Notes: generated from the letters alone by a model not told the origin. A DNA stretch of 64,000 bases from Lepidodermella squamata (GCA_047495785.1 JBLDXI010000050.1:1-64000); one strand, 5' to 3'; shown: positions 1 through 64,000, counted from the first letter of the stretch. Numbers and translations are program-made.

Positions 1-3000
1 CCATCTCGTGAGAGTGGGATGAGCTGCGGGATGTGCGGGATGCACAGCGGGATGAACTGCGGGAGGTGCGGGAACGAAGTGCGGGATGAGGCATCCCGCA
101 CCTTCCCGCAGTCGATGCGGATGCAAAGTTAAAACCTGATTCTGGGCTACTGTCAGCGCGAGTAGGATCGTGACAACGAACATCACTCGATCTGGCTTGT
201 TTGCTTGCATCAGGAAAGCAGCTAATTCCAAGAAAGTGAGAACCAGACAAGGACCAATGATGTTGAGAAGGTAGTAGTTGGGCCTCCTCCTAAAGCTTAG
301 CGAGAAAACAGCCACGCTGACTTTGCTTCCAATGGTCGGAGCAGACAACAATTTGATTTCCCATTTCGTTTCCTTAGGCAGAATCTCCCACTGGGCAACT
401 GGCGACAGAGCATCAGGCGTTATCATATTCAGCTCGGAGAATGCAGTAAGATTGACAGAGCGATGGATGCCCAAACTTGATCTGCACGTCTGCGTATCGA
501 ACGGGAACTTTCGAAGGTCCATTTCACAGGTTGACATGTACACACCCACTCTCGACCAGTAGAACTGCATGTTCAGATAAGTTTCATCGAATGGCTTGAT
601 TATGAAGACAAAATCGTCCCCGAGTTGGCTGTTGACCATGTAGACGTTATCAGGGCTTGATCTGAATGTGAGAGGGGGCAGCCAGTAGTCTTCTTTACTG
701 CCCACAAACACTCGAGAAGGACCGTCAACGTCACTGGGATATCCTCCTTTTTTGCAAGTCGAAACGTTCCAATGCAGCTGAATTATACCCGACAAAGTGA
801 TTGTCTCAGCAACTTCGTCGATCTTGAAAAATTGGTCGACTACGAAAATTGCTGAGACGTCAGTTGCACTGCCGTTGTTGGCGGAGCGCTTCTGTCAGCC
901 GAGAAGTCGTGGCATGAGCTCTTCGCAATGTCCGAGTCTCGAATTTTCGCGTAGCAGTTTCTTTGGCTAGCTGGGGCATCGCAGCTTCTGCCTTCTGCTC
1001 CACAGAGAGTGTCTGCGGTGGTGGGGCAGGGGTGGTCGTAGTAGTTGTTGGAGCGGTTGTTGTTTCGATACTCGAGTCGTGGTTGGAGCTAAAGTTGTAT
1101 TAACAGCACGAGTCGTTGTTTGCATTGGTGACGTAACAGCAATCGAACGTGTCGTAGTATTTGCAACTTGCCCTTAAAAAAATGCAATATTGGCTGTTGG
1201 CCTTGTGGTTGGAATAGTCGATGCAATAACAGTCGTGGTCAAGGTCTTTGAAGTTGTACTAGTCTGAATGGACGAAGTTGAAGTTGCAACGCTCGAAGTT
1301 GTGCTTGTTGTTGAGATGTTCAGTTTTACTGGAAATTAACAAGTGAATCATACAATTTTATGCAATTTTCAAACGGAACTCATTTTCAATTTGACATAGA
1401 ATCCGCTAAGTTGACTTTGCGAGCCGCCTCTTGGATGGTAGAAAACTTGCAATTCCCGACTTCTGTCAGCATTTGAGAGGTTTGACATTAATTGCTCGGT
1501 TGTTTTCGCGTCCGATGCTGAATCTGTGTAAAGTAGGATAGAAACTCTTCCCCTGTATCATAATTTATTGGATGCAAAGCAAGAATTCGTGCTCTTTCAT
1601 TCGAAACCGAGTAATTGAGTACCGCATATCTGTAAGGGGACGCGATATAGGGAATACGTATCAAGGTATGCAAACTTACTGAAGTAACCGATCGTCTGGT
1701 ATTTTGATCCTCCACGTGCATATTCTGCTCATTTTATCGACGAGTGGCGTGGCTTTAACACCAATTATTGCTTCATCGAATGTCCAGTCGATAGTTGTCA
1801 AGGGATTGCAGTAACTGGGGATCTCAGGAAACACTTCAGACCCGAGCGCTGACTGAGAACCTTCGGGACTAACTTGCTCGAAATAGATTTCGAGATGCAC
1901 ATAGCATGTGGTTTCATTTGTGTTGAACGTGATAAGCACCGCGGGGCTTTTGCTGGGTGAAAGATATCGTATTATCAGGTCCCATCTCGCTAGTGCTGAA
2001 GAGCCCGAGGCTGGGGGCAACGCCAGAGTAGCCTGCGTCGAGAAATTCCGTGCGACTAAGCGTTACCCAGATACCTTTTTTCCCATCGCCATCTACCATG
2101 TCAACATATAATTTTGAAAATTTCAGGGCCTTTCCAGAATCAGCGAAGATTCTCCACTGAAGTTGCGCAAGATATCCAAACCATTCAATGTCGATGACGC
2201 CGTTTGCAAACCTCTGATTGTTGAGCTCCGTGAGATGAACCAGTAGTTCGATGTGATTCGGTTATCGGCTGTATACTGGCATGATGGGCCGAAGGTCTTA
2301 TCTGGGCACCTGCAAGAGAATCCGTTGATACATTGCCCCGGGCCACACTGCGGCGAGCATTGACCTAGCCGGACGACTTGAAAAAGAACAAATGTTCACT
2401 CGAAATACTACGTCAAACATTCACTTACGGCTATCGCAATAATCGCCACTGAAGCCATAATCACAATTGCAGAAGCCAGTGCTGTTACACTTCCCGTAAT
2501 TGACACACCAATCTTTAATATGATATGTATTATCCCGTAATAATACTTATATGTGTTCAGGTCACCTACCGCCTGCGCAATTCGATGGTTGCACGTTCCA
2601 CGAATTATTTTGAAGGCATCGATGCTGGCTGATATTTTGTTGTTGAGCCACACCTGAATTGTATCGTTGAAGTTGGTGTATTTAGGGATATCACTCTCCG
2701 GAATATCCTGCCAATCGTAAGATTTTGCTACGCTTGAACCATTCATGTACTTGTATCTGGCGAGAGCTGTTCGAAATCCAGGGCATGCCGAGAGAGCTGG
2801 AAAAAAATGTATGAAGTACTCAGGTATTTTCTATAATTTTTAAGATCACCTTCGCAGGCTAGCTGCGCCATCGCAACAACGGTGAACAATTTTTTGAACG
2901 ACATTTTCAAATCAAAAATGCGTTCTGACACGCAGGGTAGGCTTAGATGAATCCCAGCTGTAAAACAGGATATTGCAAGTTTCAGAGCTATTTTCGTATT

Positions 3001-3715
3001 TCATAAATGTGTTATTACTACAGGAATAGCCGCAGAGTCAACAGCAATAATAATACCGGAGAAAAACATCCATTTGACCTCGCGAAAAGGACGGGCAAAA
3101 CGGATTCAGAAATCCTTCGCAAACCACGGCAGAAGTCTTGATATCAGGTAGGGAAGAATATTTTCAGATTCCAGTAGCATTTATAGTAGTTTCCGAAGGC
3201 CCTGATCAAGATTTTCAAACCTGCATGTCTCTAGCTATCCCAGTTAAGACTGTTTGAAATGTTGTCGATATCGCTCTGTCAGCCCGGCTGATTTCAGGCG
3301 ATTTGTTGAGCATCAAGCACCCTGATTTCTAAGAATAATAATCTTTAGAAATAGGACTTTCTGATTTTAAATTACTCAATTAGTCCCACTAAGGTCCCTA
3401 AATTCTCTTGTGACTGCAAACACGGACAAGAGCCGGTCTGAAAAATCAGAATTCAGCTTTCCACGCGACAGTTCTGAAGAGTTCTCACTGATTCCCGCTG
3501 ATTCGTACATTTTCAGAGATTTTGGAGCGTGTGTTAGTGGAAAAACTTCAGATTTTTCTCGCTTCGCTCGATTTTTTACCTGAAATGACTTCGGCGAATA
3601 CAGCAACAATTTTTGTCCATCCCTGGCAGCTCCAGAATCCAAGATCGCACCCTGCTTTAAATGCTAAAGCTTTTAGGGTTAATAAACATGATCCCTGGCC
3701 TAGTTCATGAACTTC
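1..3715. repeat. Inverted duplicate of about 8935-12630 (continues beyond window start)
   Basis: Reverse complement matches 8935-12630 almost base for base (ORFs 2743-2931 and 9720-9908 are identical; 278-562 matches 12087-12371). Breakpoint at ctagttcatgaacttc (3700-3715) / gaagttcatgaactag (8935-8950). Differences seen are almost all 1-nt indels. Confidence 0.95.
136..2904 (-). CDS. Inverted copy of the type-1 EGF/CUB-fused Cys-loop channel gene, interrupted after M2 by the same TIR element; many 1-nt indels
   Basis: ATG 2904 (MSFKKLFTVVAMAQLACE), same exons as 9747-12513; TIR end tgcaaagtta at 122-131. Frameshifts may be sequencing errors. Confidence 0.8.
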
Positions 3716-4071
3716 GAAAACAAGATTTTTCTCCCTTTCCAGCCGCCCTCTGATCAAGCTGATATTGCTCTGTTTTTGTGAACATCGGTTTGTTCGGAAA
3801 TTGAAGAAAGAGGCTAATAATAGCATGAGTAAATAATCCGGAAAGGTTCATGAAAATTTCAAAATTCGACAACAATTTTAATTATAAGCGAAATCAGCCG
3901 CGCTGTATCTCACTTCAGTCATTCACTGATCAAGCAGATAATTGCAAAAATTCTGTGAGCATCGGTTTGCTCGGAAACGGAAAAGCGACGATAAAAAATA
4001 GCATGGATTAACAATATCCGTGGAGTTTCATGCCAGTTTCACGGATGCGCGGGTCTCACACTTGGTCGATC

Positions 4072-7000
4072 ATGCGGTTTCGAAGTAACGGTAACCATCC
4101 TTGTGACTTTGCAGCTAGCCTTCGAAGGTAGACTGTCAAATTTTTCAAATTGTACTCTCAAGATTGATTCACCATTTCCAGGGCCAATCAGCATGCCCTG
4201 GATTAAGAACTGTACCCGGGCAGTACCAATACATGAATGGTTCGAGCGAGGCGACGTCCTACGTTTGGATAAACGCAGCCGAGGAAGACGTTGTGAAGTC
4301 GAAAAACTTCAATGACACGATTCGAGTGTTGCTGAACAATCAAGTCGTCAGCACACATCGATGCCAGAGCAATGGTACATGGACGTACCGCCGAGAGATT
4401 GCATACCTGGCGGTAAGAGCTTTCCCTATAAGCATTTTGTTAGAAGTTACTCGCAGTAACTTAACATAGAAAGAGCTTAATACTCATTAATATGCGAAAC
4501 TATTTTCAAGATAATTTCTCTTTTAGAATCGTGTCCCAATTCCGGAATTTGCGATGGCAGTGGTATGTGCAAATGCCGTTTTGGGTTTTCAAGGCGCATA
4601 TTGCGATAGCTGTAAGTGGAATTGCTTTAAAGTAATACAATTCATGCAATTTTCGAATTAAGCTGCGTCCTTTACTTTGTGCATCGCTTCTTGTGGCAAG
4701 GTTGACTGCCTAAGTAGTTTCGTCTGTCAATGCCTTGGTAATACATTCGGCCCAGCCTGTAAACATGAAGCGGAAAAACGATTCAGCAACGCTTTTTGGT
4801 ACATCGCACCGTGGACTACAATTCGTGGCGTTCAAAGTGGTGTACTCAAAATTCATCCTTCGGAAACAATTCCCTTAACCAATGGCGAATTTTCGCAGAT
4901 GCTGGGAAGGTTCTGAGGTTTTCAAAGATGTACTTGGTAGCAGTTAAGAGAGTGGGGATCAAATTACAGAAGATGAGGTTCGTATCGAATTTTACGAGGC
5001 TAGCTACACTGTCTCCTCTGGCTATGAAGACGTTTTGCTTCGTTCAAGGCCAGCGATCTTGGACCTGGGAATGACGCTAACATCACCAGCGTAGGCTCTT
5101 CAGTTCTCGTTTGGATCACCACAAGTGTGAATTCAGTTTACTCCCGTTACGAAATTTTTTTCGAACAAGTGGATGCCGAAGTTCCAACCCCTCCAAGTGC
5201 AAAGAAAGTCCCGGATATCTATGAAGCCTGTAACGCCTTGGTAACTATCGATTGGCCCTTCGATGAAACGATCATCGGCGTCGAACCGACAACTCTTGTC
5301 AATAAATTCTCTAACAAATGTACTTGGCGCTTTAAAATTCCAGACGGGAGTTCACTCGAGTAATTCGATTTTCTATCCCGTTTTCAAGATTAATATCTTA
5401 AATTTTTCAGGTATGCTTTGCTTAACTACACGGCCAAGGGTGATAACGGTTTTTACCTGGAAATGAATACGATAAACTACGACACTGGCAACGTTTTCAC
5501 ATGGATCTCATCAAATGACATCAAGAACAGCGAGAGGATGCTACCAGGGAAGATGATGGCCGTTAATTTTGTGAATTCCCATCGCGAGTTTCATGTCTTC
5601 TACACGTCAAGAGGCAGCAACTCGGAAAAAACAAATGGATTCTACATCAAGCTGAAAATGAGTTTCGTTATGCTTTTTTATGTTGCTTATTGATTATCTT
5701 CCATCCAAAGCATCGAGCACTACAACGGTTGCGAATTCAAGCACAACAACGACGAGTCTTGCTTCGCTGAAGAGTGACGTATCGAGTACTACAACATCAT
5801 TGACAGCGGTTGTGAGTTCAAGCTCTTCAACGACGAGTTTCGGGTCGCCGAAAAGTAAAGTATCGATTACTACGACAGCGATTTTGGATTCAAGCTTCAC
5901 AACAAAGGACCTCGCGCTGATGACGAGTAATGCAAGAAATTCACAGAATAACGAAGCGACGGGAAGCAATCAAGGTTCATCATCCCGACAGATGTCATTC
6001 GCTGAGAAAGTTGCAGCTGCTTTTCCAACGCTACCCGAGGAAACAGCCACACCCAGGTTGCGGGATTCAGATATTTTGAATGGGAAGTGCCACGACTTCA
6101 CGGCTGACAGGAGCGCTCCGCCCAACAACGGCACTGCAACTGATATCGGGACGATTTTCGTCATTGATCAGTTCTTCGGAATCAAAGAGGTTGATGAGAC
6201 TATTACGATATCGGGAATCATTCAGCTCCGATGGAACGTGACGACGTGCAAGCGAGAAGATATTCCTGTCAAAATAGAAGGGCCGGAACGTGTGTTTGTT
6301 GGCGATATGTCAAAATTTTGGCTGCCTCCGTTAACATTCAGATCAAGCCCAGACAATGTGTACATGATCGACAGCCAACTAGGGGACGATTTCGTATTCG
6401 TTGTCAGGCCTACTGATGACATTTTCCTAAACATGCAGTTCTACTGGTCGAAGATAGGTGTCTTCGAGTCAACCTGCGATATGGACCTTCGAAAGTTTCC
6501 TTTCGATACGCAAACTTGCGAGATCGAGTTCGGCATTCATCGCTCTGTCAATTTGACGGCATTTTCTGAGCTAAAAATCATACCACCAGATGACCTGTCC
6601 CCCGTTGCCCAGTGGCAGATTCTGCCTGAGGAAACAAAATCCAAAATCAAACTGTTGTCTGCTCCGACCATTGGTAGCAAAGTCAGCGTGGCTGTTTTCT
6701 CGCTGACTTTCCGTAGAAGGCCCAACTACTATCTGTTGAACATCATTGGGCCTTGCTTGGTTCTAACATTCTTAGAGCTGGCTGCTTTCCTCATGCAAGC
6801 CAACAAGCCAGATCGAGTGATGTTCGTAGTCACTATCCTGCTGGCTCTTACAGTTGCCCAGAATCAGGTCTTGCAAGATGTCCCGAAAAGTGCAGCGATG
6901 ATCCTTCTGACCGAGTACATCTTCTACATGTCAGTCTACACTGGACTGGTCAGCATGTACAACCTGTTTCTCGGCTATTTCGCGACTGAAATGACGAAAT

Positions 7001-7137
7001 CAGCTAACAAGATGCTGAAATTAGGTCGCCTCCGCATTTCAGTCTTGAGTTCGCTGAATGCAATCGGCTTCGCAATGGCAGTTGCTTTTTTCTTCGGAAT
7101 CAACATGTACGCGATGTATATTCTCAAATACGAATAA
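4072..7137 (+). CDS. Type-1 Cys-loop ligand-gated ion channel subunit with N-terminal Sushi-like/EGF/EGF/CUB-like/CUB-like domains and Ser/Thr stalk (multi-exon; 5' exons carry indels)
   Basis: ORF 5680-7137: FWLPP, Cys-loop CDMDLRKFPFDTQTC, RRRPNYY pre-M1, four hydrophobic helices. Upstream exons are colinear with the paralog at 9747 (MNGSS...NFNDTI, CQCLGNTFGPAC, CTWRFKIPDG, EFHVFY...GFYIKLKM). Short GT-AG introns, e.g. 4128-4181 and 5661-5710. Confidence 0.85.
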
Positions 7138-7525
7138 GGCTGATTGATGAGACTTAAAACCTAATTTTCATAATTGGACTCATTCTATATTCGGTGATAT
7201 CAGCGATGACGAGCTGGCTAATGCCCAGCTCTGAACTTAATTCTCGATCTATTCATGCTATTTCTATGCTATTGTATACTATGTTTCGTCCAAGATTTAA
7301 TATATAATCCTTCTCGAAGAAATAACAGACCTGTATAGAATCGGAAACATTCGAAAATATTATCATCAGTTTGTTATTGGATTCGGACAAAAGTAGGAAA
7401 TATATTGGAGTAAAATTACGTTTTTCATCCACAACATTCAATCAATTGAAGTTACGATATAGAACTTCATATTATCGACGTTGGTTATTGGCTATAGAAG
7501 TAAAGATTCCCGCGCAGAAGTGAGA

Positions 7526-8751
7526 TTAAAATAACATTTCTCTAAAAAGTAAGAAGTCAGGTATGGTAACAGCCAGACAAATGATGACAAAAGCCGCTAT
7601 ATCCAGAGCTCTGATGTAGGTCAACTTAGAGCTGGTAAAGCATCTCCGACACCAGGCGAGATTAGCCACGCCACATGTGACAATCGTGTAGATAGTCAAA
7701 ACGCCGCCAGCGACGAATTTCCACGTAATCAAAACAGAGATGAAGACGACTTCAGAGGATTCTGGGGTCAGCGATGTGATCGCACTCAGAGTCATTGAAT
7801 TCGCTAGGACAGCTGTTATGTTTATCGCAGATCTAGGAAAATAATCAATAACAATTCGAGATTAAGTACTTCTAAATAGATTTCTTACCTATTAGGGTCA
7901 CTTGGGTCGATGATTAGGGCGATCATTTGAATGAAGAATAGCGTGAAAGGTGGTATGAAAATTAAAGGCACGTAGTAGATCGCGCGGCGTTGCAGCGTTA
8001 CATTGTAATTAATTTGGTCGTAAGATGAATGTCTACCAGTTCTTAGATAATCATTAACCTGCACGATTGAGACGAATTGCCAAACTTCAGCGCTGCTGAG
8101 GAACTTCGGAGTCACATCATAAGGTTGCATAGTGAAGTTGACGTCGCTTGTCAAGTGGCTTGATACAAATTTCAGACCGCAAGAAAACTTGTCAAAAGGA
8201 AATTTACTAAGCGAAACGTCCATACAGCTGGATACAAAGTTGCCGATTGCAATGATTGACGCAGCGAAGACTCGATTTTTGCTCGTCACTTTGATCCAAT
8301 CACTCTTCGTTGCCATGACATTAGGCTCGCCGTTAGCTGTGTTCTCATGTAAGACTTTCGGGTACCAAATTGGCCGGTCCTCCGGGCGGCCAACTGGTAA
8401 GTTCAAGGTGATTTGGTCTTTCCTGCATACGATTTTAGATTGGTTGTCAGCTAGCATCGAGCAGTCGACTGGCTTCTCGCAATTGTAACGCCAATCGAAT
8501 TGAAGCGCGCCGAAAATTGTCATCGTTCGTTCTACGTCATTGATGTCAACGAGCCGGAGGAAAGTGAACGACGCATTTACAGCCAAAGGTTGCGGATTAG
8601 GGCAGCGTAATCTCACGTCGACGGGTAGATCGGGTGATGTCATGTCGGGGTAGCTGTTCGTTAAATCGTCCCATACCTGAGAGATAGTTGGCTTTGTTGA
8701 GGCACAAACTGGGGCAAACAGAAATAGAATAAAAGCTAGTCGAAATTTCAT
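7526..8751 (-). CDS. Type-2 compact Cys-loop ligand-gated ion channel subunit (2 exons: 8751-7889, 7832-7526)
   Basis: Signal peptide MKFRLAFILFLFAPVCAS; LVDINDVERTMT, IWYP, CMDVSLSKFPFDKFSC, LQRRAIYY, M1; 56-nt intron 7833-7888 joins DPNR/SAINITAVL (M2), then M3 and M4. Reading frame is intact. Confidence 0.92.
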
Positions 8752-9746
8752 TGCAAAATGCGGAATTGAAGCACTGGAAAAAATTAGGGTTGATTGAAGC
8801 AGCGATGAGCACAGCGGAAGTTGGCAATTTTTCAAATATTTACTCGTGAGCGAAATCATTCAGTGAGGCCATCATTTTCTGTAAAACTCGAAGCCGGAAA
8901 TCCGACAGAACCTCTCCTCTGGGATTCGGAATTAGAAGTTCATGAACTAGGCCAGGGATCATGTTTATTAACCCTAAAAGCTTTAGCATTTAAAGCAGGG
9001 TGCGATCTTGGATTCTGGAGCTGCCAGGGATGGACAAAAATTTGTTGCTGTATTCGCCGAAGTCATTTCAGGTAAAAAATCGAGCGAAGCGAGAAAATCT
9101 GAAGTTTTTCCACTAACACACGCTCCAAAATCTCTGAAAATGTACGAATCAGCGGGAATCAGTGAGAACTCTTCAGAACTGTCGCGTGGAAAGCTGAATT
9201 CTGATTTTTCAGACCGGCTCTTGTCCGTGTTTGCAGTCACAAGAGAATTTAGGGACCTTAGTGGGACTAATTGAGTAATTTAAAATCAGAAAGTCCTATT
9301 TCTAAAGATTATTATTCTTAGAAATCAGGGTGCTTGATGCTCAACAAATCGCCTGAAATCAGCCGGGCTGACAGAGCGATATCGACAACATTTCAAACAG
9401 TCTTAACTGGGATAGCTAGAGACATGCAGGTTTGAAAATCTTGATCAGGGCCTTCGGAAACTACTATAAATGCTACTGGAATCTGAAAATATTCTTCCCT
9501 ACCTGATATCAAGACTTCTGCCGTGGTTTGCGAAGGATTTTCTGAATCCGTTTTGCCCGTCCTTTTCGCGAGGTCAAATGGATGTTTTTCTCCGGTATTA
9601 TTATTGCTGTTGACTCTGCGGCTATTCCTGTAGTAATAACACATTTATGAAATACGAAAATAGCTCTGAAACTTGCAATATCCTGTTTTACAGCTGGGAT
9701 TCATCTAAGCCTACCCTGCGTGTCAGAACGCATTTTTGATTTGAAA

Positions 9747-12700
9747 ATGTCGTTCAAAAAATTGTTCACCGTTGTTGCGATGGCGCAGCTAGCCTGCGAA
9801 GGTGATCTTAAAAATTATAGAAAATACCTGAGTACTTCATACATTTTTTTCCAGCTCTCTCGGCATGCCCTGGATTTCGAACAGCTCTCGCCAGATACAA
9901 GTACATGAATGGTTCAAGCGTAGCAAAATCTTACGATTGGCAGGATATTCCGGAGAGTGATATCCCTAAATACACCAACTTCAACGATACAATTCAGGTG
10001 TGGCTCAACAACAAAAATATCAGCCAGCATCGATGCCTTCAAAATAATTCGTGGAACGTGCAACCATCGAATTGCGCAGGCGGTAGGTGACCTGAACACA
10101 TATAAGTATTATTACGGATAATACATATCATATTAAAGATTGGTGTGTCAATTACGGGAAGTGTAACAGCACTGGCTTCTGCAATTGTGATTATGGCTTC
10201 AGTGGCGATTATTGCGATAGCCGTAAGTGAATGTTTGACGTAGTATTTCGAGTGAACATTTGTTCTTTTTCAAGTCGGTCCGGCTAGTCAATGCTCGCCG
10301 CAGTGTGGCCCGGGGCAATGTATCAACGGATTCTCTTGCAGGTGCCCAGATAAGACCTTCGGCCCATCATGCCAGTATACAGCCGATAACCGAATCACAT
10401 CGAACTACTGGTTCATCTCACGGAGCTCAACAATCAGAGGTTTGCAAAACGGCGTCATCGACATTGAATGGTTTGGATATCTTGCGCAACTTCAGTGGAG
10501 AATCTTCGCTGATTCTGGAAAGGCCCTGAAATTTTCAAAATTATATGTTGTCATGGTAGATGGCGATGGGAAAAAGGTATCTGGTAACGCTAGTCGCACG
10601 GAATTTCTCGACGCAGGCTACTCTGGCGTTGCCCCCAGCCTCGGGCTCTTCAGCACTAGCGAGATGGGACCTGATAATACGATATCTTTCACCAGCAAAA
10701 GCCCCGCGGTGCTTATCACGTTCAACACAAATGAAACCACATGCTATGTGCATCTCGAAATCTATTTCGAGCAAGTTAGTCCCGAAGGTTCTCAGTCAGC
10801 GCTCGGTTCTGAAGTGTTTCCTGAGATCCCCAGTTACTGCAATCCCTTGACAACTATCGACTGGACATTCGATGAAGCAATAATTGGTGTTAAAGCCACG
10901 CCACTCGTCGATAAAATGAGCAGAATATGCACGTGGAGGATCAAAATACCAGACGATCGGTTACTTCAGTAAGTTTGCATACCTTGATACGTATTCCCTA
11001 TATCGCGTCCCCTTACAGATATGCGGTACTCAATTACTCGGTTTCGAATGAAAGAGCACGAATTCTTGCTTTGCATCCAATAAATTATGATACAGGGGAA
11101 GAGTTTCTATCCTACTTTTACACAGATTCAGCATCGGACGCGAAAACAACCGAGCAATTAATGTCAAACCTCTCAAATGCTGACAGAAGTCGGGAATTGC
11201 AAGTTTTCTACCATCCAAGAGGCGGCTCGCAAAGTCAACTTAGCGGATTCTATGTCAAATTGAAAATGAGTTCCGTTTGAAAATTGCATAAAATTGTATG
11301 ATTCACTTGTTAATTTCCAGTAAAACTGAACATCTCAACAACAAGCACAACTTCGAGCGTTGCAACTTCAACTTCGTCCATTCAGACTAGTACAACTTCA
11401 AAGACCTTGACCACGACTGTTATTGCATCGACTATTCCAACCACAAGGCCAACAGCCAATATTGCATTTTTTAAGGCAGTTGCAAATACTACGACACGTT
11501 CGATTGCTGTTACGTCACCAATGCAAACAACGACTCGTGCTGTTAATACAACTTTAGCTCCAACCACGACTCGAGTAATCGAAACAACAACCGCTCCAAC
11601 AACTACTACGACCACCCCTGCCCCACCACCGCAGACACTCTCTGTGGAGCAGAAGGCAGAAGCTGCGATGCCCCAGCTAGCCAAAGAAACTGCTACGCCG
11701 AAAATTCGAGACTCGGACATTGCGAAGAGCTCATGCCACGACTTCTCGGCTGACAGAAGCGCTCCGCCCAACAACGGCAGTGCAACTGACGTCTCAGCAA
11801 TTTTCGTAGTCGACCAATTTTTCAAGATCGACGAAGTTGCTGAGACAATCACTTTGTCGGGTATAATTCAGCTGCATTGGAACGTTTCGACTTGCAAAAA
11901 GGAGGATATCCCAGTTGACGTTGACGGTCCTTCTCGAGTGTTTGTGGGCAGTAAAGAAGACTACTGGCTGCCCCCTCTCACATTCAGATCAAGCCCTGAT
12001 AACGTCTACATGGTCAACAGCCAACTCGGGGACGATTTTGTCTTCATAATCAAGCCATTCGATGAAACTTATCTGAACATGCAGTTCTACTGGTCGAGAG
12101 TGGGTGTGTACATGTCAACCTGTGAAATGGACCTTCGAAAGTTCCCGTTCGATACGCAGACGTGCCAGATCAAGTTTGGCATCCATCGCTCTGTCAATCT
12201 TACTGCATTCTCCGAGCTGAATATGATAACGCCTGATGCTCTGTCGCCAGTTGCCCAGTGGGAGATTCTGCCTAAGGAAACGAAATGGGAAATCAAATTG
12301 TTGTCTGCTCCGACCATTGGAAGCAAAGTCAGCGTGGCTGTTTTCTCGCTAAGCTTTAGGAGGAGGCCCAACTACTACCTTCTCAACATCATTGGTCCTT
12401 GTCTGGTTCTCACTTTCTTGGAATTAGCTGCTTTCCTGATGCAAGCAAACAAGCCAGATCGAGTGATGTTCGTTGTCACGATCCTACTCGCGCTGACAGT
12501 AGCCCAGAATCAGGTTTTAACTTTGCATCCCGCATCGACTGCGGGAAGGTGCGGGATGCCTCATCCCGCACTTCGTCCCGCACCTCCCGCAGTTCATCCC
12601 GCTGTGCATCCCGCACATCCCGCAGCTCATCCCGCAGCTCATCCCGCACATCCCGCAGCTCATCCGGCACCTCATCCCGCACATCCCGCAACTCAGGGTG

Positions 12701-14120
12701 CGGGATCCCGCAGCTCATCCCACTCGTCCCGCAGCTCATCCCGCAGTGTCATCCCGCACTTTGGGCGTATGAAATAAAAAAAAACCGGAGGCCAGCAGGA
12801 ATCGAACCAGTGACTGCGATCACCAAACGCGCACACTAATCTATTGCGCCACCGGTCGATTCACATTAACATATACAGAACGGCGATACTTATATCGCGC
12901 TGGAATTACGTGAAAATAAGTCAGTCAAATTGGCGTGCGGCCAAGACCAAAATCGCGATTTCTGAAGCCGATTTCGACACGATCGGCGGCGAATTGGGTC
13001 AGCGGCCGCGAATAGTTTGTACAGAATTTCGAGGGCTATCCGCCGATATAAGATTTATGGGCCGGCGTTACTTGGTTCGCGCTGAAAATGCGTGCAAAGT
13101 CAGTCAAATTGGCGTGCGGCCAAGACCAAAATCGCGATTTCTGAAGCCGATTTCGACACGATCGGCGGCGAATTGGGTCAGCGGCCGCGGATAGTTTGTA
13201 CAGAATTTCGAGGGCTATCCGCCGATATAAGATTTATGGGCCGGCGATACTTGGTTCGCGCTGAAAATGCGTGCAAAGTCAGTCAAATTGGCGTGCGGCC
13301 AAGACCAAAATCGCGATTTCTGAAGCCGATTTCGACACGATCGGCGGCGAATTGGGTCAGCGGCCGCGGATAGTTTGTACAGAATTTCGAGGGCTATCCG
13401 CCGATATAAGATTTATGGGCCGGCGTTACTTGGTTCGCGCTGAAAATGCGTGCAAAGTCAGTCAAATTGGCGTGCGGCCAAGACCAAAATCGCGATTTCT
13501 GAAGCCGATTTCGACACGATCGGCGGCGAATTGGGTCAGCGGCCGCGGATATTTTGTACAGAATTTCGAGGGCTATCCGCCGATATAAGATTTATGGGCC
13601 AGCGATATGTGGTTCGCGCTGAAATTGCGTGCAAAGTCAGTCAAATTTCTGGTCAAAAATGGCGGCAGAACACATACATTCCATTTCCGCAAGCATCTAG
13701 TAGCAAATTAGAATTAATCTGGCAACAGCCATATGTAACAAGTGCGGGATGATAGCTGCGGGATGATGTGCAGGATAGCTGCGGGATGGATGCGGGATAC
13801 TGATGCGGGACGATGCTGCACTGATGCGGGACGTGCGGGATGCAAAGTTATATTTGGAAGATGTCCCGAAAAGTGCTGCGATGATCCTTTTGACCGAGTA
13901 CATTTTCTACATGTCGGTCTACACTGGATTGGTCAGCTTTTACAGCCTCCTGCTTGGCTATATTGCGACCGATATGGCAAAATCGGCTAACAAAGTGCTG
14001 AAGTTCGGCTGCCTTCGAATCTCATTTCTGAATCTGCTTAATGCATTCGGCTTCGTGATGGCTGTCGCCTTTTTCTTCGGAATCAATCTTTATGCGTTGT
14101 ACGTTCTCAAGTACGAATAA
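9747..14120 (+). CDS. Type-1 EGF/CUB-fused Cys-loop channel subunit with 1.33-kb insertion just after M2
   Basis: Exons give MSFKKLFTVVAMAQLACEALSACPG..., EGF1 C-AGDW-C-VNYGK-C-NSTGF-C-N-C-DYGFSGDY-C, EGF2 CSPQCGPGQCINGFSCRCPDKTFGPSC, CUB-like CTWRIKIPDD...LQVFY...SGFYVKL, Thr-rich stalk, Cys-loop CEMDLRKFPFDTQTC, M1-M2 to 12513. M3-M4 resume at 13848-14120 (LEDVPKSAAMILLTEY...LKYE). Confidence 0.88.
12775..12858 (-). ncRNA. tRNA-derived Pol III-like unit (pseudo-tRNA or SINE head) inside the TIR element
   Basis: Minus strand reads accggTGGCGCAATAGattag (A-box-like) ... GGTTCGATTCC (B-box) ... ccgg then a T-run terminator. No convincing anticodon arm. Confidence 0.55.
12918..13647. repeat. 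179-bp tandem satellite, 4 full copies plus partial
   Basis: Unit starts aagtcagtcaaattggcgtgcggcc at 12918, 13097, 13276, 13455, partial at 13634; repeated ORFs are spaced 179 nt. Confidence 0.95.
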
Positions 14121-14913
14121 TGCGAAGTTGAGCTGGTATTTTCTTCAGTAATATACTATTCAATCAACTATTCAACTTAAAAGGAACTTGAAGTTGTTTA
14201 TTAACATCTGTTATTCAGAAATCCGTCAAATCAGTTTGATAAATTGTTCTGGAATGACAACTGAAATTGACGGGTTCGATTTATGATAGCTTTGAAACAG
14301 CTTGATTTTATACTAGATGCTTTGCCTCCAATCTCGAATGTGATCAATAATATCGTACTGCTGTCGAATCATTAAAATATGTAAACCTTTGAACTATTTT
14401 TCGTTTTCATACATCCGAAAAGTGAAAATAAATCATAATCTTTCTCTCTTGAAGATACTGAAACAAATCTAATGAAACAAATTCCAAAATATCTGAAAAA
14501 CTGAAGCATCAATTCAGACCTAGCAACCATTGCTACAAACCAGTCTTTGAGGTTTTAAATGACGGCCCTAGCGAGGCCCTTACGCCATTGGCTTGCAGAA
14601 AAAATAAGTTGAGGCAGTGCCAGTGAATGCAGCCTATAAGCCCTGTATAATTAATGAGAAGTGTAATCAACATTTTTCATAGCGTCAGCAATTTTCAAAG
14701 TATTTCGGAGATCATGTGACAAATGCACAGTCTAACACGTTGTTTATAATGGCAAGTTTTTTGCTTGAGGATAAACTCGGATTAAATCTTCTTCTTGAAA
14801 GTTTTACGAGAAATTCCACATAAACTGCAAGTCGAGCTATCAGGAAAACCTCTCTCAAGTCTATACAATTCGAGACAATATTCTACTACAATTTATATCT
14901 GGGTGTGTTTTTG

Positions 14914-16355
14914 ATGGAGAAAGTATCCCAATGGTTAATTTTGGGTCTTGGAGTTTCAATGTTGATCTTTCTTACCTCCGCACTGCCGAAAGAACACACG
15001 GTACTAAATGAAATTTAGCATTATTTTAAAGTGAAAGGATAATATTTTCTTAGATTTTCATAGAAGCTGTGGTAGATAGCAACATTACCCTGGTAAGAGA
15101 ACTTCTCGCTAAGAACAGATCACTGGCAAAAACTCGATACTTGACATTGCCAGTGCCGGAAGAATTGCGTTATCACTCCCCTTTCTCTGGGCTATCTGCA
15201 AGCATCCCGGTTCTAGAAGCCACTGTTGGATACAACCAAAGCTACGAACTGGTCAAGCTGTTACTTGACAACGGGGCTGACGTGGATGCAGGTGATGGTG
15301 GAGTTGAGAGCCTTTCAAGAACAGCCTTACACTGGGCGGTCCTGAATGGCAGATCAGATCTTGTCGAGCTTCTTCTCAGCTACAACGCCACCATAGACAA
15401 GAGGGATAAAGCTGGCCACGACGCCCTGTACTACGCTGTTGAGTCTGATAATCTTGGCATCGTACAATTACTTCTCTCGAAAGGGGCCAAAATCAACACA
15501 ACGTACGATGGAATGCATTTAGTCCATGTCGCAGCTCTAAAATGTAAAGCAACAATTTTGCAGTACTTTCTATCGCAAAATTTATCAGCCGATGCCGAGA
15601 CGAGGAGCAAAAATCGAGCAATATGCTTTTGCCCCCAGAATTCGAATATAGCACAGTTGTTACTATCGAAAGGTGCTCAAGTGAATGGTTCATGCGGCGA
15701 GGAACTTCTTATTATCCACGTGATGCATCAGGGTTTAGCAGTTGCCACCCTTCGAGTTTTGATCGAAAATGGCGCGAACATCAACGCTGTTTCGAGTCGT
15801 GGCGAGACTGCGCTACAAATGGCTGCTTCTCTCACTAACGCTGGCGTCGTGCGACTTTTGATTGAATCGGGCGCGAAAAAGACATTAGACTCACGTGGCT
15901 ATTCACTGTCGCTGAGAGCTGCCTTCGGCCAGCTGCCTGCTGATAAAACTAGGTTTGTCGAGATCTTGAATTACCTCTTGGATGAAGGTGATGCGATTGA
16001 TGGGAATTTGAGGAATAACGAAACATACCTATCGATGGTGCTCAAGAATACTGACAGCTACAGCATCATGTTGCCATTTGTCAAGCTTGCCGTTGAAAAG
16101 GGCAAGGCGAATGTTAACAAGACTGATTCGAATGGACGCAATGCTCTGCACCTAGCAGTTTTGAATGACTCTTACGGATACGCTGATGATAAGGTGGATA
16201 CAATCAAATATTTGGTCTCCGTGGGTGTGAACCTTGAAGCCAAGGACAATCGCGGGAGAACAGCTCTGCAAAACGTCCAGGAGAGCCGGTATTATGCACA
16301 AAATCGGGCTGATCGTCAGGCTATTATCGACATTTTTCCGAAGTTGGTAGTTTAG
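14914..16355 (+). CDS. Ankyrin-repeat protein with N-terminal signal peptide or anchor (2 exons: 14914-15000, 15054-16355)
   Basis: Exon 1 MEKVSQWLILGLGVSMLIFLTSALPKEHT, phase-0 53-nt GT-AG intron, then ankyrin repeats (TALHWAVLNG..LVELLL, GETALQMAA, GRNALHLAV, LLSKGA.IN). Confidence 0.9.
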
Positions 16356-16444
16356 CGAGACAATTGGATCTTTTTTTTAAGATAATTGTTAGGAAAAAAA
16401 TTATCCAAAGAGATTACGATGATTTGAACAACTCTTCTTCGGGA

Positions 16445-17410
16445 TTAGCTAAGCATTAACTGAAACAGAATAAAGTCTGTGATCGTAACAGCCGATCCAA
16501 TGATGAGATAAGTAGCTAGATCAAAAGCTCTCATATACGTCAACTTTGTACGAACAGCATATTTTCTTAAACAATCAACATTAGCCAGGCCACATGTGAC
16601 AATTGTATAATCGCCGCCGGCCATAAATTTCCACGCAACCATGACAGTGATATAGACGACCTCGGAAGATTCTGGAATCATCGATGTAATCGCAGCTATA
16701 GTCATCGAATTCGCTAGAACAGCTGTAATGTTCAAAGCAGATCTTTTGAAAGAGAAAACGATCACTTTCCTGTGGACAACAATTCACATGATATCTCTAC
16801 CTATTAGGATCAGCTGGGTCGATTATTAAGGCGACCATTTGGATGAAAAACAACGTATAGGGTGGTATGAAAAGGATAGCTAGATAGAATAGATAGAAGA
16901 TAGATAGAAAGATAGAATCGCGTTGTAGCGTGATTGTGTACTTAATTTGGTCGTAAAACTTGTTGCCACTTTTAAAATAATCACTTTCTGTATCGATTGA
17001 TACAAAATTCCAAATTTCTGCCTCGTTTATGAAAGTTGGGAGAACCGTAAACGGCTGCATCGTGAAGTTGACGTCGCTTGTAGGATGGCTCGATACAAAT
17101 TTTAGCCCGCAAGAGAACTGATCAAACGGGAAACGAAACGTCCATACAGCTTGATACAAAATTTCCTGTCGCTTCCATGGTTGCCGAGAACACTTGATTA
17201 TCACTCTTTATATGTATCCATGTCGTATATATGTTATGTATCCATTCGCTTTTTGAGGAGATCATGTACGGCTCACCGTTTGCTGTGTTCCCGTGAACAG
17301 CTCTCGGGTACCAAACTGGTCTCTCTACAGGGAAGCCAACTGGCAGGTTAAAGGCGATACTGTCGTTTTCGCAGGCAGTTATCGAATGGTTGTTTCCAAG
17401 TAGTGAACAG
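16445..17410 (-). pseudogene. 5'-truncated type-2 Cys-loop channel pseudogene
   Basis: FPFDQFSCGLKFVSSHP and M1-M4 intact-looking, but multi-base deletions and duplications (16880-16920, 17140, 17200-17240) and homology ends near 17410 with no signal peptide. Confidence 0.85.
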
Positions 17411-17587
17411 CCAAATCACGTTAAGTAATTAAGAAAGAAACAAGAACAAGAACAAGAATTATAAAATAGCTTTTATTTGATCGAGTCCGATCTGCACATT
17501 AAGACTGGTTTTGAGCATCGTCTTCCTAATTAGAACACTTTCGTGCAAAAAACACTCCCACCTCCTGCGGCATTTGCAAATTTAATT

Positions 17588-17960
17588 TGCTGTAGCCTCT
17601 TCATTCACGTTAACAAACACCGCTTTTTACGTGTCAACAAGCCTATATCAGAGTCATTCTACGGCGCCAATTATGTTTATTGCCATAGGTAAAGCAAAAA
17701 ATGGTGAGAGCAAATTTCATTAGTAACAATTTTGTAAAATAATACAAAAACTATAGCCACGAAGTGAACGAACGTAAACTTTTTATTTAAATGATGTTTG
17801 ATAACTTCACCCATGAAAAATGAAAAAAATGATTGCTAACACGAGCTAAATCGATTGGTGCTGATAGAGAAGATTTGTAAGCCCGTGTATAAAAATAAAC
17901 CAGTTTTAACTGAGAAGGATAAATTAAGCAGAACTTCTATTAAATATTCCGCTTCAGATC
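17588..17960. repeat. Dispersed AT-rich repeat family (representative copy)
   Basis: Core gctgtagcctcttcattcacg...cagagtcattctacggcgc.aatgatg...gagagc.aatttcattag recurs near 29865, 35180, 36617, 39410, 39700 and inverted at 28400-28720. Confidence 0.8.
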
Positions 17961-19148
17961 TACTAAATGGCACGCGATCAACGTCATTCATTAGAACGTT
18001 CAATGTCCTCGTAGCTTCACAGTCGCGTGCCCAAACTTTCCATAAGGTAAAGAACAACTTGTCCTTGTATGATAAGTCGGTGGCAAATGTACTCACGGCA
18101 TGTCAACTTTGCTGGTCTAGGTATGCCATTTTCATTCACCTCAACCGTCCAACGTAAAAGCGTCATGTCCCAGCCGAGATCATCAGATGACAAAAATCAA
18201 AGGATGAGCAAGCGGATCATAGTGTGCGTTTGTTTCGTCGATGAGTTAATATTGCTGACCATCCATACCAGATTTGAGACGCAATACAATGTTTCGATGA
18301 TCGTCGTTATATTGATAAAGCCGAAAACTTCTCCATCACACTGGTGACGATTGTAACGGCGACGTTCGATGCCGGTAACATGTCTAATTTAAGGTCAGCA
18401 CAAGATGTTCAACAGTGTCACCGACAAATCCTCTGCGCAAATTTCGAGTTCTTTCATTCAGGCTCGACCTCGCTTACAATTTATGATAGTTTACAGGTAG
18501 GCGAAATCACGGCATTTGGTTTCAATTCGTTCAGAGTTTGCTGCTACATGCTCGGCGGAGCAACCGGAAGATTATTCGGTGAAAACTCAATATGGCGCAT
18601 ATGGAGTGTTCACGAAAAACTGCGTTGCTATTGCCTGATGCAAACAGCGATCATTTCAAATTCGATTAAATCAAATTAAATCAATTTTGGTGTTTCCATA
18701 AGCTCAGTGAAGTGGCATCAACACTGAAACATCGTTATAGATCGTCAATGATAGTTTGAAATTATGTCTCTCATCCCAGAAACAACAATGCAGCTCAGTT
18801 TTAATTGCAATAATTTCATATTAATTAATTGCAACGCTGGCAATAATTCAGCGCGTTTTTGTATGTTTTTAACCTGTTGTTGGGTGTTGAGAGTCGGGCC
18901 AATTAATGTTGAATTTTACCCAATCATATGTGACCGTCAGCAACAAAAGCAATAACATGCTATTTTGCCATTTGGCAATGAGTAAAAAATGGTGTCTCTT
19001 GTGTGTCAAAACAAATTAGCCGTGATCATCGCGTCACTGAGCCGTTGAGTCATTAGTGGCTTCTAGCTTTTACATCGGCTTTTTTGTTTTTTTGCTGTAA
19101 AACTTGAAAACAATTAGCGTATGAAGAAAATTGCACGTAATGTGTGGA

Positions 19149-22100
19149 TCTAATACGTATAGAAGTTTCGCCAACCTTAAACTTAAAACGTCAGATGCAC
19201 ATAAACCAGTGTGATTTTCGCACCCACGCGGGTGTGCATCCAATTTGCAGCGCGTTGGTGCGACAATTTAACTCGCTACACACAATCTAATCAACTAAGA
19301 AAATTCATAGAAAACCGTTGGCGCAAAATTTAAATTTTAAAACATAAAATTTTAAAAACAAAATAAATATTATAAAATAAATTTAATTGATTAATTTGTT
19401 TAATTATAGTTCATAACTCATAGCGCGCAATGTAAATTTGAAATGACGTTCGTCCGCTCGCCGCTGTTGTTAGCGCTCGCTCGCTAACTGCTCAGCAGCT
19501 CAACTGCGCTAATGCTAATGCTAATGCTGCAAATATAATGCTCCATGTCTCGAAGGCCCAATCTTCCGATTGATCAGCCTTCGACAAGCCGTCAGCCGTC
19601 ATGTTAATTCACCTGGTAAGTAAACCTAGCCCATGTCGTACTTTCTCCTCATACTTGTGTTTAGCTCCAGTTCCTTCGTCTCCTGTCATTAGAAATTTGG
19701 TTGTTCGAAGTTCTCCTGCACCTTCTTCTCCGGCCTCTCCAGTTATTCGCACCTTGATTGTGAGAAGCTCCCCAGTTCCCGCTTCTCCCCCGCTTCTGAA
19801 CCGTTTAACCATAGCTTCTCCTATACCATGTTCCCGCCGTAAGACATATTCTGCATTGATGTGTAACCTATTTCTAAGTATTTCATTTTCAGCTCTTGCA
19901 ATAAAACGCGCTTCCAACTGCAATGATAACACATTTAAACGTCCGAGAAGTGCTTTTAACGATGTTAATGACCGTAGGTTTAATCATTCAACTCATTAAC
20001 ATGAATTTATTCTACCTCCCGTGTCACAGTAACTATTGAAATAGAAGACGATGATGACGACTACACCAATCAACGTGTCCAGACACCGCTACCTTCTACA
20101 CCCATTGATATGGGTATGCTTCATAGTGATGTTATTAAAATCCTCCTTTAATGAAAATTTCAGATAACTTACCTGACATCGACGTTCCTTATCTGCCACC
20201 GTCTCCGATACCCATTGTGCAAGGTTTGCGAAGTGACAACATCGCAATTTGCAAAAAGCGTATTTCATTTTACATTAGAACAACTTCATCTCGAAGAATT
20301 TGTCAATAACGCTAACCCTCAACAAGCAGTTAAGAGACCGGCAGGTTACCATATGGCTAGAAGACCTGTCTTATTCGACGAGTTGGTTACACCTCATAAT
20401 GCCGGAAGCATGGATCAACGCTGCACACACTGTGAAGCGGAATTCTTTGTTGAAGAAAGAGCTTGCCGTTCATCTGGTATCAACCCTGTTTTTTCGGTGT
20501 GTTGTGCTGGAGGGAAAATTGATGTCGCTCCATTTCCTGATCCGCCTCCTTTGATCCGTAAATTGTTAACAACCAACTCGCCTCAAAGCAAACAGTTCCG
20601 TCATGAGATACGCAGCTATAATTCGGTATTTGCATTCACATCGATTGGTGTCAATGTCGATAAGAATGTTTCATGGTCTACCTTTCGCTTTGCTGGAGAA
20701 TTGTGTCACAAGCATGGTGATTTACTACCCAATGGATCTGATAGACCCAAATTCGCTCAAATGTACATTATTGATGTAGAAAACGAGGCCAAGAATCGGC
20801 TATCTGCAATGCCTGATCTTGATCCTATTCTGCTATCACAAATTCAAGACGAAGTACATACTTATTGCCCTTTTGTAAATTTCTACAAGCGGGCTTACGA
20901 GCAGTTGCTAAAATCGCCTAATTTAGTTCTTCGACTTCGGTGCGATAAGGATGTTGATCGCCGCCGTTACAACCTCCCTTCCAGTTCTGAGATCGCTGTT
21001 CTAATACCTGATAATCCATCAATTAAGGAAGGACGTGATATCATTCTGCGACTGAAGGATGGGGGTGTCAGAAGACTTTTCGAATCAGCGCCACTTTACG
21101 ATCCGCTGCACTATGTTTTGATGTTTATGCAAGGCCGTCATGGCTGGACATATACCATGACCCGTGCAGCAAATAGTGATCAAAAGTTGTCTGCTCTCGA
21201 TTATTATGCATACTTATTTCAACTCCGTTCACCGAGTTATCTTTTCCTGTATGGTCGTCTGTTACACCAATTCGCCTGTGATGCTTGGTATCGCATCGAA
21301 TCCGATCGCCTGCGTTATGTTCAAGATCACCAAGCTGAAATCCGCTCTGATCTATATCAAGGTTTCATGGATGCTATCAATGACGGAGAGCGAGATCTCG
21401 GGAGAATGGGTAAACGAGTAGTTCTGCCATCTTCATTTATTGGGTCTCCAAGACACAATGCTCAATTATTCCCAGATTCTATGGCCCGGGTAGCACACTA
21501 TGGCAAACCTGACCTTTTTGTTACGATGACCTGTAATCCAAACTGGAAAGAAATACAGGATAATTTGCTTCGAGACGAGAATGGCGTGCCCTTACAAACA
21601 GCTGCGGACCGGCCAGATCTATGTGCTCGCGTGTTTTACATCAAACTGAAGTCACTTTTGGAAGATCTTAAAGACAATGCAATTTTCGGAAAAGTGAAAT
21701 GCCTAATATATGTAATAGAATTCCAAAAGCGGGGTCTACCCCACGCTCATATTCTCATAATTCTTGATGATGAAAGCAAAATTCGTACCGTTGAGCAACT
21801 GGATGCAATCATCGCCGCGGAAATTCCCGACAAGGAACGAAACCCTCGGCTGTTCGATATTGTTACTCGACAAATGATGCATGGTCCATGTGGTCCTTCT
21901 CACCCGAAATGTCCTTGCATGAAAGATGGTCGATGCTCTAAAGATTTCCCGAAAAATTTCCGCGACGAAACATCTATGAGCGAAGATGGTTATCCCAAGT
22001 ACAAGAGACCCGACAATGGCAGACGAGTTGAAGTTCATGGAGCACAACTCGACAACAGATGGGTTGTGCCGTATAGCCCTTTTCTTTCGCTGAAATATGA

Positions 22101-25100
22101 TTGCCACATTAATGCAGAATACGTTGGATCGGTTGATTGCGTCAAATACTTATATAAGTATGTTTATAAGGGCAATGATCGTTCAGTTTTTGCTATCGGA
22201 CAATTGATGGGAAATTCAAATATAAATGAGATCAATGAATACAAAGAGGGTCGATATATTTCTACATCCGAAGCTTTTTGGCGCCTATATTCCTATCATC
22301 TTCATGGCGAATATCCGCCCGTCTGTCGATTGGACTTACATCTAGAGAATCAGCAGGTTAACATGACTTTCATATTATGGAATGTTAAACTTTTTACCAT
22401 TTATCTTCATTCAGCTTATCTATTTCAATGACGATGGACAAGTTATAAACGGACTTCCACGTGGCAAGGTTCCAAAGGATACCAAGTTGATGGCTTTCTT
22501 CAAGCTCTGTGCGTCGGATCAACAAGCAAGACAGTACACCTACAAGGAAATTCCACAGCACTATACGTGGAGTGTCAAGCATCACAAGTGGGAGAAACGA
22601 AGGAACAGCATTTTCAGCATCGGTCGTATTTACGGTGCCCCTTTCAATTCTGAACTATTCGCTTTGCGCCTCCTTCTTAATAACGTCCGCGGCCCAACCA
22701 GTTTTACTAACATTCGCACAGTCGACGGTTTTCAATGTTCGACCTATCTTGAGGCTTGCAGAAAACTGAACCTCATTGAAAACGGGGACAGCGTTCGAAC
22801 TTACTTGGCAGAAGCCGCGTTCCAACGTCTCCCCCGCAGCTTTCGCAGCGTTTTCGCTATACTTCTTTTCTTCGCTAAGCCGTCTCAACCGGAGTTGCTA
22901 TGGGAAGAATTCGTGGATTCATTGTGCGAGGATTTTCTGTACCAGGAAAGGATTTCAAAACCCAACGCCGTTTTATGTGATCGTCTGAAAAATAAAGCCC
23001 TCATCGAAATCAACAAATTTCTTTCACACCACCGAGTAACTTTGGCTGATTTTCCAAACATGCCCATTCCTACTGGTACATTGGCTTCTGTTCTCAGTGA
23101 AGAACTGGAATATGATCGAAACGTTTTGCTAAGCCAGCTTGAAGAGCAAAGGAAATTATGGACTACTCAGCAATGGTTCGTAATCGAAAAGGTTGAGGCC
23201 GCTATCGAGTCGTTTACAAGTGGTATGCGACAGGCCTCGGTATTTTTCCTTGACGGATTTGGCGGTTGTGGCAAAACCTTTGTTTATAACTATCTGCTTC
23301 GAAGTGTTCGATCTTTGGGACAAGTTGCTCTCGGTTGCGCTTCATCTGGCATTGCGGCTCTGTTGTTAGATAATGGCCGAACTGCCCACTCCAGATTTAA
23401 AATTCCCCTCAACGCCAATTCATTCAGCACATGTAATATCGGCTTCAAGACTGCGCTGGCAGAACTAATAAGGCAAACTGTTCTGCTTATCTGGGACGAG
23501 GCTCCTATGATGAGCCGTTTCAATTTCGTTGCTCTGGACAGAACGATCCGTGATATTACTAAAGTTGACGTTCCGTTTGGAGGTAGAATTTTTGAAATAT
23601 TATATTTGTTAAATGGATTTCATTCCTTCATTTCCACAGGAATCCCTGTGATATTTGGCGGAGATTTCAGACAATGCCTGCCAGTATTAAAACACGGCTC
23701 GAGGGCTGAGATTTTTTACTCCTGTATTACTAAAGCTCAATTCTGGCCGAATGTCAACATTTTAAGACTTTCTAAAAATATGCGCGTTATTTCTGACCCG
23801 GCTGTTGCAGATTTCATCCCGTGGCTTTTGTCTGTTAGCGAATCAAATTAAAATTCTTATCCCCGGCAGCGTGATCCTCCCCCCGCCCATAAAGCAGGCT
23901 CATTCTGAATCGGACCTGATCCGAGCCGTCTACGGCGAACTACCCACGAATTCAAGCTCGCAATATATCGCTGAACGATGCATCTTAGCCTCGAGGAACG
24001 ACGAGGTGGAACTTTTAAACAATAAAATTTTAGATCTCATAAATAGTGATAGCGTTACTTTTTTTAGTGCTGATACTGTTAGCGATCAAAACGCCCGTTA
24101 CCTTTTCCAAATTGAAGTAGTCAACAAATTTAATCCGCCAGGTCTTCCTCCTCACTCTCTTCGGCTTAAGGTCGGTGCACCTATTATATATTATTACGCA
24201 ATTTAAATCCTGGAATGGGCCTCTGTAATGGCACCAGGCTAAAAGTTTCTTCTCTAGATAATGGCATCTTAATAGCTGAGATTCTAAACGGCAGCCATAC
24301 CGGTCTCATAGTTCAAATTCCTAAAATAACACTAGACTCAGATAAAGATACTCTTCCTATCACCTTCAGTAGGCATCAATTTCCTGTTAGATTAGCATTC
24401 GCCATGACTATTAATAAGAGCCAAGGACAAACTTTCTCCGTTGTAGGTCTTCATTTAGCTAACCACCATGTCTTCACTCACGGACAACTATATGTAGCTC
24501 TTTCTAGAATTAGGGATCCACGTAATTTAATCTGTTTCGTTTACTATGATAAGAAATCTAAAAAGTATTACACCATCAATGTAGTGTTTCATGAGGTTTT
24601 GCTGCAATAATAAATACGATTTTTAAACTAATCGGTGTTCCCCTTTTACAAATTTTTAGACATATCTATAACTTCTTTTTGACATAATTATAATGCTACC
24701 TTCATGGTATTTCACTGACAAATACCGTGTTCAGCATGAAATACCCTACACGTACGTATTTTACTACCGATCAGCAAGGGAAAACGTGTCGAGATGCGAT
24801 CTCCTCAATTTATTCAATAACATTTTCGAGATATGCGGTGTTGGCTTCGTCGATAAATGTCAAGGTTTACAATTCATCAATGGTACTCCGGATAATCGTT
24901 ACTCACTGAATGAAGATGATGACCAGCGATAATGACTACGACTCGGATATGGGGTTCTTTTTCATATGGGTTATTACCTGGCGCACGGTACATCTGGAAC
25001 ATTGGGCAAGGGCCATGAAGAGCTACATCGATTGGGCAGGCTTCCGCCGTCTCTCCGACGAAATTTGCCGATTTGGATGCCTCCAAGAAGATATTCATTT

Positions 25101-25418
25101 GTTTCTTGAAAATGTTGACCCCGGTTACGTCTATGGTAATTTATCTTTGTTATGAACACATGTGATTATATGCATGTATTACTCAGATTGTCTGCATTCC
25201 TTCGATGAGCCTCATAAAGAGTCAGCTGAGTGCAACCTGGCATCGGCCGAAGACCCTGAATACTGAATACTAACTGTAACCTCATTTGCATTCTCACCTA
25301 TTATCATTCTAACTTGAAATAAAAGTTGGATATTAACGATTTCCGCTTTATTTATGCTTCGCAATATAACCATACTTCGCATCGAATGGCCCGCCCGGGC
25401 CCGGGCCACAACAGCTAG
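19149..25418 (+). mobile_element. Helitron (rolling-circle transposon), probably full length
   Basis: 3' end: GC hairpin tggcccg...cgggcca (25387-25408) then CTAG (25415-25418) followed by T. Candidate 5' end a|TCtaatacgtatag at 19149 (less certain). Encodes RepHel. Confidence 0.85.
20215..24610 (+). CDS. Helitron Rep/Pif1 helicase (RepHel), multi-exon; true start probably further upstream
   Basis: Rep motifs FVTMTCNPNW, EFQKRGLPHAHILI (HUH), KYLYKYVYKG. Pif1 motifs DGFGGCGKTF, IWDEAPM, GGDFRQCLPV, QFPVRLAFAMTINKSQGQT. Introns near 22357-22415 and 23583-23639; small frameshift near 24190. Confidence 0.95.
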
Positions 25419-25538
25419 TAATAATATAAGGAATTAGGAAAAAGCAGGATGTGGCTGCATCAGCTGATACCGACAGTGATGGATCGTGAAACCTAAAGAT
25501 GACCAAGGGCCCTAAGGGGCCATGCCGAAACGCAGCTG

Positions 25539-26355
25539 TTGAACAGAAGGCAGAAGCTAGCTAAAGAAACTGCTACGCCGAAATTTCGAGATTCGGACAT
25601 AGCTAAGAGCTCATGCCACGAAGACTCTGCGGACAAAAGCTCCCCGCCTAACAACGGCAGTGCAACTAACATCTCGGCGATTTTCGTGGTCGACCAATTT
25701 TTTGGAATTCACGAGGTTCGATTACGTTATCAGGGACTATTAAGCTGCATTAGAACATTTCTACATGCAAGAAGGAGGGTATCCCAGTGAACATTGACGA
25801 GTGTTTGTAGGCAGTAAAGATGACTACTGGCTGTCTCCTCTGACATTCAGATCTATCCCTGACGATGTGTACATGGTCAACAGCCAACTGGGGTACGACT
25901 TCGTCTTCATAATTCATAATCAAGCTGTTCGATGAAACGTATCTGAACATGCAGTTCTACTGGTCGAGAGTGCGTGTGTAACCTGTGAAATTGACCTTCG
26001 AAAGTATCCATTCGATAAGCGAGATCAAGTTTGGCATTCATCACTCTGTTAATCTTACTGTAGAAATCTCTGAGCTGAAAATCATTGTATGGTTACTTTC
26101 CCGCTTTTTAAGTTCCGCTATTTTCGTCTGGATTTTGGCGGCCCGGCCGGTTCGGACCGAGCTTTTCATTTTGACCCCGGCATCTCTAACGAAACCCGAA
26201 ATCAAACTCTTGTCTGCCCCGACGATCGGTAGCAAAGTGAGCGTTGCTGTTTTCTCGCTTAGCTTGTAGAAGGAGGCCCAACTACTACTATTGAACATCA
26301 TCGGCTCATGCTTGGTCCTCAGATTCTTGGAACTGGCTGCTTTTCTGATGCAAGC
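25539..26355 (+). pseudogene. Degraded fragment of a type-1 channel (LBD to M1)
   Basis: LAKETATPKFRDSDIAKSSCH, SAIFVVDQFF, YLNMQFYWSRV, EIKLLSAPTIGSKVSVAVFSLS with many deletions and an internal insertion; Cys-loop destroyed. Confidence 0.9.
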
Positions 26356-26484
26356 TGATTTCCCAGCTAATTAGCTAATTGCTAGAGATTTTCTCGAAAT
26401 TTCTAGCTGATTCAATTTTAATATCTAGAATCTAGAAACCTTACTCGCGTATTGTATTTGTTTGCCGAGTTAGAAAAAGACTTA

Positions 26485-26684
26485 CATAGCGCACCCACTT
26501 CTTACCGAAGCGGCAAAAATCGCACGATAGAGCAGAAAAATTACGCGCCAATGAGTGAAGACGGTTTGGGCCAACATTTTTCGTTTGAAAATATTTGCCG
26601 AAAAAACAGGCCGCGTTTAACTGTTCACTTCATTGTTTCAATTTTGAAATTTTCTCCGCTACGGTAAAAAGTGACTGCGCTATG
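26485..26684. mobile_element. MITE with TA TSD (Tc1/mariner-type)
   Basis: About 29-bp imperfect TIRs catagcgcacccacttcttaccgaagcgg / ccgctacggtaaaaagtgactgcgctatg, flanked by TA on both sides. Confidence 0.75.
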
Positions 26685-26812
26685 TAACTGAAATTCATCG
26701 GTTAAATATTAGCAAGCTGAAAGTAATCGCGAGTAATCGAAAGGCCGATTCTCAGTCGGTTAACATGCACAGTTGAATGAGCATATCAATTAAATTATAT
26801 AATTTGTTGTTT

Positions 26813-27790
26813 TTAATTGCCGCCAGTGCATATATCCATTGTCACGCCGTATATGCTAGCTGTGCCAGTGCCTGTTTTTGTGCCAGCGGCGCCGAGAGCA
26901 AAGCAGCAAGCTTGGAATGAATCGAAAGCAGTAGTCCCAACACCAGCCTGAGATAAATAGTTGAACTTGAATTGTTGCTAAAAACGGCAAACAACGAATG
27001 CTTACAACATCGGTGAATATTTTGTCAGCAGTCTGTTTTGCTGTGTTGGGGAATCGAACGCAATTTGCGGTAGAACCACCACTTTGACCTGATACTTTGT
27101 AAGGAACCGCATCAGGTCCTCCAATGCACGTCAAAATTGGAGCGGCAGGGCTTGTCTGCGGTAGGAGTTCGTACTTGAGATTGGCACCAGCGGCTGCACA
27201 GCATAGACCAAACGTTGAGAAAGTGTTGGGCGTGTCAGAAGCAGCCTACCAACATAAATTGATGTATGTAGGTATTATTTTTGGATGAAGAAATAGAATA
27301 TTTACCGCAGCGGGAGTACCTGGTACTGTCAGATATGCGGTACAGGCGCTGGCTCCGGTTCCAGCAGCGTTATGGCAAAATTTGACAGTTTGAGATACCT
27401 GAGAAGAAGGAGGAGAAGTGGCTCCTTGGGTTGTCATTGTGCACAGTTGGTAAAGTATCTGGGAAAAATAAAAAACACGCTGTGAAAATAATGATGAGGG
27501 GTACTGCATATTACGGGGGATGCAACAGCTTGGCAAGTTTGGCTAATTGTTGCACACTGATTGTCGGTTTTGGCAATGCAGTTTTTGGTGGTAGTATCAC
27601 AGGTAGACGCTGAGCATGTTTGACCTGAGGGGCAAGCAGAGCTGCTAGTAGACGTTGAACATGTTTGGCCTGAGGGGCAAGCAGAGCTGCTTGTTGGGCA
27701 CGGAGTTGTCGTCGTCGACGTCGACGTCGGAGGGCAAGCAGTGGCTGCGGCTAAGGCGGCAGCGATAATCGCCAGAGTAACGTAAGCCAT
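26813..27790 (-). CDS. Secreted Cys/Thr/Ala-rich protein, family member 1 (4 exons)
   Basis: MAYVTLAIIAAALAAATA signal peptide, CPPTSTSTTTTPCP, duplicated SSSACPSGQTCS; later exons YQLCTMTT...VKFC, FGLCCAAAGANLKYE, CVRFPN, FQACC...MDICTGGN*. Colinear with 37783-38659. Confidence 0.8.
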
Positions 27791-30700
27791 CTGAAGACTT
27801 GTTAACAAGCAAAGAGAAGAGACTGATGCTCCTTGACCATTCTGCCATTTCATTTGGGCAAAATAAGCTCCACGAGAAACTTGCTTTATGCAAGTAATTT
27901 CAATTAGAGCTGTTAATTCGTCTTCTTTAACACGCATGACTGCACACGCTTCATTTCATCTCAAATCAAAAAGTAACGTCAAGGAATGTGCTCAAAACAG
28001 TTGATCCCGGCGCGTGATTTCTGAACGAATGTGGAGAAAGTTATTCCAGCGATTACAAAATGCTAACAAAGAAGATTCAGGAATGATTAAATCAAAACGG
28101 ATATCAACAGGAGATGACTTGACCGCAAAAAACAATATTATCGCCGTCTTCAATCCGTAACAAAACGTTATGCGAGTCGAGTTAAAATATTGTCTATGAC
28201 TTTTTAACACAGACTTATATTTTCAATAAATACCAATAAATTTTCGGACGAAGCAGGGGTAGCGCTCGTGTAAACAAGAAATTAAATCTTGTTAATCTTT
28301 TTCAAGGTTTCACATTCACATGGCTTTCTCGGCTATAGTTTTTTATATTAAAAGAAATTAGCTCTAATTCCTTTCCATTCTCAGTGAATGTGCATTTTTT
28401 TCTGTCAACACCAATCGAATTTGGGACAAAACAGCTGTGGTAAACAGAATTTTATTATTATTTTTCACGTGTGAAATTATGAAACATCATTTTGATACAA
28501 TTTTTCTTACCAACCTTTACCTTCACGTTCCTTCTCATTTTTTTCGTGGCTATATTTTTTTGTGTTTTTTTACAATGAAATTAGCTCTTACCATTTCTTG
28601 CGTTGTAGCAAAAAACATCATCATTAGCGCCGTACTCTGATAGTAGCTTGTTTACTACAGTTAAAATGGGACGGGTGATGTAAAAAACGGCTTTTTTCCG
28701 TAAATGAAGACGCTACAGCAAATGACATTTTACTTTATTAATCACCAATAATTTATGAATCACCAATTAGTTCCGACTATGACACAGAACATCAGCTAGG
28801 TATCATATGCGCATAATTAGCTCTGCGAGATGCTTGCTTATCGTCGTATTTACACGAGCTACTTCGTAATTATCGATGTTAATTACTTCGGTTGTTGCGT
28901 CATCATTTTTACTTAAACTCGAGTGAGCGCTGTTTTTATGTTTGTGTGCAAATTTTATGGGCGCTGTTAACAAGTCACAGCAAGGTGATTTAAAACTCAA
29001 ATTTTGAGGTATCAAGTAATCGCGATTTCGCAATCCCATTTTTGGCTGACACCTGATCTATACAATTCTCCTTCTGGAAAAATAGAAACGATCGATTTAT
29101 AAATTATAAAAATTCTTAAATGTTGCCAAAATATTTTAAAAACGAATTATGCACCGAATCGCGTCACTGGGGCAGTTTCCAGCCACCCTGTACGGACAAG
29201 TACTTGAAAAAATTCAGAAAAAATAAGAAAATATTGATAGTTTCGAGATTTTCTCATGACTTTCGTGGGTTTTGTTGAGCATTTCTTTTTATAGTCCAAA
29301 CAGGAGGCTAAACTGCATTGAATTTTCTAATATTTCTATGAGAAAATTCTCCCTAAATTATGTTAATAATATTGGTATAACTATAACCTTCGGCGTGATT
29401 TCATCAATTTCGATCCGCTTTCTACAAGTGTCGGATTTAAAAACTACAATATAATAGAATAAGTGTATAATCGCAAGGTTTCAAATTATTTTTATTTTTT
29501 CTCGGGAAAATTCTGATTAATTTTCATAGCAAGCTTGAAGCAAGGTGCTAGGGGTTCGACGCCATGCCTTTTCAATGTTAAAATGCAGGTTTTATGCTCA
29601 ATAACATTCTGGAGAAACAATTGCTTTGTTTTCATTCATCAACACCGTTCTTGTTCATTTTTGTATCTGTGAGATGGTCGCAATGAACACTGAAAATATG
29701 ATACCTAGCTGATATTCTGTGTTAGTCGAAACTGATTGGTGATTCATGATTCCGCATGGTATTGACCCACTTGATACATCATGTCGTTAGTTTCGTTGAA
29801 TAACTCAGCTTTAGGCTTGTTTGCGTCAGTTAGAAGTAGGACGGTGGCAAGTAAAAAGTCATTTGCTGTAGCCTCTTCATTCACGTAAAAAACACCACTT
29901 CTTAACTGGCCGTCCACAGTCGCATATTAACTGGCGTATATGCAGCACCGTCATTCTACGGCGCTAATGATGTTATTTTGCTACAAAGCAAAAAAATGCT
30001 GAGAGCTAATTTTATTAGTATACTATGTAAAAAAATACAACAAATAAAGACGCGAAAGTAATGTGAAGGAACTTTTATTACAAGGGTGGTTGATAACTTT
30101 ACCCATGAAAAATGAAATATTATTTTTTTAACACAGCTGCTTTGTCCCAAAATCTATTCCTGTTGATAGAAAAGATATGTAAACCGGTGTTGATTTCCAT
30201 CACATTCAACTACTGAGGAGGACAAATTATGCGGAAAGTTTTATGATCTGGGCCGCTTCATGTCTACTGAATGACAGATCATAAAACTAAATGACAGGTC
30301 AATAAATGACCAACGTCGGGTGCCTTGTGCGATATTTTGCCACAATATTCTAACTCGACATGTAGAAAGTGAAGATAGTGATAATATTGTTACCTCAGTT
30401 TTATTTCATTTTTCATTTCAGCTCGAACTTTAGGAGAAGTTGAATTATTTTCAAGTTCATGTTCTTAGTTTTGCTGTGGCATTAGTGCAACACCCGCGGA
30501 CCTTTTGAGCTGGGACCTTTTTGATGATAAGTCGGGTTGTATTAGCTCGTTTAAATCAAGTTCGTTGCGGAGCTTATTTTGCCCAAATGAAAACTAGACC
30601 ACGCTCTTGTGTCAGTCATATCTAATTGGTGTTTATTACACGGGGCATTATATATTTTTTTTGCTTTCCAGGGACTGGCTGAAAAATTTCGTATTCTCTC

Positions 30701-31439
30701 GCATACGTAATACTGACCCTTCTTGCGACGGGATCAGCTCACAATTCCGGCAAGTGACGCAGAGATTTTCTCATGGGAAAATAACAACATCGGCGTCCTA
30801 GCTTCATGTATGCTGCGCCACGATGTTGTATCTCTTGCATTGCATTCCAGTCCAGTGAGACAGGGACGAATTTTCAACGACGAAACATTCATAACCAATC
30901 TTCCTTTTTTATTTAAAAAAGCCATAAAGTGTAAAAATTGTAATTCAGATGTAAACAAGTCACAATTTGGATCGACGCGTAGAATAAGCATGTAAATGTT
31001 ATAATCACGATATATGTTCACTTAGAGTGTAAAAAACCGAGTTATTATTTCGAGTACTAGTATAATGGCAAAATAGAAGTCGCGCAAAATCATCCTTATA
31101 ACCAAACTACCAAATACGAGCACCAAAGCTGAATCTCTTAAAGCAAGCGCTTCAATAGCTTGGTAAAATCATCAAAGGCGGAACAATCTAAGCGGTAAAA
31201 TTATATAATATCAACATGAAAACACGATCTTTACATAGAGGAGTAATTGAGACGAGGTCAGGGTGAAAATCGAGAGCAAGAAAGTCTGAGGAATATAGAA
31301 TGAATTCTGAGGAGAATTAAAGAGTCTGCGGAACTATAGTACAGCGTAATAAAGATGGAAGAAACAGAACGAGTTCAAGCATATCGCTTTTCATGAAGGT
31401 TTTACGGTACATGTTGTGTTAGGCGAAATTGGGCTCACC

Positions 31440-33890
31440 AGAGCGAGGACACCACCTTGAGACATGCCTCTGGGCAAAGCCGGCGATGTAGCTGAGGTCG
31501 ACGAGAAGGCCATCGGCGTTGCGAGAAGGAGGGCAAGCCGAGAAAAACCGGCTGGTTCTAGGGATGAAACGACCCTGGAAACGCTGCGAATGTTGGTTCG
31601 CGCTCCTATACCGAGTCGGCTTTGGCTTCGAATCGTCTGCGCTTTTGAGTCAGCGAAGGATGAGAATACGGCTCCAGGGGGCTTGTTGCGGCTGGAGTCG
31701 GCTTCAGCTTCGTCTTCGAGTCGCGACTCGCTCCACGGCCGCGGTCCAGTTGACCATTACAGGCAATCGCTGCGGGCAACCCAAATCCGCTCGTGCCGTC
31801 GTATAGCTCGGGTCAAGGGTTGACGGCCACCTCGTCGACGGCTTCCCTTGTAAGCTCCGGGTGAGCTTGTGACACCGGCCCGTGTTGCCGAAGATAACGA
31901 CTGATTCGTCGGCGCCCTGCTCGGCCGTTCATCCAGGGCTGTAGGAGGCGCTGTACCGGGGCTCACCGAGAGGCAGTGAGAAGGTTATTCAGGCCTGCTT
32001 AGCATTTATTGTTCAAAAAGCCGTGGATCTGCCTAATGACCACCGGGGTTGATTCCAGTCGATGTCTTTCAAGGTCTTGCGGCATCGGGCGGCGAATCAA
32101 GTATCGGCTTGTCCACATCCTGTTTATCAAGCAGGTCCTTCACCTTGAGTCGACGAGATGACCGACGGGGCGCTCGTGGTCTTAGTAGGGTCGGAGGTCG
32201 AGGCATGTCGATTTAGCGATCCTATTTGTAACGAACTGGATCCTTTTCGGCGAGGCGAATATTGCCGAGCTAACTGGTCGATTGAGATAAACCGTACTAA
32301 GAGCTAGCTCTTCGTCTTATCTTTCGAGAAAGTCCAGGTGTCGAAGGTGCGTTAGCCCTATAGTCGCACTCCGGGCCGTCGGGAATGGCTTCGATAGCCG
32401 ACAGCTCCTTGGCTAGGGACCGAGCGAGAGTGGCACAATCGATGGTTCCGCGGAGGGTTTCGAATTCGCCGGCAGGCAGAATCGTAGCAGCTTTGCCCTG
32501 CGCAACATGTCGAAAGGTAAAGCCTGTGTACACATTATTCGGTATGTTTCGATAAAAGAAATATCGGGTTGGCATACCGGGTTCCAGTGGGCGAAGTAGG
32601 ATTTTTGAACTCGGAATACCTTGTCAGTCGTTACAAAAAGCACGTTCAAAAAATGTCGCAATATTGCGAACGTCATGAGCCCCGTAGATCGATGATGAAT
32701 TGCTCTTGTCCTCTCAGATTCGACCATTTCGACGGGTCAAGAACGGAATCCCATTCGAGAATTGAGTCGGCGCCTTGAAATCAGCGTTTCAACAAACTTA
32801 GCTTTGGCGAGTTCAAGTGCGACCAAGCTTCGATTGGAGACCAGGACTCACTTTGCAAGTTCAGCTCGCCCAGAAGTCGATAGTCGGTCACGCAGGCATT
32901 GCGAATGGGAAGAAGATCCGAGCCTATTGAAATTAAAAGATCATATAAGGTTTACATTTCGGGGTAACTTGCATTACTCACGTGGTTGATTTGAAGCTTT
33001 TGCGAGCTCTTCGCTTCAGCCTTCAGCTGTAAGGCTGAAATGGGTGGAAATGGCTGATAGGCCCGAAACACAAGTTCAGGATTCCTGTTCTCCCATGGTT
33101 GGTTATTTTCCGAAGAATAACTAATTTTCCGCTCAAAATCTGGATAAATGGGTAAACACTCGTGGATATTTGACATGCACCGTGCAGTCATTTAATTGGC
33201 GTCGACCATAAAACAACGCGATTCAAACCGTTTCTTCAAGCTGGTCAGGATCATAGCTCAACAATGCCAATGCAGTCGCTTCGCATATAAATATATTTCC
33301 TGGTTGATTATAGGTTCGTTGGCCAGCGCATGCTCCAGCTCGAACCACCGCTGACGCATAGCCACATCAGCGGCCGGATCGCAGTAGGGATACATCGGGG
33401 CGATAAAATGGGTGAGTAGCTCGTCGGACAGAGCCACCGAAGGCTGGAGGACCGTCAGGCAGCTATATTGCCCCGCTCGTACGTGGCTGCTGGCGCCGGT
33501 CAAGATGGCGCAGGCGCATTCAAGCTTCTCGGTAGCGAAGTTGTCCAGACAGAGCTGTCGCAGGTTGGCGCGACGTCGCGAAGAAAGGCCGCTCCTTCGC
33601 ATCTAGGAACGCATCATCCAGATGCCCCAAGAACGGGGTAACATGGCCACGAATTTCCCGCCCCAGAAGTATAGCGGTACGAGGCGGTGCCATCCATCGT
33701 TGTTGCTGGTCGTTGGCGCCACTTTGGAGGTCGTAGAATTCATGGCATATGTAAGCCCAGAGTCGTCGAAGTCCCTACGCCAGGCGACTTGGCTAAAGCG
33801 ATCAGCCGCTAAAGCGTCTGACAAGGCGTGCCGTTGTAGCTGGATATTTTTGAGCAGAGAAGAGATGCCCGCAACAGCGGCACTGAGCTG
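31440..33890 (-). pseudogene. Degraded coding-like region of unknown protein; second decayed copy at about 41280-43100
   Basis: GC-rich island of broken ORFs (32297-32575, 32952-33191, 33258-33602, 33603-33824). Peptide AKSSQKL.IN.VSN.S.PE and DNA blocks are shared with the 41730-42480 region. Confidence 0.5.
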
Positions 33891-36800
33891 ACGAAAAGCA
33901 AAGCTGACTTCGCACGATTAAACAATTTATGGGCTGATTCCTTGTTGAAGCCCTCGTTGGAGCCGTATTCTCATCCTTCGCTGGATGTTTAACAACTCTT
34001 TTTGTAAAAAGCATGCTAGACGTTGGAAAAATGACAAATTTAGAGAGAAATTCACGTCCTTGGAGGTGATCTAGAATAAAGAGACCCTTAGGAATCGAAA
34101 TCTGCAAACCGTTTTACGAGTTCGAAGCAAGTCACAATTTCAGGCGGGGCAGAAACAAGAAGCAGTGGAGTGCAGCTCTTTTCATTGAACTATTATGTAG
34201 TATATGTAGGAACGAGAATTCGGAAAATCAGAATGGATCCAAGATTGATCGCGAAGAAGGCAAAAGAAGCTAAAATCGGAACTAATGACAGGCGCGATAT
34301 AAATTGAATATTGGTCTGGAAGGGCGAAGTGAACGAGGGTTGAAATATTTGATGTTATATAAGGGAATAAAACAATAAAACTGAATGTTTTATTAAAAAA
34401 CGATAAAAGAAAATTGCATATAAGTAGAAGCCAGGTTCTTGTTGCTGCATCATGGTACAATTCTTGATTATTGTTACAAATGGAACAATGGCAATTCACT
34501 TATTTTGAAATAAACCTAATTTTCTGAATTCAATGAAATCTGCAAATGAGCAATTTTGTATGCGATTTGTAACACGAAATCAGAGCTGAGAATCCAATTT
34601 AGGAATGATTTTATAAGTAGAGATATTGTTGGCGTTTACCCCTGCGTCCTCCTGTGTCGCGAGAAACCAAACCATATACCATGCTTGAAAGACACTAGCA
34701 GCAGTTGCCGAGTTTTCAACTCTCTGTTGCGATGCAACTAACAACAATCCTGCAAGCATAAGTATACATTAAAAACATTTGTTATTTAGAAATAAAAAAG
34801 CATTTCTCTTTTTCATTTCTCTCTACAAAAACGACGAAGCGTCGCATAGCCGCTTCCTCTCACAGTTAAAAAAAACGTTATTGACGGATCCATCCGTATA
34901 CAATGTTTACAATGCATTCGCACGGTGTATAATAACTCATTGTAGCGACCAAAGCTCCATAACGCGTCTCACACAGCAACCATTAGATCAATGTCTGACC
35001 GCAAGGCTCTAAGAATTATCAGCTGTCTGAGACAAGCCTGAGGACGATTGCGGCCAGGAACCTTCATTTGCTGTTATTCTATTTTGATTTAATCATTCAT
35101 ACAGAATTGTTATTGTTTTTTTGTAATCATTTAAAAATGTGCCTTCGTTTTTTTATATTCATTATTGCAAATTTAATTTGCGGTAGCCTCTTCATTCACG
35201 TAAACAAACACCGCTTTTTTACGTGTCGACAAGCCTATATCAGAGTCATTCTACGGCGCTAATGATGTTTTTTGCCATAAAGCAAAAAATAATGAGAGCA
35301 AATTTCATTAGTAATAATTTTGTAAAATAATACAACAACTATGGCGACGAAGGCAATGTGAAATGATGAATGTAAAATTTTTATTAAAATGATGTTCGAT
35401 AACTTCACTCATGAAAAATGAAAAAAAAAACAAATTAATTTCTAACACGAGCGCTATCCCTGCTTTCTCCTAAAATCGATGGAGTTGATAGAAAAGATAT
35501 GTGTAAGCCCGTGTGCAAATAAACCAGTCTTAACTGAGAAGGATAAATTGAGTTGTCATATGAGTTCATTTGTCATTCATTGTCCGGGTTAAAACAGATT
35601 CAACTGCATTTTCTCGGCTCAATATTCATCCTATTGATAAGCCTAATCGATAAGCCGATAAAGCTATTTTCAATAAAGTCGCAATTGTAGGAGCAAATAG
35701 AATTACTATTACTCATTGTTTTTGTTTTTTTTGTTATTGTTTATTACGTGCCGTTACAACGAGTCGAACATTGATGGCAGTATTACTGTCGAAAAAGGTC
35801 CTGTGCTTCGTATGGTTACTTTTCCGCTTTTTAACCCTCTAGCCGGCCGGCAGTTACCTAGTTTACACAACTTGAGTAAGCTCAAATGAAAGAAATCTTG
35901 AGAATGATGACAAGCCACCAGACCAAACTTGGCATGAATGGTCTCTTCGTCCATCTGAGACTTTATACCAATGAAAGGACCGTATTACGCAATTTTTTAA
36001 TACCTCCGTAACCATGATGAATTTTTTGGAGCGGGTTTTACCAGTCGATAGACTTGTCTGTTGAAAACGTTCCTTAAAACCTCGTTAAATCGGAAATACA
36101 ATTTGAGAAATTGGTGACGAAAATGCTTCTTGTGAGTTTTGGTAAAAAATTTCATCCGTACTTTAGTTTGAACATTTTAAATCAAACTGAGTGGATCTTG
36201 CTGGCACCAATATAAGCGAACAAGCCTAAATAAGTCGCACATTGTGGTTCAAATAATAAGCCAGGGTCAACACAGGGCTCAGGATAGTTGATGGAATGAG
36301 CTTTAGGTTCGACGCCATGCCTGTTCAATGTTGAAATGCAGGTTTTATGCTCAATAAAATTCTGGAGAAGCAATTGCTTTGTTTTCATTCATCAACACCG
36401 TTCTTGTTCATTTTTGTATCTGTGAGATGGTCGCGATGAACACTGAAATTATGATACCTAGCTGATGTTCTGTGCCAGTCGAAACTACTTGGTGATTCAT
36501 AATTCCGCGTGGTATTGACCCACTTGATACATCATGTCGTTAGTTTCGTTGAATAACTCAGCTTTAGACTTGTTTGCGTCAGTTAGAAAGAGGACGTTGG
36601 CAAGTAAAAAGTCATTTGCTGTAGCCTCTTCATTCACAAGAAAAACGCCGTTTTTAGTCACCCGTCCCATTTAAACTGAAGTAAAAAAGCCTAAATCATA
36701 GTAATTCTACGGCACTAATGATGCTTTTTGCCATAAAGCAAAAAATGGTGAGAGCTAATTTCATTAGTACTATGTAAAAAAGCACACAAAAACTATAGCC

Positions 36801-37782
36801 ACGAGAGTAATGTGAATAAACGTTTTTTTCTTTTTTTTATCAACATGACGCTTGATAACTTTACCCATGAAAAATAAAAAAATGGAATGAAAAAAGTGTT
36901 AACACGAGCGCTATCGTCGCCCCAAAAATTTGTCCCAAAAGCGATTGGTATTGATAGAAAAGAAATGTAAGCCGGAGATAATATTTGAAGTCGAGTTGTA
37001 AAGTTGTGGATAGAAGATGGTGATAATATAGTCAGCAGTTCGAGTTTATCGAGATTATCGAAACTGCAGTCCCTCATAACAACAATTCGCAACCATTGAT
37101 GCCTGATCGCAACGCTCTAAGAACTATATCAGCAGTCTGAGCCAATCCATTAGACGATTGCGGCTTTTTGCGGTCAAGTCATCTGCTGTCAATATCCGTT
37201 TTGATTTAATCATTCATGAATAAATTTGTAATCGTTCGAATAAGTTTTTCTATATTCATTCCGAAATCGCATGGGACGGGATCAGTTGTATTCCGGCGTA
37301 TTGAGTACATTCCTTGACGTGTTAAAGGAGACGAATTAACAGCTCTAATTGAAAATTTCTCGCTTATAGCAAGTTTCTCGTGGGGCTTATTTTGCCCAAA
37401 TGAAAACTGGACGAAGCTATTGCGCCAGTCAGATCTAATTGGTGTTTATTACACGTGGCAAGGTTTAGTTTTTTTTTGCTTTCCAGGGTTCAAAGTCCCT
37501 GATTGAAAAAGTTCGTATTCTCTCGAATATGTACATGCGTAATTATTGCAATGAATCTATAGTATTAACTTATATTAACTTGACTAATATCTAACGCCAA
37601 CATTTCGATTAAAGAGGACGTTCTCCGCAGCTATGGTGCCTGGCTCCACCGTAATACTATTCAAAAACCTGTGAAATTCCTAGATCACATACGGCTGTTC
37701 CCACAAAGTATGTCTGCCATGATGCGTTGCAGCCCTTATTCATGGTTGAATTCATGGATTTCTGACTTCATAAAACTTCGAG

Positions 37783-38659
37783 ATGGCTTACCTTACGCTG
37801 ACGATTCTCGCTGCCGCCTGTGCCACAGTCACAGCTTGCCCTCCGACGTCGACGACGACGACGACAACACCATGCCCAAGCACTTCTTGCCCAGCATGCC
37901 CATCATGTCCAACATGCACTGGCACAGCTGCTTGTGCTACTGGGATGAGCTGTGCGGCAACTGCGTGCACGGCAACTCAAACTTGCGCCGATAAAGTAAC
38001 TGATCCAAATTTTATTCAAAAAATGTCAACCGACCTCTCAAATTTCAGGGCCAATACAACTTGTGTCAGATAACTACGGCCGGTACAGGTTCTGGCGTTG
38101 GGAAAACCCTCAAATTTTGCACATCAGGAGCCGGGCTTGCATGCACTACAACGCCAACAGCTCAGGTAAGGAACGAGACTATTATCGATCCCAAATACTC
38201 TTCATGTATCAATGTTTGTTTTCAGACTGCTGCTGGCACCCCGACGACAACGTTCGACACCTTTACTGATTGCTGCACGGCCGCGGGTTCCAACTTAGTC
38301 TACGAATATTACAAACAAGGGACGAACCAGCTTCTGTACTGCATCTCCGGAAATGACGCATCTCCATACAAGGTGTGTGCTGCTGGGGGAAATTCAAAAG
38401 GCATTTGTATTCGGTTCCCGAATTCTTGCTTAATTTCCCCTGCTACTCAAGTTGCTCAACTCATAAATGGTGCAGGCCTTGTAAGCTTTCAAGGTAGATT
38501 TAATACTTGAACTTGAACTCATGCACTTTCCAGCCAACTTGGCCAACGGCATCATCCGCAACATTTTTGGCTTGTTGCGCCAATGCGCCAACTGGAACTA
38601 CTTACTCGTCTGCACTAATTGCTACTGGCTTTACCGTCGATACTTGTGGCAACTTTTGA
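37783..38659 (+). CDS. Secreted Cys/Thr/Ala-rich protein, family member 2 (4 exons)
   Basis: MAYLTLTILAAACATVTA-CPPTSTTTTTTPCPSTSCPACPSCPTC...; short GT-AG introns; FTDCCTAAGSNLVYE, CIRFPN, FLACC...TVDTCGNF* (TGA 38657-38659). Confidence 0.82.
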
Positions 38660-41571
38660 TGATCGATTCATGACTGCTGTATCAAAAAACACCCAACTGG
38701 CGCGTGTATTCGTCCCATATTTCTTAGTGCAATTCTTAATTCGTGTGATCTTGTAGGAGTATTTCATTCATTCATTCTTTGGAGATGAGCAAATCGAGTG
38801 CGGAGAATCCATATATAGATGAATATCCGGATATGAATTACGAGTGCTAATAAATATTGAATGCGCATATCTGCTAACGCTATACTTTTATAAACTAATG
38901 CTCTATATTTGAATGAAGCCAAAATTATTGACCGATGAAAATTGATGAAATTAGTCAAATTAGAGGCAGAACGGGCAGAGGCGAGTAGAGATGTTTCCAA
39001 TCATACACGATTAATGCGTCGAGAATGTCCCCCGAGTGTTTTGGCTTTTCTTGAGTACTTTTTTAGGTTTTTCTCTTGAAGCGACATGTTTTTCTTCGCA
39101 TTTACTTCCTTGAAATAATAGTTCGGTTCTAGTGTTACCACACGGAACATTTGTCACAATAGCAAAAAGATCACGCGACCTGAAAATTCATCATTGTATT
39201 AAAATATTCCGACGATAGTGAACCATCATCTTGCTTTGCTTTCATTCATCTGTTTTTTTATTTTTTAACTGTAAACTGATTAAAGCCATTCTTAATTCCG
39301 CGCGGCAGTGAGTCAATTAAATCATCATGTCATTAGCGTTGTTCAATAACTCAGATGTTGGCTTTTTGTGTCAGTTTTCAGGTGGACGGTGGCAAGTAAA
39401 AAGCCATTTGCTGTAGCGCCTTCATTCACATGAAAAACGCCGTTTTTTACTTATCACCCGTTCCATTTATACAGCTACATGACAGCGCTAATGATGTATT
39501 TTGCTACAAGGCGAAAAATGGTGAGAGCTAATTTCACTTATAATAAGTAAAAAAAAACACAAATAGTATAGCCAAGTAATGTAAATGATTGTAAACTTTT
39601 TATCAAAATGACGTTTGATAACTTCAACTTTACCCATGGGAAAATTATACACCGCTTTTACGTGTCACCCGCCCCATCATAACTGACGTAAACAAGCATA
39701 TATATCAGAGTCATTTTACGGTGCTAATGATGTTTTTTTGCTGCAATGCAAAAATGGTTCGAGCAAATTTCATTAGTGCTAACTTTGTAAAATAATACAA
39801 AAACCATTGCCACGAATGCAATGTGAATGAAAGTAAACTTTTTATAACATTTTGTTTGGTAACTTCACCCATGAAAAATGAGTACAAAATTTAATTTCGT
39901 GTTAACACAGCTGATTTGTCCCAAACTCGATTGTTGTTGATAGAAAAGATATGTAAACCGGTGTTAATTTCCACCACTTTCAACTGCGAAGGATATATTA
40001 TGCAGAACTTGTATTATACCGTGGGGCCTGAAACTAGTGCTTAGGGCGAAGTTCATTCATCTATTTAACGAGGAACTTGGAAAAATTGAAGAGTTTCACG
40101 GATTGCGACACCGATTCCAATGGAAAAGCAACTCTTCAAATTGTTCAATTTTTCAAACTTGGGTCTACAAAATGATGGACCACGGAACTAAATGACCTTG
40201 CAGTTGATGACCAACGTCAGTCGTTTGCGATATTTTGCAACTATGTTCTAACTGGTAGGAAGTTGTGTTTTGGATTAAAGATGGTGATAATATTATCAGC
40301 TCAGTTTGATTTAATTTTTTATTTCAGCTCGATTTCCTGCCCAACTTAACGAGAAAGTGCAAATTTGCGTTGAATTATTTTCAAGTTCATGCTTTTAGTT
40401 TTGCAGTGGAATTAGTGCAACACCAGCGGACATTTTGAGCAGGGCGCTTCTCCCGCAACGGCGCCTACTTCCCTATTTAAGCACAACTATGCCTCGATCA
40501 TTCATCAACTTCGGTACTCAACATTGCATCTCCTGCATTGCATTCCAGTCCAGTGAGAAGGGACGAATTTTCAACGGCGAAGCATTAATGACCAATCTTC
40601 TTATTTTTATTTAAAAAATTCACAGGGTGTAATTCAGATTAAAAAATGTCACAATTTGGATCGACGCGAATAAGCATGTAATATTTCTAAGCACGATACA
40701 CATGTTCACTTGAAGGAACAGTTGAAACGAGGTCAGGGTGAAAATCAAGAGCAAGAAAGTCTGAGGAAAAACATTTTTAAGGAAAAGGACAGGGTCTTCA
40801 GAACTATAATACAGCAGTGCAATGCAGCGATAGAAGGAACAGAACGGGTTCAAGCAGTAGAACGCTTTTCATAAAGGTACATTCAGTGTGATGGGCGAAA
40901 TAGGGCTCACAAGAACGAGGGCAGCACAACAAGAAGCTCACAAGAACGAGGGACTAAAATGAGACAACAAACAGATTGTAATGAGCAGGTTCGAGCAGCA
41001 ACGCTCGCAGGCGGCTACTTCCGGAGCCGTTTGTCCTTTTCCACCGTCAAGAAGGCTGAGTGGATCAAACCGACAATCCGGCTGTCCAGCAATCCAGCTT
41101 GGCTCATTTCTAACCCTGTTAGAAGCTTCTGTTGTGTTCGGCCACGGTGGTCGCCCAGGCCTGTGCGGCTGACGGCGGCCGGACGGGAAGGCGGCGGTTG
41201 AGAACCAGGTGGCCGTCGCTGGAAAGCTGCGAGCTGTAGCCGTCAGCTGGACCCGGCTTTAGAACGAACTGTTGTGGCTGCTGTAACGCCTGAATGTGGG
41301 TGTGCGCAGGCCGATGGAAACCGGTTGGTTCTAGGGCTGAAACGACCCGGAGAACGGCTAGCAGAAGACGGCCGTTGTTGTTGCGGCTGGCGCTGCGAAT
41401 GCTGTTTCGCGCCGAGTCGGCTTCGGCTCCGAATCGTCTGCGCTTTTGAGTTGAAAAATCGCTCGACGGCCGCGGCCCTGTTGACCAGTACAGGTAATCA
41501 CTGCGGGCAACCCAAATCCAACAGTGGCGGTCTTAGTAGGGTCGGACGCTGATACATGTCGAGTTAGCGAT

Positions 41572-41726
41572 CAGTACGCGAAGTAGGAACCTCGAACTAG
41601 AGGGGTGTTTTCGGGCCCAAATTTTATGTCTAAAGGGTTCCCCAGTGGTCTTTTTCAGGTTTTTTCTCCTTTGGCCTGCCGAACTAGGGATAAAATACCA
41701 CTCATTCCCCCGTGCTTCGCGCCCTG
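41572..41726. mobile_element. Short hAT-like MITE, copy 1
   Basis: Ends cagtacgcgaagta / tgcttcgcgccctg; absent from the paralogous site near 32210-32225; related inverted copy at 42726-42870. Confidence 0.7.
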
Positions 41727-42725
41727 TTAGTTCCTATTTTTAACGAACTGGATCGTTTTCGGCGAGGCGAATATTGCCGAGCCAACTGGTCGATCGAGAT
41801 CATCCGAGATCATCCCAAGAGCTAGCGATCCAGCGGCTCCTCTTTTTTCTTTGGAGAGAATATTCAGGAGTCGAAGGTGGTAGCCCAGCAGTTACGCTTC
41901 GGGCCGTCGGGAATGGCTTCGATAGCCGACAGCGTTTAGGCTAGGGACCGAGCAAGGGTAGCAAAATCGACGGTTCCGCAGAGGGTTTCGGTTTCGCCAG
42001 GAGGCAGTATCGAAACAGCTTTGCCCTGCGCAAAATGTCTAAAGGTAAAACCCTGTGTACAAATTATTCGGTATTATTAAGGCATAAAGGAAGAATCGGG
42101 TTGGCATACCGGGTTCCCGTGTGCGAATGAAGCCAGTGTAAGATTTTTGAGCAATTTCGGAATATTGCGAACTTCATGAGCCCCGTAGATCGATAGTTCA
42201 TGTCCATCGCTCACGGAAGCCCATTCGAGAATTGAGCTGGCGCCTTGAAAGCCTTCCATCAGCGTTTCAACACACTTGGCTTTCGTGAGTTCAAGTGCGA
42301 CCAAGCTTCGATTGAAGAAAAAGGACTCACTTTGTGAGTGGAGAGCATTGCGAATGGGAAGAAGATCCGGGCCTATAGAAATTAAGAGATGATATAGGGT
42401 ATAAATTTCGGGGAAGCTTTCATTACTCACCTGGTTGATTTCAAGCTTTTGCGAGCTCTTCGCTTTAGCCGTCAACTCATAAACATGCAGGCTGGGAGGT
42501 CGTGCACAAGAGAATTGACTGATAAAAATTTCGAGAAGGCCCAGCGTACGCAAAACACATGTTTGATTAACACAGGGCATTGATATAATCTTGTCAAATC
42601 CTGCACCCCATTTTAACCATCCATACATCGCAGCAGCGCCATCAGTAGCCAAAGCGAGCCAGGGATTTTTGAGATACGATTCTTCGAACTTCGAACACAG
42701 CGTTCACAGAGTTGTGTCCCTAAAT

Positions 42726-42870
42726 CAATGCGCGAAGTACGGGGGAAATGAGGGGTATCGCACCCGCAGTTCACAAGGCCAAAGATGAAAATCCGCCAAA
42801 AAACCACAGGGTCATAAAATTTGGGCCCGGAAATACCCCTCTAGTTCGAGGGTCCTTACTTCGCGCTCTG
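42726..42870. mobile_element. Short hAT-like MITE, copy 2 (inverted)
   Basis: Ends caatgcgcgaagta / tacttcgcgctctg; flanks ccctaaat / ccttcaat (degenerate 8-bp TSD); about 57-bp terminal block matches copy 1. Confidence 0.7.
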
Positions 42871-43292
42871 CCTTCAATTCAGGCACTGCAAGTATGAAAT
42901 TACGCACTTCTCAAACCGTTAATACGAATCATCATCGCGATTTTCTTAGCAACCGAGGGTGAGCCATCAGAATCGAGCTTCTTCTCCACGATGTACTGGA
43001 CCAGTTCCTTCATCAGAAATCTGGTAGGCAATTTCGCGAGCGCGCTCTTCGAGGAAATGAAATCATCCAAGATCCAGACCATTTCGTTACCGTAGTATCA
43101 CGAGCTTAGGGTGATTCTTGAATTGGATGTTGAAAACATGAACACTTCCTGGTTTCGAGCAGCAATGCGAGCTTGTTGCTTGGTCTGCGTTGATCGTAGA
43201 AGGTCACTTATAGCAAGCCTGTGGGATCATATACATAAATAATCATATGCCCTACGCCAAGTTTATGTCAGGAGTTAGGGTATTTATATGTA

Positions 43293-43676
43293 CCGTACTG
43301 CCCGGAACAAAAACCATGACATTTGTTTTTTCAAACGCTGATGAACCCCTGATATTTAAAAGGGACTGACATTTATTTCGGGCCTGACATTTATTTATTC
43401 GAACCAACTAGTAACTTGCCTGGGTACCAAAATGGCATATATTTTCCTGAGATTCTACGTATTTTGACCCAAAAAATTGGTCCCTGACCTTTCTATAAGC
43501 CAGGAGTGGAAATTATCTCCATTCAGCATTCAGAATGGCTATAATTACCTCATTAGCGATCTCCAGTATAGTCCCTGCAATTGACCTGACATTTATTTCG
43601 GGCCTGACATTTATTATTTCAAACGACCTCTAACCTCTGACATTTATTTGAGGCTGGCTTTTTTCGGGCAGTACGG
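43293..43676. mobile_element. Tc1/pogo-type MITE (CCGTACTGCCC termini, TA TSD)
   Basis: ta|ccgtactgcccg ... cgggcagtacgg|ta; internal ctgacatttattt repeats; inverted copy at 55501-55886. Confidence 0.88.
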
Positions 43677-44779
43677 TAATTATACGTTCAACTAGAGCGC
43701 GCCAAGTGGCCAAGTAGGGTGAATTAAAAGAGATTTAAGAAAATCCGATTTTATTGAGCCGGACACACATTTAATTCGCGTATTGAGAACATGGAAGTCA
43801 TGGACACATGCAGGAGGTACCTGAAATCTTGAGCAAGAAGAAAAAGTCTACGAGGAACAAGGCATAAAGGGCCTGCGAGTCCGAGGGGCAAGTTCAATGC
43901 AAGGCCGAGCCTGCACCATGCAATACTCATCGCTGGCAAAGACAATAGTCACAAAACACCATTCGATGGAGAACTAAAAGCCAGTAGAGCCTTTTTACCA
44001 ATAGGACCCAAATTACCAGAACTTGAACACTCAAAACTTCAACAACCAACATTTCAATCGAACTTTCAATCACCGAAACTCCAGCAACTTCAACAAGCGC
44101 AACTTCAACAGCCAATACGACAACAACGGGCAAAACTTCAATTATAAAGGCAACAGCCGCAACTATGGATACGGTGGGCAAGGCGGCAGGGCCAACTAAT
44201 TCTAAGACCGAAATCACCCACGCCCGAATCGTTTCGCCATATACCTAGAAATGAGAAAAATCATGCCCCTGCACGGTTAAGGATTAAGGATCAAACTGAA
44301 TTTTCAAATTGGTCAAGCTACTTGAAAATCCGACTGATTATGATAATATCGACAATTCTGACTGGACACACACAAAAAACTGAAGGGAGAGAATAGAGAG
44401 AAAAGCGAGCCCCAACCTCTTGAAAATGAAGACGGTTCCCTTACCGGCGGAATCGATGAAATATTGGCAGTGTTCCGCAAACTTTTTCTCAACTGGCATT
44501 TTTGGCGGCCGGAAAGCCTTTGCTTCGGCCTGCAAGAATCAGACCCTTCTCCGGCCGCAAATTGGCAATCCTCTTTCATCGGCCGCAAATTGTGTTTTTA
44601 GCTCCAAGCAACTTTTTTCCATGACAAATTTTCTTTCGCGAGAGTTCTAATTCACTTGGAGCACTGTATATTGGACGTTTTAAAAACTTATTTTATGGAT
44701 ATGTTACAAGGACTTGAAAACGAACCCAATAACCCTGGACAGAGAAATTTGTTTAGATAAAAATCCGAATTTAACTCTC

Positions 44780-45095
44780 ACCGAAATTAAAACGGTAAAG
44801 CCCCAAGTATAGAGGAAATTAGAAATTAGACCCGAAATGATTAAGGCATTAAGCGAGGCCAATATCGAAGGCTCAGGGAAATTTTGAATTGAGTCTGGAG
44901 AGATAAGAGGGTCCCTGAAAAATGTTAAATGGCTATAATTACCCCAATTTATAAAAATAAAGGTGAGAAGTAAAAATGCCAAAATTACAGGGGCATAAGC
45001 CTCTTTAGTGTTGTAGGAAAACTATATGCCATCAGACTTGAACGAACATTATTTAATTGGGTAAAAAATTCTAAATTGCAGTTGGGTTTTCAGCC
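44780..45095 (+). mobile_element. Non-LTR retrotransposon reverse transcriptase fragment
   Basis: Translates NGKAP...AIITPIYKNKGEK*KCQNYRGISLFSVVGKLYA...LQLGF, the LINE RT N-terminal motifs, with stops. Confidence 0.8.
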
Positions 45096-45285
45096 CCTTC
45101 AGCCCCTTTTGGCTCTGATCAGTGCCAAAAGCCATAAAATACATTCATTGCCATCATTGCCATAGAAGTGGAATACGACGACAAAGAATAAGCGAAAAAA
45201 GAGCAATCATTCACGTGAACGAGTGCGAGCTAAAAATAGGTTGGCAAATTTATTTGGTGCCGTGGCAATTTCTAACGGGAAAGGT

Positions 45286-45286
<1 letters not shown>

Positions 45287-45322
<36 letters not shown>
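45287..45322. repeat. (TAT)12 microsatellite
   Basis: Read directly from the sequence. Confidence 0.95.
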
Positions 45323-48300
45323 GAATTATACATCGTAGGTCTTACAAAGAAAATTCGCCTGATAAAGAAAACCATCGATTTTCAAGATAAATAATTGTAT
45401 ACCTTTTTCCTGCAGCGCCTAGACTTCGGCTGAATTACGGTGGGCAATGCTTGTTGATCTTTTTGTACAAGTAACGAATGTTAGGGACGATTGAGTGATC
45501 GAGGCAGGATCCCTTGCCATCCAAATGTGAAACCGGTGAAATTGTTGCCATCAGGAGCAGAATATGGCGCCGTTCTTGCCATAGATATGATGATTCAGCA
45601 CGCCGTTTTGAAATTAGATCTCCATTCTGCATCGCTCTCAAAGATCCCAGGACGCGTTGTATCATCGCTAGGGTGAGTGAACAAACCCTTATCGGCTGGT
45701 AAAGGACAGGGCTCTCTGAAATCTGAGGAAGAAGTAAAAGTAATGTCTAATAAAAAGTGAAAAGTGAATATTTAGATAATAATACTTACCTAACAGTGCG
45801 TTATCCGACTTGTATATTGACGCCATGGATTATCAACGTTGGGAGAAGTTTCAGACAAAGCTGACTTTATCGACGATTAAAACATTTATCGACCGATTCC
45901 TTGTTGAAGAAAGCCCTCGTTGGAGCCGTATTCTCATCCTTCGCTGGATGTTTAACAACTCTTTTTGTTAGACGTAGAAAAAATGACAAATTTAGAGAGC
46001 AATTTACGTCCTTGGAGTTGATCTAGATTAAAGAGACCCTTAGGAATCGAAATCTGCAAACCATTTTACGGGTTCGAAGCAAGTCACAATTTCACGCGGG
46101 GCAGAAGTCAGGAGAAAGAAGCAGTGGAATGCAGGTTTTTTTATTGAACTACTATTACGTTGGAACGAGAATTCGGAAAATCAGAATGGATCCTTAGGTT
46201 TATCGTGAAGGCTAAAGAAGCTAAAATCGAAACGAGCGGCGGGCGAGATATAAATTGAACCTCTGTCTGGTAGGGCAAAGTGAACGAGGGTTGACGTTAA
46301 CATATTTATGTAAAAAAATAGGGGTGTGACTTTTCCCATCCGATCAACGTATGCGATCTATTAAGTCCATTAAAGCCCAGAATGTTTTTGGAAAATATTT
46401 TCCTTTTTCTTTCCCTATTGACACGTGCTTTTCCGATAGAGAAAAATTTGGGGATTAAGAATCTGAAAACCGCATATTTTTATCATCTATATTCCTGTGT
46501 CGAGTTGTCACGTGAACTTAACCTTTGTCGCACCTGGACGATTATCTCAAGGACGGTAATAGCTAGAAGCCGCTCTCAAAGGAAAGGTTCATCAGCGTGA
46601 TGAGATCTATCTAGAAATGCATTCAGTTGGGTCATAGGTGATACTTCGTGCAAAATCGATTTTGATGACACTTTAGTGCCATGAGACGTAGCTACGTCTC
46701 ATGTTTAGTGCAGTTTGGTGACAGTCCTAAAAAACGGCTCCTAGCTTATCACCAAGCCTATGAGACACTGGTTATTTATCCGTTTTCCCCGAATATATAC
46801 GATTTCCCAGCGCGTAGATATGCCTTCTAGACACCCTGGGGTTGTAGTCACCCTACAGGATTTTTTAAATATAGGGTGGCACGAAAAGATGTCGTTGGGC
46901 GCTAATGCGATAATCAATGTAATAATCCATCCGATCCAAGTCGATAATTTCATCCGGCAACCAAAAATACGACTAAAATTCTCAGACATGAAAAATTGAT
47001 TTTTTCTCGATTTTTCCGTAGGGGCATGCTCATTTGAGCATCCTATTTTTGCCCCTGAACCGGCAGAATTTATGGTAAAAGATTCATGGCGATCCGGTTA
47101 GTCACTTCATTGAATTTTTTAAAAATATGAAAAAGCAGCTTGCCGGGTTTTATGTAGTCTCATTTTCGGTTGTCCGATGAGATAAGACATTCGTAGGTTA
47201 GAAAAAGCTTTCCCCTAAAATAATTACCAATTCCGCAAGACACGGATCGACGCAGGGAAATAAAACCATAGCAATAACAATAACAATAACTGTTATATAT
47301 TAACAAACGATAGAAGAAAACTGCAAATAAGTGGGAGCCCGTTTCTTGTTACTGCATCATGGTAAAATTCTTACAAAGGTAGCAATGGCAATTCACCTGT
47401 TTTGAAATAAACCTAACTTTCTGAATTCAATGAAATCTACAAATGTGAACAATGTGTGATTATGTAACACAAAACAGAGCTGGGAAACCAATTGAGAAAT
47501 GTTTTCTCTTTAAAGGTAGAGATTTCGTTAGCATCATTGATCAACCCCGATTTAGGCTTGTTTACATCCATTTCAGGGTGATAAGTGACAGTTAAAAAGT
47601 CGTTTGTCTTTGCATTCTCATTCGCGTTGAAAAGCCGCTTTTTACTAGTCATCCGTGACCTTGAAACGGATGTAAACAAGCCTGAATCCGAGTTATTCAA
47701 AGACACTGACGATTCCTCGGGAAATTCAAGAAGTTTTAATGGTTTTCTACTCGGAAAAATCAAGGTGATTCAGGATCCGGCGTCGTAAGAAATAAAATAA
47801 TATGATGTGCATAAAAGACACTGGCAGCAGATGCCGAGTAGCCAGCTCTCCGTTACGGTGCAACTAACAACTAACCTGCTAACATAAGTATACATCGAAC
47901 CGTTGTTATTTAGAAACAAAAATGCATTTCTCTTACCAAAAACGACGAAGCTTCCTCTCACAGTTGAAAAAACGTCGTTGACTCCATATGAATCCGAATA
48001 AAATGTTTACAATGCAGGCGTACGGTGTATAATACCTAACTCATTGTGACGACTAAAGCGCCATAACGCGTCGCACGCAGCAACCAATAGCTCTCAAGCG
48101 CTCAATCATTCTGAAATCTTGCTACGGATTCAGTTGTAATCCGGCGAATTGAGTACAGGTAGATTCCCTGACGGTTGTTTTTTATTTGAGATGAAATGAA
48201 GCGTGTGCAGTCATGCGTGTTGATCATGACCAATAAACAGCTCGATATTGAAATGACTTGCATAAAGCAAGTTTCTCGTGGGGCTTATTTTGCCCAAATG

Positions 48301-48847
48301 AAAACTAGACTGTGCTCTTGCGTCTGTCAGATCTAATTGGTGTTTTTTACACGTGGCAAAACGTAGTTTTTTTGCTTTCCAGGGTTCAAAGTCCCCGACT
48401 GAAAAATTTCGTATTCTCTCGAAAAGTTACACGTGTAATTATTGCATTACTTAATCTATAACATCAGCACTGATTGATATATATTGCCAAAATATCGACA
48501 TACAGAGACGGTTTCGGCAGCTATTATGCTTGGCTCCATCGTACTTACATTCGAAAACCTGCCAAATTTTTAGATAGCATTCGTGGGTTCAAACAAAGTA
48601 TGTCTGCCATGATGCGCAGCAGTTTTTATTCTTGAATGAATTGTGCCATGGGCATCAGTCTTCGCTTTTATAAACCCTCAAGATGGCTAATCTTACGTTG
48701 GCGATCATCGCTGCCACCTTAGCCGCGGTCACAGCTTGCCCTGCGACGTCGACGACGACGACCTCGACGCCAACAACTCCGCGCTCACCAAGCCCTTCGT
48801 GTCCGACATGCCCGGTTACATCTGCTTAAGCTTCTGGTAACTGTGCG

Positions 48848-51800
48848 CAGGGGTTTATCCAGCCTTCTGGCTCAGGGGATGGGTAGCTACATTTCAGGGG
48901 TATTTTGCTACTCAAAAATTTGCCCGCTCGCTCGCTGCGCTCGCTCGCGTCTTCTATTTCACACCTCAATCCGCCTTAATTTCAAACAAACTCAATTTTT
49001 CGTTTATTTTCTTTCATGTTCGCTTCAGCGATCGAATTTTTTTCATAAATTAGTCAGTAATCAACAACAGAATCGAAACAGAAATTACAATCGGCGGTTA
49101 GACCTCATAAAAAATTTAAAAACGCGTGAGATGAAATCATCGTAAGTTTTTTGAACGATTTCAGGGCAATTCCGGACCGGCGGAATTGACGGGCCGTGAA
49201 AGACGCAGTACAGGGCGTTGTTGATGTGTTGCTGATTCAGGCGAGAGCGTAGGTCGGTCAAAACTCGGTTCAGGGCGGAAAATTTGCGTTCAACTGAAGC
49301 TGTGGTCCACGGGAGGAGAAGCAAACGGATAGAAAGCCGGCGCAGATGTGGGGTCAAATGCTTGAAAATTGGATTGCTAGCCAGCTTTTTCAAATCCACA
49401 GGCTCAGGAATGGTTTTGAAACTGGCCCATTCTCGTTCCATCTTCGAAGCTTCGGACAAAGGCAAGCCAGCGGCCTCGCAACCCTATAAAAATAATAAAT
49501 TTCAAATTTCTTCCAATATTCAAAAACTCAATTAACTTACCAATTTGAAGTCAGGATCTTGCTTCTTCATAAACTTCCCAAGGAAGTGTTTCAAGGGCGT
49601 GAGCGGCTTGATCATCCTTTCGGTTAGGTTCTCGATGATAGAATCGCGATAGGACTCGACTTCGACTGCCAGAGAATCGATATTCTCACGCTCGATAACC
49701 TTGAAGCCGTTTTGCTCTAACAAATCCGCGTAATAGTTCGCCTTTTCGACCATCGCCTCGATTGTGACTTGTTTAATCTCAGCAATGGCGAGTTCAGCTC
49801 CCAGCAAGACATCTCCGGGATCGAGCACCTTTTTCTGGAGATAAACAGCTACGCCGGCGAGAGGGCCCACGATCGAATTTAGGGTCGATAGTGCGACAAG
49901 GCTGGAGAAACGACGAAATAAAGTTCCAAGGCCCCTTGCCTCTGCGGATTTAGGGTCATCACTTTCAGCAATCTGTCAAATTTAAATTCATTATTATAGC
50001 CTAAAAATCAAATTCAGCTACTCACCTTTTCCAGCGTTTTCATGATTGGAACAAATTTGTCGAGGACGCGTTCGATCGCAGCGTCGTATGATAGCCAACG
50101 AGTAGCTCCAGGGACAACCAGCTGATGAATATCGGCGCCCATCGAAATTTGCTGCTCTTCAAACAGCGTGGTTCTCTTGTTGCTGTTCGTGATGAGAACC
50201 ACGAGGGTATTGAGGTTGGAAACCGTTTTGCCAAAAAGGGCGAACAGTTTGGCTGATTTTACTACGACTAGTTGAAGCTGGTGGTTGTAGCAATGAATAT
50301 AGACGAGGTGGCTCTCAGGACCCTGCTCGTCTCGAATCAGCTTCTGCACCCCATTATTGCAGCCCGAATAAGCAGCGGCGCCATCGAACCCGCACGAAGC
50401 CATTTCTTCGATCGATAAATTTGCGTTGTTCAATTGAACTTTAATGTCGTCCAGAAGCGAAACTGCGGATGTGTCGTGAACCCGGCTGAGGCCAATAAAG
50501 CCTTCGCAGACCTCCCCATCGGGGTCAAGATATCGCACAACATGCGAAACTTGTTCGTGAGAGCACACGTCCGTCGTTTCATCGCCCATATACGAATAGG
50601 CCTCGTACTCGGCTACTGAATCGGATATCTAAAAAAATTTAAAAAATTTAAAAAAATTTAAAAAAATTAATCCGAATTTATAAAATTTTTTAAAAAATAT
50701 CTGTTTGATTTGGCTACGAGATTGCCTATTGAAAAAGTTTAACTAATTTCCCCTAAATTTCCGAGAATCGCGAATTTCAAGTATTAAAATTTACCTCTCG
50801 AATAACTTCTTCGCGAATACTTTCACCGCAACACTCGAGCAAATTCGTAATCGAAGTCGTAGACAGGTAAGTAGCGTTGTCAGGCCGTGATTGAAGCCAT
50901 TGCCACAGCTCAGGGTTGGTTTGACAATGAGTAGCAACCAGAGGCTCCCAGTTGGTTGTATGTGGAATTTCGGACTTGAAAATTCCGAACGCGACTTTGA
51001 TCAATTTTGGGAAAAAAGTGCCGTTAGAATCTGCGGCGCGTTTTTCCTGCTGTGCCAATGAGATGTCAATTTCCACCTGCTTAGTAGGAGCGTGCTAAAA
51101 GGATAAAAATTGAAAAATTAAAAATTGATATTTTTCAATTTAATTTAATTTAAAATGACTGATTTTTGACAAAAAATTTTATAAAAATCTCGTAAATATC
51201 TAAGAATTTAACAAAGCCCAGTTTGACGCTTTAAAAATCAATCTTCAAAAGTAAAATTTGATAAACAAGAATTGACAATTTTCGAAGATTCATTGAGCAC
51301 GGATTTTTCAAATTTTATAATGGATAATAGCTAAAAATGGGATAAAATGTGGGCAGAAAAAAATTAAAAATAAAAAAATCACCTCAACTGCTATCTTGTG
51401 GTTGTTGCTTCGTTCGTGCTTTCTCGCCTTAGCTGCGAGTAAATTGTAATTCGTAAACGGCTGAGTGACCCACGCGCCGCCGCCAGACTGTGATCGAATC
51501 GTAATTTTCTTGGCTTGGTAAGCTTCTTTGCAGACTTTGCAAAATTTGCCCTCTGCTGTTGACACCATCCAGTCGAAAGAAGCCGCCTTAGTCGGGGCAA
51601 GTTTTCGTTTCTTGGCTCGCGGCTCCTCTGCAATTTCGACTACGTCGTCGTCACTAGTCTCTTCGCCGCTTATTTCGCTGTTCACGTCGCTATCATCAGG
51701 GAGCGGCGTTGAAATCGCGACTGAGTGGAGATCAAATGCGCTCGAATTTGTCGAAGAAATGCTGGCCTGTTGTCCTAATTGACGAGATTCGGGTCGAGAG

Positions 51801-52553
51801 GAAGCGCGTCGCGACTGCTGAGAAGACGATCGCACTGGCTGTGACTGCCCCTGAGAAGACGGCCGCTGTAGCTCGTGAGACGTTGTTGGTCTGCTTGTCG
51901 CGCCGCGACTGACAAACGCATCCATCGACATGTTTTTCACCGGCGGTGGTTTCGATTTAACCATTTCAGCGGTTTTAAAGCGAGAGAGTCAAATTGAAAT
52001 AATACGCGATTTGTGTGAAATGAGCGTTTACCTGGACTGCGGCGTTCAAAAGCGTAACAAAACCCTTGACATAAAGCGCGACGCGCCCGCGCGCACGTAA
52101 CCCACTTGATTATAATGTAACGTGCAGCGAACAGCGAACGACGAGCGAAAACACTTCATTAACAGCCGTCTCCAAAACTGTGCATATGCAAACTAGGTTT
52201 CAGGGCTGTAACTGGCGCTTTCAACAACGACCCGACAAAATAGTTTACGTCTTTTATTCACTTTATATACCAATCGTTCACGTACCGCTCACATCGAATT
52301 GCAATCGAATGGCCCCACAAAACCAGCACATGATGTGATAGGGGTGGGCTATTATGTAGGGTGAGGGGGGGGGGGGTGGTATATCAAACTCCACGGATTT
52401 AGATAGAACAGCGAGAGGCCATCATTTTCCGCTTTTGCCCGCGCTCATAGCGCTTAAATTGAATGAATTACCCCTGAATTAATTTGAGGGGTCGGTCACC
52501 CGATTTGAGGGGATGGCCAGGGGATGGCCAGGGGATGGCTGGATAAATCTCTG
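48848..52553 (-). mobile_element. Autonomous-looking hAT DNA transposon, 3706 bp
   Basis: TIRs caggggtttatccagcc / ggctggataaatctctg (15/17), perfect 8-bp TSD actgtgcg (48840-48847, 52554-52561), subterminal ggggatggcca repeats. Confidence 0.95.
49085..51964 (-). CDS. hAT transposase (ZMYM1-like; 5 exons)
   Basis: Zn-finger FCKVC...KHERSNNH; DETTD, GFDGAAAYSG, HCYNHQLQL (CxxH), TRW, TTASVERKFSAL and C-terminal dimerisation region. ORFs 51964, 51076, 50589, 49870 and 49465 are separated by GT-AG introns. Confidence 0.92.
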
Positions 52554-52876
52554 ACTGTGCGGCAGCCGGGTGCACGGCGAATCAAATTTGCGCTGTGATT
52601 GGTCTGAATTGTATCACGAAATGTTCAACCGAATTTTCCAATTTCAGAGCGGTTACAACTTGTGTCAGATAACTACGGCCGGTACAGGTTCTGGCGTTGG
52701 GGTAACACTCCGATTTTCCACATCAGGATCCGGGCTTGCATGCGCTACAACGCCAACAGCTCGGGTAAAGGAACAATCGATCCCAAATCCTCTTCAAGTA
52801 TCAATGTTTAATTTAAGGCTGCTACTGTCTTCAAAATTCTTAATTACCCTAGGTATCAAATCTTGTTAAGATCTTA

Positions 52877-53746
52877 TAGTGCGTTCACAAACTACTTCGG
52901 AGAGGCGTCCGAAGTTTTCGGCCACCGAAGTTTCGTAACAGGCCTCCGAAGTTGCGTAATCTCCGCCCGAAGTTTAGATTTTCGTTCACAAACGCGCGCA
53001 CTTCGGCCAGCGCCGCCGAAGTTTTAACAATAGGCGGTGCGCGCGCACCGAACAAAGGACGCGCACAAACGTCGGTTCGGAGAGCCCCAAAACTGCTCTC
53101 CGAAGTGCCTCCGAACCGAAGTTTGAGCGCGTCCGAAGTTATTACGCACGCACGCAAACACGCGCGCGCGCACACAGCCACTTGACCACACTGTACCAGG
53201 CGCCTCAAATTTGTCTTTCCGGTGATATTTGACAATGCGATCCGTTTCATTAGCCATTAAAAAATTACATAGCAATAGTGATAAGCATTTAGATACTGAG
53301 AAATTAATATTGCAAAAATGTCCGGTTTCTATGGCGAATTTTTAAATCTAGAAATAGCGCGGCTCGTATGGAAAAAGTGGCTTTGATGAGAATGCGCGAG
53401 AATATTTTAGCAAATATTTTTTTATAGCGAATCTGGTGAACTGAGCGCTGAAATTTAGCTTCTTTTTATCCTCATCAGAAGGCGCGTCTCATTATGCAAA
53501 CAATTCGGAGAATTAAGGTAAAATGGAAAAAAATTGCATTGAGCCTGAGTAAGAGCCATACCCGCGCGTGGTGTGTGAGCGAGCGGCCAAACTTCGGCCG
53601 CGAACAATAGAAACTTCGGTCGTCACGCTGCGCGCGCGCGTAGAAAATGCCACTGATAAGGCCGCCGAAGTTTTGCTATTTCTCTCCGAAGTTTCTACTT
53701 CGCTCTCCGAAGCGGTCGGTCTCCGAAGTAGTTTGTGAACGCACTA
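52877..53746. mobile_element. MITE with 3-bp TTA TSD (PIF/Harbinger-type)
   Basis: 27-bp perfect TIR tagtgcgttcacaaactacttcggaga; TTA on both flanks; internal ccgaagt repeats. Confidence 0.88.
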
Positions 53747-54324
53747 TTAGGTGAACTTGCCAAGATCCATCAAAGATGCACACGACCTTGCACCGATTTG
53801 CAACGATTTGGGTTCAAAGATCTTAGTAGATTATTTAAGATCTTCAGTGTTATTTAAAGATCATTCAAAGATGACGTTATTAAAGAATTGTTTTTACTGG
53901 CGCCCACTGACCACGGAACCGCACCCGCATGAACGCAACAAGGCATAAAACACGTCGAAAATGTCAGAATTGTCTACTTTATTAACGAAGAAATTGGCTT
54001 TTCACTACAAAAACACGATATAAAACCCGCCTTCCACCAAGCACGACATTAATATTTTCACAACACATTCAACTGATTGTCTCGAAAAGCGGCCGCAACA
54101 ACGCCAGCAGCCGGTTCAGCGTCATCGGTAACAGTAGCAGCACCAGCGCGCGTTGCACGAAAATGGCGGTGGCGGCGTCGGCACCATTGGTTAACAGCAG
54201 CGCGGGCGCGGTCAAATCACTGAATTTCGTCGCTGAAAAGCAAGCGAAAAGTGTATGTTTAAAAAGATGAGCTCAGTGGAAAACGACAGAAATTTGCAAC
54301 AAAATTCAATTTGAAATATTTGAC

Positions 54325-54510
54325 CTATTTACGATCGTAGCCGCGGTTTCGCGTAGCCTCGTCGTCTTAGCCTCCAGATGCTCAACGCGGGTCGCCTGCA
54401 GACATAAATCGTCGGCGAAGTCAAGGTCGTGCAGCTGCGTGAACAACATCCTGCTAATGCCGATTAGGATTAGTGACTGCACGCATTACGAATTCAATCG
54501 GCGCAAAGAT
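54325..54510 (-). mobile_element. RTE-like LINE reverse transcriptase fragment
   Basis: Minus strand translates GISRMLFTQLHDLDFADDLCLQATRVEHLEAKTTRL (FADD catalytic motif in RTE-like context). Confidence 0.8.
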
Positions 54511-54755
54511 GCAGCACATGTAAATTGAAAGGATGCACTTATTTATGTTTAATTGAAGTGTTGGCTTGAGGCCGACATTCTATGGCCAACTGCCAACCAC
54601 GTAATTTTATTCCATTGGCCGACGGCCAATCGTACATGAGTACCGGCGCAAGCACACTGGTCATCTTAGCACTGGTGTAATATTGCTAAACTTTTTACTC
54701 TTTTGCTCTTTCCCCTTAGTTCACAATACAATGGCAAAAAAGTGATATCATATAC

Positions 54756-55469
54756 CAGAGTTTTTTTTAAGGGGTGGACATGGTTGACAATGTCAACACC
54801 AAAGCGGGTCAATGTCAACACCAAAACAAGGCGCATCACCCGGGCCAGACAGCAAAATGAGAATTTATCCCACTGATTTGTTAATTTTTAGAGGTTTAGG
54901 AGCGTGTTTCAGTTGGAAATCTTCAAAGTTTTCTCGCTTCGCTCGCTTTTTAGCGGAGTTTAGCAAATACAGGAATTACAATTTCCATTCTTGACAGCTC
55001 CGGGATCCAAGATCGCACCCTGCGGCCGAGGGAGAGAATTGAACCGCCTTAGAATAACCCTTTTGATTTAAGCTCTTATTCCTGAAAAATGTCCACCGAA
55101 TTGAAAAATAACAAGAACATTTCTGAGATTGACTAATGGCTTTTATATTTTCTTACGTTTACTCACGGGTAACATCGTGCAAGTCGCTAGAGTGCCTCGC
55201 GGAGAGATTCGTCATCATGACGCGAAAAACATCCTATTTTAGGCCACTTTCAGCCAAAATTACGTGAAAGACCGTTAGCTAAAGCTCGCTGCGCTCGCAA
55301 GTTTACATATGTCTAATCATTGCTCACTATCAACAGAATCGAAGTATTGAGAAATGACGATATCGCGAGCGAGCGTAGCGAGCGAGCGAACGATTTTTAT
55401 ATCCATGTCTTTATGTCAACACCAAAAAACATAAAGTCAACACCATTGGATTCCTTAAAAAACACACTG
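54756..55469. mobile_element. hAT-like non-autonomous element
   Basis: Imperfect TIRs cagagttttttttaagg / ccttaaaaaacacactg, catatac on both flanks, subterminal gtcaacacc repeats; interior shares sequence with 3510-3655 and 8995-9140. Confidence 0.65.
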
Positions 55470-55500
55470 CATATACATATATAAAAACATTCGTTTAGTA

Positions 55501-55886
55501 CCGTACTGCCCGAAAAAAATGTCAGCCTCGAATAAATGACAGCCTCAAATAAATGTCAGAGGTTAGAGGTCGTTCGAAATAATAAATGTCAGGCCCGAAA
55601 TAAATGTCAGGTCAATAGGGGGACAATACTGAAAATCACTAATGAGGTCATTATAGCCATTCTGAATGGAGATAATTTCTACTCTTAGCATTTAGAAAGG
55701 TCAATTTTGGGTAAAAATACGTAGAATCTCAGGGAAATGTATGCCATTTTGGTTACCTAGGCAGTTACTCATTGGTTCGGATGAATAAATGTCAGGCCCG
55801 AAATAAATGGCAGTCCCTTTTAAATGTCAGGGGTTCATCAACGTTTGAAAAAAACAAATGTCATGGTTTTTGTCCGGGCAGTACGG
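55501..55886. mobile_element. Tc1/pogo-type MITE, inverted copy of 43293-43676
   Basis: ta|ccgtactgcccg ... cgggcagtacgg|ta; interior is the reverse complement of the 43293 copy. Confidence 0.88.
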
Positions 55887-56869
55887 TAATTTAGAATCTA
55901 CAAGTAGAGTTAGTATTTACAACTTATGGGTCGGCTAAAATAGCGGCTGGTCCGGAAAGTTATAGGTGATGCTTGGGGTGACCAATTAGCCAGATATTTT
56001 TATTTGCCACGTGTATATTCGGTCGTCTGGTTATCGGTCATCCTATTGAAAGGGGCCTGCCTAACGCCTCCTCCTATGAGGTGCTCGCACCGCCAATCAT
56101 TTCTCATCAGCGTCACCTCGTCTCGTTCAGCGAACGGCGGAACTTGCTTGAAGTTAATTCCTTGCCGGAAGAGTTATTCGGGCGTTAAGCGTCAAAGCGC
56201 GGGATCTGATACATCTGATATTTGATACAACCAGCACCTCCTCCTGCCGGCTCCTTGGTTATACCTGGCGCATAATTCTCTCCGTCAACACTACTTTCCA
56301 GGTGCGATATTCGAGAGTACGCAGCGCCCTCTCGTTCGGCATTCTGTTCGGTAGTACAGCGGCCGGCTTCAAGGCGATGGGCACCGTCAGCATGAACATG
56401 AAGGGCGCTTCGTTTTCGCACTCACCGACACGGTACCGTCTCTGTGGAGCCGTGTAATTCGCTTGAAAGTGCTGCCGGAATAAAGAGTCTCAATCGTCGT
56501 CTTGTGGCGAAGGTGGCGATGGCTGGCCGCTGTTTGTGCTGGAATCGGCGTTCGCATTCGGGTATGGCGGTGGAGGCGGATGATATTCCACCACTATTTT
56601 TAGAAGAGTATTATTACGCGAACATTGAGCGCGTAACATGGATTATTTTACGCAGAAACGTGGAAAATTCGTCGAAATTGACCCAATTCATCGATCTTAT
56701 CTGGCGACGATAATTGTTGGCTACTCCTTCAGTCATCGCAGAATGATCGGCGTAGAAGACATAGCTGAACAACTGAACGCCAACCGACATGAGGGACGTG
56801 TTAATGCTTTAGACTTCGTGTTGTTAGTAAATAAAAACGTCGTAATCGGCATTATTTATTTGCGTTATA

Positions 56870-57059
56870 CCGTACTGCCCGAAATGTTGGGCCTGTCCTT
56901 TATTTTTTTCGAAGCAAGTCGAAACCCCGTCTTTTATTTGGGACCGTGGGCAACCTGACCATTATTTGAGGCCTGACCTTTATTATTTCGAATGACCCTT
57001 GGACCCCGTCTTATATTTGAGGCCGACCTTTATACGAGGCTGACTAACGGGCAATACGG
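56870..57059. mobile_element. Shorter related Tc1/pogo-type MITE
   Basis: ta|ccgtactgcccg ... cgggcaatacgg|ta. Confidence 0.75.
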
Positions 57060-57111
57060 TATTTGCAGTAAGTCAAACATCAGGCAACATGCGCAACATC
57101 GGCAACATCAG

Positions 57112-57147
57112 CCAAATCAGGCTATTATCGACCTGCTGAGGTTGTGA
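57112..57147 (+). pseudogene. 3'-terminal relic of a second ankyrin gene
   Basis: caggctattatcgac (QAIID) is identical to the ankyrin C-terminus at 16317-16331; the following spacer resembles 16356-16444. Confidence 0.55.
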
Positions 57148-57273
57148 AATTGAAGTAGGTACAGATTAGTTGGATATGCGAGACAATTTAAATATTTTAG
57201 TTGTAATGATAGTTTTTTGGAAAAAATTATTCGAAAGTGTTGAATTTGAGTAACCGCTCAGTTTTCATCGGGA

Positions 57274-58475
57274 TTAGCTGAGCATTAATTGGAACAGAAT
57301 AAAGTCTGTGATCGTAACAGCCGACCCAATGATGAGATAAGTAGCTAGATCAAATGCCCTGATGTACGTCAACTTTGTACGACCAACACATTTCTTGAAC
57401 CAAGCAACATTAGCCAGGCCACACGTGACAATCGTGTACAGGGTCAAGACGCCGCCGGCCATAAATTTCCACGCAACCATGACAGTGATATAAACGACCT
57501 CGGAAGATTCTGGAATCATCGATGTGATCGCAGCTATAGTCATCGAATTCGCTAGAACAGCTGTTATATTTAAGGCAGATCTTTTCAAAGAGAAAATTAT
57601 CAATTTCCTAAAGAAACAACTCCCTACCTATTAGGATCAGCCGGGTCCATTATTAAGGCGACCATTTGAAAACAACGTATAGGGTGGTATGAAAAGTATA
57701 GCTAGATAATATATGGAATCGCGTTGTAGCGTGATTGTATACTTAATTCGGTCGTAAAACTTGTTGCCACTAGTAGAATAATCATTTTCCGTATCGATCG
57801 AGACGAAATTCCAAATTTCTGCTTCGTTTATGAAAGTTGGAAGAACCCTAAACGGCTGCATCGTAAAGTTGACGTCGCTTGTAGGATGGCTCGATACAAA
57901 TTTTAGCCCGCAAGAGAATCGATCAAACGGGAATTTTCGAAACGAAACATCCATACGCAGCTAGATACGAAATTTCCTGTCGCTTCCATAGTTGCTGAGA
58001 ACACTCGATTTTCACTCGTTACCTGTATCCATTCGCTTTTTGAGGAGATTATGTACGGCTCGCCGTTTGCTGTGTTCCCGTGAACAGCTCTCGGGTACCA
58101 GACTGGTCTCTCTTCTGGGAAGCCAACTGGCAATTCGAAGGCGATACTGTCGTTTTCGCAGGCAGTTATCGAATGGTTGCTTTCCAGCAATGAACAATCA
58201 ACTGGCTGCTCGCAATTGTATAGCCAGGTGAATTGCATCTTTCCATGGATTGTCATCGACCTTTCTACGTCATTGATATCGACGAGTCGGATAAACGTGA
58301 ATGAAGCGTAGACTACCAGAGGTTGCAGATTTCGGCAGCTTAATCTAGCATCGACGGGGAGATTTGGCGATACTATGTCCGGTTATTTGTTGGTAAGATC
58401 GTCCCAAATCTGCGAAATAGTACATGCACAGTTGTCTGCGAACAGTGAGAATGCAAAAACAATGCCTAGTCTCAT
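57274..58475 (-). pseudogene. Type-2 Cys-loop channel, full length but disrupted
   Basis: MRLGIVFAFSLFA...ISQIWDDLTNK*PD has a nonsense codon where paralogs have Tyr; frameshifts near 57955 and 57668; M2-M4 nearly identical to the 16445 copy. Confidence 0.8.
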
Positions 58476-60133
58476 TGCAAAACATCGAAAGTACTAACTG
58501 GTCAATTTTCCAAACGACCGTGCCGATATTTAAGCTCTAGGTGAGCGGATGTAGGCAATTTTGAAATATTTGCGCAAGAATAATACATATTATACTACGT
58601 TTTTAACCACTAAAAGCGAAGTATCCCTTCCGGAAAATCCACCCTGTTTTGAGCTTTGCCATGGTCTATCGACTGCCCAAGCGATGACTCATCAGTATCC
58701 ACTTCCATTTCTCCATTTCTCTTTTCAATAAATTGGAATTCAATCACATTACCTTATTCAATTGAATGTTATCAGTAAAATTGATGAGTAAAGCACGAGC
58801 AGTTAACCTCGAAAGATGATTCCACGTCGCTACCGATATTCCCACTTATCAAAGTCATCGGTGCGAGGTGCGACTTTGATAACCTCAACTTTCCAAAGAT
58901 GTCTTGATATCACGAATCAAATGACCTGGACATGAGCCAACGGTCCTGCGTGACTAGGATGCGAAGTAAAAACGCAACGCCTAGTATCTTCATGGTCCCA
59001 TGTGCGAAATGCGTCGTGGCAATTATCAATGCCCGCAGTGTCAGAGTCGCACATAGGCTTCGTATCATTTTCGATTGGTTCTCACGAACTCAAAAATTTG
59101 AAAAGTACAACAATTGTTAATTTTGCAATTGTGGGTAAGGAAATATTTTCCCTTCATCTGCATTTCTCGTTCCTTGTTTGCTATTGAAAAGGACTAAGGC
59201 CTATTCATATAAGCTACAGTTTGATGAAGGCAGTCGGAAAACAGTAGCCGTGAAAGAACGGCATGAGCGAACAAAGATCTATCAACCATAATAGTGGAGA
59301 AGATTCGATCACAGCAAAGCCGAGGCGACCATTCCCATAGCCCGAATCATGTTAATTGCGACTATACCTTCTATAGATCTAGGATCTTTGATCGCCCCTA
59401 GGTTCAGGCTCATCGTAATTATTCGAACAATTTAATTCGCACATCGAAAAAAACGGCTGAACAATAGCTGAACAACAAACGGCACCCACTCCATCGAGGG
59501 ATAACAAACATGGGCGGTCAAAAACCGAGCTATCAACTCTTCTCTCGAATTTCCTTTGTCAGCGGTCAATTTATGCTGTTTTTCAATTTAATCAACATGT
59601 CTTTGCCACAATTTTCGCCATCGTCGTGAGTTTGCCACCAATTATTGACGATTTTCATTATTTCATTTGTTGTCTAAGGTATGTGTCACCGCTACCAATC
59701 CAATCGTGAATGATTTCGGCCTGAGTTGAACTTGCGGAACTTGCTGTCCAAAGATCTGCGTAACGTTAAAGGCGATTTCGGAAGACTAATGGATTTCGTA
59801 GCCCCGAAACACAGAGCTGCTGCTTTGTCTTATAGGTACATGAGTTCAATCGGTCCTTAGAGGTGTGCATGGCCAAATACCAAACGGGAGAACCTTACGA
59901 CGATTGTCCTCATCCTTACCATTTCAGCTGTCCTACTTGGCTATGCATTTTCGCTTGATTTTTCCCTAAATCGGCTTATAGGACAGTATTAAACATAATC
60001 TGCCAAATAGTATGCGGTAGACGCATATGCCCAACTTCAACTGTGCCAACATGGTTTTGCCGCTGTAAATATCAGCATCATCTTTCATCCTTCCATTTAG
60101 ATAATTTTTGGAATTATAATTTCCCATAGTGAA

Positions 60134-60534
60134 ATGAACAAGCTAGTTTTATTGACCGTTACTGTGGTAAGTTTTCGAAATGAAACATTCAACAGCTAAA
60201 TTCTTGATTTTGTAATCTATTCAAGGCATTGATTGTTGTGTGGACCGTCGAACTGGGAGAAGGAAAGAAACATACGAAAGACGATTCTGTTGTCAAGCCT
60301 GTTTCAGGAGAGGATGCTTCGAATGGGAAGGCTGGAAACGCAAAGAATGTAAAGGGAAAGGGTGGGAAGCAGGCTGGGAAAACGGCTGGAAACAGCAAAT
60401 CGAAAAACGGCGGAAAGTCGAAAAAAGAGCATAAGAGTGACAAATCAGGACACAGCCATAAAGGTGGGAAATCGAAAACGAATCATAAAGGCGGGAAAAG
60501 GGGAAAATTCACATCAACACAAACAATGAAATGA
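60134..60534 (+). CDS. Small secreted Lys/Gly/His-rich cationic protein, 113 aa (exons 60134-60166, 60226-60534)
   Basis: MNKLVLLTVTV|ALIVVWTVELGEG signal-like sequence across a phase-0 59-nt GTAAG..AG intron; mature part has 24 Lys in about 89 aa. Confidence 0.78.
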
Positions 60535-61230
60535 GTCATGACTGGTCGTTCTACACATCAGGAATATGCTATGATGCGGATCGATCGAAATCACTGAACA
60601 TTTCGGTTTTGTGTCGGCTTTTATGTGGTAAGGTAAGGTGACGGTTAGTTTTACTCTTTGTGAAATATTATTGAGTAAGATCTGAAGATTGAACCTTGAA
60701 TAAGTTCCTCCCATAACCCTAAATAACTCGAATCTGCTTTCCATATTGCTTATACTTGTTTTAATTGTCTCTTGCGCATAGTAAAATTGGAAAAAAAATC
60801 TTCATTTCAGCAAGAAGATGTCTTCTAAGGGTGTCTTTTGTTTTCATCGTATTGCGAAATTCATGATGCCGAAGCTGCCATTGAACCTTCACAATTTGGA
60901 AATTCGCAAGGCGTGATAGGCCACAGCTGCAATGTGTTTTGCTGTTTGCTGCTTGTTTCACCCCCGGCGTTTTATGGCCAGCATGGTTTCGGTATCCCCT
61001 TCGACTACCGACTTCGACTACGTGTGGATTTTGTGACTCGGTTGTAATATATTTTAGTTGGAGGTATCTAATATAGATTTCCAAACACGAATTCGCTGAG
61101 TGTGGCGGCGAAAAAGCTCCATGAAAACAAACATTGAATTTCGATTTACTCACGCACTCGAAAAAATGGACATGTTTAAAAGTCTATAGCCGTTACGTTT
61201 AGCAAAGCGAAATTTCGTAGGAGCGGGGCG

Positions 61231-62445
61231 TCAACTTAGCATTAATTGAAACAAGATACAGTCAATGACTAAAATCGTAACGCCAATCACTAGGCCTGCC
61301 CCCAAGTCGATAGCTCGAATGTAGTTCATGTTCAAGACAGGAATGAGTTTCAGATACGTCGGATCATTCGCCTTGCCACATGCGACTATAGTATGGAAAG
61401 TTAACAATCCTCCAGCTCCAAACTTCAAAGCAACCATAAGAACGATGTAGACCAACTCGGAGGTCTCGGGAATCATGGCTGAAATCATGCCAAGGGTGAC
61501 AGAATTAGCTAGAACAGCCGTTATATTCAAGGCGGACCTGAACAAAATTGTTGAATTTACGCAAAATATTTACGGATCAGCTCACCGATTCGCGTCGGCT
61601 GGGTCCATTATCAGAACAGCTAATTGAAGAAGGAACAAAATGTAGGTTGGTAAGAACAATGTAGGCAGGTAATAGAAGTAATCACGTTGAAGGGTGACCT
61701 TATAGGAAAATCGAAACAGGGGTGCAGGGCCGATGAGCTCCGATTCACTCTCCGATGTAATCGAAACAAACTTCCATATGTCTGCGCCGGAGATGAAATC
61801 TTTAGAAATTAGAGGCGGATATAATAGAGAGATGATAACATCGCTGCGTTTATAGGTCGTTATGAAGCTCAAAGCGCATGAGAATTGGTCGAAAGGAAAT
61901 TTTCGAAAGGAAACAGCCTTGCAGCTTGACTCGAAGTTACCACTGGCTGAAAGGAATGCTTGAAACGTTTGATTCATACTCGTGATTTCAATCATCTCTG
62001 ACTTGGTTGACATAACGTAGGGCTCGCCACTTGCAGTGTTCTCGTGATAGATTCGCGGGAACCAAACTGGCCGCTCGTCTGGGAAATTGATTGGCAAATT
62101 GAAGGCTATGAGGTCATTGCGACACGACTCCTGTGATTGGCTGTATTGCAACCTCGAGCAATTAACAGGCTGCTCGCAGTTGTGGAGCCAAGACAACGAC
62201 ATAGATCCGACTATGAGCATACTTTTTTCGACGTCCTTGACATCAACGAATCGGTAGAAACTGAACATAGTGTTAATTGTTACAGGCTTAGGCTGTGGGC
62301 AGAGAAGCTTCACGTCGACTGGCAGGTTCGGCGAGAGGATGCTAGGGTAGGTTTCGGTGAGATCATCCCAGATTTGTGAGATCGTAAGTGGCGGGGTGTC
62401 ACTTGCAGATACACTCACAACGGCGAGAATCACCAGCAAATTCAT
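61231..62445 (-). CDS. Type-2 compact Cys-loop channel subunit, intact (exons 62445-61586, 61537-61231)
   Basis: MNLLVILAVVSVSAS signal, FVDVKDVEKSM, VWFP, CKAVSFRKFPFDQFSC, LQRDYFYY, 48-nt intron at the same M1-M2 position as the 7526 gene, M2-M4. An alternative start at 62490 is possible. Confidence 0.92.
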
Positions 62446-63189
62446 CGTTAAATCCGCGACAGCGAAAGAAAAAATGATCAAAATCTGCATTGCCAAGCAT
62501 TTTTCGTGATTCAAGCTACCGGATATTGCCGATTTTCGCAATATATCTCTATATTGACATTGGGCTATTGAATTTTTACAAATTCCTAGCCTTAGAGTTG
62601 TGCTCAAATGAAAAAATCAACGTGGTGTTTCTGGGCCAAATTTGTGGACTCCGCCACCTCCTGGAGTTTGGAATCACGCGAATTAAAGGTTCCGGAAAAC
62701 CGAACAACTGCCTTTTTCGTTGATTGAGCACACCCTAATTCTTTGGACTACTATTAGTCCCAAGCCCAAATTACGAAATAACAAGTACATAAATTCAGCA
62801 AAAGAATGAATTCCTGGGTGTCATGCCTCCCCTGATTCTATTGACCTTCCTTCTCTATCCAGATCAGCCAACTTCAAATCCATGGTCCAAGTATACAGTT
62901 AGTAAGGAGAGGAGGCCTAGAGCGAAGACCGCGGAACTGGTAGGGATAACAAAATCGAGTCCCCCATTTGCTCTTTGACAGAGCTCACCATGTGGAACTG
63001 GTAGGGATGATTCCTAGCAGTACTTCGCTCTCTAAGAGGAGGGACCTATCGTTCGACCATCTTCAAACTTTGCGAAAAACTTAAAGGGTCCTCCATGATT
63101 ATTTGCAAATGTTGGGCTCAGAATGCTCGATTTACCGCTGAGAGCTGGACCCAATCGGACCCAAATGGTTATCACATTTAATTGATATC

Positions 63190-63492
63190 TGATATTTAGA
63201 TCTGCAGCTTTTGGCTCAGGAGCGATCCTAATTTCGAGTTCGGGCATGTTGAGCACTTTTTGAAAGTTTGCTCATCTTCGGGATTGCTCTAGTTCCGTGG
63301 CCAACAATCGGCCGTCTGCATCCCTCACAAATTTCGAGCTGGTCGCTCCTCCCGCAAGTTGTTTTGCGAGTCGAAACGGCTTCTTCATGTCTCCTTTCTG
63401 CCCGGCTTCTTCAGCTTCTGACGCCAAGTTGCTAGCGTACTTGCGTCATCACGCCTCGCAATTTTGTTGACCTCCTTACTTTTCGCCTCATA
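63190..63492 (-). mobile_element. RTE-like LINE ORF fragment (region between endonuclease and RT)
   Basis: YEAKSKEVNK..RR..RKYASNLASEAEEAGQKGDMKKPFRLAKQLAG...VRDADGRLL..ELEQSRR*ANFQKVLN resembles the RTE linker pattern. Confidence 0.7.
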
Positions 63493-64000
63493 CTGTAAAA
63501 ACGGAAAATCTTGCAGAGATATGAAACATCAACAACAAATTATCTCGCGTTCCAAAAACCAACGAAAAAAAAGAATTATTAATTCATCGAAGTTCATCGA
63601 ATTAATTAGAATTCTTTTCACGGAAATCAGAAAAATTATTGGAAAAATAATAATAACAGGACACGACAGAACGGGAAATAATAAGTCTACAATTTTCATC
63701 TAATGTGGTTAAACGTTTTTAACGCATACGGTAAACGGTAAACTGAAACTGCGGCAAACATACGGCAAACATACCTAATATCACTATCCTGGTTTTACCG
63801 CCAAAATCGACCACTAAAAGAACTAGCAAAAGTGGATGAAAGCCATTTGCTCATCAAAGTTGTTTCAAATTTGCATTCGTTATTTTATGGTTATATCATT
63901 TTGCAATTTAATTTTCCATGAAAATTTTCTGAAACGTTTTGCATATGCACGAAAAATACTGCTTTGTTTCATTCATCAACATAGTTATTTTTTATTTTTA

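Follow-up and report, generated by a model that had tools for sequence, protein, structure and literature searches.

Eukaryotic pLGIC subunits are two-domain proteins composed of an LBD and a TMD, with or without an ICD. In another receptor class, the EGF-TM7 and adhesion GPCRs (CD97, GPR126) combine EGF or CUB heads, a Ser/Thr-rich stalk and a multi-pass core, and their modules are exon-shuffled. N-terminal accessory domains have been considered confined to prokaryotic pLGICs, and DeCLIC and other prokaryotic channels carry extracellular domains in cis, N-terminal to the LBD, that are mobile relative to the core (PMC9897478). LEV-10 (CUB), LEV-9 (CCP) and OIG-4 constitute an extracellular L-AChR scaffold in C. 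elegans, and NETO and SOL-1 are CUB auxiliaries of iGluRs (PMC9083331, PMC9304021). No published description of an architecture that joins an EGF/CUB-like head to a pLGIC was found in the literature.

In this study, Cys-loop channel genes in a 64,000-nucleotide stretch of Lepidodermella squamata DNA (the window) were investigated. The copy at 9747-14120 on the + strand (copy 2) reads as one gene, and its best reading, which we consider probable, is a single fused gene that joins an EGF/CUB-like head to a channel. The likeness to DeCLIC would lie in the extra modules N-terminal to the LBD on the same polypeptide, a placement favoured here by gene model, intron phases and selection; however, DeCLIC is a bacterial Pro-loop channel that lacks a mucin tether: two jelly-roll lobes pack on its ECD, and they belong to unrelated domain families. 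LEV-10, LEV-9, NETO and SOL-1 likewise bring CUB/CCP-type modules together with ionotropic receptors and govern clustering and channel properties, but they are separate polypeptides that act in trans, whereas the modules here would be covalent with each pore subunit. Adhesion GPCRs differ in having a 7TM core with a GAIN autoproteolysis domain, and no GAIN-like element was seen here. If the fusion is true, a metazoan-type Cys-loop channel with covalent EGF/CUB-like heads would overturn the prokaryote-only generalisation (PMC9897478), provide a natural experiment in which CUB/CCP scaffolds (LEV-10, LEV-9, NETO) are fused in cis, and suggest a new means by which fast ionic signals could be tied to recognition outside the cell.

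The exons of copy 2 are all on the + strand. Exon 1 (9747-9801) contains the start codon and a signal peptide (MSFKKLFTVVAMAQLACE), the n-, h- and c-regions of which are visible in the translation, and ends in phase 1 at the donor GTGATC. Exon 2 (9855-10082, phase 1-1) encodes the Sushi-like segment, with two Cys of its own, and Cys 1 of EGF1; the remainder of EGF1 is in exon 3 (10139-10222, phase 1-1). Exon 4 (10275-10968) encodes EGF2, CUB-like module 1 and the initial third of CUB-like module 2, which is completed in exon 5 (11019-11269); exon 5 ends in ...GFYVKLKM at the weak donor GTTCCG, and exons 4 and 5 taken together are phase 1-1. The stalk intron (11270-11320, 51 nt) is the head/channel junction on which the fusion hinges. 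Exon 6a (11321-12513) encodes a 107-aa Thr/Ser/Pro stalk, the LBD with its Cys-loop, M1 and M2, and exon 6b (13848-14120) encodes M3, an M3-M4 loop of approximately 20 aa, M4 and the stop. All introns are GT-AG, and the five short ones measure 53, 56, 52, 50 and 51 nt. Provided that a 1334-nt insertion is removed at GT12514/AG13847, the product is a single open frame of 925 aa in the order signal peptide, C...CxxNxxW segment, EGF1, EGF2, two CUB-like modules, stalk, LBD and M1-M4. The first-pass annotation of this DNA had proposed that a signal peptide is spliced in phase through head and stalk to a channel exon, and the gene model of copy 2, with five GT-AG introns and an open frame, agrees with this.

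It had also claimed that the exon encoding the LBD and four TM segments is without its own signal peptide. The channel-exon frame of copy 2 is closed upstream by a TAA at 11311-11313, 8 nt before the acceptor, and the stalk contains the first Met in this frame, with no hydrophobic leader; the channel exon is thus leaderless, as claimed. The ordinary pLGICs of the window, unlike copy 2, have the leader within the LBD exon. The donor of the stalk intron (AAAATGA/GTTYCG) and its phase are identical in copy 2 and its paralog at 4072-7137 (copy 1), despite divergence of the two copies to dS ~1. Channel dN/dS between the copies was 0.12-0.13 (0.12 for exon 6b, 0.13 for the copy 1 channel exon), and pooled pN over the head was 0.31 against a pS of 0.74, which is saturated; the channel dN/dS of 0.12 together with these head values indicates long-term coding constraint on both parts.

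Read evidence was obtained over 7200-12880 from a run that is only probably RNA and whose contigs mix paralogs. This run covers both head and channel exons of copy 2; depth is zero over the neighbouring gene and over the spacer bins 9100-9669, and the repeat bin 8910-9099 has a depth of 1.95. The exon 4/5 junction (10968/11019) is seen in a contig that runs to 10968 and on into exon 5 by 10 bases. Copy 2 is transcribed in part. The exon 5/6 junction, which spans the stalk intron, was not among the read matches listed from this run, and we infer this splice. DNA contigs from a second run match the exon 6a sequence of copy 2. Fusion in copy 2 is therefore favoured by the in-phase splicing, the leaderless channel exon and the conserved donor and phase of the stalk intron, and also by purifying selection on head and channel and by the RNA-like run that covers both and includes the exon 4/5 junction.

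The fused gene type could be real within a decaying cluster, in which the copy 1 head is a recent pseudogene and copy 2 is disrupted by a transposable element in this individual, so that no product is made here; we regard this account as unlikely. The element concerned (12518-13850, 1.33 kb, strand unassigned) has 17-nt perfect terminal inverted repeats with four 179-nt tandem units inside, and it occupies the gating-critical M2-M3 linker in the channel exon of copy 2. A splice from GT12514 to AG13847 would take out 1334 nt in frame, so the element is in principle removable, a point against decay. A transcript-like contig from the probable RNA run crosses the site uninterrupted (loose end at 12515). 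This contig was considered as a sign of splicing of the element and rejected, because its sequence (...CAGGT/C/TTGGAAG) is the uninterrupted sequence of copy 1 and not CAG/TTATATTTGG; the uninterrupted version in place of the GT-AG spliced form is a point in favour of decay.

Copy 1 also bears on the decay account. Its head region (4072-5661, + strand) is colinear with copy 2, with homologous exons at approximately 4072-4127, 4182-4412, 4527-4611, 4663-5359 and 5411-5661, and has at least six frame breaks as assembled. When copy 1 was spliced at the homologous sites, 39-45 stops appeared in the colinear model, as would be expected of a pseudogene. The breaks, near 4090, 4385, 4585, 4855, 4957 and 5041, are all in exons 1-4; neither ATG 4072, relative to the hydrophobic core, nor EGF1 is in frame. 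An exhaustive path search, which is too permissive as a chance test and was applied to the openness of copy 1 alone, found no open GT-AG path with up to six short introns. However, 5043-7137 has zero frame breaks. The stalk intron of copy 1 (5662-5710, 49 nt) begins one base later than the 5661 given at first pass; the channel exon that follows (5711-7137, + strand), with S/T stalk, LBD and M1-M4, is intact, has a Pfam match and lacks any break over 1.46 kb, contrary to decay. An inverted arm at 16-3718 (- strand), which is 99.2% identical to 8932-12633 and duplicates copy 2 as far as nucleotide 118 of the element, is equally dense in 1-nt indels, with 24 one-base indels, many at homopolymers, against 4 substitutions. 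These indels look like assembly noise, and the right arm matches independent contigs, unlike the indel-dense left arm. Given the similar indel density of the left arm, the breaks in copy 1 may also be assembly noise affecting approximately 1-5050 of the window. In this assembly every copy has a flaw: copy 2 contains the element, the copy 1 head is frame-broken and the left arm is indel-rich.

Two adjacent genes provide a further explanation, which we consider improbable. Exons 1-5 would then encode a secreted EGF/CUB-like protein that stops just inside the stalk intron, and the leaderless channel exon would be a separate unit, either non-functional or supplied by an unseen leader. The exon 5/6 donor (GTTCCG/GTTTCG) is the weakest of the gene, and retention of the intron leads to a stop 4 codons in for copy 2 and 12 codons in for copy 1; these observations, together with the junction missing from the listed matches, count in favour of the two-gene account. 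However, the two units would be only 49-51 nt apart, which leaves no space for a terminator and a promoter, and a channel frame that is closed at 11311-11313 and leaderless is nevertheless under strong purifying selection. Donor position and phase have also been kept between paralogs at dS ~1.

Just as doubtful is a main isoform in which the phase-1 leader exon is spliced to the stalk and channel exon and the head is an alternative cassette: every cassette boundary falls in phase 1, so that dropping exons 2, 3, 4+5 or all of them keeps the frame, and depth in the probable RNA run was 1-10 over the head exons against 45-50 over the channel, but this gap is confounded by paralog contigs of 90-95% identity that pile onto the channel, the head is under coding constraint, and introns of 50 nt make exon definition unlikely and long skips unusual.

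The channel part of the fused gene is certainly a pLGIC, given its Pfam match, its matches to nAChRs in the PDB and its AF2 topology. Neur_chan_LBD (PF02931) scored above the gathering threshold in the two copies, at E 4e-12 and, for exon 6a of copy 2, 1e-12; PF02932 covers M1-M3 only, at 27.6 bits, just below the 28.1 cut-off. The best PDB match of the copy 1 channel exon was the Torpedo AChR delta subunit (2bg9_C, E 5.8e-22), with an alignment that extends through M3. In the AF2 model of the copy 1 channel, a disordered stalk precedes a beta-sandwich and four helices (348-371, 377-399, 403-446 and 455-484), which correspond to M1-M4. The Cys-loop is C-x13-C with FPFD; its sequence is C-DMDLRKFPFDTQT-C for copy 1, and copy 2 has C-EMDLRKFPFDTQT-C. 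The M2 segment carries Asp, which is acidic, at -1', Thr at 6' and Leu at 9', and these residues predict that the pore is probably cation-selective.

The channel shares the LBD beta-sandwich, this Cys-loop, M1-M4 and the M2 residues with nAChR subunits (Torpedo delta, alpha6, alpha7), but it is only approximately 25-30% identical to them, has an M3-M4 loop of approximately 20 aa and carries approximately 540 aa of additional N-terminal modules and stalk. No vicinal Cys pair (CC) of an alpha-type ACh site was found in the loop-C region, and loop B has His where Trp aligns ('efgihr' against 'kfgswty' of alpha6); these residues set the orthosteric site apart from a classical ACh site. A word-index search restricted to the LBD and TMD, in databases that lack the proteome of this organism, returned a scallop subunit, 25% identical, as its only match; with the whole channel ORF as query, Ser/Thr words dominated the result.

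The head modules were assigned with less confidence. The first pass had reported two six-Cys EGF motifs, and both motifs of copy 2 agree with the EGF spacing, for which C-x(4-7)-C-x(4-5)-C-x(5-10)-C-x-C-x8-C plus a profile match was used as the criterion. EGF1 is C-x4-C-x5-C-x5-C-x-C-x8-C, with Cys 1 at the end of exon 2, and scored 22.4 bits against Pfam EGF_2 (cut-off 22.1, E 1.6e-4), just above the cut-off; EGF2, within exon 4, has six Cys and matched hEGF at E 0.21 only. The EGF assignment is borderline.

The two CUB-like modules called at first pass gained leads and no profile match. Neither exon 4 nor exon 5 matched Pfam CUB (PF00431) even at E<=10, and phmmer against the PDB returned a selectin EGF at E>1 and nothing else. 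In the ESM Atlas, the ten best named clusters for exon 4 were all CUB+EGF families (0.89), and exon 5 gave CUB as a weak lead (0.60). The AF2 model of exon 4, with no alignment behind the fold, had a pLDDT of 46; Foldseek placed a spermadhesin CUB (1spp_B, E 6e-3, TM 0.37) as its best PDB match, and CUB proteins, mostly EGF-CUB, made up most of the top 20 in the Swiss-Prot AFDB. Since the model is of low confidence, these fold matches are leads only. Measured against the CUB disulfides C1-C2 and C3-C4, module 1 has a single Cys and no pair, and in module 2 Cys311 and Cys341 are spaced like a CUB pair, the only one there. These three weak, concordant leads tentatively suggest CUB identity.

A Sushi identity for the Sushi-like segment is essentially unsupported. 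Recognition of a Sushi/CCP module (PF00084) calls for four Cys (paired 1-3 and 2-4), a conserved Trp and agreement with its profile; the segment has two Cys, the third in exon 2 being that of EGF1, and exon 2 had no Pfam match. Its nearest ESM Atlas clusters were Sushi and Sushi_2 (0.88), a lead only. When the head exon (230 aa) was compared by HMMER with 1.84 billion representative proteins, only two spurious low-complexity matches appeared, with no homologue and no homology to LEV-10/LEV-9/NETO-type proteins; cross-species support for the head is therefore absent.

The Ser/Thr stalk noted at first pass was confirmed. In copy 2 it is 107 aa long with 36% T, 11% S and 8% P, in copy 1 its AF2 pLDDT was approximately 25, and it qualifies as mucin-like in being a Ser/Thr/Pro-rich, disordered linker that is probably O-glycosylated.

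Under the fused-gene reading, copy 2 would encode a pLGIC subunit precursor of approximately 925 aa, with signal peptide, Sushi-like segment, two EGF and two CUB-like modules, a tether of approximately 107 aa, LBD and M1-M4, the intracellular loop being very short. The exons of the head modules, singly or as sets, are symmetrical in phase 1, which is a signature of exon shuffling, and the modules may have been shuffled into a phase-1 intron that separated the leader from the mature channel; these cassettes would offer a clean example of exon shuffling in an ion channel gene. To our knowledge, the N-terminus of every pLGIC is at the apex of the extracellular domain. Five subunits would form the pore, and from that apex five heads would extend on flexible tethers. 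The heads would most likely be an integral module for extracellular anchoring or capture, a cis version of the trans role of LEV-10, LEV-9, NETO and SOL-1, by which the channel is placed or clustered at matrix or cell contacts, and gating would stay at the LBD. Because the tether is flexible, 107 aa long and mucin-like, it is more compatible with a role in anchoring or in capturing ligand than with force or allosteric coupling; the clustering, tethered-ligand, contact-sensing and mechanosensing roles suggested at first pass are conjectural. It is possible, though less likely than not, that a whole class of 'adhesion-type' Cys-loop channels has evolved in this organism, in which interchangeable heads, EGF/CUB in the present case, would be exon-shuffled onto a mucin tether above the LBD and the head would contribute to activation, either by capturing or presenting ligand or as a tethered ligand on contact. 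Such a class, if true, would be an ionotropic family of contact or pattern-recognition receptors without counterpart among known eukaryotic pLGICs.

The first-pass annotation had counted two paralogs plus an inverted copy. This count is overstated: copy 2 reads as one gene, the copy 1 head is frame-broken as described above, and the inverted copy could refer to either of two features. One is the arm at 16-3718, outside the annotated interval 4072-14120, which is the 99.2% identical duplicate of copy 2. The other, the gene at 7526-8751 (- strand; two exons, 8751-7889 and 7832-7526), is a conventional pLGIC in which its own signal peptide leads straight to the LBD, and it provides a contrast to the fused copy rather than being one itself. 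A Helitron ORF was also observed, the matches of which were 45% identical and came from fungi and plants.

The plus-strand gene at 9747-14120 (copy 2) was modelled by reading the DNA and translating the resulting models, and its exons were placed at 9747-9801, 9855-10082, 10139-10222, 10275-10968, 11019-11269 and from 11321 onward. The introns (53, 56, 52, 50 and 51 nt) are GT-AG throughout, and every join is in frame. The product begins with a convincing signal peptide, which is followed by a segment with two cysteines and a CxxNxxW motif, two EGF motifs of six cysteines each (the last cysteine of exon 2 being the first of EGF1), two modules with a CUB-like strand pattern (..W.I......L.F.......GF...Y), a stalk of 107 aa (T 36%, S 11%, P 8%), and a C-terminal part comprising an LBD, whose C-x13-C Cys-loop surrounds FPFD, and then M1-M4. 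The phase is 1 at the end of exon 1, 1-1 for exon 2 and for exon 3, and 1-1 for exons 4 and 5 taken together; phase-1 boundaries of this kind are the classical mark of exon shuffling, in which extracellular modules are inserted into a phase-1 intron.

The head (the product of exons 1-5) and the channel exon (stalk, LBD and M1-M4) of copy 2 probably constitute one fused gene; a model that stays in phase and a channel exon that lacks a leader both point to this. A TAA at 11311-11313 closes the frame of the channel exon just 8 nt upstream of the acceptor, and the first in-frame Met lies mid-stalk without a hydrophobic segment; thus, this exon is unable to provide its own leader, unlike the ordinary pLGICs of the window (7526-8751 and 61585-62607, both on the minus strand), in which leader and LBD share one exon. 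The fused reading is also favoured by copy 1, the plus-strand paralogue at 4072-7137, whose stalk intron (5662-5710, 49 nt) keeps the homologous donor AAAATGA/GTTYCG and an identical phase despite a dS of approximately 1 between the copies, the remaining intron sequence having diverged. The dN/dS between the copies is 0.13 over LBD-M2 and 0.12 over M3-M4, and for the head, compared in matched frames, pN is 0.31 and pS 0.74, the latter saturated. Judged from these substitution patterns, head and channel have both been coding during most of their history, and this constraint counts for fusion because a leaderless channel would not be kept.

The first-pass annotation had two paralogues splicing colinearly from a signal peptide, which holds for copy 2; copy 1 is colinear but not open as assembled. 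Its colinear model contains 39-45 stops, and no open path was found with up to six short introns. The ATG at 4072 and the hydrophobic core lie in different frames, additional frame changes occur near 4385, 4585, 4855, 4957 and 5041, and no break is present between 5043 and 7137. Within 4385-4611, two frame changes compensate each other; the shifted frame is open via the exon 2 donor (phase 0) and exon 3, with the homologous frame regained before the exon 3 donor, and it destroys the EGF1 cysteines. The annotation had also proposed an inverted copy of the gene, and self-comparison showed an inverted repeat of 3.7 kb with 99.2% identity between 16-3718 (left arm, minus strand, carrying the copy 2 gene in inverted orientation) and 8932-12633 (right arm, containing copy 2). 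The arms differ by 24 single-base indels, many at homopolymer runs, and just 4 substitutions, which is the pattern of unpolished long reads rather than of divergence. The right arm keeps the ORF and matches independent contigs of X2, a sequencing run, so that on sequence grounds the left arm looks like unpolished or artefactual sequence. Break density is similar in the copy 1 head (approximately 1 per 190 nt) and the left arm (approximately 1 per 150 nt), and one economical explanation of the copy 1 head breaks is therefore low-quality sequence from position 1 to approximately 5050. A real, recent pseudogenisation of the copy 1 head is the close competitor, and we lean slightly towards noise.

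Contigs of two sequencing runs were compared with 7200-12880. Run X1, labelled 'RNA?' (2015), had no depth at all over the neighbouring gene (7200-8909) or the spacer bins 9100-9669, a depth of 1.95 on the repeat bin 8910-9099, and coverage of all head-exon bins and the channel. One X1 contig stops matching at 10968 and then reads ATATGCGGTA, identical to the ten bases with which exon 5 begins at 11019, so that this contig records the exon 4/5 splice. Run X2 acts as DNA, and each of its contigs matches the right arm with 0-3 differences. Counting against fusion, the decisive exon 5/6 junction (11269/11321) was not seen among the X1 and X2 contig matches listed, depth there being approximately 2. 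The donor of the stalk intron (11270-11320) is the weakest in the copy 2 gene, and retention of this intron would bring a stop after 4 codons in copy 2 and 12 codons in copy 1; hence, a secreted isoform with the head alone is conceivable. Another X1 contig begins at 11475 and its preceding letters match 11425-11436, thereby skipping 11437-11474, which suggests a length polymorphism of the Thr-rich stalk, with an allele or paralogue approximately 38-39 nt shorter.

The channel assignment of the stalk, LBD and M1-M4 exons is secure. The plus-strand ORFs at 5680-7137 and 11407-12777 match Neur_chan_LBD in Pfam (E values of 4e-12 and 1e-12, respectively), and Neur_chan_memb (PF02932) is found in both, the match covering M1-M3 only at 27.6 bits, slightly under the 28.1 cut-off. 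The closest solved structures are nicotinic subunits, namely, Torpedo delta (E 5.8e-22), followed by alpha6 and alpha7. AF2 models the copy 1 channel exon as a disordered stalk (pLDDT approximately 25) with a beta-sandwich and a set of four long helices. M2 reads PDRVMFVVTILLALTVAQNQ, in which Asp aligns at the -1' position where cationic channels have Glu, and residues 6' and 9' are Thr and Leu; the M3-M4 loop is approximately 20 aa. A classical ACh site is ruled out, since loop C of the channel part has no vicinal Cys and His occupies the position aligned with the loop-B Trp. Identity does not exceed 30% to anything among 5.8 billion clusters.

The head assignment is much less secure than that of the channel. 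EGF1 matches Pfam EGF_2 at 22.4 bits (cut-off 22.1), and no significant Pfam match was obtained in the head exons to CUB or Sushi, or for EGF2. In ESM Atlas features, the neighbours of exon 4 are exclusively CUB+EGF families (tolloid, C1s and MASP; score 0.89), exon 2 lies near Sushi/Sushi_2 (0.88) and exon 5 weakly near CUB (0.60), all three scores being below the level at which the tool gives more than a lead. The AF2 model of exon 4, aligned with copy 1 pieces, reached a pLDDT of just 46; a Foldseek search of the PDB with this low-confidence model nevertheless placed spermadhesin CUB domains at the top (E 6e-3), and the top 20 in the Swiss-Prot AFDB were mostly EGF-CUB proteins (nas-34, Kremen-2, ovochymase, DMBT1-like and others). 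Of the CUB and Sushi modules initially assigned to the ectodomain, the label 'CUB-like' is probably right by ESM Atlas and Foldseek, but 'Sushi-like' for the exon 2 segment is unsupported; this segment carries only 2 of 4 Cys. A search of 1.84 billion representative proteins turned up no homologue of the head.

In pLGIC subunits the extracellular domain has the N-terminus at its apex, which leaves steric room for extra N-terminal modules, as in the bacterial channel DeCLIC. A pentamer would present five heads on long flexible tethers, which are probably O-glycosylated. Such a tether would poorly transmit force or conformational change; a positional role is thus most likely, in which the head would anchor the channel to a partner in the matrix or on a cell surface, or cluster it there, or would concentrate ligand near the LBD. 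Tethered-ligand or contact gating by the head is possible but finds no support here. In such a positional role, the copy 2 head would be a cis counterpart of the LEV-10/LEV-9/OIG-4 scaffold of C. elegans L-AChRs and the NETO/SOL-1 CUB auxiliaries (PMC9083331, PMC9304021). No description of such a head-stalk-channel pLGIC architecture was found in the literature, and N-terminal domains of pLGICs are explicitly 'not observed' in eukaryotic homologues (PMC9897478).

Copy 2 is interrupted in the M2-M3 linker by a non-autonomous TIR element at 12518-13850, which is bounded by perfect 17-nt TIRs (TAACTTTGCATCCCGCA) and contains four 179-nt tandem units as well as subterminal repeats of the CATCCCGCA type (9/12-nt). 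Removal of the element through GT12514/AG13847 would be in frame and would change QNQ-VL-ED to QNQ-LYL-ED. An X1 contig reads C-TTGGAAGATG onward from 12515, which is uninterrupted sequence homologous to CAGGTCTTGCAAG of copy 1; hence, this contig was rejected as the spliced form, and an insertion-free version was transcribed in the X1 sample.

The window is eukaryotic DNA with introns of approximately 50 nt. The 5.2 kb spacer between the arms holds copy 1 (plus strand) and an ordinary pLGIC (minus strand, ORF 7885-8859), a third pLGIC beside those of copies 1 and 2. The second, conventional pLGIC subfamily has a single 56-nt intron after M1 and a tiny intracellular loop, and its several copies in the window (7526-8751 and 61582-62607 on the minus strand, 16473-17166 and 57302-58421) mark a pLGIC-rich and transposon-rich region. 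A fourth, degenerate channel copy of the fused type (25500-26365; approximately 79% nucleotide identity to the copy 2 LBD, ORFs broken) begins exactly at the stalk/LBD boundary, immediately 3' of the Helitron, and is possibly a fragment left by capture or truncation. The Helitron-type Rep/helicase ORFs at 20215-24610 (one of 738 aa with PF14214, followed by one of 489 aa and by fragments) have closest database relatives at only approximately 45% identity (fungi, plants and metagenomes). A dispersed short repeat lies at 8910-9099, and further at 3493-3655 and 54868-55023; X2 word depth at 8910-9099 is approximately 4285 against approximately 60-100 in the flanks, with numerous divergent loose ends at 8993-9039, which identifies the repeat as a high-copy element.
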